DNA of 64,000 nt, taken from the NCBI GenBank assembly GCA_030619715.1, contig JAUXAW010000001.1, forward strand, positions 3,195 to 67,194, given 5' to 3'. Position numbers and translations under genes: made by a program. Below the pieces are notes generated by a model. The model saw nothing but the letters and a program-made list of their open reading frames with translations, was not told where the DNA came from and ran no database searches. Below are positions 1 to 64,000 of this stretch, piece after piece. This DNA comes from a candidate division WWE3 bacterium (GTDB lineage Bacteria; Patescibacteriota; WWE3; JAUXAW01). Positions within the stretch are counted from its first letter, which is position 1, and each line of letters starts with the position of its first letter.

Positions 1-950
1 GAAACATCTTTCCACGGAATGATTCGATATTGGTAATTGGGTTTCTCAGAAAAAGCATCCTTTACCGCTGGGAGATGCTCAAACCAACCCCGATACTTTT
101 TGCCAATTAGATTCTCACCTTTAATCTTCGTAACTTCGGTTGCGTTGGGCGCAGTTTTTTTCATGTAATCTTCTGTGGAATAAAAGATGCCCGCCTCGGT
201 TTTAAATCTCACATATTCGAGTTTTGGGTTAACCGCAATTGCGGTATTAGCCGGTAGAGTCCACGGCGTTGTTGTCCAAACTAATAAATACTCATTCTTA
301 GCATCTAGTAATTGATACTCCACCGTAATCGCTGTGTGTGTGATCTCTTGGTACTCCTCACTCAAAATTTCGTGCTGGGAGATAGCCGTTCCGCAACGGG
401 GGCACCAAGGGACCGAATCGCGACCTTTGTAAAGATTTCCATCCCGCCAAACTTTTTTCAAAAAATGCCAAATTGCGTAGTTGTTCTCGTCGCTCATCGT
501 GTAATAGTCGTTCCCCCAATCCATAAAATATCCCAATCTTTTTGATTGTTCCGTCTGAATCTTGGCAAAATGCAAAGTATGTTTTTTACATTCTTCGACA
601 AACTTAGCAATACCATACCTCTCAATATCCTTTTTTGATTTAAAACCCAATTTCTTTTCGACCTCGACCTCAACCCAAAGCCCCTGGTTATCAAAACCGT
701 TTTGAAATCTCTCGCGAAATCCCTGCATACTCTTGTAGCGTTGATATAGATCTTTGAGAGTCCGACCCCAGGCGTGATGAACACCCATTGGGTTGTTAGC
801 GGTGATAGGACCATCGAGGAAGGAAAAGCGCTTCTTTGAGGCCTTGTTCTTTTCAAGATATTTTGGAAGAATCTTATTCTTCTCCCAAAACCGTAAAATC
901 TTTTCTTCAAGTTTGGGAAAATCAACTTTAGAGTCGACGGGCTTGAACAT
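1..950 (-). CDS. ileS: Isoleucyl-tRNA synthetase, archaeal/eukaryote-like type, N-terminal ~316 aa. The gene runs off the window start.
   Basis: Manual translation of the minus strand from the ATG at 950 gives MFKPVDSKVDFPKLEEKILRFWEKNKIL...FSFLDGPITANNPMGVHHAWGRTLKDLYQRYKSMQGF...WCPRCGTAISQHE. This is the class I aaRS HIGH-type region and IleRS-like Zn motif. There is no stop codon down to position 1. The tracked ORFs 312-545 and 494-925 are other frames. Confidence 0.75.
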   Translation of the reverse strand, partial: MFKPVDSKVDFPKLEEKILRFWEKNKILPKYLEKNKASKKRFSFLDGPITANNPMGVHHAWGRTLKDLYQRYKSMQGFRERFQNGFDNQGLWVEVEVEKKLGFKSKKDIERYGIAKFVEECKKHTLHFAKIQTEQSKRLGYFMDWGNDYYTMSDENNYAIWHFLKKVWRDGNLYKGRDSVPWCPRCGTAISQHEILSEEYQEITHTAITVEYQLLDAKNEYLLVWTTTPWTLPANTAIAVNPKLEYVRFKTEAGIFYSTEDYMKKTAPNATEVTKIKGENLIGKKYRGWFEHLPAVKDAFSEKPNYQYRIIPWKDV

Positions 951-1026
951 TGTGAGGTCAGTATAACAAGAAGAGGCGATCACCGCAAGATTTTTCTTTG
1001 CGTTGACCGCCTGCTCTCTCCAAAAA

Positions 1027-1611
1027 CTATTCTTCCTCCTTCCGCCGGGGCACCTGGTGGCAGTGGCGGCAGCGGGCTTCGTAGGTCTCGTCGGCGCCGA
1101 CCATGATCACCGGATCGTCGTAGTTGGCTGGCTGACCGTTAATCAACCGCTGGCTACGGCTAGCCGGCGCACCACAGACGACGCAGATGGCCTGCAGCTT
1201 GTCCACCTTCTCCGCTATGGCCATCAGCAAGGGCATCGGACCGAAGGGCTCACCGCGAAAGTCCATATCCAGTCCAGCAACGACAACACGCACACCACCG
1301 TCTGCTAGCAGATTGCAAACATCGGCGAGAGTGTGCTCGAAGAAGTGCCCCTCGTCAATGAACACCACCTCGATGTCCGGCCCGACCAACGCTGTTATCT
1401 GCCAAACATCTCCCACTATAACAGCTTTGTGACGCTCTCCCCTATGAGAACCCACACTCTCTGCTGTATAGCGGGTGTCGCGGCTGTGATTGAATACCAT
1501 TACCTGCTGCCGGGCAATCTCGGCTCGCCTGATACGACGGAGTAGCTCCTCCGTCTTGCCGCTGAACATGCTGCCGCAGATGACCTCGATCCAACCTCTC
1601 TTTTGAGACAT
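1027..1611 (-). CDS. tdk: Thymidine kinase (TK1 family). The ATG at 1611 is preferred; the track start at 1632 is a TTG.
   Basis: [17 protein letters not shown]-loop. C-terminal Zn ribbon CVVCG...CRHCH. RBS GGAGG 7-9 nt upstream of the ATG at 1611. GC-rich. Confidence 0.85.
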
Positions 1612-1628
1612 ACTCTCCCTCCTCTCCT

Positions 1629-2051
1629 TCAACGATGGTAGCCAAGTCTTCGAACAGCATCAAGGAAAGCACTCTCCTCAGGTCCAATCGGCGACTCGCC
1701 TTCGAGAAGAGCTAGAATCCTTTCAGGAGAAGGGCCCCGCGCTTCAGTTAGGAGCAGTTCGTCTCCGAACTTCTGCCCAAGGGGTCCCTCCCTGAAAGCC
1801 CGCTCCAAAAGAACCAGAGCATCGCTCTCCTTGAGTCCGATCGGAGACCCTCTCGCCAGCAATTCCAGCAATTCTCCGAGGGTAAAACGGGTCGTCTCTC
1901 TCTGAAGCTTTCTGATATGACGCGCTGCCTGACCTGCTGAAGCAAACCCACCCTCAACAAGCTTCAGATTTTTTGTTTCCTCAAAAGTCTCCCTGAGCAT
2001 TACAAAACCATCCTCCGAACCCGTGGCTGACACCGCTATAACCCACTCCAT
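1629..2051 (-). CDS. Hypothetical protein, GC-rich. The likely start is the ATG at 2051, preceded by AGGAGG.
   Basis: [22 protein letters not shown]..., about 140 aa. It lies immediately upstream of tdk on the same strand, with a strong RBS. No recognisable domain. Confidence 0.5.
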
Positions 2052-2183
2052 CCTAACTCCCCTCCTTTCTTTCTTTGTTAAATTTTGATGGTGCTGCGAA
2101 TAAAACAAAAGCCCCTTGCGGGGCAGTTTGAGACAAACCTAGTCAACCATAATTTCTAAATTCTGTAAAGACCTAATTTTGAC

Positions 2184-2218
2184 AACTTGACAAATCTGTT
2201 ACACTTTGGTAGTTTTTA
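2184..2218 (+). promoter_or_regulatory. Candidate sigma70-like promoter (TTGACA-17-TAGTTT) in a divergent intergenic region.
   Basis: The TTGACA motif is duplicated (ttgacaacttgacaa), with a -10-like element 17 nt downstream. It lies upstream of the 2337 lipoprotein ORF. Confidence 0.3.
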
Positions 2219-2336
2219 ATACAGGTTAAAGAGGATCAGCAGATTCACAACACCACAAAACACGGGAAGGAGGCAGACCAGGTCTTTTGTGTTACACCTG
2301 GGTTAGGCACAGAATCGAAGAAAGGAGGTAACCCAC

Positions 2337-2543
2337 ATGTCACGCCGAAGGGCACTAGGGCTTCTATTGCTCATCGTTATACTCTTGGCAGGAGGCTGCG
2401 CACCGCCACTGCCCGGCACACAGGGAAGATGTGAAGCCGATTGCCAAGATTTAGGCCACGAGTTCTGGGAATTCGAGCGGGGCCTTGCTGGGAGCGACTG
2501 CTGGTGCAAACCAGCAAACAAGGACCCCATCCAGGTGTGGTAG
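2337..2543 (+). CDS. Small Cys-rich lipoprotein, 68 aa.
   Basis: RBS GGAGG then ATG. Signal peptide with a lipobox-like LLAGGC. Four more Cys in the mature part. Confidence 0.5.
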   Translation: MSRRRALGLLLLIVILLAGGCAPPLPGTQGRCEADCQDLGHEFWEFERGLAGSDCWCKPANKDPIQVW

Positions 2544-2618
2544 CCCCAAAATGGCACCATCTCAATTCAAACCGTCCAGCAGTAGCTGGACCAAAACACT
2601 CCGAAGGAGGTGAGAGAA

Positions 2619-2882
2619 ATGGCGGAACCTGTAGGTGCCAAAGTCGTCACTGAAGATGGCAGGGTCTACACCGGAAACATCGTCGAACCCGCGTCTCCAG
2701 GGCTGCTTACACTAGAAAGGTGTGCTCTGGTAATACCGGGTGGTGGATGGTGTTCCGAAGGAAAACGGTCCATCCCGATCCACAATGTCCGCCACGTGGA
2801 TCATGGAGAGTTCACATGGGGAATGGGCGCTAAGAGCTGGTTTAAGGATGGGAAGCCCATCATCGATCCCATCCTTACATAA
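2619..2882 (+). CDS. Hypothetical small protein, ~87 aa.
   Basis: RBS GGAGG 8 nt upstream of the ATG at 2619. GC-rich. Followed by a terminator. Confidence 0.45.
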   Translation: MAEPVGAKVVTEDGRVYTGNIVEPASPGLLTLERCALVIPGGGWCSEGKRSIPIHNVRHVDHGEFTWGMGAKSWFKDGKPIIDPILT

Positions 2883-2891
2883 CCAGCCAAA

Positions 2892-2939
2892 AGCCGCAGA
2901 GTGGTAACACCGAAGTTGCTCTGCGGCTACTTTCTTTCA
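2892..2939 (+). terminator. Rho-independent terminator.
   Basis: 10 bp stem AGCCGCAGAG/CTCTGCGGCT with a 17 nt loop, followed by tactttctttc. Confidence 0.6.
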
Positions 2940-2943
2940 AAAC

Positions 2944-3522
2944 CTACTGACCCCACTTTAACGATCGCCCTTCATCAAGAAGCATCAGAAGCATGATTCC
3001 GTAGTTGGCTAAATCCAGAGCCGTGTCCGGCAGTTTCTCGTCGGCAACTTTTCTTTTGTAACTTTTTTTGGAAAGCTGGGTGAGACGAAAGTATTTGTCC
3101 CCGATCCGGACTCCCAGTCCGGGAATCCCCCAAAAGCGAAAGGCATTCCCGTAATCGGCATTTTTACGCCGGAAAAGACTGGTCATTTCTCTGACCAGCT
3201 TCTTAAAAGCTTTTGGTTCGGAAAGACCCAGAAGACTGGGCCTAAAGAAGTTAAGATGAAAGTTGGTAGCATTGATAACTAAGGATTCTGTCGTGCTCTG
3301 AATCCGCTTGCGTAACTTCTGATCCTGTGGTCTCTTTTGCGCCTGGATAAGAAGTTCGACCAGCTCAAAATAGTCTTTCCTCAAATTAGCAGGAGGGTCG
3401 GTAGGATCGTAACTCAAAAGCTGATCCTGACTTAGTGACAAAATCCGTTTCGCCGCAACGGCAAAGTGAGCGGCATTCTCCTTATTGGAAGCCCTCATTA
3501 GTTTTTTTAAATCTTTCATCAT
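2944..3522 (-). CDS. DUF1599-like (nucleotide-modification-associated domain-like) protein, 192 aa.
   Basis: The motif KNADYGNAFRFWG...RIGDKYFRLTQL resembles the K-x-x-DYG-x-A-W/F-R ... D-K/Q-I/Y-F signature I associate with DUF1599. This recollection is unverified. Confidence 0.4.
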   Translation of the reverse strand: MMKDLKKLMRASNKENAAHFAVAAKRILSLSQDQLLSYDPTDPPANLRKDYFELVELLIQAQKRPQDQKLRKRIQSTTESLVINATNFHLNFFRPSLLGLSEPKAFKKLVREMTSLFRRKNADYGNAFRFWGIPGLGVRIGDKYFRLTQLSKKSYKRKVADEKLPDTALDLANYGIMLLMLLDEGRSLKWGQ

Positions 3523-3754
3523 TATGTTTATCTTAGTCTAACGGTAGCTACTGTAATTTTTTGGGGATCAAAGGGGACAACCCGACCGTCTCTTTTTCTA
3601 ATTTTTTCTGGGGTTTGGACAGGAGTTTTGGACACAGAAAACAACCCCGGGGGCAGCGAGGAGTGAGGAAATTCTTTCAACAATGTAAAGAGTATACTAT
3701 GTGTCTCCTCAATGTCAAGCTCCAAAGTAGAGAGGTGCAGAGAAAAATCTGTAA

Positions 3755-4810
3755 CTAAGCGGGAAGAAGGGTCTGACCAGTCCGGAGGGCTCGGGCAACC
3801 TTGTTGGGTATAGTTAGATCTAACTCCCAAAAATTTTGCTGGCGGGTGATCGGTTGGACCGGACCCGAACCACTCTGGCCACTCAGCCATGGCAAAAGAA
3901 TTTTTTCCGCGACCCATTTACTCGCCGCCGGGGCCACTGACTTTGAAATTAAGACCTGCGCCTCGAGAGGCCTTGGCCGAACCGACAAAATATTCAGAAT
4001 CTTGTCAAGCGGATAGGTCATTAGCGCGGCGTGTTCCAAAAGGTCAAACCAGCGATTCTCCTCCTGCCAAACCATCAGCCGTCGAGAAAGTACCGAACCG
4101 GTGTACCAATCTTTCTGGCTGATTATTTTTGGCACCACCGAACGAAACTTCATCTCCAAATCCCGTTTCTCCGCCCAGGCCACCGGATTAACCGCTTCTT
4201 TGGAAAAAACAGGATGCCCGAAGTCATAGCCTTCTGTTTCAGACTTCAACCAATCACCAACTTTATAATCGGAGGGCCAAACGGTCTCCGGGACAGAGGG
4301 GGGTTTCCTGGTCATACTGGTATGGATGATGTGAACACGTGGCCTTCTTTGAGGAATACCGATGTAACGTAAATCCAACCGTACAAGTAAGGTTGTCACG
4401 TTGTCCCAGACATCATAAAGTTGATTGTGAAAATTTGTCAAAAGCTTTCGTCCTAATGTCCAAGATAGAGGGCCTGTTTCCCACCAGATAACTTGGGCGC
4501 GAGAAGCTCCTGCTACTTTAACAAGATCAAGGATTTCCGGAAAAGTTTCTGGATCCTCGTGGGACTTCTTATCAAAGAAACTTAAACTTAAGTGGCTGAA
4601 CCTAGAACAAGGCGGGTTCCCTACAACAATATCTGCTTTAGGAAGACTGTCCGGCATCTGGGAAACTTCTTTGCTCGGCAAACCCAAGGACTGTGCCCCG
4701 CGCAATCCGGGTTTCCAAACTTCCTCACTTTCGAGAACCAGCAAACCCGCCTGTTGGAGACCTAGTAAAAATCCTCCTAAATAACAATGAGTTCCAATAA
4801 CTTTAAGCAT
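3755..4810 (-). CDS. Divergent DNA C5-cytosine methyltransferase-fold protein, 351 aa.
   Basis: Motif IV GNPPCSRFS (PC nucleophile). Motif VI-like WWETG (ENV equivalent). Motif VIII QRRPR. Motif I is degenerate (IGTHCYLGGFLLGLQQAG, no FxGxG). The start is 6 bp after the stop of the upstream kinase gene. Confidence 0.6.
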   Translation of the reverse strand: MLKVIGTHCYLGGFLLGLQQAGLLVLESEEVWKPGLRGAQSLGLPSKEVSQMPDSLPKADIVVGNPPCSRFSHLSLSFFDKKSHEDPETFPEILDLVKVAGASRAQVIWWETGPLSWTLGRKLLTNFHNQLYDVWDNVTTLLVRLDLRYIGIPQRRPRVHIIHTSMTRKPPSVPETVWPSDYKVGDWLKSETEGYDFGHPVFSKEAVNPVAWAEKRDLEMKFRSVVPKIISQKDWYTGSVLSRRLMVWQEENRWFDLLEHAALMTYPLDKILNILSVRPRPLEAQVLISKSVAPAASKWVAEKILLPWLSGQSGSGPVQPITRQQNFWELDLTIPNKVARALRTGQTLLPA

Positions 4811-4816
4811 AAGAGT

Positions 4817-5734
4817 TTAAAGAGCCGCATCAATCTTTTTGAGAATAAACTTGAAATCGGAAGGTTTGTGAACGAAGTCGAGCTCATCAACAGGGATAGT
4901 GACTGTAGAACAAAGGTCAAAACTCCCTACCCACTGATCATGTTTTTGGTTGAGGTGCTCCAAATATTCGGCGGTAATATTCTTTTCGTAAACTCTGCCT
5001 CGTTCTTTGATTCTCTTCAAAAGCTCGGGGACGGGCATCTTGAGATAAATAACAAGGTCAGGGACTTGAATGAGGTTTTTAACTGAGGAATAAAGACTTT
5101 GTAGGGTTCGATAATCTAACCCGTCTAGAATGCCTTGCTCGTATAAACTGGTGGCAAAGATAGAGAACTGCTCATGGACGCTGCGGTCCTGAAAAACGGG
5201 GATGATGCTTTTGTCAATTTCCGAATGGATTCTAAAACTTTCGGCGATGAAGTAAAGCTGGCTATGCAGCGCCCATCTCCCCATATCCTGGTAGTAACGC
5301 GGAAGGTAGGGGTTCCCAAGATCATCTATCAAGAAAAACTTACCGTTGTAATACTTAGCTAGCTTTTTAACCAAAACTGTTTTCCCCGCACCAATATTTC
5401 CCGTAACCACTACGTGGAAGAAGCCCTCCCGGGCCCGGACGGCTCCTTTGGTAATTGTCTTTTTAATCTCGGCCAGTTCCCTCTCAACCGCCGTCAGTTT
5501 TGAAGGCAGCGTATAATCTTTTTCCATGTTCTCGGGAAGGAAAAAGGAGAGAGGTTTATTTAGGACTTTGGCAATCTTCTCCAGCGATTCCAGCGAAAGG
5601 CGAAACTGGCCGCTTTCTAACTGGCTAATAGTTGGACCAGCGTAGTTTGTTTTTTCTCCCAAAATTTCCTGGGAAATTCCTAACTCTTCGCGAGCCTTTC
5701 TAACTTGTTTTCCGACGAATTTTTTAATATTCAT
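4817..5734 (-). CDS. XRE-family HTH domain fused to a deoxynucleoside kinase (dCK/dGK/dNK family).
   Basis: N-terminal QVRKAREELGISQEILGEK...TISQLESG (HTH_XRE). P-loop VVTGNIGAGKT. DRS/ERS-like motif QDRSVHEQFSIF. RBS AAGGAG. Confidence 0.7.
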   Translation of the reverse strand: MNIKKFVGKQVRKAREELGISQEILGEKTNYAGPTISQLESGQFRLSLESLEKIAKVLNKPLSFFLPENMEKDYTLPSKLTAVERELAEIKKTITKGAVRAREGFFHVVVTGNIGAGKTVLVKKLAKYYNGKFFLIDDLGNPYLPRYYQDMGRWALHSQLYFIAESFRIHSEIDKSIIPVFQDRSVHEQFSIFATSLYEQGILDGLDYRTLQSLYSSVKNLIQVPDLVIYLKMPVPELLKRIKERGRVYEKNITAEYLEHLNQKHDQWVGSFDLCSTVTIPVDELDFVHKPSDFKFILKKIDAAL

Positions 5735-6012
5735 AAAACAACTCCTTTGATAAGTCTTGATATTTGTAAGATCAGAGTTAGATTGCAGCTAAGTATAGCA
5801 ATCCTATCTGTGAAGGTCAAGGGTTAGACAAAATGGGGGGAGGTTAGAAGTTGATTATGTTAAATTTCACCCAAAGCTTTATGAATATATCTTCTGACTT
5901 GAGGTAATCTTGTTGTTTCAAGTCGTCTTTAGCAGAAGGTAGGTTTCGGTAGCGTGTTCGATCAAAACATGACTTTGGGCATAAAAAATCTTCCGGGGGC
6001 AGCGGAGAATAT

Positions 6013-6091
6013 CAGTAACTCAATAATTCAGTAACATCAGTAAAGACAAGAAGAACCTGCTATTGATTTACTGTCTTTACTGTCTTCACTG
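6013..6091. repeat. CAGTAA/TTACTG repeat element downstream of ftsZ. It includes an 11 bp inverted repeat CAGTAAAGACA/TGTCTTTACTG.
   Basis: CAGTAA at 6013, 6029 and 6038. TTACTG at 6068 and 6077. A related copy lies at 9672-9717. Confidence 0.6.
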
Positions 6092-6094
6092 GCT

Positions 6095-7186
6095 TTACTT
6101 CTTCCGAAGGAAGGTTGGGATTTCGTACTTCTCTTCTTCCTCTTTCATCTTCCCCCGAAATTCTTCCCTAAATCCTTCAACCCTTTCCTCAGACGGGGGT
6201 CGGCCTTCGAAGCCGGTGGCGATGACCGTAATTTTCAGTTGGTCGACCATCGAGTCGTCGATCGTCGCCCCGAAGATAATGTTAGCATCGGGGTCGGCCG
6301 CCTGGGCAATAATCTTTGCCGCCTGGTCCACCTCGTGCATCGTCAAATCCGGGCCGCCGATGATATTAAAAAGTATACCTTTGGCTCCTTCGATATCAAG
6401 CTCCAAAAGGGGCGAGGAAATGGCCGCTTTCGCGGCTTCTTCGGCGCGACGCTCACCGGAACTGCGGCCAATCCCCATCAGGGCCGAACCGGCGTCGGTC
6501 ATAATCGTCCGCACATCGGCAAAGTCCACATTAATCAACCCCGGCATCACAATTAAATCGGAAACTCCCTGAACGCCCTGTCCCAGAACGCCGTCGGCAA
6601 CCTTAAAGGCGTCCAGAATTGACATTTTCTTATCCACAATTTCCAAAAGCTTCTGGTTGGGGATAGTAATTAGGGCGTCAACCTTATCCCTCAAATTAAC
6701 AACCCCTTCCTCGGCCTGTTGCATCCTCTTGCGTCCTTCAAACTCAAAGGGCTTGGTCACCACTCCGATCGTCAATGCTCCCAAACTCTTGGAAATTCCG
6801 GCGATGATTGGCGAGGCGCCGGTCCCCGTTCCCCCACCCAAACCGGCGGTCAAAAAGACCATGTCCGACCCCTCCAAAATCGCCTGTATTCTCTCGGTCG
6901 ATTCCTCCGCCGCCTTGCGGCCAATCTCGGGATTGGCCCCCGAACCCAAACCACCAGTCAGCTGCTCGCCGATCTGAATCTTGACCGGGGCGTTGTTGAT
7001 CGAAAGCGCCTGGGCGTCGGTGTTGACCGCCACAAACTCCACTCCTTGAATCTGCTGGAGGTCAATCATGGAGTTGAGGGCGTTACCACCCCCACCCCCA
7101 ATGCCGAGGACTTTGATGTTTGCAAATTTTTCAACTTCCGGTTTGATTAACATAATATGATGAAAAGGGATTCGGGGCAGAATCAA
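6095..7186 (-). CDS. ftsZ: Cell division GTPase FtsZ.
   Basis: GGGTGTG tubulin signature; FEFEGRKR. Confidence 0.95.
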
Positions 7187-7201
7187 AAAGGATTAATCCT
7201 T

Positions 7202-7642
7202 CTAAATCCTCTTTGTATCCCTCTTAATTCTATTCCTGAAGGTAAACACTTGTAACGGTCTGCTCCCAAAATTTACCAGAAAACCTATACTTAATCCAGA
7301 CGCTCTTAGATAAGAAACCGTTTGTGATCTAAACTGTGAGTGCGAAGTTTCCACCGCCTTAACCTCAACAACAATCTTTCCATCAACTACCAAGTCAATT
7401 CGATGATCCCCAACCTTCCCTCCTTTAAAATGAACCGGCACATGTACTTCCTCTCGAAAGCGAATCCGATGTTCCTTGAGGCACTTTTTAATCGCTTCAA
7501 CATAAACCGACTCTTTAAAGCCGGGACCTAGCTCGTTATAAACCTCAAAGAAAATCCCCCTTAACTTATAGGTGAGCTCCGGATACAACAACTCCTTTTC
7601 ATTGCTGATCCCTCTTGATCCTTCGTCATCCTTCTTAATCAT
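7202..7642 (-). CDS. GxxExxY family protein (PD-(D/E)xK-like).
   Basis: LTYKLRGIFFEVYNELGPGFKESVYVEAI matches the GxxExxY signature. Confidence 0.7.
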   Translation of the reverse strand: MIKKDDEGSRGISNEKELLYPELTYKLRGIFFEVYNELGPGFKESVYVEAIKKCLKEHRIRFREEVHVPVHFKGGKVGDHRIDLVVDGKIVVEVKAVETSHSQFRSQTVSYLRASGLSIGFLVNFGSRPLQVFTFRNRIKRDTKRI

Positions 7643-7644
7643 AT

Positions 7645-8880
7645 TCAGGGCAGATAGGATTTAATCCAGTTGACCATTCTTCCCAAAAGCTCAAACACAC
7701 GTCCCCGAGCGGCGCCTAAACTGATGCGGCGTTCGGGCTGCAATCTCGAACCGTACAAAAGAAGGCCAATCGAGGCAGCAAAAGCCGGGCCATTAACCTC
7801 TTCAATCAGACCCGAAGCCCCGCGAGGTTGGCCAATCCGCACCGGCATCTTCAAAACCTGTTTGGCGGCCTCGGCAATCCCCGCCGTCTCCGCCGCTCCC
7901 CCGCAGATAATAATTCCCGCCGGTAGCTTCCCGGCAAAACCAGACTTCTTGACCTCCAATGCCACCAGCGAGAAAATCTCCTGCAGTCGTGCTTTGATAA
8001 TTTCGTTGAGCGTTTTTTTTGACAACGTTTTCGTCTCCAGTCCCAAATCAGAAATGTCAAGCTGATTCTCTTCTTTCTGGTTGCCTAGCGCCGCCACCTG
8101 CAGTTTTTCCTTGATCTTCCCCGCATCCTCCAAACTGGTGCGCAAGCCGATGGCCAAATCGTTGGTGAGATTCTGACCGCCGATCGGTAGAACCGTGGCG
8201 TAGGCCGGACTGCTGTCCTCAAAAACCAAAATGTCCGTCGTTCCCCCGCCGATATCGACCAAAACCGCGCCCAACTCCTTTTCCGTGTCCGTCAAAACCG
8301 CTTCGGCCGCCGCCACCCCCCCAAAAACCAGATCCTCCACGTCTACCCCGACCTGCTGGACGCACTTGACCAAGTTCCTCATCACCGTCGTGGCTCCGGA
8401 GATAATGTTCGTTTCTACCTCGAGGCGAATCCCACTCATCCCCACCGGGTCGCGCACTCCATCCTGCGAATCAACAATAAAACCGCGGGGGATGACGTGA
8501 ATGATCTCCCGCGACGAGGGAATCGAAATCGCCTGCGCCGCCTCGGTCACCCGAGCCACATCCGACGGCGAAATCTCACCTTCCTGATGGGCGACGGCGA
8601 CGACTCCGTGGGAGTTAAGCGAGGAGATATGCGTTCCGTCAACCAAACAGTAGGCCGAGGAAACGGCGTAACCAGCCATCCGCTCGGCGCTCTCGAGGGA
8701 CGCGGCAATCGCCTCGACCGCCTCGTCGATGTCAACCACCACTCCTTTCTTGATCCCTTTTGAAGGTACGGTTGAAACCCCAATGACCGAAATCTTCCCC
8801 TCGGGGGACAGAGTAGCAATGATCGTTGTTATCTTCGCGGAACCAATATCAAGTCCAGCAATTATCCTATCTTTGGCCAT
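7645..8880 (-). CDS. ftsA: Cell division protein FtsA.
   Basis: Actin-like ATPase motifs DIGSAKITT and DIGGGTTD. Confidence 0.95.
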   Translation of the reverse strand: MAKDRIIAGLDIGSAKITTIIATLSPEGKISVIGVSTVPSKGIKKGVVVDIDEAVEAIAASLESAERMAGYAVSSAYCLVDGTHISSLNSHGVVAVAHQEGEISPSDVARVTEAAQAISIPSSREIIHVIPRGFIVDSQDGVRDPVGMSGIRLEVETNIISGATTVMRNLVKCVQQVGVDVEDLVFGGVAAAEAVLTDTEKELGAVLVDIGGGTTDILVFEDSSPAYATVLPIGGQNLTNDLAIGLRTSLEDAGKIKEKLQVAALGNQKEENQLDISDLGLETKTLSKKTLNEIIKARLQEIFSLVALEVKKSGFAGKLPAGIIICGGAAETAGIAEAAKQVLKMPVRIGQPRGASGLIEEVNGPAFAASIGLLLYGSRLQPERRISLGAARGRVFELLGRMVNWIKSYLP

Positions 8881-8923
8881 TAGGGAGCTCCAATTTTAAT
8901 TTTACATCAAAGTAGGCTTAGGG

Positions 8924-9658
8924 TCAATACCTAACAACAGGTTGTTCGTACCGTAAATCGACTTGCTTAAGACTCTTGCCTTCAATTTTATACTTTTGCA
9001 AGACCGTTTGTAAAGACCGAATTTGGCCTGCAAGATCTTTTTCGCGGGAAAAGAATATCGTCAATTCCTCGTCACCTTTGACTTCGATTCCTGTCTGGCC
9101 GGCAAATTTGACCGAAGAAACCCAGGGCTCTTCAAGAAGAATCAATAAGACAATATTCGCGTCGATCGTCTGTCCCAGTGCCAATTCCGAACCCAACTCC
9201 AGAACAACTGTTTTCAGGCCTTGCCACTCCGGCTGGACTTCGGAGTAGATAACGCCTTCTTTGTCAACAAGAAATTCCAAGCCCCCAGGACGGGAAATCT
9301 TAGCAATCGGCTTTCTTTCGCTAATCTGAACGACGACCGTCTGCGAATACTTCTTTTTAAAAACCACATCTCCCACCGGCAGAAACTTTTTTCTTATTTC
9401 ACCGGCGATCGCCTGTTCTTTAAGAAGAAATATCCTCTGCCCAATCGCTGACCTCTTGGCCTGCTCACACCATCTTTTTTCGTCGGCGACCGAAGTTTTG
9501 TCTTTAACCTGACAGTTGACCTTCTTAATGATGAAAAAATCGGACTTGAAGACAAGATAGAACCCACCAACCAGGAGTCCAACTCCAAGGAGAACAAGAA
9601 ACAATCTTTTAAACCACCGCCGCGCTACTCGAACTTTGGGTTTCCACAATTTAACCAT
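8924..9658 (-). CDS. ftsQ: FtsQ/DivIB-like cell division protein. The start at 9658 (MVKLWKPK...) is preferred over the track start at 9751.
   Basis: Single TM segment followed by a POTRA-like region. Position between murG and ftsA. Confidence 0.7.
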   Translation of the reverse strand: MVKLWKPKVRVARRWFKRLFLVLLGVGLLVGGFYLVFKSDFFIIKKVNCQVKDKTSVADEKRWCEQAKRSAIGQRIFLLKEQAIAGEIRKKFLPVGDVVFKKKYSQTVVVQISERKPIAKISRPGGLEFLVDKEGVIYSEVQPEWQGLKTVVLELGSELALGQTIDANIVLLILLEEPWVSSVKFAGQTGIEVKGDEELTIFFSREKDLAGQIRSLQTVLQKYKIEGKSLKQVDLRYEQPVVRY

Positions 9659-9671
9659 CAAAACTATTCTA

Positions 9672-9717
9672 CAGTAAAGACAGTAATTCAGTAAAGACAG
9701 TAACCCAATAAGAACCT
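9672..9717. repeat. Tandem CAGTAAAGACAGTAA x2 plus AAGAACCT element upstream of ftsQ.
   Basis: cagtaaagacagtaattcagtaaagacagtaacccaataagaacct. A related element lies at 6029-6058. Confidence 0.6.
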
Positions 9718-9893
9718 TTCGCTTCGCCAAGTCTGACTTGGCTTCGCTCAAGAACCTTGCATTTGAGCATAGTCTAACGACTATTAGCTCAAAAGTAGGC
9801 CTTCGGCTTATTTAACTCCGGTACTTGACTTCTGTCCTGTATTATGTTAAAATTAAGAAGTAAAATGTGGTCGCAGAGCTTAATCTGCCAAAT

Positions 9894-9922
9894 TTGACAA
9901 ACGGAACAAAAACTGTTATAAT
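9894..9922 (+). promoter_or_regulatory. Perfect consensus sigma70 promoter TTGACA-17-TATAAT.
   Basis: TTGACA at 9894-9899, exactly 17 nt spacer, TATAAT at 9917-9922, then TTAAGG. This is the same cassette as at 26836 and 26904. Confidence 0.6.
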
Positions 9923-9928
9923 TAAGGT

Positions 9929-10021
9929 ATAAGCTCAAAAAGAAGCTTAAAAAAAGGCAATCAGCACTTGGTCTCGATATTCTTGTTATATCAAGGTCAA
10001 CCGCGGGTTGCCTTTATTTTT
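9929..10021 (+). ncRNA. Candidate short transcript or attenuator: promoter-proximal hairpins ending in an intrinsic terminator.
   Basis: Predicted TSS ~9929. Hairpin CAACC-gcg-GGTTG (9998-10010) followed by CCTTTATTTTT. An upstream imperfect hairpin sits around 9966-9994. Confidence 0.25.
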
Positions 10022-10057
10022 AGGCAATAAAACCAAATTCAAAGCGAGGAGGCAAAA

Positions 10058-10153
10058 ATGGCAAAGTACAAAACACCGCCGAGGTCCAAAAAGCGGCCGA
10101 CGGAGAACAGGGCGCTCGGTAGCATTCGCCGTCGGCAGCAACGACGCTCCTGA
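10058..10153 (+). CDS. Candidate 31-aa highly basic peptide (MAKYKTPPRSKKRPTENRALGSIRRRQQRRS).
   Basis: GAGGAGG RBS 5 nt upstream of the ATG. A second RBS+ATG mini-ORF (10 aa) starts at 10197. Could be leader peptides. Confidence 0.25.
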   Translation: MAKYKTPPRSKKRPTENRALGSIRRRQQRRS

Positions 10154-10691
10154 CCCAACACTTGGCCAGGAGCCAACAAAAACTAAAGGAGGTCACAATG
10201 CACAAAATGTCCGAGTTTCACCAACCTTAGCCGAAAGGCGAGGAACCCTCCTGAAACAAAAAACATCCCTGAATAGGGGAGCGGGTTGCAAGTAGGGAGG
10301 GAAAATAAAGGGCCTGGGCAGCCCTTCGGAGGGAAAGTTCGTCGGACAACGATGTCCAACAACTTTCCCTCCAATCCACCTGCTCTCAACCAACCGTTGA
10401 GGTCGGATGGATTCAACAACAATTTAACAACGAGGTGACACACTTGTGTGTTACCGCAGTTGACAAAAGACCTGTGGGTTGTAAGACGCGGAAAGTTCGG
10501 AAAAACATCGATTTCCGAATTTCCCTTGTCTTATTCACCCTTCATAAAGTTCAAAAAAAGAAAGGGGGCAAAATAAGACCAAAATGTACCACCTGACTCC
10601 GGACACCTGAACCCGCAAGGGCAGGCAACAGGAGGAGTCAGGGCCCACGCCCCCGTCCTTCGGGACACGGGCACGGGCAAGAAGGAGAGAA
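10154..10691 (+). promoter_or_regulatory. Long GC-rich structured 5' leader upstream of the cold-shock-domain gene.
   Basis: Nested hairpin GGGAAAGTT...AACTTTCCC at 10337-10375. Hairpin CTGACTCC...GGAGTCAG around 10594-10644. Hairpin GGTGACACAC-tt-GTGTGTTACC around 10433-10456. CspA-type genes typically carry long regulatory leaders. Confidence 0.3.
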
Positions 10692-11300
10692 ATGGCTAGT
10701 AGAATTAAGTTTTTCAACGGTACTCGCGGCTTCGGCTTCATCAAGCGCGAGGGGGAGCGAGACATCTTCTTCCACATCTCCGATGTGGTGAGCGGTTACA
10801 AACCGCAAGAAGGTGACTCGGTCGAGTTCGAGGTTGGTCAGGGCAAGAAGGGGCCCGCCGCCAGGAACATCCGCCCCGCCTCAGCCAATTCCGGTGAGGC
10901 GACCATGAAGGTCGTGATGGAGGGCGACGCGGTAACGAGCTCTGGCTCGTGCACCATCATCTGCGGCCTCAAAGGGGAACCGCTGCCAGCACTCAGTGCC
11001 CCCATGCGGGGAACTGGTAAGGGTAGCTACGCCACCCTGCGAGTAGGGAAGCACATCCAGGTGAAGGGTTCCTGGTACAGAGGCGAACCCGCCCAGATTA
11101 CCGTGGAAGAGGTTACTCCTGTCAAGGACGGAGAGCCGATTCGCGAGCTACTCTGGAAGGGAATTGCCGAGGAACTACCGGAGGTCTATGCCTATCTGGA
11201 GAAGGCAGTGCGCGCTGCGGATGAAAAAGCCCAGTGCTACCACTGCCACCACCTGCACTTTCCGGTGGCAAACGCTGGGCAGCTCGGCGCCAGAGTGTAG
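10692..11300 (+). CDS. Cold-shock-domain protein with a ~135 aa C-terminal extension (Cys/His-rich tail).
   Basis: N-terminus KFFNGTRGFGFIKREGERDIFFHISDV...GDSVEFEV is a CspA-like CSD. C-terminus carries QCYHCHHLH. GC about 60%. Confidence 0.75.
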   Translation: MASRIKFFNGTRGFGFIKREGERDIFFHISDVVSGYKPQEGDSVEFEVGQGKKGPAARNIRPASANSGEATMKVVMEGDAVTSSGSCTIICGLKGEPLPALSAPMRGTGKGSYATLRVGKHIQVKGSWYRGEPAQITVEEVTPVKDGEPIRELLWKGIAEELPEVYAYLEKAVRAADEKAQCYHCHHLHFPVANAGQLGARV

Positions 11301-11312
11301 AACACGGGATCA

Positions 11313-11342
11313 GAGGCGCCAGTATCCGCCTCTCTTTGCAGG
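11313..11342 (+). terminator. Candidate terminator hairpin after the csd gene.
   Basis: GAGGCG-ccagtatc-CGCCTC followed by TCTTTG. Weak T-run. Confidence 0.3.
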
Positions 11343-11630
11343 CAAAAGTTCGTCAGCAGTTTACGAACTCCCCGACCTGCGAAGTATTACAAGGGGATGA
11401 AAAGCACCAAGCACGTCTGGTCTATCAGATGCCCGATGAATAGGGTTGGTAGAAGACGTGCTACAGAGGGAGTCTGAAAGGACTTTGCTTTCAGACCGAT
11501 GCGCGCCCATGTTGCGTGTCCAACACTGATACCAGAACTAGTATCAGACCGTTGCTCCTCTCTCCAAGCTCATTAGTCTAAAAGGGTTAGTGAGTTTAGG
11601 GAGGGGAAATAGAAAAATAACTCAGTCATA

Positions 11631-12746
11631 TCAATTCAGTAACTTAACGACTTCGTCTGCGATGTTGTCTGCCGCATCCAACCGCACTAACTTCTGCGCC
11701 TTCTTTCCCCCTTCCCGATATTTTTCCAAATTGGACAAAAGTATATCACTATGTAGTAGTATACTTTTGGCAGATAAATCTTTTTCCTCAAGAATAATCG
11801 CCGAACCGGTGTCGACGAGAAGCTGGGCGTTTTTGCGCTGTTCGTCGTGGGAAACCCAGGGAATAGGAATCAAAATCGCCGGCTTTCCCAATGCGGCCAA
11901 TTCGTAAACAATATTCGCTCCCGCCCGGCTGACAACCAAATCGGCGGCGGCAAAAACAGCACCGATTTCCTCCTCACCAAAAAAATCTTGCAACAAGTAA
12001 CACGATCGTAGCTCCGCGCTAAGAGCTGAGCGCTGAGCGCTAAGCGCTTCGTAATCATCGAAGACCGTTGACCTCCCACACTGATGAATAACGTTATATT
12101 TCTCCAACAACTGCGGCAACGCTCCTTTCACCGCTTCGTTAATCACATGCGAACCTTGTTTTCCTCCAGTAATGTAAATTGTTGATAGTTGATTGTTGAT
12201 TGCTAATTGTTTTTTTACTTCGAAAATTGCAGGCCTGAGAGGATTACCGGTTACGGCAATTTTATCCCTCGGGAAATACTTTAAGGACTCTTCCCAACTG
12301 ACAAAGATTTTCTTTGCGAACTTAGAAACAAGCCGGTTCGCCCATCCCCCTTCAACCGTCTGCTCGTGCGTCACCGAGGGAATTCCCAAAAACCAGCCGG
12401 CTATCACCACCGGAGGAGCAAGATAGCCTCCGAAGCTGACAATCAAATGGGGTCGGATTTTCAAAAGATAACAAAAGGCCTGCAGAAAGCCGAACGGCAA
12501 GCGAATCAATTTTAGTGGGTGAAAAGTCCTGTAAAGCTTACCGGCCTTAAGGTCATAAAAAGGAATCCCCCGCCCGGTCACCTCCTGATATTCGGCGCTG
12601 ACATTCTTATCTCCCCACATGGAGAACTTGTGACCGATCCAACAAAAATTGGAAATTGGAAATTGGAAATTGGAAATTAGAGAATCGATGACAGCCAAGG
12701 CGGGCGTATGGTGACCACCAATAAAAACAATCCTAACGTCTTTCAT
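11631..12746 (-). CDS. murG: UDP-GlcNAc:undecaprenyl-PP-MurNAc-pentapeptide GlcNAc transferase MurG.
   Basis: N-terminal IVFIGGHHTPALAV. GGKQGSHVINEAV. The GT28 C-terminal domain is present. Confidence 0.9.
   Translation of the reverse strand: MKDVRIVFIGGHHTPALAVIDSLISNFQFPISNFCWIGHKFSMWGDKNVSAEYQEVTGRGIPFYDLKAGKLYRTFHPLKLIRLPFGFLQAFCYLLKIRPHLIVSFGGYLAPPVVIAGWFLGIPSVTHEQTVEGGWANRLVSKFAKKIFVSWEESLKYFPRDKIAVTGNPLRPAIFEVKKQLAINNQLSTIYITGGKQGSHVINEAVKGALPQLLEKYNVIHQCGRSTVFDDYEALSAQRSALSAELRSCYLLQDFFGEEEIGAVFAAADLVVSRAGANIVYELAALGKPAILIPIPWVSHDEQRKNAQLLVDTGSAIILEEKDLSAKSILLHSDILLSNLEKYREGGKKAQKLVRLDAADNIADEVVKLLN
12651..12678. repeat. Heptanucleotide tandem repeat (GGAAATT)x4 inside murG, in frame.
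   Basis: ggaaattggaaattggaaattggaaatt. It encodes ISNFQFPISNF in an N-terminal MurG loop. Confidence 0.9.
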
Positions 12747-13870
12747 TTTGAACTCCTGACCGTATAACGGCTAACCGAAAGAAGCAGCCCCATGGCCATC
12801 ATCATAAAAATCATCGACGAGCCGCCGTAAGAAATTAAAGGCAGGGGAATTCCCGTCAGCGGCAGCAAAGCCGTCATCGCCGCCAGATTGACTAGAACTT
12901 GAATTGCCAACCACGAAGCAACACCAGTCGCAACCAATTTTCCCAAATCATCAGGTGCCTCCCGTGCCACGGCAAAACTTTTAAAAATCAAAAAAGCAAA
13001 CGCCGCCACCACCGCCACCGTCCCCACAAAACCCAACTCCTCCCCGACGACGGCAAAAATTGAATCGGTTGTCACCTCCGGAAGATACTCGTACTTCTGG
13101 CGAGACTGACCAAATCCCAAACCAAAGGCCCCACCAGAACCAATCGCCATCAAAATTTGCTGGATATGATACCCACCGGAAAGAGGATCGGCCGCCGCGG
13201 GATCAAGATAAGTTTGCAGGCGCTGCATTCGATAAGGCGAGTTAATAATAAACAAAATCCCCAAAATTCCCAAACCTAATCCGAGAGGCAACAGCTTGAG
13301 GATGCTAACACCGGAGACAAAATAAATACAGAGTCCAATTGCGGCAATAACCATTGCTGTCCCGTAGTCGGGCTGGAGGACAACCAGACCACAAAGAACT
13401 GCCAAGAGAAAAAGAAACGACGAAAACCTCTGCTTTTTCTTGGCAAACCAAGCCGAAAGATAAAGAATAAAACTAAACTTGGCCAATTCCGACGGCTGGA
13501 AGCCCATCCCCCCCGGAAGGTAAATCCATCTTCGAGCACCATAAACTTTGGGAATAAACGCCTCAAAAACTGCTGGTAAAAATCGGGCTATCACCGTCAG
13601 GAGCAAGAAAAAAAGACTTAAGGCAAAAATAGTAAAGCTAAGCTTTGAAAGACGCTGGTAGCCTAGCTTGTAGACGAAAAACGCCGCAAGCGTCCCCAAA
13701 AGAACCCAGAGCGATTGGAGGATTAAAAAATGGTATTTTCCTCCAAAAACCTCGTGGGCATAAACGACCGAGGCATCGTAGACCATAATGACACCGAAGA
13801 TGAGGAGCAAGATGACTCCGATCAAGAGTGAGATATCTGGGGAGTGGGAAGTCTGTTTGAGACGAGGCAT
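12743..13870 (-). CDS. ftsW: SEDS-family peptidoglycan polymerase FtsW/RodA.
   Basis: 10-TM SEDS protein. Position in the dcw cluster. Confidence 0.85.
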   Translation of the reverse strand: MPRLKQTSHSPDISLLIGVILLLIFGVIMVYDASVVYAHEVFGGKYHFLILQSLWVLLGTLAAFFVYKLGYQRLSKLSFTIFALSLFFLLLTVIARFLPAVFEAFIPKVYGARRWIYLPGGMGFQPSELAKFSFILYLSAWFAKKKQRFSSFLFLLAVLCGLVVLQPDYGTAMVIAAIGLCIYFVSGVSILKLLPLGLGLGILGILFIINSPYRMQRLQTYLDPAAADPLSGGYHIQQILMAIGSGGAFGLGFGQSRQKYEYLPEVTTDSIFAVVGEELGFVGTVAVVAAFAFLIFKSFAVAREAPDDLGKLVATGVASWLAIQVLVNLAAMTALLPLTGIPLPLISYGGSSMIFMMMAMGLLLSVSRYTVRSSK

Positions 13871-13975
13871 AGAAAATTTCTAATTTCTAATATCTAATTT
13901 CTAAAATTTTCGACATTGGGAATTGGACATTTGACATTTTATTAGGAATTAGTAATTAGGAATTAGACATTATAG
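13871..13975. repeat. Repeat-rich AT-rich intergenic spacer (TTTCTAA and GGAATTRG units).
   Basis: atttctaatttctaatatctaatttctaa ... gggaattggacatttgacatt ... aggaattagtaattaggaattag. Confidence 0.7.
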
Positions 13976-15070
13976 CTACAACAGTGCCACCAAAACACCG
14001 GCAAATGCTAAGACTGCACCAGCTAACCAAAGACGCATTGTGACCTTGGTCTCCGGCCAGCTGAGCATCTCAAAATGATGGTGAAGTGGCGCCATCTTAA
14101 AGACCCGACCCCGACCCATTTTGACCGAGGCAACTTGGATAAGCACCGAAAGAACCTCGGCCACAAAAACGCCGCCAACTATTAAAAGACTTAACTCCCG
14201 TCGCAGCATCATTGCTATTACGGCGAGAGTCATCCCCAAGGACAGCGAGCCGACATCGGCCATTTCAAAACGAGCCGGATGAATATTGAAGTAAAGAAAC
14301 GACAGCAAAGTTCCCACAACAGTGGCGCAAAAATAGCCAATCTGATTGTAGCCTAAAGCTAAACTAATAACCATATAGGCGGTAAAAGCCATCGCCAAAA
14401 GACCGCCGGCGAGCCCGTCCATCCCATCGGTTAAATTGACGGCGTTGGCCATTCCCGCCAACATCAAAACAACGAGGGGAATATAAAAAATTCCGATGTC
14501 AAAAGTTCCCAAAAACGGCAGCCAAAGTTCGTGCCAATCCAGTTTGAAGTACATCCACCAGGCGGCGACCAAACCGATGGCTACCTGAATGAGAAACTTT
14601 TCCCAGGGCTTAAAACCGGAGGTTGGGTAGCTACCCAGAGCCCGAAAAATTTCCTTAAAAGCGTTCCAGGGCAGAAGTAAAATGTTATAGATGTTCCAGG
14701 TGAAGCCGGACAAGGTAACAATCGGTGTAACTCCCCCCCGCACCGTGTCCGAAAGTTTGGCGTGACCAAAAATGTTTAAAAGATCGTCGATGCCGCCAAA
14801 GATGCCTGCTATAGCCAAACAGAAAAGAGGTAGACAAGTTTGCGCTCGCGAGAGATTAAAGACAAGAGTGATGGCAATGGTGGTCAGTACCATCAACAGG
14901 CCGCCCATGATCGGGGTCCCCAACTTGACCCGCCGCGCCTCAATTTTCTCTTCAACCTCCTGCCTGATTCGTCGACGAACGTTACACTTGTACAAAAATT
15001 TGATCAACAGCGGCGCCCAGGCAAAACTCACTATTAACGATCCCAAAAGAAAAACCAACGCTTTAATCAT
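13976..15070 (-). CDS. mraY: Phospho-N-acetylmuramoyl-pentapeptide transferase MraY.
   Basis: NAVNLTDGMDGLAGG motif. Polytopic membrane protein. The track start at 15094 overlaps murF; the internal Met at 15070 is more likely. Confidence 0.9.
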   Translation of the reverse strand: MIKALVFLLGSLIVSFAWAPLLIKFLYKCNVRRRIRQEVEEKIEARRVKLGTPIMGGLLMVLTTIAITLVFNLSRAQTCLPLFCLAIAGIFGGIDDLLNIFGHAKLSDTVRGGVTPIVTLSGFTWNIYNILLLPWNAFKEIFRALGSYPTSGFKPWEKFLIQVAIGLVAAWWMYFKLDWHELWLPFLGTFDIGIFYIPLVVLMLAGMANAVNLTDGMDGLAGGLLAMAFTAYMVISLALGYNQIGYFCATVVGTLLSFLYFNIHPARFEMADVGSLSLGMTLAVIAMMLRRELSLLIVGGVFVAEVLSVLIQVASVKMGRGRVFKMAPLHHHFEMLSWPETKVTMRLWLAGAVLAFAGVLVALL

Positions 15071-16302
15071 TGTTTCCAACGCACGTCCTGACAAACAAGA
15101 AGTTCCGCGACACGTGATGGATCCTTCAAAAGCTTTTCGACGATTTTCTCCATCCTCATTCCCCGCGAGCCTTTGACTAGGATTATATCACCTTTCTTAG
15201 GCTTAATTAAATCCACAATCGATTTCGATGCTTCCTCGGAATTTTCAAAACGATGATACTGCGCAGTATTAGAGTGGAAAGATTCACCGACCGTGATTAG
15301 AACATCAGCGTCCGACTCGGTAACCATCTGCCCGACCAAACGGTGGCCATTTTCTTCAAAATCACCCAACTCGAGCATATCCCCGAGGACCGCGATTCTT
15401 CTCTTCGCCGAAAAATTTTTTAGAACTTTGAGGGCGGCGGCGGCCGATTTTGGTGAGGAATTATAGCTGTCGTCCAAAATTTTTGCGCCGTTGATACCAC
15501 CCAAGAGATTTAGACGACCTCTGAGAGGCTTAAGCTTTTTCAAACCACGATTAATCTCGACCGTAGACAAACCGCAAACCTTCCCCACGGCCGCCGCCGC
15601 TAGTGCATTATAAATTACATGCTCTCCCAAAAGGGGAATTTGGGCCTTAATTATCTCTGGCCGGACATCAGCCCTTGGGTTTTTCCCGTACCAGACAATC
15701 GGACTTTTACATTTTTTCTCCAACGAGCGTACATTTTCATCGTCCCAATTTAAAACCGCCGCCCCCGACGGTGGAAGTGCTTCCAGTAGTTCTCCCTTGG
15801 CTTTGATAATATTTTCCAAAGTACCGAGCTTCTCCATGTGCGTTGGATTGATAAAAGTAACAACGCCGATTCGTGGCTTAATGATCTTGCAGGTTTCTCT
15901 AATCTCTCCCAATCGGTCCATCCCCACCTCAACAACTAATTTCTGGTGAGATTTTTTGAGGTTGTTCACAATTTCAATTGAGAGTCCCAAAGCGGTATTC
16001 AGAGTCTCGGCGGATTTTAAAACCTTAAATTTCTGTGCTAAAACGGTGGTAATGGCTTCTTTGGTTGAAGTTTTCGCCGTCGAACCGGTAATGGCAATTA
16101 CTTCGGGGTTGACTTTCTTTAAACGCTTTTTAGCAGTTTCGTAAAGCTCCTCTTCTTCCAAAACTCCCTTCGCTCCCTTCTTCAACGCCTCGTCAATAAA
16201 CTTGTGCCCGTCGTACTTCTCCCCCTTGACGGCGACAAAATATTCCCCCTTTTTAATCAACCTCGAATCCTGACAAACTTTCATAACATCTAAAGATGTC
16301 AC
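15067..16302 (-). CDS. murF: UDP-MurNAc-tripeptide--D-Ala-D-Ala ligase MurF (Mur ligase).
   Basis: ITGSTAKTSTKE P-loop. N-terminus DSRLIKKGEYFVAVKGEKYDGHKF. Four bp overlap with murA. Confidence 0.8.
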   Translation of the reverse strand: MTSLDVMKVCQDSRLIKKGEYFVAVKGEKYDGHKFIDEALKKGAKGVLEEEELYETAKKRLKKVNPEVIAITGSTAKTSTKEAITTVLAQKFKVLKSAETLNTALGLSIEIVNNLKKSHQKLVVEVGMDRLGEIRETCKIIKPRIGVVTFINPTHMEKLGTLENIIKAKGELLEALPPSGAAVLNWDDENVRSLEKKCKSPIVWYGKNPRADVRPEIIKAQIPLLGEHVIYNALAAAAVGKVCGLSTVEINRGLKKLKPLRGRLNLLGGINGAKILDDSYNSSPKSAAAALKVLKNFSAKRRIAVLGDMLELGDFEENGHRLVGQMVTESDADVLITVGESFHSNTAQYHRFENSEEASKSIVDLIKPKKGDIILVKGSRGMRMEKIVEKLLKDPSRVAELLVCQDVRWKQ

Positions 16303-17645
16303 TCCAATTCTGCCCGCTCGATTTTGGCACCGAGGTTACGGAGCTTTTCGTCGAAATTTTCGTAGCCGCGGTCAATGTGTTCGACGCCAGAGGTTTCGCT
16401 TTGACCCTCGGCGGCGAGGGCGGCTAAAATCAAGGTGGCACCAGCACGAAGGTCTGGAATCGCCAACCGCGAACCGAAAAGAGATGTTGGTCCGTGAACC
16501 CTCGCGAGAACTTTAGGTTCTCTATCTCCCTCCAACCACTCAAAGCCGTATCTTCCGGGATCAAAAGCTATTCCTGCTTCGGAAGGAGTCAAGACCTCAA
16601 TCTTCGCTCCCGCCTTTAACAGCTCGTCGACGAAAGAAAAACGATTCTCAAAAATAGTTTCGTGAGCCAAGCTTACTCCATTGGCTTGGGCTAAAAGAAT
16701 GCAAAAGGGCTGAATCCAATCCGTCATAAACCCGGGGTGGGGGACAGATTCCACGTCAACCGGCTCCAGCGCCGTGCCCTCTTCTAACCAAACCCGAAGG
16801 GTCTGTTTCTGAATGTCAAAACCAACGCCCATTTTTTCCAGCTTGGCCAAAAAAGCGGTTAGGTCCAGGGGCCGAACGTCGGTCAGCGTTACATCTCCCC
16901 TGGTTGCCGCGGCGGCAACGGCAAAAGTAACCGCCTCATTGCGATCAGGCAAAATCCGGTGACGCGCCCCCGCAAGCTCCCGCACCCCCTCAACCACAAT
17001 CCTTCTTGATTCACTTTCATCCCTCTTAATCCTCGCTCCCATTTTGACCAAAAGCACAATCAAATCATCAACCTCCGGCTCCTCGGCGGCATTCGTGATC
17101 ACCGTTTCGCCCTCGGCTAAAACCGACGCCAAAATTGCATTCTCCGTTCCCATTACCGTGTTTTTATCAAAATTAATCTCTGCCCCCTTCAGTCGCGGCA
17201 CCGAAATTTTGTAAACCCCACCCTTATGAGAGACTACTGCTCCCAGTTTTTCCAAAACCATCAGATGACGGTCGATGGGGCGCAAACCGATGCGGCAACC
17301 GCCGGGCTCGGGAATCGTTACCTCACCAAAACGAGCCAAAAGAGGGCCAATAGTTATTACCGAGCTTCGTGATTTTACCCCCAAACTGTGGGGAACTTCC
17401 GAGGAGAAAACTTCGTCGGCCCGCAAACCAAGAGTGTGCTCATCGAGGAACTCCGTCTTAACTCCCAAATTCTCAACGATTTCAACAATCACTCCCACAT
17501 CATCAATCCGCGGAATATTTTCTAAAACTACTTCATCAGAGGTCAAAAGCGAAGCCGCCACCATCTTGATCGCAGCGTTCTTGGCACCTGATATTTGAAC
17601 TTGACCCTTGAGGGGAATACCACCCTCAATTAAAAATTTCTGCAT
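16299..17645 (-). CDS. murA: UDP-N-acetylglucosamine 1-carboxyvinyltransferase MurA.
   Basis: QISGAKNAAIKM. Catalytic Cys in the GGCRIGLRPIDRH loop. Confidence 0.9.
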   Translation of the reverse strand: MQKFLIEGGIPLKGQVQISGAKNAAIKMVAASLLTSDEVVLENIPRIDDVGVIVEIVENLGVKTEFLDEHTLGLRADEVFSSEVPHSLGVKSRSSVITIGPLLARFGEVTIPEPGGCRIGLRPIDRHLMVLEKLGAVVSHKGGVYKISVPRLKGAEINFDKNTVMGTENAILASVLAEGETVITNAAEEPEVDDLIVLLVKMGARIKRDESESRRIVVEGVRELAGARHRILPDRNEAVTFAVAAAATRGDVTLTDVRPLDLTAFLAKLEKMGVGFDIQKQTLRVWLEEGTALEPVDVESVPHPGFMTDWIQPFCILLAQANGVSLAHETIFENRFSFVDELLKAGAKIEVLTPSEAGIAFDPGRYGFEWLEGDREPKVLARVHGPTSLFGSRLAIPDLRAGATLILAALAAEGQSETSGVEHIDRGYENFDEKLRNLGAKIERAELE

Positions 17646-19421
17646 TTATTTATCCGGCTCAATCCCGTAATAAACCGTCAACTCTTTTGTTATCTCCATC
17701 CACATCGGCACCGCCGTTTCCGCCGCGTAAATGCTAGCAGATGGCTGGCGCAACAAAACTAGCATAACAAAGTTGGGGTGGCTTGGCAAAAAGCCGACGA
17801 AGGTGGCGTTGGTCTTCGTCGGATCGTAGCGGCCCTCGACCGGAATTTGCGCCGTCCCCGTTTTCCCCGCCACCCGATGAGTTTTCAAATTATAAAATTT
17901 TGATTCCCCGCCCTCGACTGCGGCGGTCAACATCTCGACCATAATTTCCGCTGATTTCGCTGATATTACCTGAGCCAACTCTTTTGGCTTTATCCTGATT
18001 ACCCGCCCGCCCTCACGGATTTCGTTAACAACATACGGCTTCATCATCTTGCCGTCGTTGACAATCGTCGAAAAAATAGCCGCCAACTGCAGGGGGGTCA
18101 TCGAAACACCCTGACCGAACGCCGCCGTTGCCAAATCAACCGGTCGCCACTCGGAAAGCTCCTTGACAATTCCCGTGTCTTCATCCTCAAGATCAATTCC
18201 CAAAACCTCACCCAGACCAAACCTCAAAAAATAAGAGCGTAAAGTTTTCGCCCCCAACTGTTGCCCAACCCAGGCGGCACCAATGTTGTTCGAGTGCTGC
18301 AAGACCTCAATCATCGTTTCCTCACCGTGATGCTTTCCGTCCCAGGTATCAATCGTGTAACCGGAAACGGTGATTGGACCTGAATCGATCATCGTCGTCT
18401 GCGGTTCAACCGTTTTCGTGTCAATCCCGGCCGACATCATCAGCGCCTTTAATACCGACCCCGGTTCGTAAGTCTCAGAAATCGCTCCGTTTTTCCATTG
18501 CTCCGCTGATTTCGCTGATTGCTCACCTGATTCCGCTGATTCAATCTGTGCTGCAAGCTCTGTATTAAGGAATGGGTCGGACGGGTCATATGTAGGAAAG
18601 TTGGCAAGCGCCAAAATCGCCCCCGTCTGCGGCTCCACCACCACCACCGACCCGCTCTCTGCCCCGTACTTCCCCACCGCCGCCGAAAGTTTCTGCTCGA
18701 CCATAAATTGCAGTGAGCGATCAATTGTCAAAACCAAATCCCGACCATTTTCGGCCGGGATTTTTTTGTAGCCACCCAGAAGAATCGGCTGACCCGAAGC
18801 GTCTTTTTCTTCAACAATTCTTCCCGGACGACCGCGAAGGTCTCCGTTGTAAAAACCTTCCAAACCGTAATAGCCCTGGTCCTGCCCCTGCTCATCGGAA
18901 CCGACGAAGCCCAAAAGATGAGCCGCCAAACTCTCTTCCGGATAAAACCTCCTCGGCTCCTCCTCAAACCCAATTCCCTCGATTCCTAAACTTTCAATTT
19001 TCTCTTTCGTCTCGGGTAACACTTTGTGAGCCAAGGGAACCCATTGTAGGTCTTGACTTAAGGCCTCTAACAACCGTTGAGTCTCAGATTTCTTCAAGTC
19101 ATAGTCATCCAAAAGTTTTGAGTTTTGAGTTTTGAGTTTTTCTTCGACCAAGATTGCAGCAAGTAACTCTGAAGTCTTTTTGACATCCTTAACATTTGGA
19201 GGCTCACCATATACCAAATATGCTGCCTGATTTTCTACCAACGGAAAGCCGTCGTTGGAAAAAATCCGCCCCCGAGCAGCAGGAATCTCCGCATATCCCC
19301 AATGCTGTTTGGAGGCCAAGGCGGCGAACTTGTTATGCTCTACAATCTGCAGCTGGAAAAGCCGGAAGGTGATCAGGATTAAAAAGGATAAAAAAAGGAT
19401 TAAGAGGATCCTCACTCTCAT
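17646..19421 (-). CDS. ftsI: Penicillin-binding protein (FtsI/PBP2 class B transpeptidase).
   Basis: Transpeptidase motifs GSVLK (SxxK), HSNN (SxN) and KTGTA (KTG). N-terminal TM segment. Confidence 0.9.
   Translation of the reverse strand: MRVRILLILFLSFLILITFRLFQLQIVEHNKFAALASKQHWGYAEIPAARGRIFSNDGFPLVENQAAYLVYGEPPNVKDVKKTSELLAAILVEEKLKTQNSKLLDDYDLKKSETQRLLEALSQDLQWVPLAHKVLPETKEKIESLGIEGIGFEEEPRRFYPEESLAAHLLGFVGSDEQGQDQGYYGLEGFYNGDLRGRPGRIVEEKDASGQPILLGGYKKIPAENGRDLVLTIDRSLQFMVEQKLSAAVGKYGAESGSVVVVEPQTGAILALANFPTYDPSDPFLNTELAAQIESAESGEQSAKSAEQWKNGAISETYEPGSVLKALMMSAGIDTKTVEPQTTMIDSGPITVSGYTIDTWDGKHHGEETMIEVLQHSNNIGAAWVGQQLGAKTLRSYFLRFGLGEVLGIDLEDEDTGIVKELSEWRPVDLATAAFGQGVSMTPLQLAAIFSTIVNDGKMMKPYVVNEIREGGRVIRIKPKELAQVISAKSAEIMVEMLTAAVEGGESKFYNLKTHRVAGKTGTAQIPVEGRYDPTKTNATFVGFLPSHPNFVMLVLLRQPSASIYAAETAVPMWMEITKELTVYYGIEPDK
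19115..19142. repeat. Heptanucleotide tandem repeat (GTTTTGA)x4 inside ftsI, in frame.
   Basis: gttttgagttttgagttttgagttttt. It encodes EEKLKTQNSKLL. Confidence 0.9.
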
Positions 19422-19714
19422 TGAACCTGCGCCAGTTTGGGATAGGAAAGGTATTCAAATGCCTGGGGATTGTATTTGAAGCCCAACTCTACTGCCTGCT
19501 CTTCAATTCGTGAAAACGAACCTAAACGGGCAACATTTTTTTTAAGCACCTGAATTTCGTTTTCCAGCTCACACCTTTGTGCTTCCGACTCTCTAATCTT
19601 TTGACCTTCGGTGGAAAGTTCATTGGCCAAAACCAACTGAGCAGAACCCAGAATCACAATCAAAACGAGAGTAGTTATCAAAATTGATTTTAGACTTAGT
19701 AATTTTCTCATCAA
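19418..19714 (-). CDS. ftsL: Cell division protein FtsL-like (single TM plus coiled coil).
   Basis: 98 aa, N-terminal TM segment, heptad-rich ectodomain. Position between rsmH and ftsI. Confidence 0.7.
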   Translation of the reverse strand: MMRKLLSLKSILITTLVLIVILGSAQLVLANELSTEGQKIRESEAQRCELENEIQVLKKNVARLGSFSRIEEQAVELGFKYNPQAFEYLSYPKLAQVQ

Positions 19715-19718
19715 ACTG

Positions 19719-20594
19719 TCACTTCTTCTCTAACGCTCTCAGTTTTGCCGATCTTGTCCTCGGATTTTTTTCAATTTCCTCGTCTGACGGTACTACTGGC
19801 TTCCTTGTTAATTCTCCTCCCAAATCCTTTTTAATCATATTCTTCATAAAATCCTTGACAATCCTATCCTCCAGCGAGTGAAAACTAATAACGACTAACC
19901 GACCGTCTGCTTCCAGCAGTCCAAACGCTTGGGGCAGTGAGGACTGCAAGTTATTTAGCTCATCGTTAACCGCAATCCTAAGCGCTTGGAACACTTTAGT
20001 CGCCGGGTGTGTTTTCCGGGGCTCTCTGACAACCTGCGTGACTATATCCGCCAACTCCGCCGAGGTCCTAATCGGTTTGTCCCAACGCGAACGGATAATC
20101 GCCCCGGCAACAGCGCGTGCTCGAGACTCCTCTCCGTATTTTTCAAAGAGCTTAACAAGTTCTTTTTCACTCAAACCGTTAACCAAGTCTGCGGCAGTAA
20201 CTTTTAGATCGGGATCGGCGCGCATATCCAACGGTTCATTTTTTTGAAAACTAAACCCCCGTCCCGAATGCTCTAGTTGATAACTTGAAAGCCCAAGGTC
20301 GTACAAAATCCCAGTAACCGGATAGAAATCGTTCTCTTTGGCAATCTTGTCGATATTTTTAAAGTTCTGAGCTCTTAGCACCCAGCCCTTAGCACCTAGC
20401 TTTTCTAGCTTCTCCCGAGCGGCATCTATCGCATCAGGATCGACGTCCAGCCCGAGAAGGTTTCCACCACGCTTAACGATTTCGACCGCATGGCCGCCAC
20501 CGCCGACTGTCGCGTCGATATATTTTTTATTAGAACGTACGTTTAAATACGTTAGTGTCTCTTTTAAAAGTGCTGGTTCATGAAACTCCGCCAT
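19719..20594 (-). CDS. rsmH: 16S rRNA m4C1402 methyltransferase RsmH (MraW).
   Basis: GGGGHA SAM-binding motif. Classic position after mraZ. Confidence 0.9.
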   Translation of the reverse strand: MAEFHEPALLKETLTYLNVRSNKKYIDATVGGGGHAVEIVKRGGNLLGLDVDPDAIDAAREKLEKLGAKGWVLRAQNFKNIDKIAKENDFYPVTGILYDLGLSSYQLEHSGRGFSFQKNEPLDMRADPDLKVTAADLVNGLSEKELVKLFEKYGEESRARAVAGAIIRSRWDKPIRTSAELADIVTQVVREPRKTHPATKVFQALRIAVNDELNNLQSSLPQAFGLLEADGRLVVISFHSLEDRIVKDFMKNMIKKDLGGELTRKPVVPSDEEIEKNPRTRSAKLRALEKK

Positions 20595-21025
20595 CAGACC
20601 TCAAGCTTAGCCAACCTTTTGCCAGTCGCCCCCGAATGCTTGGCAATATAAGTTTTCCGCTTCGCCCATTCTTCGCTAGCCCAAATTTCAACCCACCGGC
20701 CTAGTCCCAAAAAACAAACTTCTTTCTTAATCTTGGCGTACTCTTTAAGGTTCTTGGGCAGAACGAATCGCCCGGCCTCATCCAACTCAACCTCAACTGC
20801 GCCCCCCAGCAAAAATCGGCTTGTGTCCCGCACCTCCTCGGCTACAAAAGGCCCTGCCGCCGCGTCGGCAATTAAAATCTCCCACTGTTTGGGAGAAACA
20901 ACAACTAAACAACCCTCGTAGCCCTGGGTAACGACAACTTTATTACCAATTTCTTCGCGAAATTTTTTTGGTAGCGAAACACGGTTCTTGGCCTCGACTC
21001 TGTATTTGTATTCTCCAATAAGCAT
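20594..21025 (-). CDS. mraZ: Transcriptional regulator MraZ.
   Basis: Duplicated MraZ/SpoVT-AbrB fold. N-terminus MLIGEYKYRVEAKNRVSLPKKFRE. Confidence 0.9.
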   Translation of the reverse strand: MLIGEYKYRVEAKNRVSLPKKFREEIGNKVVVTQGYEGCLVVVSPKQWEILIADAAAGPFVAEEVRDTSRFLLGGAVEVELDEAGRFVLPKNLKEYAKIKKEVCFLGLGRWVEIWASEEWAKRKTYIAKHSGATGKRLAKLEV

Positions 21026-21059
21026 AACATTATCTTACCACCAATTCCCACTAAATACC

Positions 21060-21088
21060 ACTTTACATATATAAAAAGTTCTTGTCAA
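21060..21088 (-). promoter_or_regulatory. Candidate mraZ/dcw promoter (TTGACA-17-TAAAGT on the minus strand).
   Basis: The -35 at 21088-21083 and -10 at 21065-21060, ~35 nt upstream of the mraZ ATG. TGGGA/GTGG repeats lie between the -10 and the start, a possible MraZ box. Confidence 0.4.
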
Positions 21089-21116
21089 GTATCAGTTTCT
21101 CCTTTAGGTACAACTA

Positions 21117-21151
21117 AGAGCCAAGCTCTGACGGAAAAAGAGCTTGGCTCT
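21117..21151. promoter_or_regulatory. Perfect 13 bp inverted repeat AGAGCCAAGCTCT-N9-AGAGCTTGGCTCT between glyQS and the mraZ promoter.
   Basis: Seen directly. No T-run on either strand, so this is a terminator-like or operator hairpin. Confidence 0.5.
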
Positions 21152-21221
21152 GGGCCTGGCTTGACACCAGCTGTTTATTTTGCTACTTTATAGGTTGAAG
21201 GGGAGAAGGCTGCCTAAGGTG

Positions 21222-22589
21222 TCACTCCAGACGCTTACGGAAGAGCTCAACTAATTCAGAGGTTTTGAAGCGCTCCTGTTCTGTTGTGTCTCGGTCGCGG
21301 ACGGTGACAGTGTCATCTTCCAAAGTTTGAAAGTCGATAGTTACACACCACGGCGTTCCGATTTCGTCCTGAGAATAGTAGCGCTTACCGATGTTGCCGC
21401 GGTCATCCCAAGCGACGTGAAACTCCGTCTTCAAATCTTCAAAAACTTCCCGCGCCTTTTTGACCAACTCCGGCTTATTTGCCAAAAGAGGAAATACCGC
21501 TACTTTATACGGTGCCAATCGTGGATCCAGCCTTAAGACAACACGATCTCCATCTTCAGTGTAACTATCAAGCAACGCCACCAACGCCGTCCTGGTCACT
21601 CCGAAAGTTGGCTCAACTACGTGCGGGAAAAATTCCTCACCCGTTTCCTGGTCACGGTAGCGCAAATCAACTCCACTAAACTTGGTATGCTGCCTCAAAT
21701 CATAATCCGTGCGGTAAGCCAAACCGTAAAGCTCCTTAAAACCACCGAAGGGAAAATCATACTCGATATCCTCGGTTCTTTTTGAATAGTGAGAAAGTTC
21801 CTCTTCGGTGTGTCTTCGCCAACGCAATTTATCTTTAGAAATTCCCAACGATGTCAACCAACCTGTCATCTCCTCCTTCCAATATTCAAAATATTTCTCC
21901 CAATTCTTTTCGCGGACAAAATACTCGAGCTCCATCATCTCAAACTCAAAAGTCCTGAAAATAAAATTACCCAAGGTCACCTCGTTACGGAAAGCTTTTC
22001 CAACTTGAGCCAAACCAAAAGGAATCTTGGGCGAAAAAGAATCAACCACATTTTGAAAAGTCAGGAACATATTCTGAGCTGTTTCGCCACGGAGATAAAC
22101 TTTGTCTTTGCCTTCCTCCAAACTACCTAAAGAGGTTTCAAAAAGAAGATTGAATTTACGGACCGAGGTCAAATCAACGCTACCACAGGAAGGGCACTTC
22201 AATTTGTTTTCCAAAACTATTTTGTCAACCTCCCCAAGCGGCTTCCCTTCAACCTTGATATTCAACTCATCTTCAATCAGATGGTCAGCTCGGATTCGCT
22301 TCTTACAGCTTTTGCAGTCAATTAAAGGGTCATTAAAGCTTTCCGTATGCCCCGAAGCCTGCCAAACTTTAGGATTAGAAATAATTCCTCCGTCAGTACC
22401 ATAAATGTCTTCACGCTCGTGAACAAAAGTCTTCCACCACAAATCTTTAATGTTTCTTAAAAGTTCGGCCCCCAAAGGGCCGTAATCATAAGCATTCGCC
22501 AGCCCCCCGTAAATTTCGGAGCTGGGATAAACAAAACCGCGCCTTTTGCAAAGACTGACAATTTTTTCTAGCAAGTTTTGCTCACTCAT
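21222..22589 (-). CDS. glyQS: Glycyl-tRNA synthetase (alpha2 dimeric type).
   Basis: N-terminus [26 protein letters not shown]. Class II aaRS motifs. 455 aa. Confidence 0.9.
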
Positions 22590-23125
22590 AATTTCTCTTG
22601 AAACTGCGGGGACTTCAATTTCTTCTCAATGATTTCCTCAATATAACCTTTTATATCTCTGCGGTCAACCTTGTCTGACCAGAAACCAAGCAACCTCAAC
22701 AACTCGATCTCGAAATTCCGAGTAGTGGCACTTAGCTCAGAGCGTTTAGCACTTAGCTCGCCAAGAGTTCCGACTAAGAGGTTAAAAACCTGACGGTTGA
22801 CTTGTCTGTCCGGTGTCAGTTGGTCAACCAGTTCAACCAAATAAAACGCTGCCGCGGTTTTCCTAAGGTCTTTTTTAAGTTTTGAAAATGAATTGACCAC
22901 CTGCGCCTCGGTGACAATATCAAGATTTCGTCCCTCGGCCAGAAACAAAACGCAGTGATTAAAGAGCTCAACATTTCCCCCTTTCCTCGAAGTAATCTTC
23001 CGAACCCCCTTAGCAATCGTTTTAATTTTGCCGTAATGCTTCGTATAGATTGTCAGAATCCGGTCCGCCTCACCATAGTTCGTTCGCTTTAAGATTACCC
23101 CTTCAGTTTTATAACTGGACATCAA
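22586..23125 (-). CDS. recO: DNA repair protein RecO (short form).
   Basis: N-terminal OB-fold region [27 protein letters not shown]...AKGVRK. Confidence 0.65.
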
Positions 23126-24953
23126 TTTCGCGGTCGGACTTCAACTCAAACCCCTCAACCTCTTTACCATTAACCTTAATGCTATACATATGCCCGTCGG
23201 TCCCGGGTTGCTTTTGAACCAGCATTTGCAAGGCCTGGCCTTTCTGGACCTTAAAAGGCAACTCGTAGGTCACCGAAACGGAGTTGGAGTTCTCTGGATA
23301 GCAATAGGTGTAAGTTGTGAAAACCGTCTTGCCTAATTCTTCAGAAGAGGTCACCGCCGTCCAAGAGCTGCTGTCAAGAAGCTTGGAGCCTTGAGGAACA
23401 TAAATCCGCATCCAATCATAATAAGTCCCGTTGAGCCAACCGTCGTGGGGTTCGGGATTGTTTAAATTGATTGTCACCGTTTTTACCACCGTTCCATCTT
23501 TTGCCACCTTGATGTCCTGAGTTACCGTTTCCTGGATATAAAGATTGGCCTTGGCTCCGGCAAAGTTACAATCGTTGATGTGAAGATAATCACCGTCAAA
23601 ATCCCTGCTTCGCCCAGCAAAATTATACTTCTCCGCCAACTTTTGCGCCTCTGGCGCATGAAGATACAAAAGAACATGCTTCTCTCCCACCGCCTGCAGT
23701 GCCGTCTCGAAAAGTGGCTTCCAACGATCGCGGGAAGCGTGGAAGGCCTTGTCCATCATGGCGTCCATTAACTCTCCCAAAAGATCCTTGCGACCGACAA
23801 TATACCGCCCCAAAAGATTGACGTAAAGTTCTAACTGATAAACAATATTCTCCGAAGAGAAGGGCTCCTCATAGCCAGAAAGCTCGACTGGGCCCAAAAC
23901 CCCCAAAATATCTTTGACAAAATAGGTGTCAATACCAATAATTCCGTCAATCCGTGGAAAATTGGAAATTTTTCCTAAAAACCACTCAAACTTTTGACAA
24001 CTCTCATAGAAGTCCGGCGAGAGGTTAGAATCGCGAATAAAAGATTCTTCGACTTTAAGATATTGGGCTAAGACCGGCGTGGGAGGAGTTCTTTCGACAA
24101 TTTTTTCGTCCAACTTATACATATCATCGGAGGTCACCGAGATGATTTTCCCGCCCTCGACCGTTATCAGCGCGTAGGCGGTCAAAAAGCCCCCCGTCGG
24201 CCGCAGCTCTTTGTCATTTTGAAAAAGAACTAAATAGGTCTTTGGAGCCAAGTCACCCAAAACCCCCGGCAGAACGGCCAAAAGCTCTTTGATATCCGGC
24301 ATACTCTCCTCTACCGTATTCATCGTTTGTTTGGCCTCAATCAAAAGCGAACGAATTGGTTGACCTCTGAACGATTGAGGATAACGTTTGGGATCAACCG
24401 TCTCCAGCTCTTGGCGAATCGCCGCAAATTCTGTGGCAACTTCATCCAGTCGAGGGGCAATCTCGGGCATCACTTTGACCAGACCCTCAATCTTCTTTTC
24501 CGCATCAAGAAAGGCCTCGGTCTCCTCGGTCTTAAACCCCAAAACATCAGCGAACGGCTCAATCGCCTCGATCAGAACATTCCCCGCGGCAACACCGTGA
24601 TGAGCAGCTCGCAGAATATGCTCAATATCTTTGTAGTAGTTACCAAAGAAGGGGACGCTTTTCGTCCAAGAGAGGGGTTTAACATCTTCCTGAATATAAC
24701 CGATAGAGTCGTCTAGACCCGCAAGATCCCGCTCAATCTTGGTTAAATCTTGCAACAAAACCCCATCTTTCAAAAGCCGTGCTTGCCACCGAACTTTTTT
24801 AACATCGGCATAAACTTTCATCCCCGGCCGAATAATGAATAGAAAACAGAAAACAATGAACAATAAACAGAAAACAGAAAACAGGGCGACTGATCGTTTG
24901 TGTTTATAAAAGAAATTTGAGATTTGAGATTTGAGATTTGAGATTTTTTTCAC
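23109..24953 (-). CDS. DUF4012 domain membrane-anchored protein (paralog A).
   Basis: Signature LVLFQNDKELRPTGGFLTAYALITV. N-terminal TM segment. GTG start immediately followed by an A7 tract and the heptamer repeat. Confidence 0.8.
   Translation of the reverse strand: MKKISNLKSQISNFFYKHKRSVALFSVFCLLFIVFCFLFIIRPGMKVYADVKKVRWQARLLKDGVLLQDLTKIERDLAGLDDSIGYIQEDVKPLSWTKSVPFFGNYYKDIEHILRAAHHGVAAGNVLIEAIEPFADVLGFKTEETEAFLDAEKKIEGLVKVMPEIAPRLDEVATEFAAIRQELETVDPKRYPQSFRGQPIRSLLIEAKQTMNTVEESMPDIKELLAVLPGVLGDLAPKTYLVLFQNDKELRPTGGFLTAYALITVEGGKIISVTSDDMYKLDEKIVERTPPTPVLAQYLKVEESFIRDSNLSPDFYESCQKFEWFLGKISNFPRIDGIIGIDTYFVKDILGVLGPVELSGYEEPFSSENIVYQLELYVNLLGRYIVGRKDLLGELMDAMMDKAFHASRDRWKPLFETALQAVGEKHVLLYLHAPEAQKLAEKYNFAGRSRDFDGDYLHINDCNFAGAKANLYIQETVTQDIKVAKDGTVVKTVTINLNNPEPHDGWLNGTYYDWMRIYVPQGSKLLDSSSWTAVTSSEELGKTVFTTYTYCYPENSNSVSVTYELPFKVQKGQALQMLVQKQPGTDGHMYSIKVNGKEVEGFELKSDREIDVQL
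24916..24950. repeat. Heptanucleotide tandem repeat (TTTGAGA)x4 followed by a T7/A7 homopolymer at the extreme 5' end of the DUF4012 gene.
   Basis: tttgagatttgagatttgagatttgagattttttt. It encodes MKKISNLKSQISN. Confidence 0.9.
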
Positions 24954-25594
24954 GCTGCTCCTCTCGCCTGCAAAACTGCCAACGGTGTTTTGAGGATAAT
25001 GTAAAAATCGTAGAGGATTGAACGGCGGTCGGCATAGGCCGCATCCATTTTAGCCCTCTCGACAAAACTAACCTCCGAGCGACCTCCAACCTGCCAAGGA
25101 CCAGTAATTCCCGGCTTAACTTTTAAGAGCCGCTCAACATACGGACGGCTCTCGGGAAAAACGCGCTGCTGGTCCCGTAACTCAAAAGGAAAATAGGCAC
25201 GCGGCCCGACCAAACTCATCTCTCCCCTCAAAACGTTGATAAACTGCGGAAACTCATCAACACTCACCCTCCGCATAAAATTCCCTCCTCCAATAATGCG
25301 GGGGTCGTTTTCCAATTTGTAGCTATTTCTCTTGTACTCCTCATAAAGTTCGGAATGTTGTAGCAGATAGGCGTGGGCGTTGGGAATCATTGAGCGAAAT
25401 TTGTACATCCGAAATTTTTTACTATCTTTGCCAAGTCTTTCGGGGATATCCGCAAACACCGGACCCGGAGAAATAAGTTTGATATAAACGGCAGTTAGGA
25501 GCATCAGGGGACTAAAGACTACCAAACCAACGATCGCACCCACGATGTCAATCAGGCGTTTGGTCTTGTCATAAAAGTCTGGTGTGTTCTTCAT
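24950..25594 (-). CDS. Polyprenyl-phosphate sugar-1-phosphate transferase (initiating phosphoglycosyltransferase, PglC/WbaP C-terminal-domain type).
   Basis: KFRSM. DEFPQFINVLRGEMSLVGPRA. PGITGPWQV. The start at 25594 has a GGAGGG RBS; the track start is 25696. Confidence 0.85.
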   Translation of the reverse strand: MKNTPDFYDKTKRLIDIVGAIVGLVVFSPLMLLTAVYIKLISPGPVFADIPERLGKDSKKFRMYKFRSMIPNAHAYLLQHSELYEEYKRNSYKLENDPRIIGGGNFMRRVSVDEFPQFINVLRGEMSLVGPRAYFPFELRDQQRVFPESRPYVERLLKVKPGITGPWQVGGRSEVSFVERAKMDAAYADRRSILYDFYIILKTPLAVLQARGAA

Positions 25595-26705
25595 AAAGGC
25601 CCTCCACAAAACCCTCAAGCTCTCTCTGGAAGCGCTTCTTACTAAATCTTGCCGCCTGCGCGTAGCAGTCTTCACTATGATACTGTGCCGTACCAAAGTG
25701 TTCGAGAGCCTTGGTTAGGGCCTCAACCGTTTGTGGATAGAAAAACTCCCCCGTTTTGCCTCCAATCACCGTTTCCAAAGCCCCACCAGCTTTAAAAGCG
25801 ATGACCGGTTTTCCCACCGCCTGTGCTTCCAGAGGCGTGATTCCGAAGTCCTCTTTCTGCGGAAAAATCAAGGCACGGCAGCCTTTATAGTAACTGACCA
25901 CCTCTTCGTCTGTCAACCGATCAAAGAGCTCGACTGTGGGTCCCGCTAATTTCTTCAGCCGTTCAAAATCTGGACCTTCGCCGATGATTTTGAGAGGAAG
26001 TTTGAGCCGGTTGCCGGCTTCGATCGCAATATCGATTTTTTTCCAGGCAGTCAGGCGAGAAACAATTAAATGGTAATCTGAATTAGCGACCGAGGGGTCC
26101 GCGAGCGGAACGTTAGGGTTCGGAGCCGATCGGAACCGATCCAAATCTACGAACGGGTAAATGATGTGCGAATCCCGACCGTAGTATTTTTTGATTCGCG
26201 CCTGCGGCGTCTTGGAGTTGGCGATAAAGTGGTCAACTCGTTGAGCAGCAGCGTAATCCCAAAGGCGGAAATAGGATAAAAAGGGATTTAAGAGGGATTT
26301 AAAGGGATAGGGAAAATTTTCAAAATAAGTTTGGGGTTCCCAAAACATTCGCGGTGGGGTATTCATATAGCAGATATGAAGCGTCTCCGGCCGTGTAATC
26401 ACCCCGTGGGCAAATCTCGTTGAAGATGACAAAACAACATCGTAACCTGTTAGATCAAAACTCTCAAAAGCAAGTGGATAGAGTGGGAAATAATGGCGGT
26501 AAAGTTTTTCCTTAAACGGCAGCTTCTGCATAAACGAAGTTTTGAGATTTGAGATTTGAGATTTCCACTGGGCGGAGGCCATGGATGTAAAAACGTCAGC
26601 TTTGGGGAACGTCTCGATCATTGCCATAAACAACCTCTCCGCTCCCCCATGTTGAATCAAATCATCATGAACCAAAGCGATTTTTATTTCAGTCATCGTC
26701 CCCAT
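25569..26705 (-). CDS. GT4-family glycosyltransferase.
   Basis: EDFGITPLEAQAVGKPVIA (E-x7-E region). Contains the in-frame heptamer repeat at 26538-26566 (KSQISNLK). Confidence 0.8.
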   Translation of the reverse strand: MGTMTEIKIALVHDDLIQHGGAERLFMAMIETFPKADVFTSMASAQWKSQISNLKTSFMQKLPFKEKLYRHYFPLYPLAFESFDLTGYDVVLSSSTRFAHGVITRPETLHICYMNTPPRMFWEPQTYFENFPYPFKSLLNPFLSYFRLWDYAAAQRVDHFIANSKTPQARIKKYYGRDSHIIYPFVDLDRFRSAPNPNVPLADPSVANSDYHLIVSRLTAWKKIDIAIEAGNRLKLPLKIIGEGPDFERLKKLAGPTVELFDRLTDEEVVSYYKGCRALIFPQKEDFGITPLEAQAVGKPVIAFKAGGALETVIGGKTGEFFYPQTVEALTKALEHFGTAQYHSEDCYAQAARFSKKRFQRELEGFVEGLYEEHTRLL

Positions 26706-26733
26706 TTTATCACACCCTATCTGTTTTCTCCCG

Positions 26734-26814
26734 TGATGTAGTGGCAGGCTTGTCTGTTACCTCCCCTCACTAAAGTGATGTAATTCCCGTACGGCCGTAC
26801 GCAATTAACATCAC
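26734..26814. promoter_or_regulatory. Operator-like element: three GTGATGT(A/T)A boxes (two direct, one inverted) around a perfect 14 bp palindrome CGTACGGCCGTACG.
   Basis: gtgatgtag (26734). gtgatgtaatt-CCCGTACGGCCGTACG-caattaacatcac (26775-26814). Confidence 0.45.
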
Positions 26815-26835
26815 TTCCCACCAACCCCCTCATAT

Positions 26836-26864
26836 TTGACAACCATCTTGTAATATGGTATAAT
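26836..26864 (+). promoter_or_regulatory. Perfect consensus promoter TTGACA-17-TATAAT (copy 2).
   Basis: TTGACA at 26836-26841, 17 nt spacer, TATAAT at 26859-26864, then TAAAGG. Confidence 0.6.
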
Positions 26865-26903
26865 TAAAGGGTGGGATGCAGTAGCGAACTTTAGTTCGCG
26901 CAT

Positions 26904-26932
26904 TTGACAAACAGAGCATTCTATGCTATAAT
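26904..26932 (+). promoter_or_regulatory. Perfect consensus promoter TTGACA-17-TATAAT (copy 3, tandem to copy 2).
   Basis: TTGACA at 26904-26909, 17 nt spacer, TATAAT at 26927-26932, then TAAGAAGG. Confidence 0.6.
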
Positions 26933-27162
26933 TAAGAAGGAAAATGGGATAAGACGATGGAGAGAGGCCCAGGAGGGCTTTTGGTAGAAGGACGCGAAAC
27001 GCTCGTTTCTTTCCATCAGAAGCCTTTAAGGTTCTTCGAAAGTCACAAAACAGAAAGTGAGGAAAATTGCTAAAATTGCGGTTAGCAGCCGCCGGAGGCT
27101 CTCAAATCCAAAACCGAGAGCTTCTGTAAAAATCCTGGCGAGATGCCAGGAAAAGGGGCAAA

Positions 27163-27426
27163 ATGTCTACTCCAACCTTGTGGAGGGAGGACTGGGGGGA
27201 GTACTCCTTCCGCCCGCCGTGTGGGCACGCCGGTGGCGGTGCAGGTGACCAAATCCCCCACGACGAGGTGGACGAGACTGGTACATGGACATGTCCTGTG
27301 TGTGGGCTGTCCATCCAGATAACAGGCTCGTCCCCCGTGCCAAGTGACAACTGGAGTGACTCCAATGATGCCCTCGTCACTTGGCCGGATGGAAGGTTAG
27401 AACTATTTGCAGTTCACGATGTCTAA
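27163..27426 (+). CDS. Small GC-rich protein with a zinc-ribbon-like CxH...CPVCG motif, 87 aa.
   Basis: ATG preceded by GGGG. A hairpin CTGGC-gagat-GCCAG lies just upstream. GC about 60%. The only plus-strand gene inside a minus-strand glycosyltransferase run. Confidence 0.45.
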   Translation: MSTPTLWREDWGEYSFRPPCGHAGGGAGDQIPHDEVDETGTWTCPVCGLSIQITGSSPVPSDNWSDSNDALVTWPDGRLELFAVHDV

Positions 27427-27464
27427 CCTCCTTAATAACCGTATTCGCCTCTTAAGGCGAGTTG

Positions 27465-27533
27465 ACACGCTTAACGTACGGTTACTTAACCAGAAATGGT
27501 TGAGGTTCCGAAAGCGTGTCTTCTTTTGTTTGT
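27465..27533 (+). terminator. Large intrinsic terminator (possibly bidirectional).
   Basis: 9 bp stem GACACGCTT/AAGCGTGTC enclosing an inner hairpin, followed by TTCTTTTGTTTG. Confidence 0.55.
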
Positions 27534-27558
27534 AAGAGGAGGATAGCAAGCAAGCTTG

Positions 27559-28599
27559 TCACTTCAAAACCGATCGGAGAACCGACAGAGTTTCGCGGGC
27601 ACACTTTTCCCAAGAAAATTTTTCCGACTGCAAAAGTCCTTTTTGAATTATTCTCTGATAATTTGAATTATCGAAGTGAAGAACTTTTTTAATTCCCTCG
27701 GCGATGCTTTCAACACCGAAAGGGTCAACATAGACAACGGCGTCACCACCAACCTCAGGCAGCGAAGAAGCGTTGGAGGTCACCACCGGAGTTCCGCAGG
27801 CCATCGCTTCCAAAACCGGGAAACCAAAACCCTCGTAATAAGACGGATAAACAAAAACCAGGGCCTTTCGATAAAGTTCGACCAAATCTTTCCGCGCCAC
27901 AAACCCCGGAAACTCCACTGTATCTTCAATACCCAACTTCCTAACTTTCGCTCTAATCATTTTAGTTTCAATTTTATCTTTATTAACAAACTGCCCTCCG
28001 GGCATTATTAATTTCAGCTTTGAGATTTGAGTTGTGGATTTGAGTTTTGAGTTTTGAGTTTTGAGATTGGCGAAAGCCTGTACGAGCCTGAGTATGTTCT
28101 TATTCACCTCCACCCCACCTACAAACAAAATATAATTTCCCCTTTCTTCTTTAGGGACAGGATCCTGCGTTCTAAACTCCTCATCAACTCCCAAATAGAC
28201 CCGATGGACGGCGTCTGCACCAACCCCCACAGATCTGACTACATCCTTCTTCGTATTATCAGAATTGACAAGAATCGCGTCAGCCTTTTTCACGCTCCGC
28301 AACTTCCATCGGTAAAGAAGTCCTTTTAAAAAATTGGCTAGGACCCCTTTTTCGGAAAAACGTTTAGTGGCCAGGGGAACAAGGTCGTGAATCATCAAAA
28401 CTCTAGGGCAAGAAACTCGCGGAAACCCGTCCCAAAAGTTGGGCTGTAGAAAAACATCCACTTTAGAAAAATCCCTCGTCTCAATCCTGACATCCGGATC
28501 AACTTTCGGCAACCACTCAATAATATGTTCGGTATAATTCCCAATCCCGCGGCCTTTATATTGATTTTTCGTTGTCCGATCATCAATGCCAATAATCAT
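27559..28599 (-). CDS. GT4-family glycosyltransferase.
   Basis: EGFGFPVLEAMACGTPVVTSNASSLPEV. Start probably MIIGIDD at 28599 (track start 28644). Contains the heptamer repeat at 28018-28072. Confidence 0.8.
   Translation of the reverse strand: MIIGIDDRTTKNQYKGRGIGNYTEHIIEWLPKVDPDVRIETRDFSKVDVFLQPNFWDGFPRVSCPRVLMIHDLVPLATKRFSEKGVLANFLKGLLYRWKLRSVKKADAILVNSDNTKKDVVRSVGVGADAVHRVYLGVDEEFRTQDPVPKEERGNYILFVGGVEVNKNILRLVQAFANLKTQNSKLKSTTQISKLKLIMPGGQFVNKDKIETKMIRAKVRKLGIEDTVEFPGFVARKDLVELYRKALVFVYPSYYEGFGFPVLEAMACGTPVVTSNASSLPEVGGDAVVYVDPFGVESIAEGIKKVLHFDNSNYQRIIQKGLLQSEKFSWEKCARETLSVLRSVLK
28018..28072. repeat. Imperfect heptanucleotide repeat tract (TTTGAGA/TTTGAGT/TGTGGAT, about 7.5 units) inside the GT4 gene.
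   Basis: tttgagatttgagttgtggatttgagttttgagttttgagttttgagatt. It encodes LKTQNSKLKSTTQISKLK. Confidence 0.85.
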
Positions 28600-29744
28600 A
28601 AAAACATTAAAGCATTTAATACCTTCTCGGCTGTTTTTTTCCAACTAAACTTTTTCGCCTGCTGCAAACCCCCTTCAATCAAATCCTGACGATCACCAGC
28701 CAGAACCTTCTCCATCGCCTCGGTAAGCTCGTCTATACTCTGAGGTTTGACCAAAATTCCCGCATCGCCTACAACCTCCGGAATTGAGGTGGTGTTGGCC
28801 GCAATTACCGGACAGCCGCAGGACATCGCCTCAAGAACCGTCAGACCGAAGCCCTCATGAAAACTGGGATGGACTAGCGCCACCGCCTCGTTCAAAATCG
28901 CCGCCACCTCCCGGTCATCCTCAATCCTTCCGGTTAAGATAACATCATTTTGTAACTTAAGTTTCTTAAGAAGATTAAGAAGATTCCGAGAGTCTTGATC
29001 CCTCCCCTTCGCATCCACCGACCCAATTAAAACCAACGTGGGATGAGAACCGATCCGCCTTTGGCGGATGAGATTAGCAAACGCCCGAAGGAGCGTTTGC
29101 AAATTCTTGTGCGGTCGAAAATTTCCCAGATAAACAAAAAATGGCTTTGAGATTCCATACTTGTCAAGGACCTGCCTGCCGGCAGGCAGGGCTTCGCTCT
29201 TGACATCACCGTCGTTGATGGGTTCGTAGGCCTCACTCGCTGCGCCGCGAATATTAATAATCCTACCCTCCTCCACCCCCAAAAATTCTTTTATGTCACT
29301 TTTCACAAACTCAGAAATGGTAAAAATTACCGCCGCTCTTTTGGCCACCAACTTCGAAACAAACACATCGTACAATCTCGCCTTCGGCGAGGCAATTTCC
29401 GGGTACCGGCGGTAAAGAAGATCGTAGATTGTCAGCGCATATTTTTCCCGCAAAAAAAGAGAAGCCCCCCAGGGAGTTGTCCAAAATAAATCTAGTTTGA
29501 GTTTTGAGATTTCCAACGGAAGCGAAAAATGCTGGTGAAAAGAATTCGGCTTTGATCTGACCACAGCGAACTCAAACTGCGGTTGATTCTCTGACCAAGC
29601 TTCCATTTTATTTCCAGGATTCCCAACGAGAACAAATGTATGACCTGACCGCAACCTTGCTAGAGCCTTAATCAGATTCTCCCGATAATTCCCGATCCCG
29701 GTCGGAAAATCCTGAATCATCCGCACATCAATTCCAATTTTCAT
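28596..29744 (-). CDS. GT4-family glycosyltransferase.
   Basis: HEGFGLTVLEAMSCGCPVIAANTTSIPEVVGDAG. Confidence 0.8.
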   Translation of the reverse strand: MKIGIDVRMIQDFPTGIGNYRENLIKALARLRSGHTFVLVGNPGNKMEAWSENQPQFEFAVVRSKPNSFHQHFSLPLEISKLKLDLFWTTPWGASLFLREKYALTIYDLLYRRYPEIASPKARLYDVFVSKLVAKRAAVIFTISEFVKSDIKEFLGVEEGRIINIRGAASEAYEPINDGDVKSEALPAGRQVLDKYGISKPFFVYLGNFRPHKNLQTLLRAFANLIRQRRIGSHPTLVLIGSVDAKGRDQDSRNLLNLLKKLKLQNDVILTGRIEDDREVAAILNEAVALVHPSFHEGFGLTVLEAMSCGCPVIAANTTSIPEVVGDAGILVKPQSIDELTEAMEKVLAGDRQDLIEGGLQQAKKFSWKKTAEKVLNALMFL

Positions 29745-30646
29745 AACCGAGACAACCGCACCTTCTCCATCAACTTAATGCCCCCAAGAACCAAACAATC
29801 AATCACCGCCGGATACTTTTGCCGGTAATGTTTGTTGTAAAAAATCCGCATCGCATCGGTTGAAGCCTCTAGGACCCGACGCTTAGATTCCTTGGTTGCT
29901 GTTGTGACCTTCTGAGAAGACTTTTTTATTCCCGATGAGGCACCTTTGTGATGGATAATTTTTGCATCGGGATAAAACATCACCTTCCATCCCTTCTCTT
30001 TGAAGCGGTAGCACCAATCCAAATCCTCGCCGTAAAAAAAGAAGTCTTCGTCCCAAATCCCAACCTCCTTCATCGCCTTGCGTCGCACCATCATAAAGGC
30101 CCCACAACAGGCATCAATTTCGTGAGTTTTTCCCAGATCTTTCCAGGTCTGATGATACTGACCAAACAATTTTGACCTAGGGAACAGTTTTTCCAGTTTG
30201 GTAAAGAAACAAAAAGAAGCCCAAGGAGTCGGAAACCCACGATGGCAATCGGGATCCATCCCCCCACTGGTCAGCTCAACAAAACAGGTCGAAACCCCAA
30301 CTTCAGGATTACCATCCATAAACTGGATTATGGTTGGTAGAGTTTTCTCGGGAACAGCCGTGTCCGGATTGAGAAACAAAAGATACCGTCCCGAAGATTC
30401 TTTGATGGCAAGGTTGTTCGCCTTAGCAAATCCCAAGTTTTTCTTGTTAACAATGAGTTTGACCTGGGGGAAAATCCGCTTGACCATCCCCGTCGAGCCG
30501 TCCCACGATGCATTATCCACCACAAAAATCTCCATTCGCTTATTCGCGTTCATTGGCTCCTCATTCGCTAACATTAGCGTGTTTAAACATTCGCGCAATA
30601 AATCATTGGTATTAAAATTAACAATAATTACCGAAAGGTCTGTCAT
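29741..30646 (-). CDS. GT2-family glycosyltransferase.
   Basis: LSVIIVNFNTNDLL...VVDNASWDGS. DxD region. Confidence 0.8.
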   Translation of the reverse strand: MTDLSVIIVNFNTNDLLRECLNTLMLANEEPMNANKRMEIFVVDNASWDGSTGMVKRIFPQVKLIVNKKNLGFAKANNLAIKESSGRYLLFLNPDTAVPEKTLPTIIQFMDGNPEVGVSTCFVELTSGGMDPDCHRGFPTPWASFCFFTKLEKLFPRSKLFGQYHQTWKDLGKTHEIDACCGAFMMVRRKAMKEVGIWDEDFFFYGEDLDWCYRFKEKGWKVMFYPDAKIIHHKGASSGIKKSSQKVTTATKESKRRVLEASTDAMRIFYNKHYRQKYPAVIDCLVLGGIKLMEKVRLSRL

Positions 30647-31764
30647 ATCCCCTCGAATACTTTAAGGGTTTCTCGAGCCGCCTTCTCCCACGAAAACCGT
30701 TTCAAATTTTCAAAGCCCTTCTTAATCATTTCTGCTTTTAGTTTATCATCAGTTAAAATTCTCCGCATTGCTTCAGCAAGCTCCTTTATGTCGTCAGGAT
30801 CAACAAAAAGGGCCGCGTCTCCCCCCACCTCGGGCATAGAGGAGATGTTTGAGGTAATTACCGGACAACCACAGGCCTGGGCCTCAAGAATCGGCAAACC
30901 AAAACCTTCATAAAATGAGGGCAGGACAAAAAGGTCGGCTAGATTATAAAGGGCGGGCAAATCGGCCTCGAGGATAAAATCGGTAAAAATTATCTCTTTG
31001 TCCATTCCTAAATCTTCAATCACCTGAAAAATCTCCTTGTTTTTCCAGCCATAACTTCTCCCCCCGCCAATGACCAGTTTATGGGAAAGGTTGGTACCTT
31101 CCTTAAATCTTGAAAAGGCCCTAACCAACCCCGGAATATTTTTTCTCGGCTCCAAAACCCCTATAAATAGAATGAATTGGCGGGGGAGATTATATTTTGT
31201 TCTGATGCCAGAAAGTTTCTTTTGGTCTTCGACAACCCGAAATGCCAAGCTCGTTCCTAAATGTGTGACCGCGATTTTATCCTCAGGGACTTTTAAAATC
31301 TTGATCAAATCTTTTTTTGTACTTTGGGAAATGACGATAACCCTCTCGGTTTGTCTGACTGCTAGAGGTATAAGAGTCCGAAAATAGAGCTGTTTAATCC
31401 AAATATGCTTCTTCCGGTGCTTAAACCAAGTGAGGTCCAAAATAGCCACCACCTGCTTGCAAGTCTTAAACAAGGGAACGGTAAACGCGGGACCGTAGAA
31501 TATATCAACTTTCTCACGCTTTAAGTCAAAGGGTAAAAGTGTTTGCTCCCACAAAAGCCGCAACGCCCTATTGGAGGGAACAAATTTTAATTTAACCCGA
31601 GGATTGCCCTTAACTTCAAAATATTGGGCATTGAGATCGGAAACATAAAGCAGATACTGATTCCTAGTGTCAATCTTTAAAAGGGCGTTGACCAAGCTCC
31701 CTATATACCGCCCCATTCCGTGTTTTAAAGACTTCATCGCCAAAGTATTAATGGCTATTTTCAT
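30643..31764 (-). CDS. GT4-family glycosyltransferase.
   Basis: YEGFGLPILEAQACGCPVITSNISSMPEVGGDAA. Confidence 0.8.
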   Translation of the reverse strand: MKIAINTLAMKSLKHGMGRYIGSLVNALLKIDTRNQYLLYVSDLNAQYFEVKGNPRVKLKFVPSNRALRLLWEQTLLPFDLKREKVDIFYGPAFTVPLFKTCKQVVAILDLTWFKHRKKHIWIKQLYFRTLIPLAVRQTERVIVISQSTKKDLIKILKVPEDKIAVTHLGTSLAFRVVEDQKKLSGIRTKYNLPRQFILFIGVLEPRKNIPGLVRAFSRFKEGTNLSHKLVIGGGRSYGWKNKEIFQVIEDLGMDKEIIFTDFILEADLPALYNLADLFVLPSFYEGFGLPILEAQACGCPVITSNISSMPEVGGDAALFVDPDDIKELAEAMRRILTDDKLKAEMIKKGFENLKRFSWEKAARETLKVFEGI

Positions 31765-33242
31765 ACTTCCTCCTTAACTCCTAGCGAGGTGCCAACAAGG
31801 TACCAAAACAAAAAGGCAATTTTTGAGGCCCGAAAGATATCGGCAAAGACGGCGTTGGCCGCTAACCCGATGGTGACGGAAATTATGGCAAAGGCCAATA
31901 CCCTTGATTGGTGGTCTTCTAATCTTCTTACTTTCTTAAGCATCTCCGCCATAATTTTCCTAAGAAGGGCAATAAAAACGGCCAGCCCAAGTATCCCCGT
32001 TTCCCCCAGCAAGGTCGCGTACTCTCCGTCCAAACCAATGCCCACAGACCCCATTCCCCCTCCCAACAAAGGATTCTTCCTTACCTTAGCAAGCGCCCGG
32101 GGCCAAGTTTCACTAAGGCGCCAGCGTAAACTAGGATCCGCTTCCTTCACTTTTTCCAAAAGAAGAGAACCCCTCTCCTCAATCCCTTTTACGAAAGCTC
32201 TCCTTCTCTCATTAACCTCGTCCACAAAAACAGAAACTCTTTTTTTAATGTTACCGGCAAGATTAAAGGTTTCCTCGGGGACTCCCTCCTCCTCCTTCTC
32301 TTCCACAGCAGTTATGGGGAAAGACGGCTCTCTAGCTTCCTCTTGGAGTTCTTTTTCTTGCAGAATCTGCCTAGCCATTTCTTCTTCCCTAAAACTCTCA
32401 AAAGTTCCGGCCAAAAGTTGAAATCTCATAACGAGGGGTTTGGAAACAAAAAGGGGCATTATTAAAGTCATCAAGGCCAAAGCACCGACGGTTAACTTAT
32501 GCTTTAGTTCGCGGCGGGCTAAACTCAAACTAAGGACGGCCAAAAACGAACAAATAACCGGAAAGCGCGCTCCAGAAAAACCCATCGTCATTATGGCCGC
32601 CACCAAAGCGGCAAAATAAAAAAGTTTTAGCCTGCGGTTTTTGGTAATGACAAAGATACCGGCCGCAATCGGAATCAGAACGATCAAAAAGCCCGCCAGT
32701 TCATAAGGCCCGGAGAAACTAGCAAAGGCGCGGTCTGTTCCCTTAATATAAGTGTATTGGTAAAAACCGCCCCCGTAACCTCCCGCGGCGCCCGTAATTT
32801 GGAGCAGGGCCCAAGCGCTGATCAAAATACCGAGGGCTATTAAGACATTAAAACAGACAGAACGGGATTTCTTGGTAGGAGCGGCAGCGTAACCCAGATA
32901 AAAGAGAGCCGCGTACTCCACAAACCGAAGGACAAACAGATAACTGGAAACGGAAAGCTGGTTAAAAACGACGTTGTGCGTGGTGGAAATAAACATTAGA
33001 GAAAGCCAGCCGATAATCAAAATTGAAACGGGCGAAAACAGGGCCCCAAGAATTTTCTTTCGAAAATCTTCATCCCGCCTAAAGAGAACAAAGCCGAACA
33101 AAATGAGGATTAAAAGGAGAAAATCTTCAATCCGCACCGGAGTGGCAAAATTTGATATTTTGATCAGAGAAATCTTAGGGAAAAGGAGGACAAAAGCGAT
33201 GTAGCCAAGAACCAAGTACTGGTAAACTCTACTTTCCTGCAT
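31761..33242 (-). CDS. O-antigen ligase/Wzy-family polytopic membrane protein with a long charged cytoplasmic insert.
   Basis: Multi-TM protein. C-terminal GGGMGSVGIGLDGEYATLLGETGILG resembles the Wzy_C/O-antigen ligase motif. Confidence 0.6.
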   Translation of the reverse strand: MQESRVYQYLVLGYIAFVLLFPKISLIKISNFATPVRIEDFLLLILILFGFVLFRRDEDFRKKILGALFSPVSILIIGWLSLMFISTTHNVVFNQLSVSSYLFVLRFVEYAALFYLGYAAAPTKKSRSVCFNVLIALGILISAWALLQITGAAGGYGGGFYQYTYIKGTDRAFASFSGPYELAGFLIVLIPIAAGIFVITKNRRLKLFYFAALVAAIMTMGFSGARFPVICSFLAVLSLSLARRELKHKLTVGALALMTLIMPLFVSKPLVMRFQLLAGTFESFREEEMARQILQEKELQEEAREPSFPITAVEEKEEEGVPEETFNLAGNIKKRVSVFVDEVNERRRAFVKGIEERGSLLLEKVKEADPSLRWRLSETWPRALAKVRKNPLLGGGMGSVGIGLDGEYATLLGETGILGLAVFIALLRKIMAEMLKKVRRLEDHQSRVLAFAIISVTIGLAANAVFADIFRASKIAFLFWYLVGTSLGVKEEV

Positions 33243-33245
33243 AGG

Positions 33246-34346
33246 TTAGATCGCCGCCTTCCGCACCACCGAAAGCCAGGCCTTTTTCCAATTTTCAAGA
33301 TTGTAAACCGTTGTGACCTCTTTTTGTTGCCGAGCGGCAACACTTTCCCAAGACGAGTAGGTTCCTTCCATTTTTTGAGCCAGACTTTCCGCTGTCGGCT
33401 CGGATTGAACCGTTGGTAAATCGACAAGCCCGTGGACATTGGTGGAAACGGTTGCCACGCCGCAACTCATTGCTTCAAGGGCGGCCAGAGAAGTCCCCTC
33501 CCGCTGCAGCGTGGGAATAACAACCATCTCCGCCGCGGAATAAACATGCCGGATTTTTTTCCATGCAACACTCCCTTTAAAATAAACCTTCGCCCCTAAA
33601 TTTTCCTGGCTGATTAGGTCCTCCAATTCTTTTTTGTATTTTTCGTCAAAGCATACCCCCACCAGAACAAGGTTAGTTTCAGGAAAAGTTTTACTAAAAA
33701 GGGCAAAGGCCTCAATGGCTAAATGGATACCGCGGGGCCTGGAGAGATTGCGGGGAACGAGAATTGTATGATCGGGAAAACTGGGAGCCGGTTCCACGGA
33801 CCTAAAATAATTGGTGTCCACACAGTTGGGAATAAACCATTTGCCCGGCATTATTTTTTCGAACATCTTTTCTTTGGGTTGAATCGCCACTCCCATTTGG
33901 CGAAAATAGTTGGTGTCATTGGCGACCAAATACTTAAAATGCCTAAAAGACCATTTAGCAATTTTAATCTTTAGGCGTTGAGATAAGGAGGTTGGGGGAA
34001 TGTCCCATTCACAGCCATGAGATAAAACGATCACCTTCTTTTTCCACCACAGCGGCAAGGAGTGGAAAGCATAATGGCAAATCAACAAATCTTCCGCCCG
34101 CAATTTACCCCACTTTAAATTCAAAACTAAGTTAAACCACCATAAATCCAAAGCCCTCCCCCCTTTTATAAATGATGGTTTATGAGGTAATAGGCGTAAT
34201 TCCGGATCGCGAACCCCGTTATTAAACTGGTAAACACTCTGCTCGTAACCCTTTTGGGAAAATATTTCGTACAGATTGGCCAAATAGGTCTGAGCCCCTC
34301 CCGTTATTGGTTTGTATTCGGTGGCAATGTGTCCAATTTTCGTCAT
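33246..34346 (-). CDS. GT4-family glycosyltransferase.
   Basis: REGTSLAALEAMSCGVATVSTNVHGLVD. Confidence 0.75.
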   Translation of the reverse strand: MTKIGHIATEYKPITGGAQTYLANLYEIFSQKGYEQSVYQFNNGVRDPELRLLPHKPSFIKGGRALDLWWFNLVLNLKWGKLRAEDLLICHYAFHSLPLWWKKKVIVLSHGCEWDIPPTSLSQRLKIKIAKWSFRHFKYLVANDTNYFRQMGVAIQPKEKMFEKIMPGKWFIPNCVDTNYFRSVEPAPSFPDHTILVPRNLSRPRGIHLAIEAFALFSKTFPETNLVLVGVCFDEKYKKELEDLISQENLGAKVYFKGSVAWKKIRHVYSAAEMVVIPTLQREGTSLAALEAMSCGVATVSTNVHGLVDLPTVQSEPTAESLAQKMEGTYSSWESVAARQQKEVTTVYNLENWKKAWLSVVRKAAI

Positions 34347-35086
34347 AAACCCCCTTTAATCAACCGGTTCCTCCTCCATAAATAATAAGACAAATAGAGA
34401 GCATTAACAAACCCCAGCCAACCATCCAGAAAACCAAGTTTTCTAAAATAAATGTTCGGAAACCGCAAAAACGGTTTTAATTCATTATAGAGAGTCACAT
34501 TAGAGCCGCTTTTTAAAAATTCTTGCGCTTCCAAAGCTGAATACTCCCTTACCTTCTCCAAGAGGGCTTTTCTATTTTTATAGGTATAGTGGATAATGGG
34601 GTGATCAAGGTATCCTGCCTTCTCTATCTCAACTCGCTCATGGACGGCTCCGTCAAATTCCCCTCCGAAACGACCTTTTGATTTTCTAAACAATCGCAGA
34701 TGCCAATCATTCTGCATTCCCCCAAAACGAAGCCGCTTATCTCCAATGTAAGTAGTAAAAAGAATATAGTATCCATCGTGTTGAGGATTTTCTAAGACTT
34801 TTTGGATCTCTTCAGCCAACTCTGACGGTACTCGCTCGTCCGCATCAAGACTTAGTATCCAGTCGTTTGACGCCTCTCTTATTCCAAAATTTTTTTGTCC
34901 CCCATACCCAAGCCACTCCTGCAGATAAACCTTCTCGGTGAAACGCCGTGCCACTTCTGCGGTTTTATCCGTGGTTCTGGCGTCAACAACAACAATCTTC
35001 TCCTCACACCAAGAAACCGACTCTAAACACTCAGCAATTTGCGTCTCTTCGTTTTTGGCAATAATAACGGCGGAAATTTGATTCAT
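34343..35086 (-). CDS. GT2-family glycosyltransferase.
   Basis: ISAVIIAKNEETQIAECLESV...VVVDARTTDKT. Confidence 0.8.
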   Translation of the reverse strand: MNQISAVIIAKNEETQIAECLESVSWCEEKIVVVDARTTDKTAEVARRFTEKVYLQEWLGYGGQKNFGIREASNDWILSLDADERVPSELAEEIQKVLENPQHDGYYILFTTYIGDKRLRFGGMQNDWHLRLFRKSKGRFGGEFDGAVHERVEIEKAGYLDHPIIHYTYKNRKALLEKVREYSALEAQEFLKSGSNVTLYNELKPFLRFPNIYFRKLGFLDGWLGFVNALYLSYYLWRRNRLIKGGL

Positions 35087-35088
35087 CT

Positions 35089-36009
35089 CTACCTCTTAAA
35101 TACTCCCCTCACAAAACCGAATATGTCAGCTAAATCTTTAACCACGATTACCGGTGGGACATAAAGAAGCCATTTCAAGGGCAGTTTTTTCTTCCACATG
35201 TGGCGGCTGCGGCGGAGCCAGTAGAGAAAAAGAATTGCGGTCAGAAACAAAAACGAAATTGGCTCAACCACAGTAAAAATCAGCAGCAAAAACAAAAAAA
35301 GATAGAAAAGAATTTTTCTAAGATAGCTTGGAGCGTGAATCAGGTCAATTCCATCTCCAATGGCGTAATTGTAATATTGTTTAAAAAAACCTCGCAGGTC
35401 TGAACGAGGACGCCAGTAAACGATGGCTTTGGGAGCAAATAAAAACTCGTAACCAGCTTCTTTAAGAGATAAATCAAAAGGCGTGTCCTCGTTATAAGAG
35501 GTATGCTCGGGATAGCCCCCGACTTTTTCCCAAGCTTCTTTTTTGAAAGCAATTGACCGACTGGAAGGAAGCCAAGTTTTAGGATCAATTTGGTCGTGGT
35601 CAGAGAGCATCAGCATCGCCGAAACCTCCTCAAAAAACGACTGGGGCGCGCTTTTGAAAAAGCCGCCGACTACTTGTGTACTGGGGTCTTTTTCAAAGGG
35701 TTCGATCAAATAACGCAACCAGTTTTTGTCGGCAACGGTGCCCACATCGGTCACCGCAATTATTGAACTTCGGGCCTGTCTAATCGCTTCATTACGACCC
35801 ACCGAACGGTTGCCCGGTTTGATAACCAGTTTAATCCGCCTATCTCTGGCAGCGTATTCCTGAATTATCTCAATCGTCCCATCGGTCGACCCCCCATCGC
35901 AAATTATCAGTTCGTCTATAGGGTAGGTTTGATTTAAAATCCCCATCATAAAGGACTTTATACTTTTCGCCTCGTTCTTTTCAGTAGTAATAACCGATAT
36001 TTTAAGCAT
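35089..36009 (-). CDS. GT2-family glycosyltransferase with a C-terminal TM anchor.
   Basis: ISVITTEKNEAKSIKSF...ICDGGSTDGT. C-terminal hydrophobic segment. Confidence 0.8.
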   Translation of the reverse strand: MLKISVITTEKNEAKSIKSFMMGILNQTYPIDELIICDGGSTDGTIEIIQEYAARDRRIKLVIKPGNRSVGRNEAIRQARSSIIAVTDVGTVADKNWLRYLIEPFEKDPSTQVVGGFFKSAPQSFFEEVSAMLMLSDHDQIDPKTWLPSSRSIAFKKEAWEKVGGYPEHTSYNEDTPFDLSLKEAGYEFLFAPKAIVYWRPRSDLRGFFKQYYNYAIGDGIDLIHAPSYLRKILFYLFLFLLLIFTVVEPISFLFLTAILFLYWLRRSRHMWKKKLPLKWLLYVPPVIVVKDLADIFGFVRGVFKR

Positions 36010-36027
36010 TTGGTGAAATTAAAAGTG

Positions 36028-37797
36028 TCACTCAACCCCTCTTAATGAAAGTATCAACTCGCCATCACTAGGATAACTAACCATCTTGGTAATAGAACTA
36101 AAATCATCCGGAATAAACTTATCATCGGGCTGACTTGAGGATGACCACTCTAGCGGCGTATCTTCGCCTTGAACAATTATCATTTTTTGATCTTCACCTA
36201 AGTTTTGCGTATCACTAATGTAAAAATCCCCAATCAATATTTTCTGATACTCTCCGCTTTCCGGCAAATACGTTCCCGAAATCAGCGGTCCTACCACGCC
36301 TTCGTTTGTACGCATTTGGGAATTATAAGTAGCTTTAAATACCTCGTAAACAAAGCTTGTAGGGGAGAGGTTTTCAAAGCGATACCCATAAGAAATTCCA
36401 TTCTTGGCAAACCTAACTACTTTGTAGATAGTTCCACCACCTAACCTTACTCGAAAACTTAAAACATAATCTTGCCCATCCTTGTGTATCCCATCCAAAA
36501 TCACAGTGTGGTCTACATCAACTTCACTAGGAAAGTTCAACGCTAATTTTCCATCGCCGAAAATCCACTCTTCCTTAAGACCAACATTTGCCAACTCTAG
36601 ATGATTCATACCTTGGTAAATGCTTATGTCTTGCGGAGAGTCTCCCTGGAGATAACTATCTGAATAGGGAGTGTAATCACTTAACCTAATCCAACCATTA
36701 TCTCCCACCTTGATATCCAAACGGGCCCGATATTCCGACGACCAAAACATGAATGTTTTATATTCCGAACTCCTGGACGGATATAAATGGCCGCTCCAAG
36801 CACCAGCACTACCGCTTTGGAGTAACGCATAAGTTCTATCGTTCGCCTGCTGCTGCTCACGAAATTTATCACCAAACTCCAACAGAGTTACATAATTCAA
36901 GTCTGGATAACTCTGGTAAAGCCACTGTAACCAATCTTTAAACAAGCTGATTTTCTCTAAATTCATATTATTCGGCATAGCACCACCATAAATATACCCA
37001 AGTTCAATAATTGTTGGCAAAAGCTTTAGCGTATCGTCATCAAAGTCGCTTTCAATAAAGACCGAATCCGTAAGCAGCTGCATCTGTTCTAGAGTATTCG
37101 AGTTTATCGGCTCGAAAACAGGCCTAGTCCCCGAAATTTTAGACCAGTATAAATCTGGGTGTTCCACTTCATAGTTCAAAATATCCAAAAATGCATCCTT
37201 GCCGGGAACTAAAGGGTGATTAACAGACGGATAAAATGGGTAATCAAAGCTACCTGCCGCACTGGCCGTGTCAGTTTTGTATTGCTGCCAATTCGCAGTA
37301 ATTGCTATGGAGGAACCATACTCTTCTCGTATGTGCCTAAGAATAGAAATGTCACTTATCCAAAGATGTAATACCGGATACTCACCAAAGTATCTCTCAA
37401 ATTCAGTAAAACAGATATCCAATTCGTCGAATACCTCTTCTCTGCTTGCTGACTCTACTCCTCCTCCGCTAGAAAGGCCCATCCCAGCCCTCAATGAGTA
37501 CCCAACACCATCACCGTAAACACGCCTCAGTTTTTTGACGGCTTTTCTCAAAGCATCGTCCTCCCCTGTGACATCTTGACAATGTAAAATCCAAGTAGCC
37601 CTGGCCCCTACTTTCCTATGAACCTCCTTGGCCACCTCTTGTAACACCAACTCGGATGGGATTCCAGAGAAAACTAAAGGAAAATAGTCATTTGATTCTT
37701 TTTGCCCCGAATTAAGACGTAGGCCTGCCAGTATTAACAAAAACAGAGAAATACAAACTGCAACGAACTTACGATAATTCTTAGAAATTAATTTCAT
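36028..37797 (-). CDS. Large exported/membrane-anchored hypothetical protein (589 aa) embedded in the glycan locus.
   Basis: N-terminal signal/TM segment FVAVCISLFLLILAGL. No recognisable catalytic motif. Possibly a glycan-processing enzyme. Confidence 0.5.
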   Translation of the reverse strand: MKLISKNYRKFVAVCISLFLLILAGLRLNSGQKESNDYFPLVFSGIPSELVLQEVAKEVHRKVGARATWILHCQDVTGEDDALRKAVKKLRRVYGDGVGYSLRAGMGLSSGGGVESASREEVFDELDICFTEFERYFGEYPVLHLWISDISILRHIREEYGSSIAITANWQQYKTDTASAAGSFDYPFYPSVNHPLVPGKDAFLDILNYEVEHPDLYWSKISGTRPVFEPINSNTLEQMQLLTDSVFIESDFDDDTLKLLPTIIELGYIYGGAMPNNMNLEKISLFKDWLQWLYQSYPDLNYVTLLEFGDKFREQQQANDRTYALLQSGSAGAWSGHLYPSRSSEYKTFMFWSSEYRARLDIKVGDNGWIRLSDYTPYSDSYLQGDSPQDISIYQGMNHLELANVGLKEEWIFGDGKLALNFPSEVDVDHTVILDGIHKDGQDYVLSFRVRLGGGTIYKVVRFAKNGISYGYRFENLSPTSFVYEVFKATYNSQMRTNEGVVGPLISGTYLPESGEYQKILIGDFYISDTQNLGEDQKMIIVQGEDTPLEWSSSSQPDDKFIPDDFSSITKMVSYPSDGELILSLRGVE

Positions 37798-38863
37798 AAT
37801 AAACCTTAATCGTTTCCTCCACCATTTTATCCCAGGAGTATTTCTTTACTTGCTCTAAACCTTTAATTTTAAGCGTCTGCTGCAGGTCTTTATCCTCGGT
37901 TATCTGGTCAATCGCCTTTGTAATCTCGGCTATATTATAAGGATTAATCAATAAAGCGGCCTCCCCAACAATCTCCGGCAGACAAGAAATATTTGAGCAT
38001 ATTACCGGAGTGCCAACCGACATTGCCTCCAGCGGCGGAATTCCAAACCCCTCGTAAAACGAAGGGTAGACAAGGGCCACGGCGCAACCTAGCCAGTGGT
38101 ATTTCTCTTCTTCGCTTACATACCCCACTAGCCGAACTTTGTTTTCTAATTGAAGCTTGTTGATAATACCGGAAAATTGATCAGAGTGTTTACCAACAAT
38201 GACCAGGTCGTACGTCTCTTTAGCTTTGGACTGGTGATAAGCTTTAATTAATCCTGTGATATTTTTTCGTTTGTCCACTCCTCCGAAATAAACAAGATAA
38301 GCTTTTTCATGCAGACGTCTTTTTTTGTCCCACGATGGCGAATCTAGCCCGTCGTGGATAACCGCGGTTTTTTTTCTGATCGGGGGAAATATTTTTATCG
38401 CGTTATTCGCTGTAGTTTGAGATATGGCAATTATTTTATTGGCTTTCTTAAAAGAGATTAGTAATGAAATTAAATATTCAGGCAGATTAACAATATTCCG
38501 TCCGCAAAAATACTTGGGCCACATCAAGGGAATGACATCGTTAAGAGTCAAAACAGATTTACCATTAAAGAGGAGGGGGATACCATAATTCCAGGTGGCG
38601 TGATAAAGATCAAATTTATTTTGGTTAAGAAACTTGGGCAGGCGTATCTGTTCCCAGAAGAAACGGTTGTTCCCAGGGATAATTCTTTTTTCAATCCCCC
38701 CGACCGGACGTTTCGGCTCCTGGTGATACAAAAGAACAGTTTTTACCCCTCTCGCTTTTAACCCCTCGGCTAACCTGATGATATATTTGCCCACGCCGGT
38801 AATTTCGTTACCCGCGGCTCGGGCGTCTAAGGCAATTTTTGGCAACTCACCTTCTAATTCCAT
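37781..38863 (-). CDS. GT4-family glycosyltransferase.
   Basis: [31 protein letters not shown]. Confidence 0.8.
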
Positions 38864-39764
38864 AATTATTAGTTAAAAAATCGAAGAAGCCGTCCCCGGC
38901 CGCTTGGACAAACTCTTTGTCTTTTCCTGTAATTTTGGACTTAGCAACTCTTGCAACCAATCTTAGACCATATAGCGCTGTAAAGCCTGCCGACCAAACA
39001 GGCGGGTTAAACTTTTTTACAAAATATAATCGGTTCCGAGTTTTATAATACTCATTAGCTGGATTTTTTTCACCCACCGTCGAGCCAACTTTGTGCCAAA
39101 TTTTAGCTTTAGGCGCAAAGGCAATTTTGAAACCGGCCCTTCTTGCTCTGACACACAAATCTACATCCTCATAAAATAAAAAATAACGCTCATCAAACAA
39201 ACCAATTTTTTCCAACACTTGCCTCTTAATCAACAGCGAGGTGCCCGGCGCCCATTCCAGATAGTGTGCCTCATCGAACTGTCCCTCGTCGGCCTGCCCG
39301 AAAAACAAATGGTCGGCCTGACCGGTTCTCATATTTAGTCTACTATCCACAAACCAAACAGTTTGGGGACTACCACGGTAGTATATCTTTGGAACGGCTA
39401 TGCCGACCCCCGAGCCGCTCATACCTCGAACCAACTCCGTCAAAACTTGCGGATCTACCAGCGTGTCGGGATTGAGGACCCAAATCAAATCCGCTCCGTG
39501 CTCCAAGGCGTATTTTATGCCCCGATTATTACCACCCGAATAACCTAAATTCTTCCCCGTTTGAATTAACTTGATCTCAGGAAATTCTTCTTCTAAAATT
39601 TTTTGGGAGTCATTGGTGGAGCCGTTGTCGACGATGATAATTTCATAGTTGTGATAAGTAGTTTTCTGGAGAGAACGAATACATTCAATTGTATCCTTGT
39701 AATTGTTCCAATTTAAAACGACAATGTAAACGCTAGAATTTTTGTTCATAAAGCACTTTTTCAA
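38847..39764 (-). CDS. GT2-family glycosyltransferase.
   Basis: VYIVVLNWNNYKDTIECIRSL...IIIVDNGSTNDS. Confidence 0.8.
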   Translation of the reverse strand: MKKCFMNKNSSVYIVVLNWNNYKDTIECIRSLQKTTYHNYEIIIVDNGSTNDSQKILEEEFPEIKLIQTGKNLGYSGGNNRGIKYALEHGADLIWVLNPDTLVDPQVLTELVRGMSGSGVGIAVPKIYYRGSPQTVWFVDSRLNMRTGQADHLFFGQADEGQFDEAHYLEWAPGTSLLIKRQVLEKIGLFDERYFLFYEDVDLCVRARRAGFKIAFAPKAKIWHKVGSTVGEKNPANEYYKTRNRLYFVKKFNPPVWSAGFTALYGLRLVARVAKSKITGKDKEFVQAAGDGFFDFLTNNYGIRR

Positions 39765-40899
39765 CGGCCGCTAGATATTCAGCCACCGTCCGCTTCCAAG
39801 TAAATCTTTCACCCTGAGCCCTGGCTCCGATGGATAAAGCATTTCGCAAAGAAGGATTGTTTGCTATCTCGATTATTTTATCCACAAACTCCCCCTTGGA
39901 ATTAACCAAAAACCCACTCTCGCCGTTTTTACAAAGTTCTGGATGAGGACCAATATTATAGGCGATCACCGGCTTGCCGAAAAACTGCGCCTCAGCTAAA
40001 GGCAGGTCAAAACCCTCCCACTTGGTTGCGGTGACATACAAATCACAACTCGAATACAGTAAGGCCATCTTCTCCTTCGGTACATTCAGTAAGGGGATGA
40101 CACCGTTTGTTTGCAGTATCCTGCGATCCTCCTCCCCTCCGTAACCGGCCACGGCTAACTCAATCCTTGCATCTTTGCTTTTGGCTTCTTTATAAATCTC
40201 CAGCAGTTCGTGCAAATCTTTGTAAGTCCTGGTTTTCATATTGGCTCTACCAACATAAAGTATCAAAAAGTCCCCTTCCCGCAACCCTATTTTACTTCGG
40301 AAATTAATAATCTCCTCACTACTAATTGGATATTCCGCGTAAGTATCGGCGCCTAGGTGTACGACTCGGGCCTTCCTTTTTAAATTACTTGGCAGCTCAT
40401 TTTTAATGTAGTTAGAGATGGTTAATATTTTCCGGGCCTTTTTGAAAAACAAATATTTCCGACTAGCCGCCAAGTATATTTTGTTGATTTTGTGCCGAAG
40501 CGATAGATAGCGGCTGGAGGCGACACCGTAATCAATCACAATACATGATTTTTCGGTAAACAAAAGAGTAGGGAAAAAGGGATAAGAATTAAGAATAAAC
40601 AAATCAGCCTCAATATTTTGGATTTTATTTTTTCCAAGATAAAGCTCCAAATCACGGGCGGCCATGTCTGAAAAAAACTTTCTGACAACCCGACTTAAAA
40701 ATGTTTTTTCAAGAGGTTTCAAAACTTCTAATTCATATTTTCGATTGCTATAACTGGAATCAGTGAATAATGTGTAAACAGTAACTCCATAACCGGCCGT
40801 TACTAATCCATTAGCAATTAAATCAACAACAGCATCTACCCCATGGCCCTGTAGCATTCTTTCATTAAAGAGAGCAATCTTAAAGTTGTTCTTAATCAT
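39733..40899 (-). CDS. GT4-family glycosyltransferase.
   Basis: WEGFDLPLAEAQFFGKPVIAYNIGPHPEL. Confidence 0.75.
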   Translation of the reverse strand: MIKNNFKIALFNERMLQGHGVDAVVDLIANGLVTAGYGVTVYTLFTDSSYSNRKYELEVLKPLEKTFLSRVVRKFFSDMAARDLELYLGKNKIQNIEADLFILNSYPFFPTLLFTEKSCIVIDYGVASSRYLSLRHKINKIYLAASRKYLFFKKARKILTISNYIKNELPSNLKRKARVVHLGADTYAEYPISSEEIINFRSKIGLREGDFLILYVGRANMKTRTYKDLHELLEIYKEAKSKDARIELAVAGYGGEEDRRILQTNGVIPLLNVPKEKMALLYSSCDLYVTATKWEGFDLPLAEAQFFGKPVIAYNIGPHPELCKNGESGFLVNSKGEFVDKIIEIANNPSLRNALSIGARAQGERFTWKRTVAEYLAAVEKVLYEQKF

Positions 40900-42041
40900 A
40901 ATGACATATAGAAATTTTTGAGCTCGCCGGCAACCTTTTTTGCGTCAAACACATCTTCAGCCCTTGCCAATGATTTTTCACCAAGCATCTTTCTAAAATC
41001 TTCATCCACAATCAACCTCTCTATCGCCTCAGCAATAGCAACCGCATCTCCGGGTGGAACTAAAATTCCTGCTCCCCCCACAACTTCTGGAAGGGCGCCG
41101 CTCATCCCCGCTATTACCGGTTTACCACTGGCCATGCTTTCAATTAGCGCCATTCCAAATTGCTCCTGCCAGTTTTCCAAAGGGAAGCAGGGCAAAACAA
41201 AAACGCTGGCGCTAGAATGCAGCGCCGGCATCTCTTCGTATGGCACTTTACCCACGAAAACAACCTGTTCATCCAAACCCAATCTAGTTACAATTTGTTT
41301 TAAAATTCCTTCGCGAGGGCCTTCCCCCACAATTAACAACTTCAGACGCCGATCTGCCAACCGTGGTTGAAGAAGCAGCTTCTTAAAAGCGATTATCAAA
41401 TAGTCAAAACCTTTCTCCCAAACCAATCTTCCGATGCTCAGAATGATAAAATCGCCCGAGGAAATACCTAACCTAGGTTTGAAAATATCCAGGTTAATGC
41501 CATACGGCAAAACTTTAATCTTTTGTTCCTCTACCCCATCAATTAAAAGGGCCTCTTTGGCTTGCTCGGTTACGGCATGAAACAAATCCACATTGTTAAG
41601 AACTTCCTTTTTAAATGCCTTTTGCGCGGGATTAAATTCTCCCGTTAACGGAATGTTTTGCCAAACGGTGACCACAACTTTTTTTACTTTACCCGCCAGT
41701 TTTGCTTTGATCGCCTGATATGTGTAGTAATTAAAGGTTTCGGCGCTATGAGCAATATCAAAACCCTCTAATGCTTTTTCCAATCCTATCATCACTTGAC
41801 TGTCACCGAAAAACCGATTAAGCGCCGCTTGGTATTTGGAAGCCTTGCTAAAATCTGCCAACATGTACAACTGTCTCACCGGAAACTTAATTTTTGATAT
41901 CCTTCCTCTTGGTTTTTTACTCGTGAAACCGACAAGTTCAATCCCCCCACCAACCAACGGCTTGTAGTTTTGCATTTCGTATTCCCCCAAATCAGCCCCT
42001 CGAATTAGGGCAATTTTTTTCATCTCATCTTCTAACACCAA
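40896..42041 (-). CDS. GT4-family glycosyltransferase.
   Basis: ENWQEQFGMALIESMASGKPVIAGMSGALPEVVG. Confidence 0.75.
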   Translation of the reverse strand: MVLEDEMKKIALIRGADLGEYEMQNYKPLVGGGIELVGFTSKKPRGRISKIKFPVRQLYMLADFSKASKYQAALNRFFGDSQVMIGLEKALEGFDIAHSAETFNYYTYQAIKAKLAGKVKKVVVTVWQNIPLTGEFNPAQKAFKKEVLNNVDLFHAVTEQAKEALLIDGVEEQKIKVLPYGINLDIFKPRLGISSGDFIILSIGRLVWEKGFDYLIIAFKKLLLQPRLADRRLKLLIVGEGPREGILKQIVTRLGLDEQVVFVGKVPYEEMPALHSSASVFVLPCFPLENWQEQFGMALIESMASGKPVIAGMSGALPEVVGGAGILVPPGDAVAIAEAIERLIVDEDFRKMLGEKSLARAEDVFDAKKVAGELKNFYMSL

Positions 42042-43479
42042 CCAGATTGACTAAAATCTTTTTATCTTCTTCGTCAAACGCTCCCAGTAAGTAAAGCAGG
42101 CCAAAATAAATTGGCGGCGCGAGTAAGAGAGAAAAGAATAGGTGGCGGCCAGTTAGCAAAATAAAACCACCCATAATAAGGGCGGCCATCAGAGGTTTGA
42201 GTGCCATCACAACAAAATTAATTGAATAAAAATGTTTTGAAAAGTACCAAAGCACGAGCGTAAAGCCCAAAACCTCGGTTAAAAGAGTCGTTAAACTGGC
42301 ACCGATAAAACTTAACCCCAGCCCCCATGTTGGTATCAGAAATAAATTCAAACCTAAACTGACAATAACATTTAATGCCGTGATCGCCACTAAAACCTTC
42401 ATCTTACCCATTGAAGTTAAAGTTGAAGCGAATAAACTACTCACGAAAATAACGCCCACCGCCCAGATTAAAATTCTTAAAGAAGCGGCCGAGCGGATAA
42501 AATCCGGACCGTAGGCTAACTTAATAATCGGCTCGGCCAGAAGCGTTGTTCCCACGGCCATGGGAATTCCCAAAATGACAAGATATTTTAAGATTTTTTG
42601 AAAGGTTGAGTAGAATTTAGTTTTGTTTTCAAGATAGAGCCGTGAGAAAAGTGGAAAGGCGGCTCCGGTAACAATCGCCGGCACCATTTGCAGGGTGTCC
42701 ACAAATTTATAACTGGCCGAATACAACCCCACCGCAACCTCGTTGCCGGCTCCTATAATCGGCAATTTGGACAAAAGCACCATATCAGATCGGTGATAAA
42801 TTGTGATCAGGATATTAATTGCGGCAAAGGGAACCGCCTCTTTTAAAATTTGGCCTAAAAACGCCTTGTTTAATTTCAACCTTCCAAATTTAAACTTTTT
42901 GCCTATGGTAATCAGGGCGGTGATTAAAACGACTGCCGCCGCAAGTATTGCCACCCAGCCTAAGCCCACCACTCCGTAGCCCAAATATAAAGCAACCACC
43001 CCTCCCACCGTTAAAACAGCGCTATTGAGGATACCCAAAATAGCATTAAACTCCATTTTTTCGTAGGCCTGAAACAAAGAAGTTAGCAGAGAGGAGAAAG
43101 AGGAGAAAACCAAAGCCAAAGCCAGCAGATAAATAGTTTGTTCAACAACCTCGCTATAGCCAAGTAATTTGGTCACTAACCCGATTGAGAGAAGGACCAC
43201 CGCGGACAGACAGGCCTTCAAAACCAGCATGCTCCCTAAATAATAGCCCGTTTTGTCTCTGTAGCGAGCTACTTCTCGAACAAAAAGATTGTTTAGGCCC
43301 AACTCTGTAAAAACGCTGAACAGCCCGACCACGCTCCCGGCGATGGCGTATTCTCCCAACCCCAGGCTCCCTAATTTGCGAGCGGCGTAAACCGTAAAAA
43401 CAATCGTGAAGATTTTGGGAACTATACTGGCAAAGGTTAAGGCAATAGTGTTTTTAGCTAATCTTTTTGTGTTGTTCAT
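42025..43479 (-). CDS. wzx: Wzx-type oligosaccharide flippase (MOP/polysaccharide biosynthesis protein).
   Basis: 12-14 TM segments. N-terminus KNTIALTFASIVPKIFTIVFTVYAARKLG is typical of PST-family flippases. Confidence 0.75.
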   Translation of the reverse strand: MNNTKRLAKNTIALTFASIVPKIFTIVFTVYAARKLGSLGLGEYAIAGSVVGLFSVFTELGLNNLFVREVARYRDKTGYYLGSMLVLKACLSAVVLLSIGLVTKLLGYSEVVEQTIYLLALALVFSSFSSLLTSLFQAYEKMEFNAILGILNSAVLTVGGVVALYLGYGVVGLGWVAILAAAVVLITALITIGKKFKFGRLKLNKAFLGQILKEAVPFAAINILITIYHRSDMVLLSKLPIIGAGNEVAVGLYSASYKFVDTLQMVPAIVTGAAFPLFSRLYLENKTKFYSTFQKILKYLVILGIPMAVGTTLLAEPIIKLAYGPDFIRSAASLRILIWAVGVIFVSSLFASTLTSMGKMKVLVAITALNVIVSLGLNLFLIPTWGLGLSFIGASLTTLLTEVLGFTLVLWYFSKHFYSINFVVMALKPLMAALIMGGFILLTGRHLFFSLLLAPPIYFGLLYLLGAFDEEDKKILVNLVGVRR

Positions 43480-44590
43480 CGCAAAACTTCACCACGATAT
43501 CAACTATCTTTTTCGCCGCGGTCCCATCGCCGTAGGGGTTGACGGCCTTTGCCATTCGCTGGTAAGCCGCCTCATCTGACAAAAGGGTGCCGGTAATCTT
43601 AACGATCTTCTCCTTTTTCGTTCCGGCCAGGACGGCGGTTCCCGCTTCTATCCCTTCGGGCCTCTCGGTTGTTTCTCGCAAGACAACCACCGGCTTACCC
43701 AGCGAGGGGGCCTCTTCCTGAATTCCGCCCGAGTCGGTTAAGACTAAGTAACTTTCTTTCATCACCCTGACCATATCCTTGTAATTTAGGGGCTCAATCA
43801 GATGTACCCGGGGGTGGTTACCCAATTGTTCATAGGCCATTTTTCTAACATTTGGATTTGGATGCACGGGAAAAATAATTTCAACATCGTCAAAATTTGC
43901 CAAGATTTCTCTAACGGCTTCGTATATTTGCTTCATCCCCTTACTTAAATAGTTTTCTCGGCGATGAGCGGTCAGAAGAACTTTTCGGCTCTTATTATCA
44001 AGAATTGTTCTTAGTTGCTGGTTAGAAACCTCGTGTTTTTGGCCCGCAACCCACAGCAAAGCATCGATCACCGTATTTCCGGTGAGATGAATCTTTTTCT
44101 CATCAACCCCTTCCCTCAACAGATTACTTCTAGCCAATTCCGTCGGAGCAAAATAGAGCGAGCTGAGGGTATCGGTTATTCTGCGATTCATTTCTTCGGG
44201 AAAAGGATTATAAATATTGTGCGTTCTCAGCCCGGCTTCAACATGGCCAACCGGTATTTGGTTGTGAAAGGCGGCCAGAGCCGTCACCATTACGGTGGTT
44301 GTGTCTCCCTGAACCAAGACCAAATCCGGTTCCTCTTTGTACAAAACGTCTTCTACCCCACCCAGGATTCTGGCCGTAAGAAAAGCCAAAGTTTGATTAG
44401 GCGTCATCAGGTCCAAATCATAATCCGCTTTCAAGGAAAATGTATCCATCACCTGATCAAGCATTTCCCGGTGTTGGGCCGTCACCACCACTTTACTTTC
44501 AAGCGTTTTACGCCGGGCAAGTTCCCAAACAACCGGGGCCATCTTGATGGCCTCGGGACGAGTTCCAAATACAGAAATAGCCTTCATCAT
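43454..44590 (-). CDS. wecB: UDP-N-acetylglucosamine 2-epimerase (non-hydrolysing).
   Basis: N-terminus ISVFGTRPEAIKMAPVV. HVEAGLRT. 378 aa. Confidence 0.85.
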   Translation of the reverse strand: MMKAISVFGTRPEAIKMAPVVWELARRKTLESKVVVTAQHREMLDQVMDTFSLKADYDLDLMTPNQTLAFLTARILGGVEDVLYKEEPDLVLVQGDTTTVMVTALAAFHNQIPVGHVEAGLRTHNIYNPFPEEMNRRITDTLSSLYFAPTELARSNLLREGVDEKKIHLTGNTVIDALLWVAGQKHEVSNQQLRTILDNKSRKVLLTAHRRENYLSKGMKQIYEAVREILANFDDVEIIFPVHPNPNVRKMAYEQLGNHPRVHLIEPLNYKDMVRVMKESYLVLTDSGGIQEEAPSLGKPVVVLRETTERPEGIEAGTAVLAGTKKEKIVKITGTLLSDEAAYQRMAKAVNPYGDGTAAKKIVDIVVKFCDEQHKKIS

Positions 44591-44662
44591 ATAAGTTAAT
44601 GATACCGCAAAACCTGCTCCACCCCAACCAGCAAAAACATAAAGGCCCAGGAAGAAAGTCTC

Positions 44663-45490
44663 TCATTTCCAGCCCCTCAAATCACGTCCGATTAATTTTT
44701 CCAAACTCTCAATATCTTTTCTAAAAACCTTACGCAACCTTTCCCGTTCAGACCTGCTCATCGGTGGGTAGGTTGCTTCCTTCCGATTGACCATTACATA
44801 GAGTCGTTGGATTCGATTGTAAAGATTAGCCCTTTTCAAAAAATCAATCAGTCCTCCGAGCCCCGCCTTCTCTAGAAATTTCCGCAGTTTAAATAGAACT
44901 ACCAAAAACCTAAACCGCACCTTCGCCGCCGGGTTAACTTTCTTGCCCAAAGATGGAGGAACAAAGCTAGAATCAACCCCTAAAAACTCGTACAAATCAC
45001 GGACGACGGTTCCGGGCCGGCTCTCAATATTATCAAATAAAATAATGTGTATCTTCTCCTGGCTGAATAAATCAAACCACCGAACGAGATACCTGTGATA
45101 AAAACCCTCCTCCAGATACTCGTCAATGCCCGCATCTTTATTAAAATTCAAAGCCCCCCACCAATAATGAGAGTAGGCCCGATCGACTGGGTTTCGCAAA
45201 CAGACAACCAACTTCGCTTCGGGGAAATGTTTCTTAATCCGCTTCGGGGCGTCTTCGTCACAAAGATAAGAGTTGCTGTACTCCCCTCTCACTCGTGGGC
45301 CGCCGCGCTCGGTAAACTGGCTTTCATACCAACTCATCCCTTTCTGGTAATACTTACTGAAAAATTCAATCTCTTTAATGTGAGGGACGCATATCTCCGG
45401 GTGCTCCCGCAAAACTTGGGCAATCCAGCTAGTCCCACTGCGAAAAGCACCGATGCCAATAAAGTCAACTTTGAAGGCTGTCATTTCCAA
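44663..45490 (-). CDS. Sulfotransferase-family protein.
   Basis: The 5'-PSB-like motif IGIGAFRSGTSWIAQVL (PAPS binding). 275 aa. Confidence 0.7.
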   Translation of the reverse strand: MEMTAFKVDFIGIGAFRSGTSWIAQVLREHPEICVPHIKEIEFFSKYYQKGMSWYESQFTERGGPRVRGEYSNSYLCDEDAPKRIKKHFPEAKLVVCLRNPVDRAYSHYWWGALNFNKDAGIDEYLEEGFYHRYLVRWFDLFSQEKIHIILFDNIESRPGTVVRDLYEFLGVDSSFVPPSLGKKVNPAAKVRFRFLVVLFKLRKFLEKAGLGGLIDFLKRANLYNRIQRLYVMVNRKEATYPPMSRSERERLRKVFRKDIESLEKLIGRDLRGWK

Positions 45491-47007
45491 GAACTCAAGT
45501 CCCGCTCAATTAATTTCTCAAGTTTTTCGACATCTTTTCTAAATAACCTCTTTAATCTCAACCGCGTCTCCTCCCGCATCGATGGATAATCAAAGGGTTT
45601 TTTATTCACTTTGCCATACAAATTGGACAAAGAAGGGTTGCTAATCAATTCCCTGACCAAGAAACCCAACCCCAAGGCCCGCAAAGCCTTCATCGGCAAA
45701 TTAACCAAATCGGCCAACAATTTGAATCTTACTTTCTTAGCTCGGTTCACCCTTCTCGTCAAAACTGAAGGCGCAAAGTTCTGACCCACCCCTAAAAAAC
45801 CGTAGACATCTTTCAGAACTTCCTGAGGGCGTTCTTTGATATCATCGAACAGAACAATTTTAATTTTCTCTCTGGGAAACACGTCGTAAAATCTTTTAAG
45901 CTGCTTATAATAGAAACCCCTCTTTATATACTGATCATCTTTTTCCAACTCTCCCTCAAAAGTTTCGGCCAAGTCGCCCGACTCAAAATTAGCTTTTTTC
46001 CACCAGTAAAACGAATAGACCGTATCCTCCGGTCTTCGCAGGCAGGCAATTAATTTAACGTTGGGAAAGTGGCGTTTGATTAGTCCGCAAGACTCGGGAA
46101 AAAACATATAGTGGGTGGTAAACTCGCCTCTAACCGCCCCTTTTGGAGCCTTCTCAAAGAAAGAACTGTACCGTTCCCAGCCTTTTGAATAATTGCTCCT
46201 CTTTTTCTCAAAATCAAAAAAACAGATCTCCTTCCGAGAAGGAAGATATATCTCGGGGTGCTCGCGTAAACACTCGGTCAACCAAGTGGTTCCGCTTCTC
46301 ACTGCTCCAATCCCTATAAAATCCAGGTTTAACAGCTCTCGCCGCCCAATTTTATGCCTTATTTCCTCGATAACAAACGGCATCACCTTTTGTGACAAAT
46401 GAATCGAATCTCGGAAGTATTCTATCTTCGTCAACCCGTCTCGATCTACCAACCTGTCAAAAATCGAAATAGCCTTCAGACTATTTTCTTCTATTAGTTC
46501 ACTAAGACGCCTGTTAAATTGGTGCACAACACGGTTTCTCTCGAGACAGGTGCCATACGTGGGATATTCCCCGCCCTTCACTATAAACCGAGTCGAGGGT
46601 GGAACATGCCAAACCAACACCCCGTAACCCATCTGACTGACCTCTTTAATAACCGAAAAATATCGATCAACACATTCATTCACAACATCCTCTGTGCCCC
46701 TGTTCTGTTTCTCCGCTTGCTTAAGCAAATGCGCCCGGCAGTCTATCTCACCAAAGCAGAATAAAACCCTACTGCCAATGGGTATAGTGTTCAAAACAGC
46801 AAACAGTTTCTCTCTACCTCTCGTCCTCGTTCCACTTCGGGAAAGGTTGTAGGCCAAAACAGGTCCTAGTCGATATGTCCTAAAGAGGGAAATTAGATCC
46901 TCGTGCGGCTCGGGCCACGAGGGTTGCACAAAAGGAACGCCCGAGAACAGATTGGCGTGGCTGTCTCCAATGCAATGAATAACATCCCTTCCGCTTCTCA
47001 TAATCAT
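45481..47007 (-). CDS. SGNH/GDSL hydrolase domain fused to a sulfotransferase domain.
   Basis: N-terminal block I CIGDSHANLF and block V DSIHLS (DxxH). C-terminal IGIGAVRSGTTWLTECL sulfotransferase PAPS motif. Confidence 0.65.
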   Translation of the reverse strand: MIMRSGRDVIHCIGDSHANLFSGVPFVQPSWPEPHEDLISLFRTYRLGPVLAYNLSRSGTRTRGREKLFAVLNTIPIGSRVLFCFGEIDCRAHLLKQAEKQNRGTEDVVNECVDRYFSVIKEVSQMGYGVLVWHVPPSTRFIVKGGEYPTYGTCLERNRVVHQFNRRLSELIEENSLKAISIFDRLVDRDGLTKIEYFRDSIHLSQKVMPFVIEEIRHKIGRRELLNLDFIGIGAVRSGTTWLTECLREHPEIYLPSRKEICFFDFEKKRSNYSKGWERYSSFFEKAPKGAVRGEFTTHYMFFPESCGLIKRHFPNVKLIACLRRPEDTVYSFYWWKKANFESGDLAETFEGELEKDDQYIKRGFYYKQLKRFYDVFPREKIKIVLFDDIKERPQEVLKDVYGFLGVGQNFAPSVLTRRVNRAKKVRFKLLADLVNLPMKALRALGLGFLVRELISNPSLSNLYGKVNKKPFDYPSMREETRLRLKRLFRKDVEKLEKLIERDLSSWK

Positions 47008-48062
47008 CTACGCCTGCTTCTGAAATCCTCATATATCAGAATAATCTGGTTGGCTCTATTGTGATAGGTGTGGTCAGCCAACACTTTCCGCCGGCCGGCC
47101 TCGATAATCGGAGTTCTCTTTTCGGGATTCCGAATGTAGTAGTCAATTTTCTCAAACCAATCATCGGTATTTTTCGCAATCACCAGCTCGTTCTCGTTAA
47201 AATACTTTCTAAGCACCCTAACATTATCACAAATCTCAAACCCACCCGAAGCAGGAATCTTAAAAGTTCTCTCATTAAAGTCCGAGCCAAACTTTCTTTG
47301 GTGGTCCTCGTGGATATTCAACGAAATAGTCGAAGAAGAATAAACCTTTCGCTCGTCACCAAGCGGTAATTGAAACTTCCTTATGTGCTTCAGGGGCTCA
47401 ATATTGAAGTATTGACCTGCTTTTTGAACATATCCCAACAACCTATTACCCAAAGTCCAATCACTTCCATGGACCTTGACATCGTACTTTTTCATCAGCG
47501 GAAAAAGGTGCTTTTTAACAAACTCTCGCTTGCTGGGCAGGAGACTACCAACAAAGGAAATGTCGGCCTTATATTTGTCATCGGGTTCGTAAAAATATTT
47601 TTTAACATTTGCCGCCAACAGAATTGTGTGAAATGGGTAGCCGGTGGTTTTGGTGAACCCATCCATCGAAGGGTCATCCTGCTCTAACCAATGAAAGAAC
47701 ACATCACCGGCCAAACCGTCCCTTATCAATTTAATTAGTTCGGGTTTGCTCTCCAAAGCTTGAGCCCCAAACTGGTCGGTTTGATGTTTCCAAGGGGAGA
47801 TTTGATTAAAAAATACAAGCCTTTCTTTTCTATACTTTTTCAACAATTCCAAGTCTAAAAACTTCAAGTTGTACTGATTCAAAGAAGAAATAAAAATATC
47901 CGGTCGATACTCTTCCAAAACTTCTTTCAGGTCATCATTGGACGTCAACGGTCTAAACCGATGGCCCAGGTCCTCAAAAGCATCTTTGTAACCCTCGTAG
48001 ACAAATCTTCCCGCATAGACGGTTTCCAAGGAGGGTATTTGGTATAAAATGTTTAAATTCAT
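47004..48062 (-). CDS. CgeB-like/DUF3880 glycosyltransferase-family protein.
   Basis: C-terminal KNTDDWFEKIDYYIRNPEKRTPIIEAGRRKVLADHTYHNRANQI is typical of CgeB-family GT1-like proteins. Confidence 0.55.
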   Translation of the reverse strand: MNLNILYQIPSLETVYAGRFVYEGYKDAFEDLGHRFRPLTSNDDLKEVLEEYRPDIFISSLNQYNLKFLDLELLKKYRKERLVFFNQISPWKHQTDQFGAQALESKPELIKLIRDGLAGDVFFHWLEQDDPSMDGFTKTTGYPFHTILLAANVKKYFYEPDDKYKADISFVGSLLPSKREFVKKHLFPLMKKYDVKVHGSDWTLGNRLLGYVQKAGQYFNIEPLKHIRKFQLPLGDERKVYSSSTISLNIHEDHQRKFGSDFNERTFKIPASGGFEICDNVRVLRKYFNENELVIAKNTDDWFEKIDYYIRNPEKRTPIIEAGRRKVLADHTYHNRANQIILIYEDFRSRRR

Positions 48063-48682
48063 CTTTTCCGAAACCCCTCCCAGACAAAGGGGTACGAGAA
48101 AATTACGTTGTGAGTTCTATCTATTTCTTTGACTAAGTCCCTTCGCATCTCTGCCGCTCGGGGGACAAAACGATGAAACTGCACCTGAAGATTTTCCACA
48201 CGATTAATTAGGCCGCTGTCAACCATTCTTTTTAACAAACGGTATTCCCCACCTTCAATGTTGACGGACATCAAGTCAATCTTCTCGCCGGCGCAATGTT
48301 CCTTCATAAATTCTACAATGTCAACAAAACTAACTTCCTCTCTCCTAGCCGATTGTACAAAAACCGAGCTGGCATCCCCACTGACGCCAATCGGCCTCCT
48401 TTCTGTTTTGTCTGATAGACCAATGTTGTAGACTTGAACCTTCTTATTATTTTCATACTTATTTTCTAACACGCGGTAATATGACCTAACCGGCTCAAAG
48501 ATGTAGGTACGAGGGTTATACCTAGATATAATCTTGTCCGAAAAGTTTCCAATGTAGCCGCCGACATCGAATACTAAACTCTCACTCTTGAGATTGTAAT
48601 CAACTAGACACGTATGATCTCCATCGTCCCAAAACCACCTGCAAAGGTTTATCTTGGCAACCAATCCCCAGAAATTTTTCAT
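48059..48682 (-). CDS. FkbM-family methyltransferase.
   Basis: VFDVGGYIGNFSDKI...TYIFEPV (FkbM MT domain). Confidence 0.65.
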   Translation of the reverse strand: MKNFWGLVAKINLCRWFWDDGDHTCLVDYNLKSESLVFDVGGYIGNFSDKIISRYNPRTYIFEPVRSYYRVLENKYENNKKVQVYNIGLSDKTERRPIGVSGDASSVFVQSARREEVSFVDIVEFMKEHCAGEKIDLMSVNIEGGEYRLLKRMVDSGLINRVENLQVQFHRFVPRAAEMRRDLVKEIDRTHNVIFSYPFVWEGFRKR

Positions 48683-49817
48683 AACACATCCCGGAAAATA
48701 TTAGCGTAATCAAACTGCCGAGCGTACTCCCGTGCCCTTAAACGATATTCCTGGTTTCTCTCCGAACCCATCAACGTAATTACGCCCGTAATGACGCCCT
48801 TAACGTCTTCGCCAATGATCAGGCCACACCTTCGATTTTCAATTTCCCTAGCATTCCAGGGAATATTGGTCAACAAAACGGGGACGCCGCAGGCCAAGTA
48901 TTTTTTCACCTTCCCCGGGTCGGCGTAATAGGTCCAAGTGTCCAAGTTCTTAACATAGGGGGCAATAGCCAGACAACTTTTGGCAATCTCCTTTTCCAGT
49001 TCCTCATCACTTTTGATTTTTCCCAGAAAATGACAGTATTTTTCAACATTTAATTCCTTGGCGAGCCTCTCCAATTCCAACCGGTAACTTCCTCCACCGA
49101 TTATCTTAAACCGAAAATCGGGCATCTTTTTGACAATCTCCGGAATCGCCCTGATTACCAACTGCACCCCCTGTTTGGGCAGTAGATGCCCCATAAAGAC
49201 CAAGGTGTTTTTATCGCACTCCTCGTAAGAGTATTTCTTAACTCGGTCCACCCAAACGCCATAGGGAACGATTTTTTGCTTTCGATAATCACTTTTCTTA
49301 ATGCCCAAAAATTTCTCTCTCGCTTCGACCATTCGCGGTGAAAGGTCCCACATCTCATCGGCATTTTTGTAACCAAGGACATTGATAAAATGATAAATTT
49401 TGTTTTTCCAGCCACTCTCAAATCTATCTTGGGGAACAAAGTCAATTGCCCAAAAGATAGTTTTTTTAACCCGCCCCAGAAGCCTTACCGTAAGACCAAA
49501 GAAAACACACAGACCGTCCATCCCCACGTAAGTGTCCCAGACAATTTTTGAACCCAGCAGCCACCTGAGAGTAAAGAAAAATTCTTTAAGATAGATGACC
49601 GGCTCGGGCAAACCTTTGAAATCTCGAGTTCTTTCCTCTCTGTAAACCCCACCCTCTTTATACCAAGTATAATAACTACATCTGTCCGGGGCATCGAAGA
49701 AACTGTGTCGAATGTGCAAAACATTGGAATACTTTTTGGAGTTGAGAAAGATAACCAAATCATCGTCGGGCTGGGTAACAAATTTATGAGAAACGACGAC
49801 GACATTCTTGGCCAGCT

Positions 49818-49821
<4 letters not shown>
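48679..49821 (-). CDS. GT4-like glycosyltransferase.
   Basis: C-terminal GT-B Rossmann domain (FLGKIKSDEELEKEIAKSCLAIAPY...GVPVLLTN). Confidence 0.65.
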
Positions 49822-51585
<1,764 letters not shown>

Positions 51586-51598
51586 TTAATAATCGCGG

Positions 51599-52267
51599 CT
51601 AACTATTATTTTTAATGATTGCCGCATTGTAGGACAAAAAGGGCCGCAAAAACGGCAAACCTTCCATAATTTTTTCGTAAATTTTAAATAGCTTAACGAA
51701 TCTTTTGGGATAGTTGTGGCACTCAAAGCACTTAAACTTCGCTTGAGGAAAGATGGCACGAACCAGTTTCTTAAAATAATTCTGTTTGAAGTGCTGGTGG
51801 CCACGCAGCAAAGTCATATAGGGATACAATAATGGGTTGTAGCGGTTCGCTTCGACAATGACAACAGAACCACCTGTTTTACAAACTCGTTTTAACCCTT
51901 CTAAGGCATGTCTGTGTTTCTCGTAACTCTGGTGTTCCTCATCAATATGATGCAAAACATCGTGGGCAAAGACAAAGTCAAACTGGTTTTCGCCAAAAGG
52001 GATCTCTGAGATGCCCGCCTTTTTGAATTCCAAACCCTTAATATTCTTTATTCTTTCGTGTTCAAAGATATCAATGCCGGAGGTTGCGAGGCCATACTCG
52101 TTGATGAAAATCTCCGCATCAAACCCCCCACCGCACCCGACATCCAAAATCTTCCCGCCGCCGGCAAAATCAAAACCAAGTTTATTAAAAATATCATCCC
52201 GATACTGATTTCCTGTGTTAATCATGGTCCAAGAGTATTCTAACATAGACAAGGGATTGACTCTCAT
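51599..52267 (-). CDS. Class I SAM-dependent methyltransferase.
   Basis: KILDVGCGGGFDAEIFINEYG (motif I). Confidence 0.8.
   Translation of the reverse strand: MRVNPLSMLEYSWTMINTGNQYRDDIFNKLGFDFAGGGKILDVGCGGGFDAEIFINEYGLATSGIDIFEHERIKNIKGLEFKKAGISEIPFGENQFDFVFAHDVLHHIDEEHQSYEKHRHALEGLKRVCKTGGSVVIVEANRYNPLLYPYMTLLRGHQHFKQNYFKKLVRAIFPQAKFKCFECHNYPKRFVKLFKIYEKIMEGLPFLRPFLSYNAAIIKNNS
52108..52226. repeat. Direct repeat copy 1 (~119 bp), the 5' end of the methyltransferase gene.
   Basis: About 85% identical to 53031-53148. The two copies flank the nucleotidyltransferase::APS-kinase gene. Confidence 0.8.
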
Positions 52268-52292
52268 GTAGAATAAGAGTTAGTGGGGTAAG

Positions 52293-53030
52293 ATGAAGTA
52301 TTCACTGTTTATCGGCCGGTGGCAACCTTTTCACAAGGGCCACAAAATGCTGATCAATGAAGTTCTCAAGGAGAAAAAGCCTGCTCTCATCGCTATCAGA
52401 GATACTGAAATATCGGAGGAAAATCCGTACACTATCGAGGAACGTAGGAAGATGATCAAAGAAGAGTACGGAGATAGCGTAAAGATAATCACCATCCCGG
52501 ATATAGGGGAGATCTGTTACGGTCGAAGGGTTGGATACAAGATAAGAAGAATTCGCTTGGATAACCAGACAGAGGAGATATCAGGAGCCAAGATAAGAGA
52601 TTCACAAAAAAGGGTTATTTGGCTTACAGGCAATATGGGTGCAGGGAAAACATCTCTTGCTTATCTTCTTAAAGACAGGTTGAATGCGGTTGTTTTGGAT
52701 GGCGATGAGATGCGAGCATCAATCTCGCTGGGAGCAGGTTTTAGCAAAAAGGACAGGAACGAACATAATTTAAGAGTAGCACGGCTGGCAAAAATTCTTC
52801 ACGCCCAGGGGCACAATGTTGTTGTGGCGGTCATCGCACCATTTAGGGAAACGAGAAAAAAGATTAATGATATCTGTGATCCCTATTGGATTTATGTGTG
52901 TGGCGGAGCAACGGGGAAAGATAAGCCCTACGAACCGCCGGAGAATCCCGATGTGGTTATTGATCCTTTGTCTGAAAGTTTAAGCGAAAGCCTGGAGAAA
53001 ATCATTGAGGAGGTGGGGAAAATTACATAG
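52293..53030 (+). CDS. Compact NMNAT/cytidylyltransferase-like nucleotidyltransferase domain fused to adenylylsulfate (APS) kinase. Candidate minimal PAPS synthase.
   Basis: N-domain has FIGRWQPFHKGH (H-x-G-H) and EISGAKIRDS (ISxTxIR-like). C-domain has VIWLTGNMGAGKTSLAYLL (P-loop), LDGDEMR, FSKKDRNEHNLRVARLAKIL and VVAVIAPFRETR, the APS kinase (CysC) motifs. Confidence 0.7.
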   Translation: MKYSLFIGRWQPFHKGHKMLINEVLKEKKPALIAIRDTEISEENPYTIEERRKMIKEEYGDSVKIITIPDIGEICYGRRVGYKIRRIRLDNQTEEISGAKIRDSQKRVIWLTGNMGAGKTSLAYLLKDRLNAVVLDGDEMRASISLGAGFSKKDRNEHNLRVARLAKILHAQGHNVVVAVIAPFRETRKKINDICDPYWIYVCGGATGKDKPYEPPENPDVVIDPLSESLSESLEKIIEEVGKIT

Positions 53031-53190
53031 AAATCTCCGCATCAAACCCCCCGCCGCAACCCACATCCAAAATTTTCCCACCTCTTTGGAAGTCAAAGCC
53101 AAGTTTATTAAAAATATCGTCCCGATACTGGTTTCCCGTGCTAATCATACTCGAAAGCATTTTAGCATAAAAACCCTTCAAAAAAACTTG
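53031..53190 (-). pseudogene. Truncated duplicate of the 5' end of the SAM methyltransferase gene (direct repeat copy 2).
   Basis: Encodes MISTGNQYRDDIFNKLGFDFQRGGKILDVGCGGGFDAEIS, against MINTGNQYRDDIFNKLGFDFAGGGKILDVGCGGGFDAEIF in the intact gene. It then terminates. Confidence 0.7.
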
Positions 53191-53261
53191 AAGTCTCATA
53201 GTAGATATGGTAGTATGTTTGCGCCGGAACCTTAACAACTCAGTTAGACAGGGGGAGACAG

Positions 53262-53996
53262 ATGAGAATAGTCCGCTCAACGGGGTGTTTTAAGAGCCTC
53301 CTGGCGGCCTACCTCGAAATTCCATACTTCCCGTGGAAGAATATGGAAGTGGAATTGTGGCCGCTACGAGGCACAGGCATCCAAAGAATAATCGACGGTG
53401 GGTGCCGGATCGTTAGCATCCACATGCCCTTCGGTGAGTCACTGTGGCGAGGAGGACTTCCTCACATATGGCGCCTCATACGAAGGGATTTCCAGAGGAG
53501 GTCTGTAAAATCCGCCATGCACCTGGCTCTCACAGCGGTCGTCTTAGCTACGGATTTCTGGCATCGCATCTGGAAACCGTACTGGCCGGAACTCGACATC
53601 GAAACCATCGAGCAGGACTTAGCGATGTTGCGACCGAACGCGCTCCTTTTTCACGGTGATCAGCTGTGGGCCGTTTCAGAGGCGACGGAGAGAATCCTGG
53701 CGCTTGCGAGGAGTATGGGCACTGGGATTCACGTCGAGCATTGCTCCATCGGGCCCTCTGAAGAACCTCTCACTATTCACGACACGATCAACATGTGTCG
53801 AAGGGATGGTTGGAAATTGGCCCCAGACCTACACCACAGCCCTGAATTCGAGAGATATTTGCTTGTTCTAAAAGAAGAGGGGCTACTTGGAGAAATCCAG
53901 TGTCGTGGTTTTAAAGAAGCGCGCAGGCTGATGACAGCTTACCCGGGCCTAGAAGGGGCCCCACTGGTTATCGAGCCAAAAGACCTGACCACCTAG
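53262..53996 (+). CDS. Hypothetical protein, GC-rich (about 58%).
   Basis: RBS GGGGGAG before the ATG. 244 aa, no recognisable motif. Compositionally distinct from its neighbours. Confidence 0.5.
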   Translation: MRIVRSTGCFKSLLAAYLEIPYFPWKNMEVELWPLRGTGIQRIIDGGCRIVSIHMPFGESLWRGGLPHIWRLIRRDFQRRSVKSAMHLALTAVVLATDFWHRIWKPYWPELDIETIEQDLAMLRPNALLFHGDQLWAVSEATERILALARSMGTGIHVEHCSIGPSEEPLTIHDTINMCRRDGWKLAPDLHHSPEFERYLLVLKEEGLLGEIQCRGFKEARRLMTAYPGLEGAPLVIEPKDLTT

Positions 53997-54007
53997 GATG
54001 GGGGCAC

Positions 54008-54766
54008 TCAAAATCGCAGTTCCGGCTTGAGTGCCCTCAAATTCATCATATTATTCTTAACCTCAACCACAATTTCTTCCAAAATCTCCTCCCAAGAATC
54101 TTCAAGGAGGCGGGCACAATCTTCAAAAACCCTTTTTGCTTTCTCCACATTCACGTTGTCCCCCTGCGGGAGACCTGCGGCCATATTCGCCCAAATTTCG
54201 ACCAGACCCTGAATCGAAAGAAACCTTTCGGGAGTATAGGATCTCAAGAGAAACAAAATATCCTGCGAAACATCCGCAATCTCCTTGTCGAAGCACTCGG
54301 CCAAAAGAGACGCTGCTTCGGAAACATCAATCTGGGAAATCTTTTTTGCTAAATCTTCAACAAAATTTCGCCGGTGCCGAAGAAGTTGGACATCAACTCC
54401 CCACCAAAGAAAGTTGTGAAATCGAGCCCGCGAAGCTATCTCCAAGGAAATCTCCGAGGCCTCAGCGATTCGTTTCCCATACTCTTCTCTCTTACTTTCA
54501 AACCGCTCCGCAATGCTCCGACTAAACCCATCTGCCCCAAACTCGGCGCTGTGGCAAAGCATACCCAAAGCCAAATCTCGCCTCCCCGGAGAGTATTTAT
54601 CCAAGAAATCCAGAAGTTTCTTTCCGCCCTCATGGATCTCCTCAAACTCAAACACAGAGCCGGGAACGAAGGGAACAATATCCGGATAATAGGAGCCCAA
54701 AACCAAATCCCCCGTTAACCTTCCGGCAACCCTTTTAGCGACGTAGGGATGACCGATGACATTCAT
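54008..54766 (-). CDS. Hypothetical protein. The internal Met at 54766 (MNVIGHPYVAKR...) is the likely start.
   Basis: About 250 aa. No recognisable domain. Confidence 0.45.
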   Translation of the reverse strand: MNVIGHPYVAKRVAGRLTGDLVLGSYYPDIVPFVPGSVFEFEEIHEGGKKLLDFLDKYSPGRRDLALGMLCHSAEFGADGFSRSIAERFESKREEYGKRIAEASEISLEIASRARFHNFLWWGVDVQLLRHRRNFVEDLAKKISQIDVSEAASLLAECFDKEIADVSQDILFLLRSYTPERFLSIQGLVEIWANMAAGLPQGDNVNVEKAKRVFEDCARLLEDSWEEILEEIVVEVKNNMMNLRALKPELRF

Positions 54767-54810
54767 TGGAAGTATTTTAACACAGACAGAAGAGGCGATT
54801 CTCGTGTAAA

Positions 54811-56376
54811 ATGGTAACAATGAAAGAGTGGTTCAGACAAAATTGGAAGGCCCTCGCTTTTCTCGCCTTTCTGGTTTTTGTGGCCTACATCAACTCTCTA
54901 AATAACGCCTTTGTGGCTGACGATATTCCCGCGATCCTTAACAAAGCAGATATTACCGAAATAAGCTACGTCTTCGCCACCCCTCTTGTCTTGGCAAGGA
55001 CTTTCCTGAACTTCATCATCGCTAACATCTTCGGCCGCTCACCACCCGCTTTCCGCGCCGTCAACATCCTTTTTCATCTCGGCAATGTTTGGCTGCTTTA
55101 TTTCCTCCTTCACATCTTAGCCAACCGCAAAACCGCTCTCTTCGCCGCCGCCATCCTGGCCACCCATCCCCTTATGACCGAGTCAGTTACCTGGGTTGCC
55201 GGTGGTCTATACGCACAGTACAGCTTCTTCCTTCTTCTGGCGTTAGCGCTATATGTTCTAAACGATGTGAACGAAAACAAAAAAGTTTATTGGTCCGCAC
55301 TCGGGAGCTTCGCCGTCGGTCTTCTCACCTCCGAAAAGGCAATGGCTTTCCCTCTTATCCTTTTGGCGTTGGAATTCGCCTACCGGGGTTTGCGAAAAAA
55401 TTGGAGGCGCTTGATTCCCTTCTTTGCTCTTGGGGGGATCTGGGCACTAATATTTATCGGAAAAATTGGCGAGAGAGCCGCTAACCTCCAAACGATGTAT
55501 TATCAAGCCCCCCAAGCAACGGAGTCCCTAGCTCAGATCCCAATCGCCATTACCTCCTACTTAAAATTAGTCTTCTGGCCGAAGGGGCTTACTCTCTACC
55601 ACTCGGAGATGAGCTTCTCTGCCGTTGAGTTCTACCTGCGGCTGGCCGCCCTAATTATTTTCTTGGGACTGATGGCTTACGCATACAGGAAAAGCAAACC
55701 GACATTTTTTTGGTTATCTTTCTTCATCATCGCTCTTTCACCAACACTGGTCCCGTTTGGTCTTTCTTGGATTGTCGCCGAGCGCTACGTCTACCTAGGC
55801 ACAATTGGAATTCTTGTGGTCGTAGCGATGGGAATCCAAAAGATTGGAGAAAAACTCGGCAACCCCAATATTTCTTACGCAATTATGGTTCCAGTCGTTT
55901 TAGCGCTGACGGCAAGAACGATTGCTAGAAACACCGACTGGAAAAACCAAGACACGCTTTGGCTAGCGGCGGCGAAGACATCGCCTTCAAGCCCGCAGAA
56001 CCATAATAATCTCGGAGATCTGTACGGCCGACGGGGGGATTTGGAAAGGTCGGCAGAGGAGTTTAAAAAAGCGATCGAGCTCAAACCGGGCTACGCCGAC
56101 GCTCACCATAACCTGGCCATTGTTTATCAGCGAATGGGAAGAGTTGACGAAGCGATTGTAAACTATCAAAAGGCAGCCGAAATTAACCCCCTGCTCTGGC
56201 AACCCTGCCAAAATTTGGCCGCTATTTACTTTGAGCAAGAAGAGTTCGAGCTAGCAAAAGAATATATGGAAAAAGCGGTTGAAGCTAACCCCGAAAACGC
56301 CAACCTCCGCCGCAGCCTAGAAATCATTTATCAAGAACTCGTCCAAAAAGAGAATTCAAAACGCGATCAAGAGTAG
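54811..56376 (+). CDS. TMTC/DUF1736-like GT-C membrane glycosyltransferase with C-terminal TPR repeats.
   Basis: N-terminal polytopic region with YINSLNNAFVADDIPAI (N-x-F-x-x-DD motif). Three or four C-terminal TPRs (NLGDLYGRRGDLERSAEEFKKAIELKP...). Confidence 0.6.
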   Translation: MVTMKEWFRQNWKALAFLAFLVFVAYINSLNNAFVADDIPAILNKADITEISYVFATPLVLARTFLNFIIANIFGRSPPAFRAVNILFHLGNVWLLYFLLHILANRKTALFAAAILATHPLMTESVTWVAGGLYAQYSFFLLLALALYVLNDVNENKKVYWSALGSFAVGLLTSEKAMAFPLILLALEFAYRGLRKNWRRLIPFFALGGIWALIFIGKIGERAANLQTMYYQAPQATESLAQIPIAITSYLKLVFWPKGLTLYHSEMSFSAVEFYLRLAALIIFLGLMAYAYRKSKPTFFWLSFFIIALSPTLVPFGLSWIVAERYVYLGTIGILVVVAMGIQKIGEKLGNPNISYAIMVPVVLALTARTIARNTDWKNQDTLWLAAAKTSPSSPQNHNNLGDLYGRRGDLERSAEEFKKAIELKPGYADAHHNLAIVYQRMGRVDEAIVNYQKAAEINPLLWQPCQNLAAIYFEQEEFELAKEYMEKAVEANPENANLRRSLEIIYQELVQKENSKRDQE

Positions 56377-57127
56377 TCGCTGGATAGTTTGCCAAGAGAC
56401 GCTTTCTCTCAACCTCTGGCAAATCGTAAAACTTCAAAATTTTCAGACGATAAAAAATAGAAAGGGTGTCAAACAGAGTCTCAAAAAGGGAACGGGGGCT
56501 GACCGCGGTGCTAAGCACAAGCCGTAGCCGGACCGGCGCCTCTCTAATCTTAAAGTTGTAGTGGTGCGCCAGGGCCAAAACCTCGATATCAAAGGCGTAA
56601 CGCTTAACTAGAAGCAAAGGCATAATCTTTTCCAAAACTTTACGGCGAAAAACTTTTAAGCCCACTTGAGTATCGGTCACCCCCAAATCAAAGAGAAGTT
56701 TGACGGTAACTTGGGCCCCAAAACTGACCAACCGACGGTGCCAGGGATAAACTACCTGTGACCTAGGATGCACCTTCGAACCAATAACCAGATCCGCCCC
56801 ACTCTCTTCCAAAATCCTTAAGAAATAAACTATTTGTGAGGGAGGAAAATCAAGACCGGCGTCAAAAAAGGCAATCACATCCCCGCGGCTCTTCTCAAAA
56901 CCAAACTTGAGGGCGTGGCCTTTGCCGCGATTTGGTTCGTAGTAAAAAACTTGCACTCGATCGCCCCGCAAGGATTTGGCAACTTCGTAAGTTCCATCGG
57001 AACTGCCGTCGTCAACCACCACCAGCTCGTAATCCAGCTGCTGTTGGTCTAAAAAATCAGCCAGAGACCGAATCGTCTCTTTAATCCTTTTCTCTTCGTT
57101 GTAAGCGGGAATAATTACCGAAAGCAT
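56324..57127 (-). CDS. GT2 polyprenyl-phosphate sugar synthase (DPM1/GtrB-like).
   Basis: LSVIIPAYNEEKRIKETI...LVVVDDGSSDGT. 267 aa. Confidence 0.75.
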   Translation of the reverse strand: MLSVIIPAYNEEKRIKETIRSLADFLDQQQLDYELVVVDDGSSDGTYEVAKSLRGDRVQVFYYEPNRGKGHALKFGFEKSRGDVIAFFDAGLDFPPSQIVYFLRILEESGADLVIGSKVHPRSQVVYPWHRRLVSFGAQVTVKLLFDLGVTDTQVGLKVFRRKVLEKIMPLLLVKRYAFDIEVLALAHHYNFKIREAPVRLRLVLSTAVSPRSLFETLFDTLSIFYRLKILKFYDLPEVERKRLLANYPATTLDRVLNSLFGRVLDK

Positions 57128-58322
57128 GATCGAACCCGAGGGTAGCCAACACCCCCGTCATCACTACAATGTTACCATAAATCACCTGGTCCAAGGTTTC
57201 GTGAAAAAAGCACAAAAGTGCAATTTGGAGCACGGAGAAAATTGCTAAAAAAATAGCCGGGCGAAAATTGCCAATCGAGAGAAAAAAACGAGAGATAAGA
57301 TCGACAACGGCGTACAGTCCCATAAACACGGCAAAAACCCCTAAGTAAGGCACCGCGGCAAGGTATTGAGAACCAAACAGTAACGTCACCAAAAACCGAG
57401 GCAGAAGAAAATAAACCAAAACTCCAATCAGCGCTCCGGGAACGACCAGCAACAAGGATTTATGAAGAACCGCAAAAGGATTCTCTCCCCTCTCCTGCTT
57501 TTCTGCCGCCATTGGGAAAGCCACCATGACCACCGAACTTAGGCCAAAAAAGATTATCCTCCCTATCATCACCACCGAGCCGTAAATCCCCGCCTCCTCG
57601 GGGGAGAAAAAGTGTTTGACCAAAATGACATCGGTGTTATAAAAAGCAGCTAGTGCCAAAAGGGTAACCGTCGTCGGTAGAGCGTATTTCAACAAGTCCG
57701 TTTTTACAAACGAGCTTCCTGTAAAAGAGGTCCGCAAGTTCTTCCTCAAAAGCAGCAGAGCAACAACAATAGTCAGACCGCTAGAAATGATCAATCCCCA
57801 AGTAACCCCCCAAAGCCCAAAACCCAAAGCCGCCAAACCCACCCCGAACAAAAATTTCAAAAAGGGGCCCAAAAAAGACATTAGGGAAAAGGCCTTAAAC
57901 CTTAGCAGCCCTCGCAAAAAACCCAATGGGGACGAAGCCGTGAGAGAAAGGGCAACGAAGCCAAAAAACAGAACCGGAAGGAGGGGGTTGGCTATTTTTA
58001 AAAATTCGGCTAGCTGATTCCGGAAAACGAAAGCCAGACCGAGAAAAGTTAAACCCAAAAAGGATGTGGCTTTACTTGTCCAAACAAGAGCCTCCGTCAC
58101 CGCTTCAAAATCACCCTGCGCTTTGTACTTAGAAGCAAATTTAGTAGCGGTTGTCCTCAAAACACCTCCGGGGACACCGGCGATGTAGAGAAGAGAAAAG
58201 AGGGAGACAAGCGTTCCGTATTCCGCCGGCGAAAGCAACCGCCCCATCGCCAAGTGAAAGAAGTAATTAAGGAAAGCTCCCCCCAAAGAGCCCACGAGGA
58301 CGAGTATAATGGATTTTTTCAT
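57081..58322 (-). CDS. Polytopic membrane protein, flippase-like (Wzx/MATE-like polysaccharide biosynthesis family).
   Basis: About 12 TM segments. N-terminus LVLVGSLGGAFLNYFFHLAMGRLLSPAEYG. Confidence 0.5.
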   Translation of the reverse strand: MKKSIILVLVGSLGGAFLNYFFHLAMGRLLSPAEYGTLVSLFSLLYIAGVPGGVLRTTATKFASKYKAQGDFEAVTEALVWTSKATSFLGLTFLGLAFVFRNQLAEFLKIANPLLPVLFFGFVALSLTASSPLGFLRGLLRFKAFSLMSFLGPFLKFLFGVGLAALGFGLWGVTWGLIISSGLTIVVALLLLRKNLRTSFTGSSFVKTDLLKYALPTTVTLLALAAFYNTDVILVKHFFSPEEAGIYGSVVMIGRIIFFGLSSVVMVAFPMAAEKQERGENPFAVLHKSLLLVVPGALIGVLVYFLLPRFLVTLLFGSQYLAAVPYLGVFAVFMGLYAVVDLISRFFLSIGNFRPAIFLAIFSVLQIALLCFFHETLDQVIYGNIVVMTGVLATLGFDHAFGNYSRLQRREKD

Positions 58323-58525
58323 GAACGAAAGATGAAAACGATCCCGGCCATAATTAACAAAACGCCGCCAAACCGTACCAAAGACACCTGCTCACCAACC
58401 TCCAACCTTGTTAACCCCAAACTTCATCAGGAACTGGCCCACAACCCCCAAAATAATATTAATACCGAGCAGAAGATAAGGCGAAATCATTATTTGCCTA
58501 AGATTCTACCAACACCGAGCCCTCG

Positions 58526-60430
58526 ATGTCAAAACCAACGCTTGAATCCCGCTATCAACTTGTATACTATTGGGGTATGGTCCGGGCGAAGACTTCACGC
58601 TTAAAGAGGCTTTCAAAGCGCAAGAAGGTCCTGCTTACTGCTCTGGTGGTGTTGGTTTTGCTGGCCATAGGGGGCTACTTCTTGGTAGGCAGACCGGCGC
58701 AGGCCCTGTACCAGCAGGCCAAGTTAGCCAAACCCCATCTGGCCAATCTTAAAACCGGCTTGATAACACAAAATCTACCTCAAATTCGAGCGGAAGTGGC
58801 TGAACTCGATCAAATCCGAGCGAAGTCGGCGGAAATTTACCAACAGTTTGGCTGGCTCGAAGTAATTCCGGGGGTCGGTAACTATTATCGGGACGGCCAG
58901 CACGTTTTCAGGGCGGGAGAGGCGGGAATCGAAGCGGCGCAGATTATGGTCACGGCCCTAGAACCTTTTGAAGATTTTGAAGATATTGAAAAATTAACCC
59001 AGCTGGTTGTCATCTCTCCCCAAATTATCCCTCAACTAGAGGAGGCCTTACAGAAAATCGCGGTTGTCCGCGCGGAAATCACCCAAATCAACCCCCAGCG
59101 CTACCCTACCGAGATTAAGGGGTTTAAAATCCGCTCTAACTTAGAAAGCGCAATCGCCGCGCTCGACAGCGCCGAGGGGCTCCTCACCGACGCGGGACCC
59201 CTTCTGCGCGCTCTGCCTCAGGCGCTAGGAGCGGAAGAGCCCCAAAATTATTTAATTCTCTTCCAAAACGATAAAGAGCTCCGGCCCGGTGGCGGTTTCA
59301 TCACCGCCTACGCCCTGGCCCAATTCAACCAAGGGGTATTTTCTGTTTTGCAGTCAGACGATATTTATAATCTGGACCAGAACCGCGTGCGCCTGCCGGC
59401 CCCAGATCCGATTACGCGCTTTTTGAAAGTGCCGGGGTTTTACATGCGCGACACCAACTTTTCGCCCGACTTCAAAAAGAGCATGGAGGATTTTCTCATT
59501 TACTACGACGCCTGCGGTGCGCCGCCGGTAGCCGGAATTATCGCCATTGATACCCAATTCGTGGAAAGCTTTTTGGAACTCACGGGACCCATCAGCGTCC
59601 CCGAATACCAGCAAGATTTTTCCGGCTGGCCTAACCTGCCTCAATCCTGCCGCACGGGAGGCACGGACTTCACCACCGAAAATGTGGTTTGCCGACTGGA
59701 GCTCTACGCCGAGAAAATTCTCCATGGAAGCAGTCAACGCAAGGCCTTGATTGGTGATTTAATGGGGCATCTGGTCGATTGGCTGCTGACCGCGCCCCCG
59801 AACATCTGGCCGCCGATACTCAAAAATGTGGTCGAACAGGCGCAGACCAAACATCTATTAGTTTATTTTGAAAATGAAACTCTACAGAAATTGGCCGAAG
59901 ACTACAATTTGGCCGGACGGCTGCGAGAGGATTTCAAAACCGATTTTCTGCACGTTAACGACGCTAATTTAGCCGGCGCCAAATCCGATCTCTACATGGA
60001 TCGCAAATACCGCCTGGAGGTCAAAACAACCGGCGACGGGCAGGTGATCAACAAATTGACCCTCACTTACGCTAACACCGGTCTTTATGATGGCTGGCTC
60101 AACACAACCAATCGCGATTATCTAAGGATCTATGTCCCTCAGGGCTCTATGCTCATCGATTCCGACGGCGGTTCGTACGAGACAACAACTTTCGAGGACT
60201 TGGGCAAAACCGTTTTTGATAATTTTCTGCAGACCCCTCCACTGCAGACAATTCAGTTTATGGTCGAGTACCAATTGCCGCCGGAGGTGGAGAGAAAATC
60301 CTCAAAAGAATATGAGTTGCTAATCCAAAAACAGCCAGGGAAGGGGGCCGAAGAATGGACGGTGGTCGTAAACGGAGAAGAGCAAACGATAAATCTGGAT
60401 AGAGACGAAAAACTAAGATTTGAACTCTAA
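58526..60430 (+). CDS. DUF4012 domain protein (paralog B).
   Basis: YLILFQNDKELRPGGGFITAYALAQF. Collinear similarity to 23109-24953 (IDTYFV/IDTQFV, LYLHAPEAQKLAEKYNFAGR/LLVYFENETLQKLAEDYNLAGR). Confidence 0.8.
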   Translation: MSKPTLESRYQLVYYWGMVRAKTSRLKRLSKRKKVLLTALVVLVLLAIGGYFLVGRPAQALYQQAKLAKPHLANLKTGLITQNLPQIRAEVAELDQIRAKSAEIYQQFGWLEVIPGVGNYYRDGQHVFRAGEAGIEAAQIMVTALEPFEDFEDIEKLTQLVVISPQIIPQLEEALQKIAVVRAEITQINPQRYPTEIKGFKIRSNLESAIAALDSAEGLLTDAGPLLRALPQALGAEEPQNYLILFQNDKELRPGGGFITAYALAQFNQGVFSVLQSDDIYNLDQNRVRLPAPDPITRFLKVPGFYMRDTNFSPDFKKSMEDFLIYYDACGAPPVAGIIAIDTQFVESFLELTGPISVPEYQQDFSGWPNLPQSCRTGGTDFTTENVVCRLELYAEKILHGSSQRKALIGDLMGHLVDWLLTAPPNIWPPILKNVVEQAQTKHLLVYFENETLQKLAEDYNLAGRLREDFKTDFLHVNDANLAGAKSDLYMDRKYRLEVKTTGDGQVINKLTLTYANTGLYDGWLNTTNRDYLRIYVPQGSMLIDSDGGSYETTTFEDLGKTVFDNFLQTPPLQTIQFMVEYQLPPEVERKSSKEYELLIQKQPGKGAEEWTVVVNGEEQTINLDRDEKLRFEL

Positions 60431-60734
60431 TCGTGCCGAAAAAGCCTTAACCCCTGTAACTAAAGCATTTAATCATGCCTAACGATTAACGAGCGTCGTT
60501 ACAACATCCCTGATTAATGTGCTTTACCTACGGGGCTCTACCGGACCATAATCGGACCATCTCCAAATCCCTTTAACTGCAACGCACTCAACCTAACTTC
60601 CTTTACCTACAACCTTTAATCGGGTCATAATCGAGTCATAATCGGGTCATTTTTCATTACCTTAATCATTACCTATTTCAGCGGGATGCCTTTGCCTACA
60701 GCGTTTAATCATTACCTAATCGTTACTCTAATCA
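60431..60734. repeat. Repeat-rich non-coding region (TAATCGGGTCA x3, AATCATTACCT x3, CTTTACCTAC x2).
   Basis: aatcgggtcataatcgagtcataatcgggtcat ... taatcattacct repeated at ~60664, ~60708 and ~60731. Confidence 0.7.
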
Positions 60735-62120
60735 TTACCTAGGAACATAGACAACATTTCGACCGGAACCCCTGACGGCGAGAATCTCTCTCTCAACCAA
60801 GTTGTTCAATTCCAAAAATGCTGTCTTTCCCGACACTTCAAACAACCTACGATAATCTTTATTTGAAATCCGACCTTCCTTATTGACAAAATCAAGCGCG
60901 TTTCTCTGTCTCTCATTGAGTCCAGAGAGGTCCACCTTCGAAGTATCAACCCTCTTTTTATACGTCGGATCAAAAAGAGTGGTAATCACCGCCACGTTGA
61001 TGTCTTTCCAAATCGGATACTGCAACTTAAGCGGATAATTTTCAATTGTCTCGTAAATCCGGTCAACACCATTGCCAAACTCCTCGAGATATTTAACATC
61101 GTGGAGAACGCGAGCAATGGTTGGATTGCGTGAGCGTTGTGATTCGCGAAGATTCTCTGGTGTTATTCCCTCAAGAAAACTTCCCGGACTGTAAAACTCA
61201 ATTCGGTCGGCAAACATCTGAATCAAAATCCGTGAGCCGTAAATAGTGTAATCACGGTGGACAACGGCGTTAACAAGCAGCTCACGCAAGACAAAGTAGG
61301 GATAGACCGGCGTGTCTCGGCGGGCGATACCGACTTTGGGAATCTTGGAAATGACCTGAATATGTTCGCGCAGATACTGGTCGGCCTTGTCAATTTGGTC
61401 AAAAAGATTGCCAAAAAAATCTTTGGAATCAAGAATCGTATCGGTAATCGTGGCCTCGGGGTAGCGAACAACCGTCACATAGGCCTTGGGAATAAACTTT
61501 TGCGGTTCCTTGCCAAAGCTGAGAATTCCGGCGTTGGTCACCTCACCATCGGCAGTCAGGCAGCCGCGACCTTTTAAAATTTCCTCGTTCGAACCGTAAA
61601 GGCGGGCATCGTTAACGCTTTCGTATTTCTTTTTAAAATCCAAAATCGCTGCCTCGTCGATATCTGCCCATCTGGCCTCTGGACAAAGCTGCGAACCAAA
61701 AGCGTATTTCGCCTGCGAAAAGAGCAGCCGCTCGTATTCGCTACGACTCATCAACTTGGTCACACTTCCCGAACGTTTGAAGGGCTTTCCGTAAGCCAGA
61801 TGGGGTTTTTGCGTGCTGGGGGCAACTTCAACACTGATAATTTTTTTACCGTCAATTTCTGAAACAGTGATACGAGGATAGATAACCGGATCGGTGTTGT
61901 CCGTGATGGTGTTGGTCAGCTTTTCGATCGTGTTGTTGCCAATCTCGGCTCCCGAAACCTTGCCGTCGTCACTGACACCAATTAAGAGAATCCCACCGGC
62001 GCTGTTGGCGAAACTGGCGACGATTTCCACCAGCCGCCGCCGATCGGACGACGACGATTTAAACTCCAGCTGCTCCCCCTCCTTCTGCCCGATAATTTCC
62101 CGCAGATGTTCCTCACTCAT
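60735..62120 (-). CDS. AlbA_2 (Schlafen-like) plus HATPase_c_4 domain protein with a C-terminal wHTH. Putative transcriptional regulator.
   Basis: N-terminus EHLREIIGQKEGEQLEFKSS...ASFANSAGGILLIGVSDDGKV. C-terminal VVHRDYTIYGSRILIQMFADRIEFYSPGSF motif. Confidence 0.6.
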   Translation of the reverse strand: MSEEHLREIIGQKEGEQLEFKSSSSDRRRLVEIVASFANSAGGILLIGVSDDGKVSGAEIGNNTIEKLTNTITDNTDPVIYPRITVSEIDGKKIISVEVAPSTQKPHLAYGKPFKRSGSVTKLMSRSEYERLLFSQAKYAFGSQLCPEARWADIDEAAILDFKKKYESVNDARLYGSNEEILKGRGCLTADGEVTNAGILSFGKEPQKFIPKAYVTVVRYPEATITDTILDSKDFFGNLFDQIDKADQYLREHIQVISKIPKVGIARRDTPVYPYFVLRELLVNAVVHRDYTIYGSRILIQMFADRIEFYSPGSFLEGITPENLRESQRSRNPTIARVLHDVKYLEEFGNGVDRIYETIENYPLKLQYPIWKDINVAVITTLFDPTYKKRVDTSKVDLSGLNERQRNALDFVNKEGRISNKDYRRLFEVSGKTAFLELNNLVEREILAVRGSGRNVVYVPR

Positions 62121-62127
62121 ATGGACC

Positions 62128-62622
62128 TTATTCCTGCTGCTGCGCCTTGGCCTGCATTATCGCCTGAACAACTCTGCCATCCTCTTTGAGCCCTTCGATA
62201 AAGAGAATGTGTTTGCGATTGATGCGCATCTCGTCCATCGGCCCGTGCATCTCCTGTCCCAACTTGATCAGGGTGTACCCCGGTTGCTGTGCCTGCGCTC
62301 CCGGCGTCGCCTCGGGAGTTTGGGTCTGCAACGGGGGCTTAGTAATTAGGTAATAGATATCTCTGAGGACGACTTCGCTGGCATTAGCCTTAGCAATTTT
62401 TCCGAAGTAAACCTGGCCGTTGGACAAAAAAACCGCCTGATAATCGCCGCTGGCAATTTTTACATCCCGACCTTTCCAAAAGTAGTATCCACCACCGATA
62501 AGGAGAATCACCACCGCAACCACAATCAGAGGAAGAAATTTTTTGTTAGCGCCCTTCGCCGCCGTTGGGGTCAGTCCGCCAGGGGCGGATGGGGTCGTTG
62601 CCTGTTGTGAAAAAGTAACCAT
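62128..62622 (-). CDS. Membrane-anchored hypothetical protein.
   Basis: N-terminal TM segment LPLIVVAVVILLIGGGYYFW. 164 aa. Confidence 0.45.
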   Translation of the reverse strand: MVTFSQQATTPSAPGGLTPTAAKGANKKFLPLIVVAVVILLIGGGYYFWKGRDVKIASGDYQAVFLSNGQVYFGKIAKANASEVVLRDIYYLITKPPLQTQTPEATPGAQAQQPGYTLIKLGQEMHGPMDEMRINRKHILFIEGLKEDGRVVQAIMQAKAQQQE

Positions 62623-62708
62623 TCCTAAATCACCCCCTATCGTTTTCCAGCATTTATTCTAATCCTCTAAAACGCCCCTGTCAACCCGTCAACCAGAACC
62701 ACTGACAT

Positions 62709-63965
62709 TCACTCGGAACGAAGCAGAAACTGCCAAAGAGGAAGAAGCTCTATCTCCGTGTCTCGAAAGCGCTCTTTTCTCGCCACACTTTTGGTCACAA
62801 TTTGCGCTCTTTGAACATCGGGAAACCTCTTCAAGAACAACTTCAAACCCAGCAATCTGTGATCATCCATCCTCAAATCCTCCACATATTTGGCCTCGAT
62901 CGGCAACGGCTCCTGATATGCCCCAACGACAAAATCTAATTCTCTTTGCGATTCGGCAAAATACCCCACCTCCTGACCCGTCCTCAAGAAATGAGCAAAA
63001 ATAGCGTTCTCCGCCTTAAAGCCCAAATCCTGCTCCCCGGTCAGAAGTGTCTTCAGCCCCGTGTCTAGAAGATAAATCTTCTTCTGCGCGTAAACTCTTT
63101 GACGGTGGGAGGTTGACCACTTAGTCATCTTCTTCACCAAAAAAGCGCTCTCCAAATATTCAATGTATTTTTTGACGGTATCTACGCTAACTTCCAAGGT
63201 ATTTGCCAATTTGTTGAAGCTGACTCGTGTCCCAACCGAGGACGTCAGCAGCAAAAACAAGTCTCGCGCAACCGTCAGATTTTTGATTGGATAAAGTCGA
63301 ACCAAATCCCGCAGGAAAATATCGTCTAACAACGCGTTGAGGTAATCGGTTGACGGGTTGAGAACATTCTCGGGGTAGCCGCCGACCTGCAAATATTCCT
63401 CCGCGTAGTTTTCGAGGAGATAACCTTCGGAAACCTTTGGCGCAATCTTTCTGAAATTGAGAAATTCAGAAAAACTCAGCGGATAAATGATTGTATTAAT
63501 TTGTCTGCCGGTGAGTTTTCCGCCGTGAGATTTTATCAAAGCCGACGTTGAACCGGAGCAAACAATTTTCAAGTTTTCGGTGTCATAAAGCGATTTTAGT
63601 TCTATTTCCCAGTTCGGTGTTTCTTGGACTTCGTCAAAGAAAAGCAGCACTCGCTCGTCGCGCGGCAGTGAAAATATCTGACGGAATTCCTCCAAGTGTT
63701 TGGAGATAGGCAACCCCACCGCCTGCGGATGATCGCAAGAAAGATAAAAAATCTTCTCTTTCCCAACCCCTATCTCCAACTGCCTCTTAATTATTTGTTT
63801 TAAAAAAGTCGTCTTCCCCACACGACGGCTTCCGACGACAATCTCTATTTGGGGGCGATCAAACCTTGCCAGTATTTTTTCGAGGTAATCCTCTCGAGGA
63901 AACCCCGTCTTGAAGTCCCTACCCTCCCACCACGGATTAAGGGAAAAATAGGCCTGTCTGTCCAT
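62709..63965 (-). CDS. AAA+ ATPase (AAA_14 plus DUF4143 family).
   Basis: Walker A IVVGSRRVGKTTFL. Walker B LLFFDEVQ. C-terminal DUF4143-like region. Confidence 0.7.
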   Translation of the reverse strand: MDRQAYFSLNPWWEGRDFKTGFPREDYLEKILARFDRPQIEIVVGSRRVGKTTFLKQIIKRQLEIGVGKEKIFYLSCDHPQAVGLPISKHLEEFRQIFSLPRDERVLLFFDEVQETPNWEIELKSLYDTENLKIVCSGSTSALIKSHGGKLTGRQINTIIYPLSFSEFLNFRKIAPKVSEGYLLENYAEEYLQVGGYPENVLNPSTDYLNALLDDIFLRDLVRLYPIKNLTVARDLFLLLTSSVGTRVSFNKLANTLEVSVDTVKKYIEYLESAFLVKKMTKWSTSHRQRVYAQKKIYLLDTGLKTLLTGEQDLGFKAENAIFAHFLRTGQEVGYFAESQRELDFVVGAYQEPLPIEAKYVEDLRMDDHRLLGLKLFLKRFPDVQRAQIVTKSVARKERFRDTEIELLPLWQFLLRSE

Positions 63966-64000
63966 AATGGCAATATTTTAACTCAAATCGAAGCTTTTGT

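What the first reader, a model, noticed from the sequence alone, without database searches (positions are those of the whole stretch)
52108..53190. The nucleotidyltransferase::APS-kinase gene is bracketed by a ~120 bp direct repeat created by duplication of the methyltransferase 5' end
Sequence 52108-52226 (inside the intact SAM-MT gene) and 53031-53148 are ~85% identical. The downstream copy encodes a truncated MT N-terminus (MISTGNQYRDDIFNKLGFDF..GGKILDVGCGGGFDAEI) and then stops, a gene fragment. The APS-kinase fusion therefore sits between a gene and a decayed copy of that gene's start. This is the signature of an insertion or duplication-mediated rearrangement that brought in the plus-strand gene. 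It marks the fusion as a relatively recent acquisition in the glycan locus.
Basis: seen in the sequence. Interest (0 to 1): 0.65.

Follow-up and report, generated by a model that had tools for sequence, protein, structure and literature searches.

The report
Leftover methyltransferase stump beside sulfate-activation gene
The repeat is real, but the second copy is the freshly cut-off start of a second, once-working methyltransferase gene, an ordinary recombination scar in a highly reshuffled sugar-coat gene cluster, not a decayed duplicate.

Summary
Observation confirmed. Window 52108-52232 and 53031-53155 are 84% identical with no gaps. The match extends to 140 nt with gaps and is the strongest self-match in the 64 kb window (E 7.6e-34). 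The downstream copy encodes codons 1-39 of the methyltransferase (MT) and ends in a stop created at the junction.

Interpretation partly supported.
- Of the 17 differences in the 118 coding nt, 13 fall at third codon positions. dS is 0.81, dN 0.056 and omega 0.07, the same as between MT orthologues. Duplication in place followed by neutral decay predicts about 29 non-synonymous differences; 5 are seen (P about 5e-8). The stump therefore comes from a second, diverged and functional MT that was truncated recently.
- Syntenic relatives lack the fusion gene at this site. L010 has GT2-MT<-IG->PMT/TPR. L028, L031, L034 and L035 have GT2<-IG-b->ORF244-ORF270<-IG->PMT/TPR, and L033 has the same without ORF270.
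- The fusion ORF is full length, and the junction lies at its stop codon. A copy of the PMT/TPR promoter sits immediately upstream of it.

Most likely, a block carrying MT, promoter and fusion gene was joined by illegitimate recombination to codon 40 of a resident MT allele. The main rival is old paralogues followed by a recent deletion. This is a known kind of scar in mosaic polysaccharide loci, so interest is low to moderate.

The parts
50638..51582 (-). SDR epimerase/reductase resembling GDP-L-fucose synthase. It is absent at this position from all syntenic relatives and is part of the window-specific block.
   Evidence: Pfam Epimerase E 3e-56. NCBIfam GDPFucSynFcl scores 292 bits, below the cutoff of 500. 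L010 homology jumps from 51609 to 50624, and Type A homology jumps from 50657 to 53154/53158.
51599..52225 (-). Intact class I SAM-dependent methyltransferase (MT), 208 aa counted from MINTGNQ.
   Evidence: Pfam Methyltransf_11/23/31/25. 229 homologues; the closest is P0122 (86% aa) in L010.
52108..52247 (.). Repeat copy 1: MT codons 1-39, the first two bases of codon 40, and 22 nt upstream of the ATG.
52226..52274 (.). IG-a, a copy of the divergent MT<->PMT/TPR promoter region. It has TGTTAGAAT 11 nt before the MT ATG on the minus strand, and TAGACA-17-TAGAAT on the plus strand ending at 52274.
   Evidence: 35/44 aligned nt identical to the L010 intergenic region and 36/42 to IG-c; 0/500 shuffles reach the score in either case. 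Best promoter-like site in the scan, 10/12..
52275..53030 (+). Fusion-gene cassette: an 18-nt leader plus the ORF 52293-53030 (245 aa). The protein joins an NMNAT-like HxGH nucleotidyltransferase domain to an APS-kinase-like domain. Junction J1 lies at 52274/52275.
   Evidence: Homology to L010 and IG-c ends after the -10 box. Pfam, NCBIfam and PDB domain matches. The C-terminus ...EVGKIT ends where many of the 30 closest homologues end. 882 homologues of 243-280 aa.
53023..53148 (-). MT' stump: a 41-aa ORF (MISTGNQ...FDAEISM*). Codons 1-39 are MT-like. Junction J2 lies at 53030/53031, within about 2 nt of the fusion gene's TAG stop.
53031..53169 (.). Repeat copy 2.
53149..53261 (.). IG-b, the native divergent promoter region of ORF244. 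On the minus strand TGCTAAAAT lies 10 nt before the MT' ATG. On the plus strand there is TTGAAG-17-TAGTAT followed by a conserved leader.
   Evidence: 77-83% identical over its whole length to the GT2<->ORF244 intergenic region of L028 and L034, 0/500 shuffles. Beyond the first ~22 nt it is not significantly similar to IG-a or IG-c.
53262..53996 (+). ORF244, a protein of unknown function. Its family has only 5 clusters, all found in this locus type.
54008..54766 (-). ORF270 (252 aa from ATG 54766), unknown function. It is the conserved convergent partner of ORF244.
54767..54819 (.). IG-c, the second copy of the MT<->PMT/TPR promoter region. Together with IG-a it brackets 52275-54766.
   Evidence: 45/50 aligned nt identical to the L010 intergenic region and 36/42 to IG-a. 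CAGACA-18-TAAAAT promoter-like site.
54820..56376 (+). PMT_2/TPR membrane glycosyltransferase-like gene. It is the conserved right-hand anchor of the locus in all relatives.

Best explanation
The downstream repeat copy (MT', 53031-53148) is the 5' stump of a second methyltransferase gene. That gene was intact and under purifying selection until recently. It is a diverged allele or homologue of the neighbouring MT, not an in-place copy of it.

The stump is fused by an illegitimate (non-homologous) junction, at 53030/53031, to the stop codon of a complete nucleotidyltransferase/APS-kinase gene.

The most likely history has three steps.
1. The resident arrangement was GT2-MT'<-IG-b->ORF244-ORF270<-IG-c->PMT/TPR.
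2. A block from a diverged relative arrived. It carried [GDP-fucose-synthase-like epimerase]-MT<-PMT-type promoter->fusion gene.
3. The block recombined in with a homologous crossover on the left and an illegitimate join on the right, as in homology-facilitated illegitimate recombination. This displaced codons 41-208 of the resident MT and left its first 40 codons and its promoter as a scar.

Shown here: the repeat, the truncation, the coding-type divergence, the absence of the fusion gene at this site in relatives, the completeness of the fusion ORF, and the positions of the junctions.
Inferred: the direction of the event (import versus deletion), the donor, and the mechanism.
For: 1. The repeat is real and highly significant.
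2. Of 17 differences, 13 are at codon position 3 (binomial P 3.4e-4). There are 11 synonymous and 3 non-synonymous codon changes. dS is 0.81, dN 0.056 and omega 0.07, equal to omega 0.07 for full-length MT against its L010 orthologue. A neutral-stump model expects about 29 non-synonymous differences and 5 are observed (P 4.6e-8).
3. The stump has no frameshift or internal stop. At most about one non-synonymous change is specific to its lineage (N3S). Its 'QR' at residues 21-22 is typical of the family, while 'AG' is shared by MT and L010's MT.
4. IG-a is orthologous to the MT<->PMT/TPR intergenic region of L010. IG-b is orthologous over its full length to the GT2<->ORF244 intergenic region of L028, L031, L033 and L034. 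The two MT starts therefore sit on promoter regions with different histories.
5. Relatives lack the fusion gene here. L010 has GT2-MT<-IG->PMT/TPR. L028, L031, L034 and L035 have GT2<-IG-b->ORF244-ORF270<-IG->PMT/TPR, and L033 has the same without ORF270.
6. The fusion ORF ends where its homologues end, so the junction did not truncate it. Its closest homologues (up to 77% aa) lie in other glycan-locus contexts, often beside sulfotransferases, so the gene does move between loci.
7. The same locus shows other gene-sized insertions or deletions and another remnant: the last ~10 codons of ORF270 in L033, a mosaic GT2_278, and an epimerase found only in the window.
8. An independent assembly contig confirms the arrangement.
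Against: - No donor-type arrangement (MT<-IG->fusion) was found in any retrieved locus: 17 genome loci, 7 metagenome loci and 9 look-ups of fusion or MT homologues.
- No resident-type arrangement (full MT'<-IG-b->ORF244) was found either.
- All relatives are distant (dS about 0.8-1.6), so the order of events cannot be determined.
- There is no clear compositional break. GC3 of epimerase, MT and fusion gene (0.46-0.48) is only slightly below that of the flanking genes (0.48-0.61).
- The left-hand homologous crossover cannot be located.
- Microhomology at the junction cannot be assessed without the donor sequence.
- dS for the repeat rests on only about 24 synonymous sites.
Confidence: 0.5

Rival explanations
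1. Old paralogues plus a recent deletion. The lineage long carried two intact MT genes: MT1<-IG-a->fusion, lying tail-to-tail with MT2<-IG-b->ORF244. A recent deletion of roughly 0.5 kb removed MT2 codons 41-208 together with the spacer, ending at the fusion gene's stop codon. Under this view the fusion gene is not a recent arrival, and L010 and the Type A relatives are deletion derivatives. For example, recombination between the IG-a and IG-c repeats would produce the L010 arrangement.
For: It fits the coding-type divergence and the undecayed stump equally well. The IG-a/IG-c direct repeat (36/42 aligned nt) offers a simple deletion route to the L010 arrangement. Gene-sized deletions that leave small remnants do occur in this locus, as with ORF270 in L033. 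The window also has two sulfotransferase genes about 6 kb away (44663-47007) that would need the fusion gene's product, so the gene is functionally integrated.
Against: No relative has two MT genes or the fusion gene at this site. It needs independent, precise losses in both the Type A and Type B lineages. Keeping two near-identical MT paralogues (92% aa over the N-terminus) under selection for dS of about 0.8 has no evident rationale.
Confidence: 0.3
2. Duplication in place, followed by replacement of one copy. Insertion of the fusion gene duplicated about 140 bp of MT 5' end plus upstream sequence. Later, homologous recombination (allelic replacement or gene conversion) swapped the intact MT for a diverged functional allele.
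For: It would also give synonymous-biased differences. Recombination in this locus is evidently frequent.
Against: It needs two events where one is enough. Beyond the first ~22 nt, IG-a and IG-b are not homologous; they are orthologous to two different intergenic regions of relatives. A simple local duplication of MT 5' end plus promoter therefore does not reproduce the structure.
Confidence: 0.08
3. One reading: the MT 5' end was duplicated in place during insertion, and the non-functional copy has since decayed to about 85% identity.
For: The direct-repeat geometry around a single gene.
Against: 13 of 17 differences are at third codon positions (P 3.4e-4). omega is 0.07. About 29 non-synonymous differences are expected and 5 are observed (P 4.6e-8). 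There are no indels or stops in 39 codons. MT groups with L010's MT rather than with MT'.
Confidence: 0.03
4. Assembly or strain-mixture chimera: two strains' versions of the locus were joined by the assembler at the shared MT sequence.
For: This is a metagenome-derived sequence, and the copies share exact runs of 22 and 20 nt.
Against: A join at shared k-mers would produce a hybrid MT, not a junction between the fusion gene's stop codon and MT codon 40. An independently built Logan contig is 100% identical across 3.7 kb and includes both copies and both junctions.
Confidence: 0.04

Closest known systems
Gene remnants at recombination junctions in mosaic polysaccharide gene clusters, for example the wzy remnants and D1/E recombinant clusters of Salmonella O-antigen loci (PMC3715488; also reviewed for E. 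coli in PMC7685785)
   Same: A truncated, non-functional piece of a biosynthesis gene sits between intact genes of a surface-glycan locus. Relatives differ by gene-sized blocks with breakpoints at gene boundaries. The remnant records an earlier gene arrangement.
   Different: The host is apparently a Patescibacteria/CPR-type organism. That is inferred from the names of the homologues' source genomes. No IS or H-repeat element lies at the junction. The remnant is a 5' stump that keeps its own promoter and start codon.
Displacement of a resident gene by an incoming homologous module through homology-facilitated illegitimate recombination, which leaves orphaned fragments. This has been proposed for T6SS effector/immunity arrays and for Rhs/CDI loci (PMC5361080). 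HFIR itself has been shown experimentally in Acinetobacter, S. pneumoniae, P. stutzeri and E. coli (PMC3240628 and references in PMC5361080).
   Same: A diverged homologue together with new cargo is found next to a truncated piece of the resident homologue. One junction is non-homologous. The resident remnant still looks like coding sequence.
   Different: In those systems the orphaned pieces are usually 3' ends or immunity genes; here it is a 5' end. The homologous anchor and the donor were not identified. The mechanism is inferred and was not tested.
Transposon or IS target-site duplication
   Same: Direct repeats flank a single inserted gene.
   Different: The repeats are about 125-140 nt long and only 84% identical, with coding-type divergence. 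There is no transposase and there are no terminal inverted repeats. This is not a target-site duplication.

Membership tests
Gene remnant / recombination scar in a mosaic polysaccharide gene cluster | Lies inside a surface-glycan biosynthesis locus | tested here: met
   Glycosyltransferases, flippases, sulfotransferases, epimerases and methyltransferases run from 37.8 to 58.3 kb.
Gene remnant / recombination scar in a mosaic polysaccharide gene cluster | The fragment is a truncated homologue of a complete biosynthesis gene | tested here: met
   39 of 208 codons are present, 92% aa identity to MT, tblastn E 2e-19, and the stop is created at the junction.
Gene remnant / recombination scar in a mosaic polysaccharide gene cluster | Relatives show alternative gene content with breakpoints at or near the fragment | tested here: met
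   Type A homology to the window jumps from 50657 to 53154/53158. Type B homology jumps from 52274 to 54773.
Gene remnant / recombination scar in a mosaic polysaccharide gene cluster | Blocks on the two sides have different evolutionary origins (different divergence or composition) | tested here: inconclusive
   dS to relatives is 0.8-1.6 everywhere and close to saturation. GC3 differs only slightly. The promoter regions IG-a and IG-b do have different orthologues.
Homology-facilitated illegitimate recombination product | One non-homologous junction between foreign cargo and a resident sequence | tested here: met
   The junction at 53030/53031 joins the fusion gene's stop codon to MT' codon 40. 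Neither flank is homologous to the other there.
Homology-facilitated illegitimate recombination product | A homologous anchor crossover on the other side | tested here: inconclusive
   The left flank (GT2_278, GT1_380) is shared with relatives, but no crossover point can be located.
Homology-facilitated illegitimate recombination product | Microhomology of a few nt between donor and recipient at the illegitimate join | not testable with these tools
   The donor sequence downstream of the fusion gene is unknown. The homologues' downstream sequences are unrelated.
Tandem duplication followed by pseudogene decay | The non-functional copy accumulates changes without regard to codon position, plus indels and stops | tested here: not met
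   13 of 17 differences at position 3, omega 0.07, no indels or stops, neutral model P 4.6e-8.
Transposon/IS insertion with target-site duplication | Short identical direct repeats, terminal inverted repeats, and a transposase | tested here: not met
   The repeats are 125-140 nt at 84% identity. Between them lies only the fusion ORF, with no transposase domain. The inverted repeats found are at chance level.
Integron-type gene cassette | An attC-like structured recombination site at the cassette end and a nearby integrase | tested here: not met
   The only inverted repeat spanning the cassette's 3' end (53010-53024 / 53070-53084) folds no better than shuffled sequence: z -0.78 on the plus strand and +0.38 on the minus strand. 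None of the ORFs of at least 150 aa between 37.8 and 64 kb that were scanned against Pfam has an integrase domain.

The most novel reading that the evidence does not exclude
The three divergent gene pairs here are MT<->fusion, MT'<->ORF244 and ORF270<->PMT/TPR. Each pair is organised around a short promoter module whose extended -10 box lies 7-11 nt from the minus-strand ATG, which would give leaderless starts. Cassette exchange in these CPR glycan loci might be anchored on such portable promoter modules. The MT' stump also keeps its promoter and start codon and has no terminator, so it might now serve as an antisense promoter that damps the convergent sulfate-activation gene. In that case the scar would be a co-opted regulatory element.
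Probability: 0.08. Interest if true: 0.5.

Novelty: new member of a known kind. Interest (0 to 1): 0.25.

Why it matters
The finding gives a dated snapshot of how a surface-glycan locus in an uncultivated, probably CPR/Patescibacteria bacterium is rebuilt. A complete gene is spliced in at its stop codon behind a copy of the PMT/TPR promoter, and the start of a displaced methyltransferase is left behind. The candidate product of that gene is PAPS for the two sulfotransferases in the same locus.

It also has practical uses. The 41-aa ORF should not be annotated as a gene. The repeat should not be read as a mobile-element footprint. The substitution-pattern test used here (position-3 bias and omega on the stump) separates 'decayed duplicate' from 'freshly truncated diverged allele'.

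It does not reveal a new mechanism. Remnants of this kind are well known in O-antigen and capsule loci.

Tried and rejected
1. Low-complexity or chance repeat: rejected (E 7.6e-34; the best self-hit in the window).
2. Target-site duplication, IS or integron cassette: rejected. There is no transposase or integrase, and the inverted repeat 53010-53024/53070-53084 folds no better than shuffled sequence.
3. ORF244 as a conserved partner of the fusion gene, tested because a 254-aa gene follows the fusion gene in the Woesebacteria contigs: rejected, no similarity.
4. IG-b as a third copy of the MT<->PMT/TPR intergenic region. I first thought it kept a remnant of the PMT/TPR start codon. This is not supported: global alignment scores are at chance level (277/500, 101/500 and 49/500 shuffles reach them). 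Only the first ~22 nt next to the ATG resemble IG-a.
5. A search for a full-length MT with an MT'-type N-terminus among 120 MT homologues found none. The closest are the window's own MT and L010's MT.
6. A search for a donor arrangement (MT next to the fusion gene) found none. It covered 17 GTDB genome loci, 7 JGI metagenome loci and the contexts of five fusion homologues.
7. dS and GC3 comparisons, intended to show that the left and right blocks have different origins: uninformative.
8. Rfam scan of 50-56 kb: nothing.
9. The fusion gene on viral contigs: homologues exist in IMG/VR, up to 64% identity over the N-terminal domain, but with no MT linkage, so they do not help with this junction.
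Full report
**1. The observation**

The repeat exists at the stated coordinates. The repeat finder reports 52108-52232 vs 53031-53155: 125 nt, 84% identity, no gaps, spacing 923 nt. Local alignment and a self-BLAST of the window extend it to 52108-52247 vs 53031-53169 (140 nt, 82.9%, one gap, E 7.6e-34). This is by far the strongest internal repeat in the 64 kb.

On the minus strand, both copies encode the N-terminus of a class I SAM-dependent methyltransferase (MT).
- The intact gene runs from 52225 to 51599. It is 208 aa from MINTGNQ and matches Pfam Methyltransf_11/23/31/25.
- The second copy starts at ATG 53148 and has 39 MT-like codons. It then reads Ser-Met-stop from the antisense of the neighbouring gene's 3' end.

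The plus-strand gene between the copies (52293-53030, 245 aa) has two domains. The N-terminal domain is an archaeal-NMNAT-like HxGH nucleotidyltransferase. The C-terminal domain is APS-kinase-like, and both score below NCBIfam's equivalog cutoffs.

An independently assembled Logan contig (L001, SRR14872668) is 100% identical over window 50949-54684. The arrangement is therefore not peculiar to one assembly.

**2. The copies did not diverge by decay**

Over the 118 shared coding nucleotides there are 17 differences, and 13 of them are at third codon positions (binomial P 3.4e-4). Eleven codons differ synonymously and three non-synonymously.

Nei-Gojobori estimates are dS 0.81, dN 0.056 and omega 0.07. 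Full-length MT against its orthologue in relative L010 gives the same omega, 0.07.

Suppose the stump had been non-functional since an in-place duplication. About 29 non-synonymous differences would then be expected; 5 are observed (Poisson P 4.6e-8). The stump has no indel or internal stop.

At the protein level, the intact MT and L010's MT share 'FAGGGK'. The stump has 'FQRGGK', which resembles the rest of the family (ERGK, EQGK, QRGK). The stump is therefore not the sister of the neighbouring MT.

Conclusion: MT' is a piece of a second MT gene that evolved as a working gene for nearly all of its divergence from MT. It was truncated only recently.

**3. What relatives look like**

The closest MT (P0122, 86% aa) lies on L010, which is syntenic with the window at about 78-82% nt. 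There the order is GT2_278(-), MT(-), a 56-nt intergenic region, PMT/TPR(+), GT2_267(-). L010 has no epimerase, fusion gene, ORF244 or ORF270.

ORF244 belongs to a very small family: 5 clusters among 5.8 billion proteins. Each of its contigs that reaches far enough to show the flanking genes has one arrangement. It is GT2_278(-) <- IG-b -> ORF244(+), ORF270(-) <- IG -> PMT/TPR(+), seen in L028, L031, L034 and L035. L033 has the same arrangement without ORF270.

In these relatives, homology to the window jumps from 50657 to 53154/53158. The GT2_278 start codon sits exactly where the MT' start codon sits in the window.

The window-specific material is therefore:
- relative to Type A: [epimerase-MT-IG-a-fusion-MT'];
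- relative to L010: [epimerase] and [fusion-MT'-IG-b-ORF244-ORF270].

No retrieved locus has the fusion gene next to an MT. The loci examined were 17 from GTDB genomes, 7 from JGI metagenomes, and the contexts of fusion homologues P0002, P0004, P0006, P0013 and P0018.

**4. Junctions and promoters**

*IG-a.* IG-a (52226-52274) is orthologous to the L010 intergenic region (35/44 aligned nt) and is paralogous to IG-c (54767-54819; 36/42 aligned nt). None of 500 shuffles reach either score. The similarity runs through a promoter-like site, TAGACA-17-TAGAAT, which ends at 52274. It stops there. So a copy of the PMT/TPR promoter sits immediately upstream of the fusion gene. I call this junction J1 (52274/52275).

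*IG-b.* IG-b (53149-53261) is orthologous along its whole length to the GT2<->ORF244 region of the Type A relatives (77-83%). Beyond the first ~22 nt it is not significantly similar to IG-a or IG-c.

*J2.* The fusion ORF ends (...EVGKIT) where many of its 30 closest homologues end. The family has 882 members of 243-280 aa. J2 (53030/53031) therefore lies within about 2 nt of an essentially native stop codon.

*Minus-strand starts.* MT, MT' and ORF270 each have a TGnTA(A/G)AAT box 7-11 nt upstream of their ATG. The stump thus keeps a plausible promoter and start codon. There is no terminator-like structure at J2.

**5. Interpretation**

The structure is a chimera of two MT-bearing units with different promoter partners: [..MT<-IG-a->fusion] and [MT'<-IG-b->ORF244..]. 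They are joined tail-to-middle at J2.

*Best reading.* The simplest single event is import of a block carrying MT, the PMT-type promoter and the fusion gene, possibly with the epimerase, from a diverged relative. A homologous crossover on the left and an illegitimate join on the right would displace codons 41-208 of the resident MT. I give this 0.5. The broader claim is that MT' is a recently truncated, formerly functional second MT rather than a decayed in-place duplicate. I put that at about 0.85-0.9.

*Main rival (0.3).* Two MT paralogues were present long ago and a recent deletion ended at the fusion gene's stop codon. Under this reading the fusion gene need not be recent, and the IG-a/IG-c repeat offers a route to the L010 arrangement by deletion. 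All available relatives are at dS of about 0.8-1.6 and composition is uninformative. The two readings therefore cannot be separated with the data reachable here.

**6. Functional context**

The fusion gene is not an oddity in this locus. The window carries two sulfotransferase genes (44663-45490 and 45481-47007). Close fusion homologues sit directly beside sulfotransferases in other contigs: three in L044 and one in L008.

A role in supplying activated sulfate for glycan sulfation is a reasonable inference. It was not tested here.

**7. Comparison with known systems**

This is the kind of gene remnant long described at recombination junctions in O-antigen and capsule loci. Examples are the wzy remnants and the D1/E recombinant cluster in Salmonella (PMC3715488).

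It also resembles the 'displacement with orphaned fragment' pattern attributed to homology-facilitated illegitimate recombination in T6SS, Rhs and CDI loci (PMC5361080; HFIR itself in PMC3240628).

It is not a target-site duplication, an IS footprint or an integron cassette. The membership table gives the tests.

The same locus contains other scars, which shows this is routine turnover. L033 keeps the last ~10 codons of a deleted ORF270, and GT2_278 is itself mosaic.

**8. Verdict**

- Observation: confirmed.
- Interpretation: partly supported. A rearrangement junction is present and the fusion gene is absent from relatives at this site. However, the repeat was not made by duplication and decay, and recency is shown only for the truncation.
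- Novelty: a new instance of a known phenomenon, in an under-studied lineage.
- Interest: 0.25.

Noticed in passing
window 52226-52274 and 54767-54819: A second, shorter direct repeat: two copies of the MT<->PMT/TPR divergent promoter region (36/42 aligned nt identical; each 80-90% identical to the single copy in L010). Together they bracket fusion-MT'-IG-b-ORF244-ORF270. Recombination between them would reproduce the L010 arrangement.
   Followed up: yes
window 52237-52245, 53159-53167, 54774-54782 (minus strand); also 9845 (+), 26712 (-), 63983 (-): Extended -10-like TGnTA(A/G)AAT boxes lie 7-11 nt upstream of start codons, suggesting leaderless or near-leaderless mRNAs. The truncated MT' keeps such a box and its ATG, so it may still be transcribed antisense into the fusion gene.
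   Followed up: partly
window 53999-54039; L033 2575-2620: A hairpin between the convergent ORF244 and ORF270 (13-nt arms) is conserved in L033 with compensatory changes (CACTCAA/TTGAGTG becomes CACCCAA/TTGGGTG). It is probably a bidirectional terminator. No equivalent exists at the fusion|MT' junction.
   Followed up: partly
L033 2560-2850: Relative L033 has lost ORF270 but keeps its last ~10 codons (LEAPKPELRF). This is another gene remnant in the same locus type.
   Followed up: yes
window 52293-53030; L044 1218-5033; L008 2730-8741; L047-L059: The NMNAT-like nucleotidyltransferase/APS-kinase fusion is a large family (882 hits) found in CPR glycan loci, often next to sulfotransferases. On IMG/VR 'viral' contigs the two domains occur as separate adjacent ORFs in either order, or the N-terminal domain occurs alone. 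This may be a minimal two-step sulfate-activation enzyme. It scores below NCBIfam's APS-kinase cutoffs.
   Followed up: partly
window 53262-53996 and 54008-54766: ORF244 (5 clusters in 5.8 billion proteins; GC 54% against 46% for the window) and ORF270 form a conserved convergent pair. Neither has a Pfam or NCBIfam match. In the contigs that extend far enough to show it, the pair (or ORF244 alone in L033) lies just upstream of the PMT/TPR gene. Function unknown.
   Followed up: partly
window 50638-50657 and 49818-50654; L033/L034: The last 5 sense codons and the stop codon of the window-specific epimerase overlap the start of GT2_278. GT2_278 is itself mosaic: L033 and L034 share only its first ~150 nt (75-78% nt) and are 45% identical in protein overall.
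   Followed up: partly
window 44663-47007: Two tandem sulfotransferase genes (275 aa and 508 aa) lie in the same minus-strand glycan operon, about 6 kb from the fusion gene.
   Followed up: partly

What the first reader, a model, noticed from the sequence alone, without database searches (positions are those of the whole stretch)
52293..53030. Minimal NMNAT-like nucleotidyltransferase fused to APS kinase: candidate non-canonical PAPS synthase feeding two sulfotransferases
The C-terminal ~140 aa carry all APS-kinase (CysC) motifs. The N-terminal ~110 aa form a compact (H/T)xGH nucleotidyltransferase, FIGRWQPFHKGH plus ISGAKIR, closest in motif pattern to archaeal NMN adenylyltransferase rather than to any known ATP sulfurylase (Sat/CysDN). 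The locus encodes two PAPS-dependent sulfotransferase domains, yet no sat/cysD/cysN is visible. A nucleotidyltransferase that adenylates sulfate would make this fusion a self-contained PAPS synthase of a type not described to my knowledge. The gene is also the only plus-strand gene in this part of the locus.
Basis: partly seen in the sequence, partly recalled or inferred. Interest (0 to 1): 0.8.

Follow-up and report, generated by a model that had tools for sequence, protein, structure and literature searches.

The report
Minimal nucleotidyltransferase–APS kinase: candidate PAPS synthase
A 245-residue protein in a candidate-phyla-radiation bacterium joins a stripped-down, 100-residue ATP-using transferase to the kinase that makes the universal sulfate donor PAPS, and comparative genomics suggests the small domain is a previously unrecognised kind of sulfate-activating enzyme, which has not been tested biochemically.

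Summary
The ORF at 52293-53030 (+) is real. Residues 1-105 form a minimal HxGH nucleotidyltransferase (NT) and residues 106-245 an APS-kinase (APSK) family domain.

The roughly 22-residue catalytic lid is deleted, while the P-loop, LDGD and both phosphosulfate-binding arginines are kept.

The NT family has more than 7,700 clusters and is tied to APSK:
- It is fused to APSK in both orders (20 NT-K and 38 K-NT among 150 representatives).
- When split, the two genes overlap or abut (4 of 5 contexts).
- The same pairing appears on 20 of 26 viral contigs.

Sulfotransferases are the most recurrent neighbours, present in at least 8 of 21 genomes. No canonical Sat or CysDN lies near any NT+APSK locus (0/41), against 26/43 ordinary cysC loci (p = 1e-10).

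Best reading: a non-canonical, self-contained PAPS synthase (confidence about 0.6). Biochemistry and whole-genome absence of Sat are untested, and no prior description was found.

The parts
52293..53030 (+). NT-APSK fusion gene (245 aa plus stop)
   Evidence: ORF and translation. Two Pfam domains. 883 homologues, the 120 best listed all having the same architecture at 61-77% identity to the window protein (P0001 is the window protein itself), in Patescibacteria.
52293..52607 (+). Minimal HxGH nucleotidyltransferase (NT) domain, aa 1-105; proposed sulfate adenylyltransferase
52317..52343 (+). R9-W-Q-P-F-H14-K-G-H17: the GRxQPxHxGH ATP-binding motif
   Evidence: R9 and H17 are invariant, and G8, P12, H14 and G16 are >=90% conserved across 54 diverse NT domains. 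hhalign places it on Sat QTRNPIHRAH.
52518..52535 (+). Y76-G-R-R-V-G81: the family-specific invariant GR.VG loop at the acceptor side
   Evidence: G77, R78 and G81 are invariant and V80 is >=90% conserved. The loop replaces 16 + 9 residues of NMNAT. It is aligned to Sat VGRDHAGVG by hhalign, which is weak at probability 12%. The GRD loop lines the phosphosulfate site in Sat (PMC3779200).
52578..52598 (+). I96-S-G-A-K-I-R102: the ISxTxxR nucleotide-phosphate motif
   Evidence: R102 is invariant and S97 is >=90% conserved. It aligns to NMNAT YSGTEIR and Sat LSGTKVR.
52608..53027 (+). APS-kinase family domain without a lid, aa 106-245
   Evidence: Pfam APS_kinase E 2.2e-25. PDB APS kinases match at E about 1e-18 in two stretches with about 35 chain residues skipped. 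Alignment to E. coli CysC.
52629..52652 (+). P-loop G113-NMGAGK-T120
   Evidence: Sequence. The P-loop Lys is kept in 58/58 NT-associated kinases.
52695..52757 (+). LDGDEMR (aa 135-141) through GFSKKDR (aa 149-155): the APS ribose, adenine and phosphosulfate-binding core
   Evidence: R141 corresponds to Mtb CysC Arg483, F150 to Phe492 and R155 to Arg497 (roles from PMC4373884). Conservation is 57/58, 49 F plus 5 Y of 58, and 55/58.
52899..52925 (+). C203-GGATGKD-K211: junction where about 22 lid residues are missing
   Evidence: The lid is absent in 17, complete in 36 and partial in 5 of 58 NT-associated kinases.
44663..45490 (-). Sulfotransferase (275 aa), presumed PAPS consumer
   Evidence: Sulfotransfer_3 E 4.6e-17 and Sulfotransfer_1 E 2.7e-14. 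Motifs FRSGTS and RNPVDRAYS.
45481..47007 (-). Sulfotransferase with an N-terminal SGNH/GDSL-like domain (508 aa), presumed PAPS consumer
   Evidence: Sulfotransfer_1 E 1.8e-14 at aa 231-408, plus a weak Lipase_GDSL_2 match. Motifs VRSGTT and RRPEDTVYS.
52108..52232 (.). Left copy of the 125-nt direct repeat bracketing the gene; lies inside the 5' part of methyltransferase gene 51599-52267 (-)
53031..53155 (.). Right copy of the direct repeat (84% identity), starting 1 nt after the stop codon; a remnant of a second methyltransferase 5' end (ORF 53023-53280 -)

Best explanation
The gene most likely encodes a compact, non-canonical bifunctional PAPS synthase.

Step 1 (inferred). The N-terminal 105-residue domain is a minimal HIGH-motif nucleotidyltransferase derived from an NMNAT-like ancestor. 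It binds ATP through R9, H14, H17, R51, S97 and R102. It transfers AMP to a small anion, sulfate, held near the invariant G77-R78-x-V80-G81 loop, giving APS plus PPi.

Step 2 (family membership shown, activity inferred). The C-terminal APS-kinase domain phosphorylates the 3'-OH of APS to give PAPS. It uses the conserved P-loop, LDGD, and Arg141/Arg155 phosphosulfate clamp.

Tight physical coupling would pull the very unfavourable first reaction. The coupling takes the form of fusion here, and of overlapping genes or the reverse fusion order elsewhere. It may also compensate for the missing kinase lid in this subfamily (inferred).

Step 3 (inferred from context). PAPS is consumed by the two sulfotransferases in the same glycan-biosynthesis cluster, which would sulfate a cell-surface glycan of this Patescibacteria-type organism.
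For: 1. Domain identity.

2. NT-APSK coupling.
- Among 150 representatives (50% clusters) of the NT domain, 20 are NT-K fusions, 38 are K-NT fusions and 58 are standalone.
- In 3 of 4 independent standalone-NT contexts looked up, an overlapping APS_kinase gene follows directly; the fourth, the Nanoarchaeota NT, has no kinase nearby.
- L058 has the K stop and NT start as TAAATG.
- 20 of 26 IMG/VR viral loci carry both domains, in every arrangement.
- PHROG 10255 is a K-NT profile.

3. The partner kinases are real APS kinases. 36 of 58 have the full canonical lid. The phosphosulfate arginines are conserved in 57/58 and 55/58, and the P-loop Lys in 58/58 (residue roles from PMC4373884).

4. Link to sulfation.
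- A sulfotransferase lies within 10 kb in at least 8 of 21 independent fused loci, and is directly adjacent in L012, L018, L024 and L025.
- In an unbiased Pfam census of 133 neighbouring ORFs, Sulfotransfer_3 ranks first and Sulfotransfer_1 ties for second.
- The split pair in L027 sits beside a gene with only faint Sulfotransfer_3/4 hits, fused to a methyltransferase.
- Viral loci L039 and L041 carry sulfotransferase-like genes, detected by local jackhmmer only.

5. Displacement signature. 0/41 NT+K loci of at least 5 kb have Sat or CysD/N nearby, against 26/43 ordinary APS-kinase loci (Fisher p = 1.4e-10). At 10 kb or more it is 0/37 against 20/27. The detector was validated 7/7 by Pfam. A Sat HMM hits 41/79 control loci and none of the NT-linked loci or the window.

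7. No curated family or paper covers it.
Against: - There is no biochemical evidence of any kind.
- Whole-genome absence of sat/cysDN could not be tested. A review states that some groundwater CPR genomes carry annotated sat, cysC and cysN (PMC9698310).
- The locus-level contrast with controls is confounded by taxonomy, because the controls are mostly non-CPR organisms with cys operons.
- The NT is much closer to NMNAT and PPAT than to Sat. The Sat profile alignment is weak (probability 12%). In Sat the sulfate ligands are Gln and Arg of the RNP loop plus a backbone NH of the GRD loop, so the invariant Arg78 has no proven counterpart.
- The window's kinase lacks the lid, which a structural study calls essential for activity (PMC4373884), so the kinase step itself may be altered.
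- One archaeal standalone NT (P0352) has no APS kinase within reach, and six viral loci show K without a detectable NT.
- 13 of 21 fused loci show no sulfotransferase within 10 kb, and some lie among housekeeping genes.
- Sulfurylase-like domains fused to APS kinase can be catalytically dead regulators, as in Entamoeba.
Confidence: 0.6

Rival explanations
1. The kinase domain is the only sulfate-pathway enzyme. The NT domain is a nucleotide-binding regulatory or scaffolding module that tunes or stabilises APS kinase, for instance by standing in for the lid. APS would come from a canonical Sat or CysDN encoded elsewhere in the genome.
For: Precedent exists: E. histolytica APS kinase carries a sulfurylase-like domain that lost substrate binding and modulates the kinase. 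Some CPR genomes are reported to carry sat/cysN. The window's kinase lacks its lid and might need a partner domain.
Against: All catalytic nucleotidyltransferase residues (R9, H14, H17, R51, S97, R102) stay invariant or nearly so across thousands of diverged sequences, unlike the degenerate Entamoeba domain. The NT is equally attached to kinases with a complete lid (36/58). No Sat or CysDN lies near any of 41 loci, although they sit beside 60% of ordinary cysC genes.
Confidence: 0.15
2. The module makes a different 3'-phosphorylated nucleotide donor. The NT would couple an NTP to a non-sulfate acceptor, and the CysC-like kinase would phosphorylate the 3'-OH. From my own knowledge, this is analogous to Campylobacter Cj1416/Cj1415, which make 3'-phospho-CDP-amidate for O-methyl-phosphoramidate capsule decoration.
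For: Methyltransferase genes or domains recur with the NT. The window gene is embedded in a duplicated methyltransferase gene. MT-NT fusions P0148 and P0175 exist. L027 has methyltransferase neighbours. CysC homologues can act on non-APS substrates (own knowledge, not tested here).
Against: No glutamine-kinase (PEP-utilising) or amidohydrolase gene is present in the window. Both arginines that clamp the phosphosulfate, and the adenine-stacking Phe, are conserved. The recurrent neighbours are sulfotransferase-fold enzymes with canonical PAPS-binding motifs.
Confidence: 0.1
3. The NT domain is simply a very small NMNAT for NAD salvage in a reduced genome, fused to APS kinase for unrelated or regulatory reasons. 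The kinase might then act on NAD.
For: The best sequence and fold matches are archaeal NMNAT and NadM. The Nanoarchaeota standalone NT lies among housekeeping genes with no kinase. NUDIX genes recur nearby, reminiscent of NadM, which is an NMNAT-Nudix fusion.
Against: Scores lie far below the NMNAT family cut-offs (37-44 bits against 127-181). The 16-residue NMNAT segment missing here is, to my recollection, the nicotinamide-binding helix; I could not confirm this in the searchable literature. Systematic pairing with bona fide APS kinase in both orders, and with sulfotransferases, has no NAD rationale.
Confidence: 0.05
4. The pair is a non-canonical PPAT/dephospho-CoA-kinase couple carrying out the last two steps of CoA synthesis. 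The chemistry is the same: adenylyl transfer followed by 3'-OH phosphorylation.
Against: The kinase belongs to the APS-kinase family (E 2e-25), not to CoaE (E 0.0055, P-loop only). The phosphosulfate arginines are conserved, and most partner kinases have a closed canonical lid. Sulfotransferase linkage.
Confidence: 0.04

Closest known systems
Bifunctional PAPS synthase / Sat-CysC fusions (human PAPSS1/2; Aquifex aeolicus SAT/APS kinase, PDB 2gks; NCBIfam NF004040)
   Different: The nucleotidyltransferase here has about 105 residues instead of about 390. It has no PUA-like domain and no PF01747 match (a Sat HMM finds nothing at E<=10). It lacks the QxRNP loop and has a shortened GR.VG loop in place of GRDHAG. 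The window's kinase lacks the lid.
Archaeal NMN adenylyltransferase (MJ0541, PDB 1f9a; M. thermautotrophicus NMNAT 1ej2) and NadM
   Different: Two internal segments are missing (16 and 9 residues of MJ0541 between residues 72 and 109). In the window protein the C-terminal helical subdomain is also missing. Scores are far below the family cut-offs. The genomic partners are APS kinase and sulfotransferases, not NAD genes.
APS kinase CysC (E. coli CysC; M. tuberculosis CysC 4bzp; Aeropyrum 2yvu)
   Same: P-loop, LDGD, the Arg/Phe/Arg APS-binding core, the (I/V)(A/S)P strand and the PYExP C-terminal motif.
   Different: About 22 residues of the lid are deleted, including the ATP-stacking Arg, the gamma-phosphate Lys and the second adenine-stacking Phe. 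The score is below the TIGR00455 cut-off.
CysDN (heterodimeric, GTP-coupled ATP sulfurylase)
   Same: Proposed to catalyse the same reaction. CysN is also found fused to CysC.
   Different: There is no homology: CysD is a PP-loop ATP pyrophosphatase and CysN a GTPase. Neither is present in the window or in any NT-linked locus.
E. histolytica APS kinase with a sulfurylase-like domain (bioRxiv 10.64898/2026.04.02.716029) and fungal ATP sulfurylase with a dead APSK-like domain
   Same: They show that sulfurylase-type and kinase-type domains are repeatedly fused, and that one partner can become regulatory.
   Different: There the extra domain is a degenerate canonical Sat fold. Here it is a different, NMNAT-like mini-domain whose catalytic motifs are strictly conserved.

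Membership tests
APS kinase (CysC; PF01583 / TIGR00455) | Walker A P-loop GxxGxGK(S/T) | tested here: met
   GNMGAGKT at aa 113-120. Lys kept in 58/58 NT-linked kinases.
APS kinase (CysC; PF01583 / TIGR00455) | LDGD motif plus the two phosphosulfate-binding arginines and the first adenine-stacking Phe (Mtb CysC Arg483, Arg497, Phe492) | tested here: met
   L135-D-G-D138, R141, F150 and R155. Residue roles from PMC4373884.
APS kinase (CysC; PF01583 / TIGR00455) | Mobile lid of about 30 residues with the ATP-stacking Arg, the catalytic Lys and the second Phe (Mtb 552-581) | tested here: not met
   About 22 residues are absent. The PDB alignments skip chain residues about 109-145. See also the alignment to E. 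coli CysC and the lid count.
APS kinase (CysC; PF01583 / TIGR00455) | Score above curated family thresholds | tested here: inconclusive
   The Pfam gathering score is passed (89.9 against 21.1). NCBIfam TIGR00455 is failed (93.7 against 138.7).
APS kinase (CysC; PF01583 / TIGR00455) | ATP-dependent 3'-phosphorylation of APS | not testable with these tools
   Needs an enzyme assay.
Archaeal NMN adenylyltransferase (TIGR01527 / NF002243) | GRxQPxHxGH and ISGTxxR ATP-binding motifs on a HIGH-nucleotidyltransferase fold | tested here: met
Archaeal NMN adenylyltransferase (TIGR01527 / NF002243) | Central segment between beta3 and beta5 (MJ0541 residues 72-109), which to my recollection carries the nicotinamide-binding helix | tested here: not met
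   16 + 9 residues are deleted. The functional role of the segment could not be confirmed in the searchable literature.
Archaeal NMN adenylyltransferase (TIGR01527 / NF002243) | Score above the curated cut-off over the full length | tested here: not met
   37-44 bits against cut-offs of 127-181. The matches cover only aa 4-61.
ATP sulfurylase Sat (PF01747 + PUA_2) | Sequence membership in PF01747, with the N-terminal PUA-like domain | tested here: not met
   No Pfam hit. A Sat HMM built from 20 verified sequences gives no hit at E<=10. None appears among 68 PDB profile hits.
ATP sulfurylase Sat (PF01747 + PUA_2) | HxxH motif, QxRNP (RNP) loop and GRD loop lining the phosphosulfate site (PMC3779200) | tested here: inconclusive
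   HKGH is present. The RNP loop is replaced by RWQP. GR.VG aligns to GRDHAGVG, but only in a weak profile alignment with probability 12%.
ATP sulfurylase Sat (PF01747 + PUA_2) | ATP + sulfate to APS + PPi activity | not testable with these tools
   Needs an enzyme assay or genetic complementation.
Bifunctional PAPS synthase (functional class) | A nucleotidyltransferase and an APS kinase on one chain or in one operon, functionally linked to PAPS-dependent sulfotransferases, with no separate sulfurylase required | tested here: inconclusive
   Architecture and coupling are met. Sulfotransferase linkage is met. No Sat or CysDN occurs within 10 kb in 0/41 loci. Genome-wide absence was not testable, and some CPR genomes are reported to carry sat.
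CysDN sulfate-activating complex | CysD (PP-loop) plus CysN (GTPase) subunits | tested here: not met
   tblastn and phmmer with E. coli CysD/N are negative in the window and in all NT-linked loci.
Cj1415/Cj1416-type phosphoramidate donor pathway (definition from my own knowledge) | Cluster also encodes a glutamine kinase and a gamma-glutamyl-CDP-amidate hydrolase; the nucleotidyltransferase is of the MobA/IspD type | tested here: not met
   No such Pfam domains appear among the 50 window ORFs scanned, which include every ORF of at least 100 aa from 11.6 kb to the window end and so the whole glycan cluster. The NT is HIGH-type.
PPAT (CoaD) + dephospho-CoA kinase (CoaE) | Kinase belongs to the CoaE family; the transferase scores as CoaD | tested here: not met

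The most novel reading that the evidence does not exclude
The roughly 100-residue NT domain is a third, independently evolved class of ATP sulfurylase, after Sat and CysDN, carved out of an NMNAT-like scaffold. Together with APS kinase it forms the smallest known PAPS synthase (about 245 aa). The two are fused in either order or translationally coupled. In the lid-less subfamily the NT domain substitutes for the kinase lid and channels APS. The module supplies PAPS for glycan sulfation across Patescibacteria, in some other lineages, and in their viruses, which carry it as an auxiliary metabolic gene.
Probability: 0.5. Interest if true: 0.85.

Novelty: new variant of a known kind. Interest (0 to 1): 0.74.

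Why it matters
Sulfate activation is thought to rest on two enzyme types, homo-oligomeric Sat and GTP-coupled CysDN. A third type, a 100-residue enzyme present in thousands of protein clusters, would change how sulfur-assimilation and sulfation capacity are scored in metagenomes. These genes are currently labelled "adenylyl-sulfate kinase", "cytidyltransferase-like" or "hypothetical".

It would also imply that many ultra-small, host-dependent Patescibacteria, and viruses that carry the module, decorate surface glycans with sulfate, which bears on episymbiont-host recognition. It would give biotechnology a very compact PAPS-regeneration enzyme.

The lid-less kinase raises a separate question: how does an APS kinase work without an element reported to be essential? 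The hypothesis can be tested directly with one recombinant protein or one E. coli complementation experiment.

Tried and rejected
- A genome scan with the diverse NT alignment A2 failed because no stretch was conserved enough. I used the closer alignment A1 instead, which finds only the Patescibacteria NT-K subfamily.
- The afdb50 fold library was unavailable.
- Single-sequence phmmer, jackhmmer and a PAPS-motif regex were too insensitive for sulfotransferases. I replaced them with precomputed Pfam calls and a Pfam census.
- The metagenome scan meant to fetch lid-bearing K-NT fusions keyed on the generic P-loop and returned ordinary cysC loci. I re-used these as a control set. As a result, the genomic contexts of the roughly 300-aa lid-bearing K-NT fusions remain unexamined, apart from L058.
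- Literature searches for any prior description of the fusion or of a minimal sulfurylase found nothing relevant. A search to confirm the nicotinamide-binding role of the deleted NMNAT helix also failed, so that point rests on my memory.
- PADLOC gave no meaningful match, so a defence-system reading was rejected.
- The NT-DHHA1 fusion (P0157) and the sulfotransferase-like-NT fusion (P0161) are below Pfam thresholds. I treat them as hints only.
- The full-length AF2 model has low inter-domain confidence (pTM 0.57), so I drew no conclusion about domain packing.
- I could not test whether the genomes carrying the module lack sat/cysDN elsewhere.
Full report
**1. The observation**

Pfam finds a Cytidylyltransferase-like (HxGH) match at residues 5-58 and an APS_kinase match at residues 107-195.

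NCBIfam and a PDB sequence search agree. The C-terminal part matches APS kinases at E about 1e-26 and 1e-18. The N-terminal part matches archaeal NMN adenylyltransferase and NadM at 1e-9 to 1e-11, far below their family cut-offs.

Two sulfotransferase-domain genes lie 5-8 kb away on the opposite strand (44663-45490 and 45481-47007). Both carry canonical 5'-PSB and 3'-PB PAPS-binding motifs.

I scanned 50 window ORFs with Pfam, comprising all 45 ORFs of at least 100 aa from 11.6 kb to the window end and 5 of the 10 below 11.6 kb. I ran tblastn with real E. coli CysD and CysN. Finally I ran an ATP-sulfurylase HMM, built from verified sequences, over every six-frame ORF of at least 50 aa. No sat, cysD or cysN is present in the 64 kb.

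The window looks like a Patescibacteria (CPR) genome. It has FtsZ/FtsA, a dcw cluster at 11.6-20.6 kb, and then about 30 kb of minus-strand glycan-biosynthesis genes. The closest homologues are in Woesebacteria, WWE3, Parcubacteria-group and similar MAGs.

**2. One correction to the observation**

The kinase does not carry all CysC motifs. Alignment with E. coli CysC and with PDB APS kinases shows that about 22 residues of the lid are missing. In M. tuberculosis CysC the lid supplies three things: Arg559, which stacks on the ATP adenine; Lys562, which contacts the gamma-phosphate and the APS 2'-OH; and Phe576, the second adenine-stacking residue. The authors conclude that lid closure is essential for activity (PMC4373884).

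The core is intact: P-loop (aa 113-120), LDGD (135-138), Arg141, Phe150 and Arg155. The last three correspond to Arg483, Phe492 and Arg497, the residues that clamp the phosphosulfate and adenine of APS.

**3. The N-domain as a family**

An exhaustive phmmer search with residues 1-105 against 1.84 billion cluster representatives gave 1,688 hits, 413 of them below 1e-10.

Across 54 diverse members the invariant residues are R9, H17, G77, R78, G81 and R102. G8, P12, H14, G16, P45, R51, V80, S97 and T99 are at least 90% conserved. This defines the motifs GRxQPxHxGH, NPxxxxR, YGRxVG and ISxTxIR.

Foldseek agrees. Fold alone therefore does not decide the substrate.

The profile-to-PDB alignment and a multiple alignment show what sets the family apart from NMNAT. 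Two segments of MJ0541 are deleted, 16 residues (FNSIWVSYVESLTPPF) and 9 residues (NPLVRVLFE), and only the short invariant GR.VG loop remains between beta3 and the ISGT motif.

To my recollection the 16-residue segment is the helix that binds the nicotinamide ring. I could not confirm this in the searchable literature.

The residues shared with NMNAT are the ATP-binding ones. The loss is on the acceptor side, which fits a much smaller acceptor.

**4. Coupling to APS kinase**

Among the best 150 representatives (50% identity clusters), the architectures are as follows:

| Architecture | Count |
|---|---|
| NT-kinase fusion | 20 |
| Kinase-NT fusion | 38 |
| Standalone NT | 58 |
| Other partner | 34 |

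One of the "other" partners is a divergent APS kinase.

Three of the four independent standalone NT genes I looked up are followed by an overlapping APS_kinase gene. The three are L026/L028 (8001-8369 then 8366-8812), L027 (8001-8330 then 8308-8643), and a JGI contig (7558-7881 then 7820-8146); the fourth is the Nanoarchaeota case listed under exceptions below. In L058 the order is reversed and the kinase stop abuts the NT start (TAAATG).

Twenty of 26 IMG/VR viral contigs carry both domains, in all four arrangements. PHROG 10255, annotated "kinase", is a K-NT profile.

The partners are genuine APS kinases. Thirty-six of 58 have the complete canonical lid (C..RD.KGLY.KA..GEI..FTGI..PYE.P). The phosphosulfate arginines are conserved in 57/58 and 55/58.

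The lid deletion seen in the window occurs in 17 of 58, in both fusion orders. NT domains attached to lid-bearing and lid-less kinases share the same invariant residues, so they most likely catalyse the same reaction.

Exceptions exist. A Nanoarchaeota standalone NT (P0352) has no kinase within reach. Six viral loci show a kinase without a detectable NT.

**5. Link to sulfation, and absence of canonical sulfurylases**

Across 21 independent fused loci, a sulfotransferase-family gene lies within 10 kb in at least eight: the window, L003, L005, L012, L017, L018, L024 and L025. It is directly adjacent in L012, L018, L024 and L025. These genes come from three Pfam sulfotransferase families.

I ran an unbiased census of 133 neighbouring ORFs from 13 genomes. 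Sulfotransfer_3 was the single most recurrent family (4 members), with Sulfotransfer_1 (3) tied for second alongside Epimerase, NUDIX, HTH_11 and AAA_16.

The metagenome scan returned ordinary APS-kinase loci, which I used as a control. The same detector was applied to both sets: the Sat motifs Q.RNP.H..H or GRDHAG, plus phmmer with E. coli CysD/N.

| Locus set | At least 5 kb | At least 10 kb |
|---|---|---|
| Ordinary APS-kinase loci with Sat/CysDN nearby | 26 of 43 | 20 of 27 |
| NT+kinase loci with Sat/CysDN nearby | 0 of 41 | 0 of 37 |
| Fisher p | 1.4e-10 | 4.5e-11 |

Seven of seven flagged ORFs were confirmed as PF01747 plus PUA_2. A Sat HMM hit 41 of 79 control loci and nothing in NT-linked loci at E<=10.

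This is the signature of non-orthologous displacement, but it is confounded by taxonomy. It also says nothing about genes elsewhere in the genomes. A review notes annotated sat, cysC and cysN in some groundwater CPR genomes (PMC9698310).

**6. Relation to ATP sulfurylase**

A profile-profile alignment of the NT family against 20 verified Sat sequences is weak (probability 12%, pairwise E 0.0024) but co-linear over 104 columns. It superposes:
- RWQ-PFHKGH on QTRNPIHRAH
- YGR---VG on VGRDHAGVG
- ISGTKIR on LSGTKVR

In Sat, the RNP and GRD loops line the phosphosulfate site. The sulfate oxygens bind Gln199, Arg201 and the backbone NH of Ala299 in the GRD loop (PMC3779200).

The family-specific loop thus sits at the topological position of Sat's GRD loop. 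The sulfate ligands themselves are not demonstrably conserved, so this is suggestive only.

**7. Interpretation**

The NT would adenylate sulfate, the fused kinase would convert APS to PAPS, and the neighbouring sulfotransferases would use it to sulfate a surface glycan.

- Shown: domain identities, conservation, obligate NT-kinase coupling, sulfotransferase linkage, and local absence of Sat/CysDN.
- Inferred: the acceptor is sulfate, the lid-less kinase is active, and the NT compensates for the lid.

I considered four rivals:
- A regulatory, non-catalytic NT. The precedent is the Entamoeba APS kinase. The strict conservation of the catalytic residues argues against it.
- A different 3'-phospho-nucleotide donor, as in the Campylobacter phosphoramidate pathway. 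Methyltransferases recur with the NT. But the other pathway genes are absent and the phosphosulfate clamp is conserved.
- A minimal NMNAT.
- A PPAT/DPCK-like pair.

**8. Novelty**

Public sources call these proteins hypothetical, uncharacterized, "cytidyltransferase-like" or "adenylyl-sulfate kinase". No NCBIfam, Pfam, PHROG or PADLOC model describes the module functionally. Ten literature searches found no description.

The pathway itself (PAPS synthesis) is known. The enzyme class proposed for the first step, and the lid-less kinase, would be new. I therefore rate it a new variant of a known kind and of high interest, conditional on a simple biochemical or complementation test.

Noticed in passing
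window 52108-52232 and 53031-53155; ORF 53023-53280 (-): A 125-nt direct repeat (84% identity) brackets the NT-APSK gene exactly. The right copy starts 1 nt after the stop codon. The repeat is the 5' coding part of the Methyltransf_11 gene at 51599-52267 (-). The right copy belongs to an 85-aa remnant of a second methyltransferase N-terminus. This suggests the + strand gene arrived or was fixed by a duplication or insertion event.
   Followed up: partly
window 45481-47007 (-): The larger sulfotransferase carries an N-terminal domain of about 210 aa with a weak SGNH/GDSL-hydrolase match (E 7.8e-4, below threshold). It may be a bifunctional esterase/sulfotransferase acting on an O-acylated glycan.
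   Followed up: no
window 53262-53996 (+) and 54008-54820 (-): Two ORFs of 244 and 270 aa directly downstream of the fusion gene have no Pfam match. The first overlaps the methyltransferase remnant and has an odd Trp/Arg/His-rich composition, so its coding status is doubtful.
   Followed up: no
window 23109-24953 (-) and 58526-60430 (+): Two paralogous DUF4012 proteins of about 620 aa flank the roughly 30-kb glycosyltransferase cluster, which holds at least 17 GT genes between 25.5 and 57.1 kb.
   Followed up: no
L031-L056 (IMG/VR viral contigs): The NT+APSK module occurs on 20 of 26 retrieved viral contigs, some 60-90 kb long, in all fusion and split arrangements. Sulfotransferase-like genes occur on L039 and L041. 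PHROG 10255 ('kinase') is a K-NT profile. An independent paper reports viral cysC and CHST9 AMGs in a community whose viruses were most often linked to Patescibacteria hosts. I did not verify that the contigs are truly viral.
   Followed up: partly
L029 8001-8396 and L030 1578-1973 (Nanoarchaeota MAG): A 131-aa standalone NT, 51% identical to the window N-domain with the same deletions plus an NMNAT-like C-terminal helix, sits next to DNA polymerase D and TyrRS. No APS kinase lies within reach. It is an exception to the NT-kinase pairing.
   Followed up: partly
L027 8308-8643; JGI 3300078620 contig 7820-8146: In two split pairs the called APS_kinase gene product has only 108-111 aa, which would reach only to about the (I/V)SP strand. 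These may be gene-calling or frameshift artefacts, or even more reduced kinases.
   Followed up: no
L008 2924-3382; L025 7748-8173; L026 7069-7590: NUDIX hydrolase genes recur within a few kb of NT-APSK modules (3 of 133 census ORFs, plus L025 and L026/L028). This is reminiscent of NadM, which is an NMNAT-Nudix fusion. It could be chance, an ancestral linkage, or a PAP/APS-related hydrolase.
   Followed up: no
P0148, P0175, P0157 (representative proteins): The NT domain is also fused to SAM-methyltransferase domains (Methyltransf_11; Methyltransf_24/TylF). In one 432-aa protein it is fused to a sub-threshold DHHA1 domain, from the DHH family, which to my knowledge includes NrnA-type PAP phosphatases.
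   Followed up: partly
L005 8424-9972 and L020 104-1658: In two genomes the fusion gene directly follows an ABC-2 type (Wzm/Wzt-like) polysaccharide exporter pair. This fits a role in decorating an exported glycan.
   Followed up: no
window 4817-5734 (-): A deoxynucleoside kinase is fused to an N-terminal HTH_3 (Cro/C1-type) DNA-binding domain, next to a thymidine kinase (1027-1632) and a DUF1599 'nucleotide modification associated' protein.
   Followed up: no
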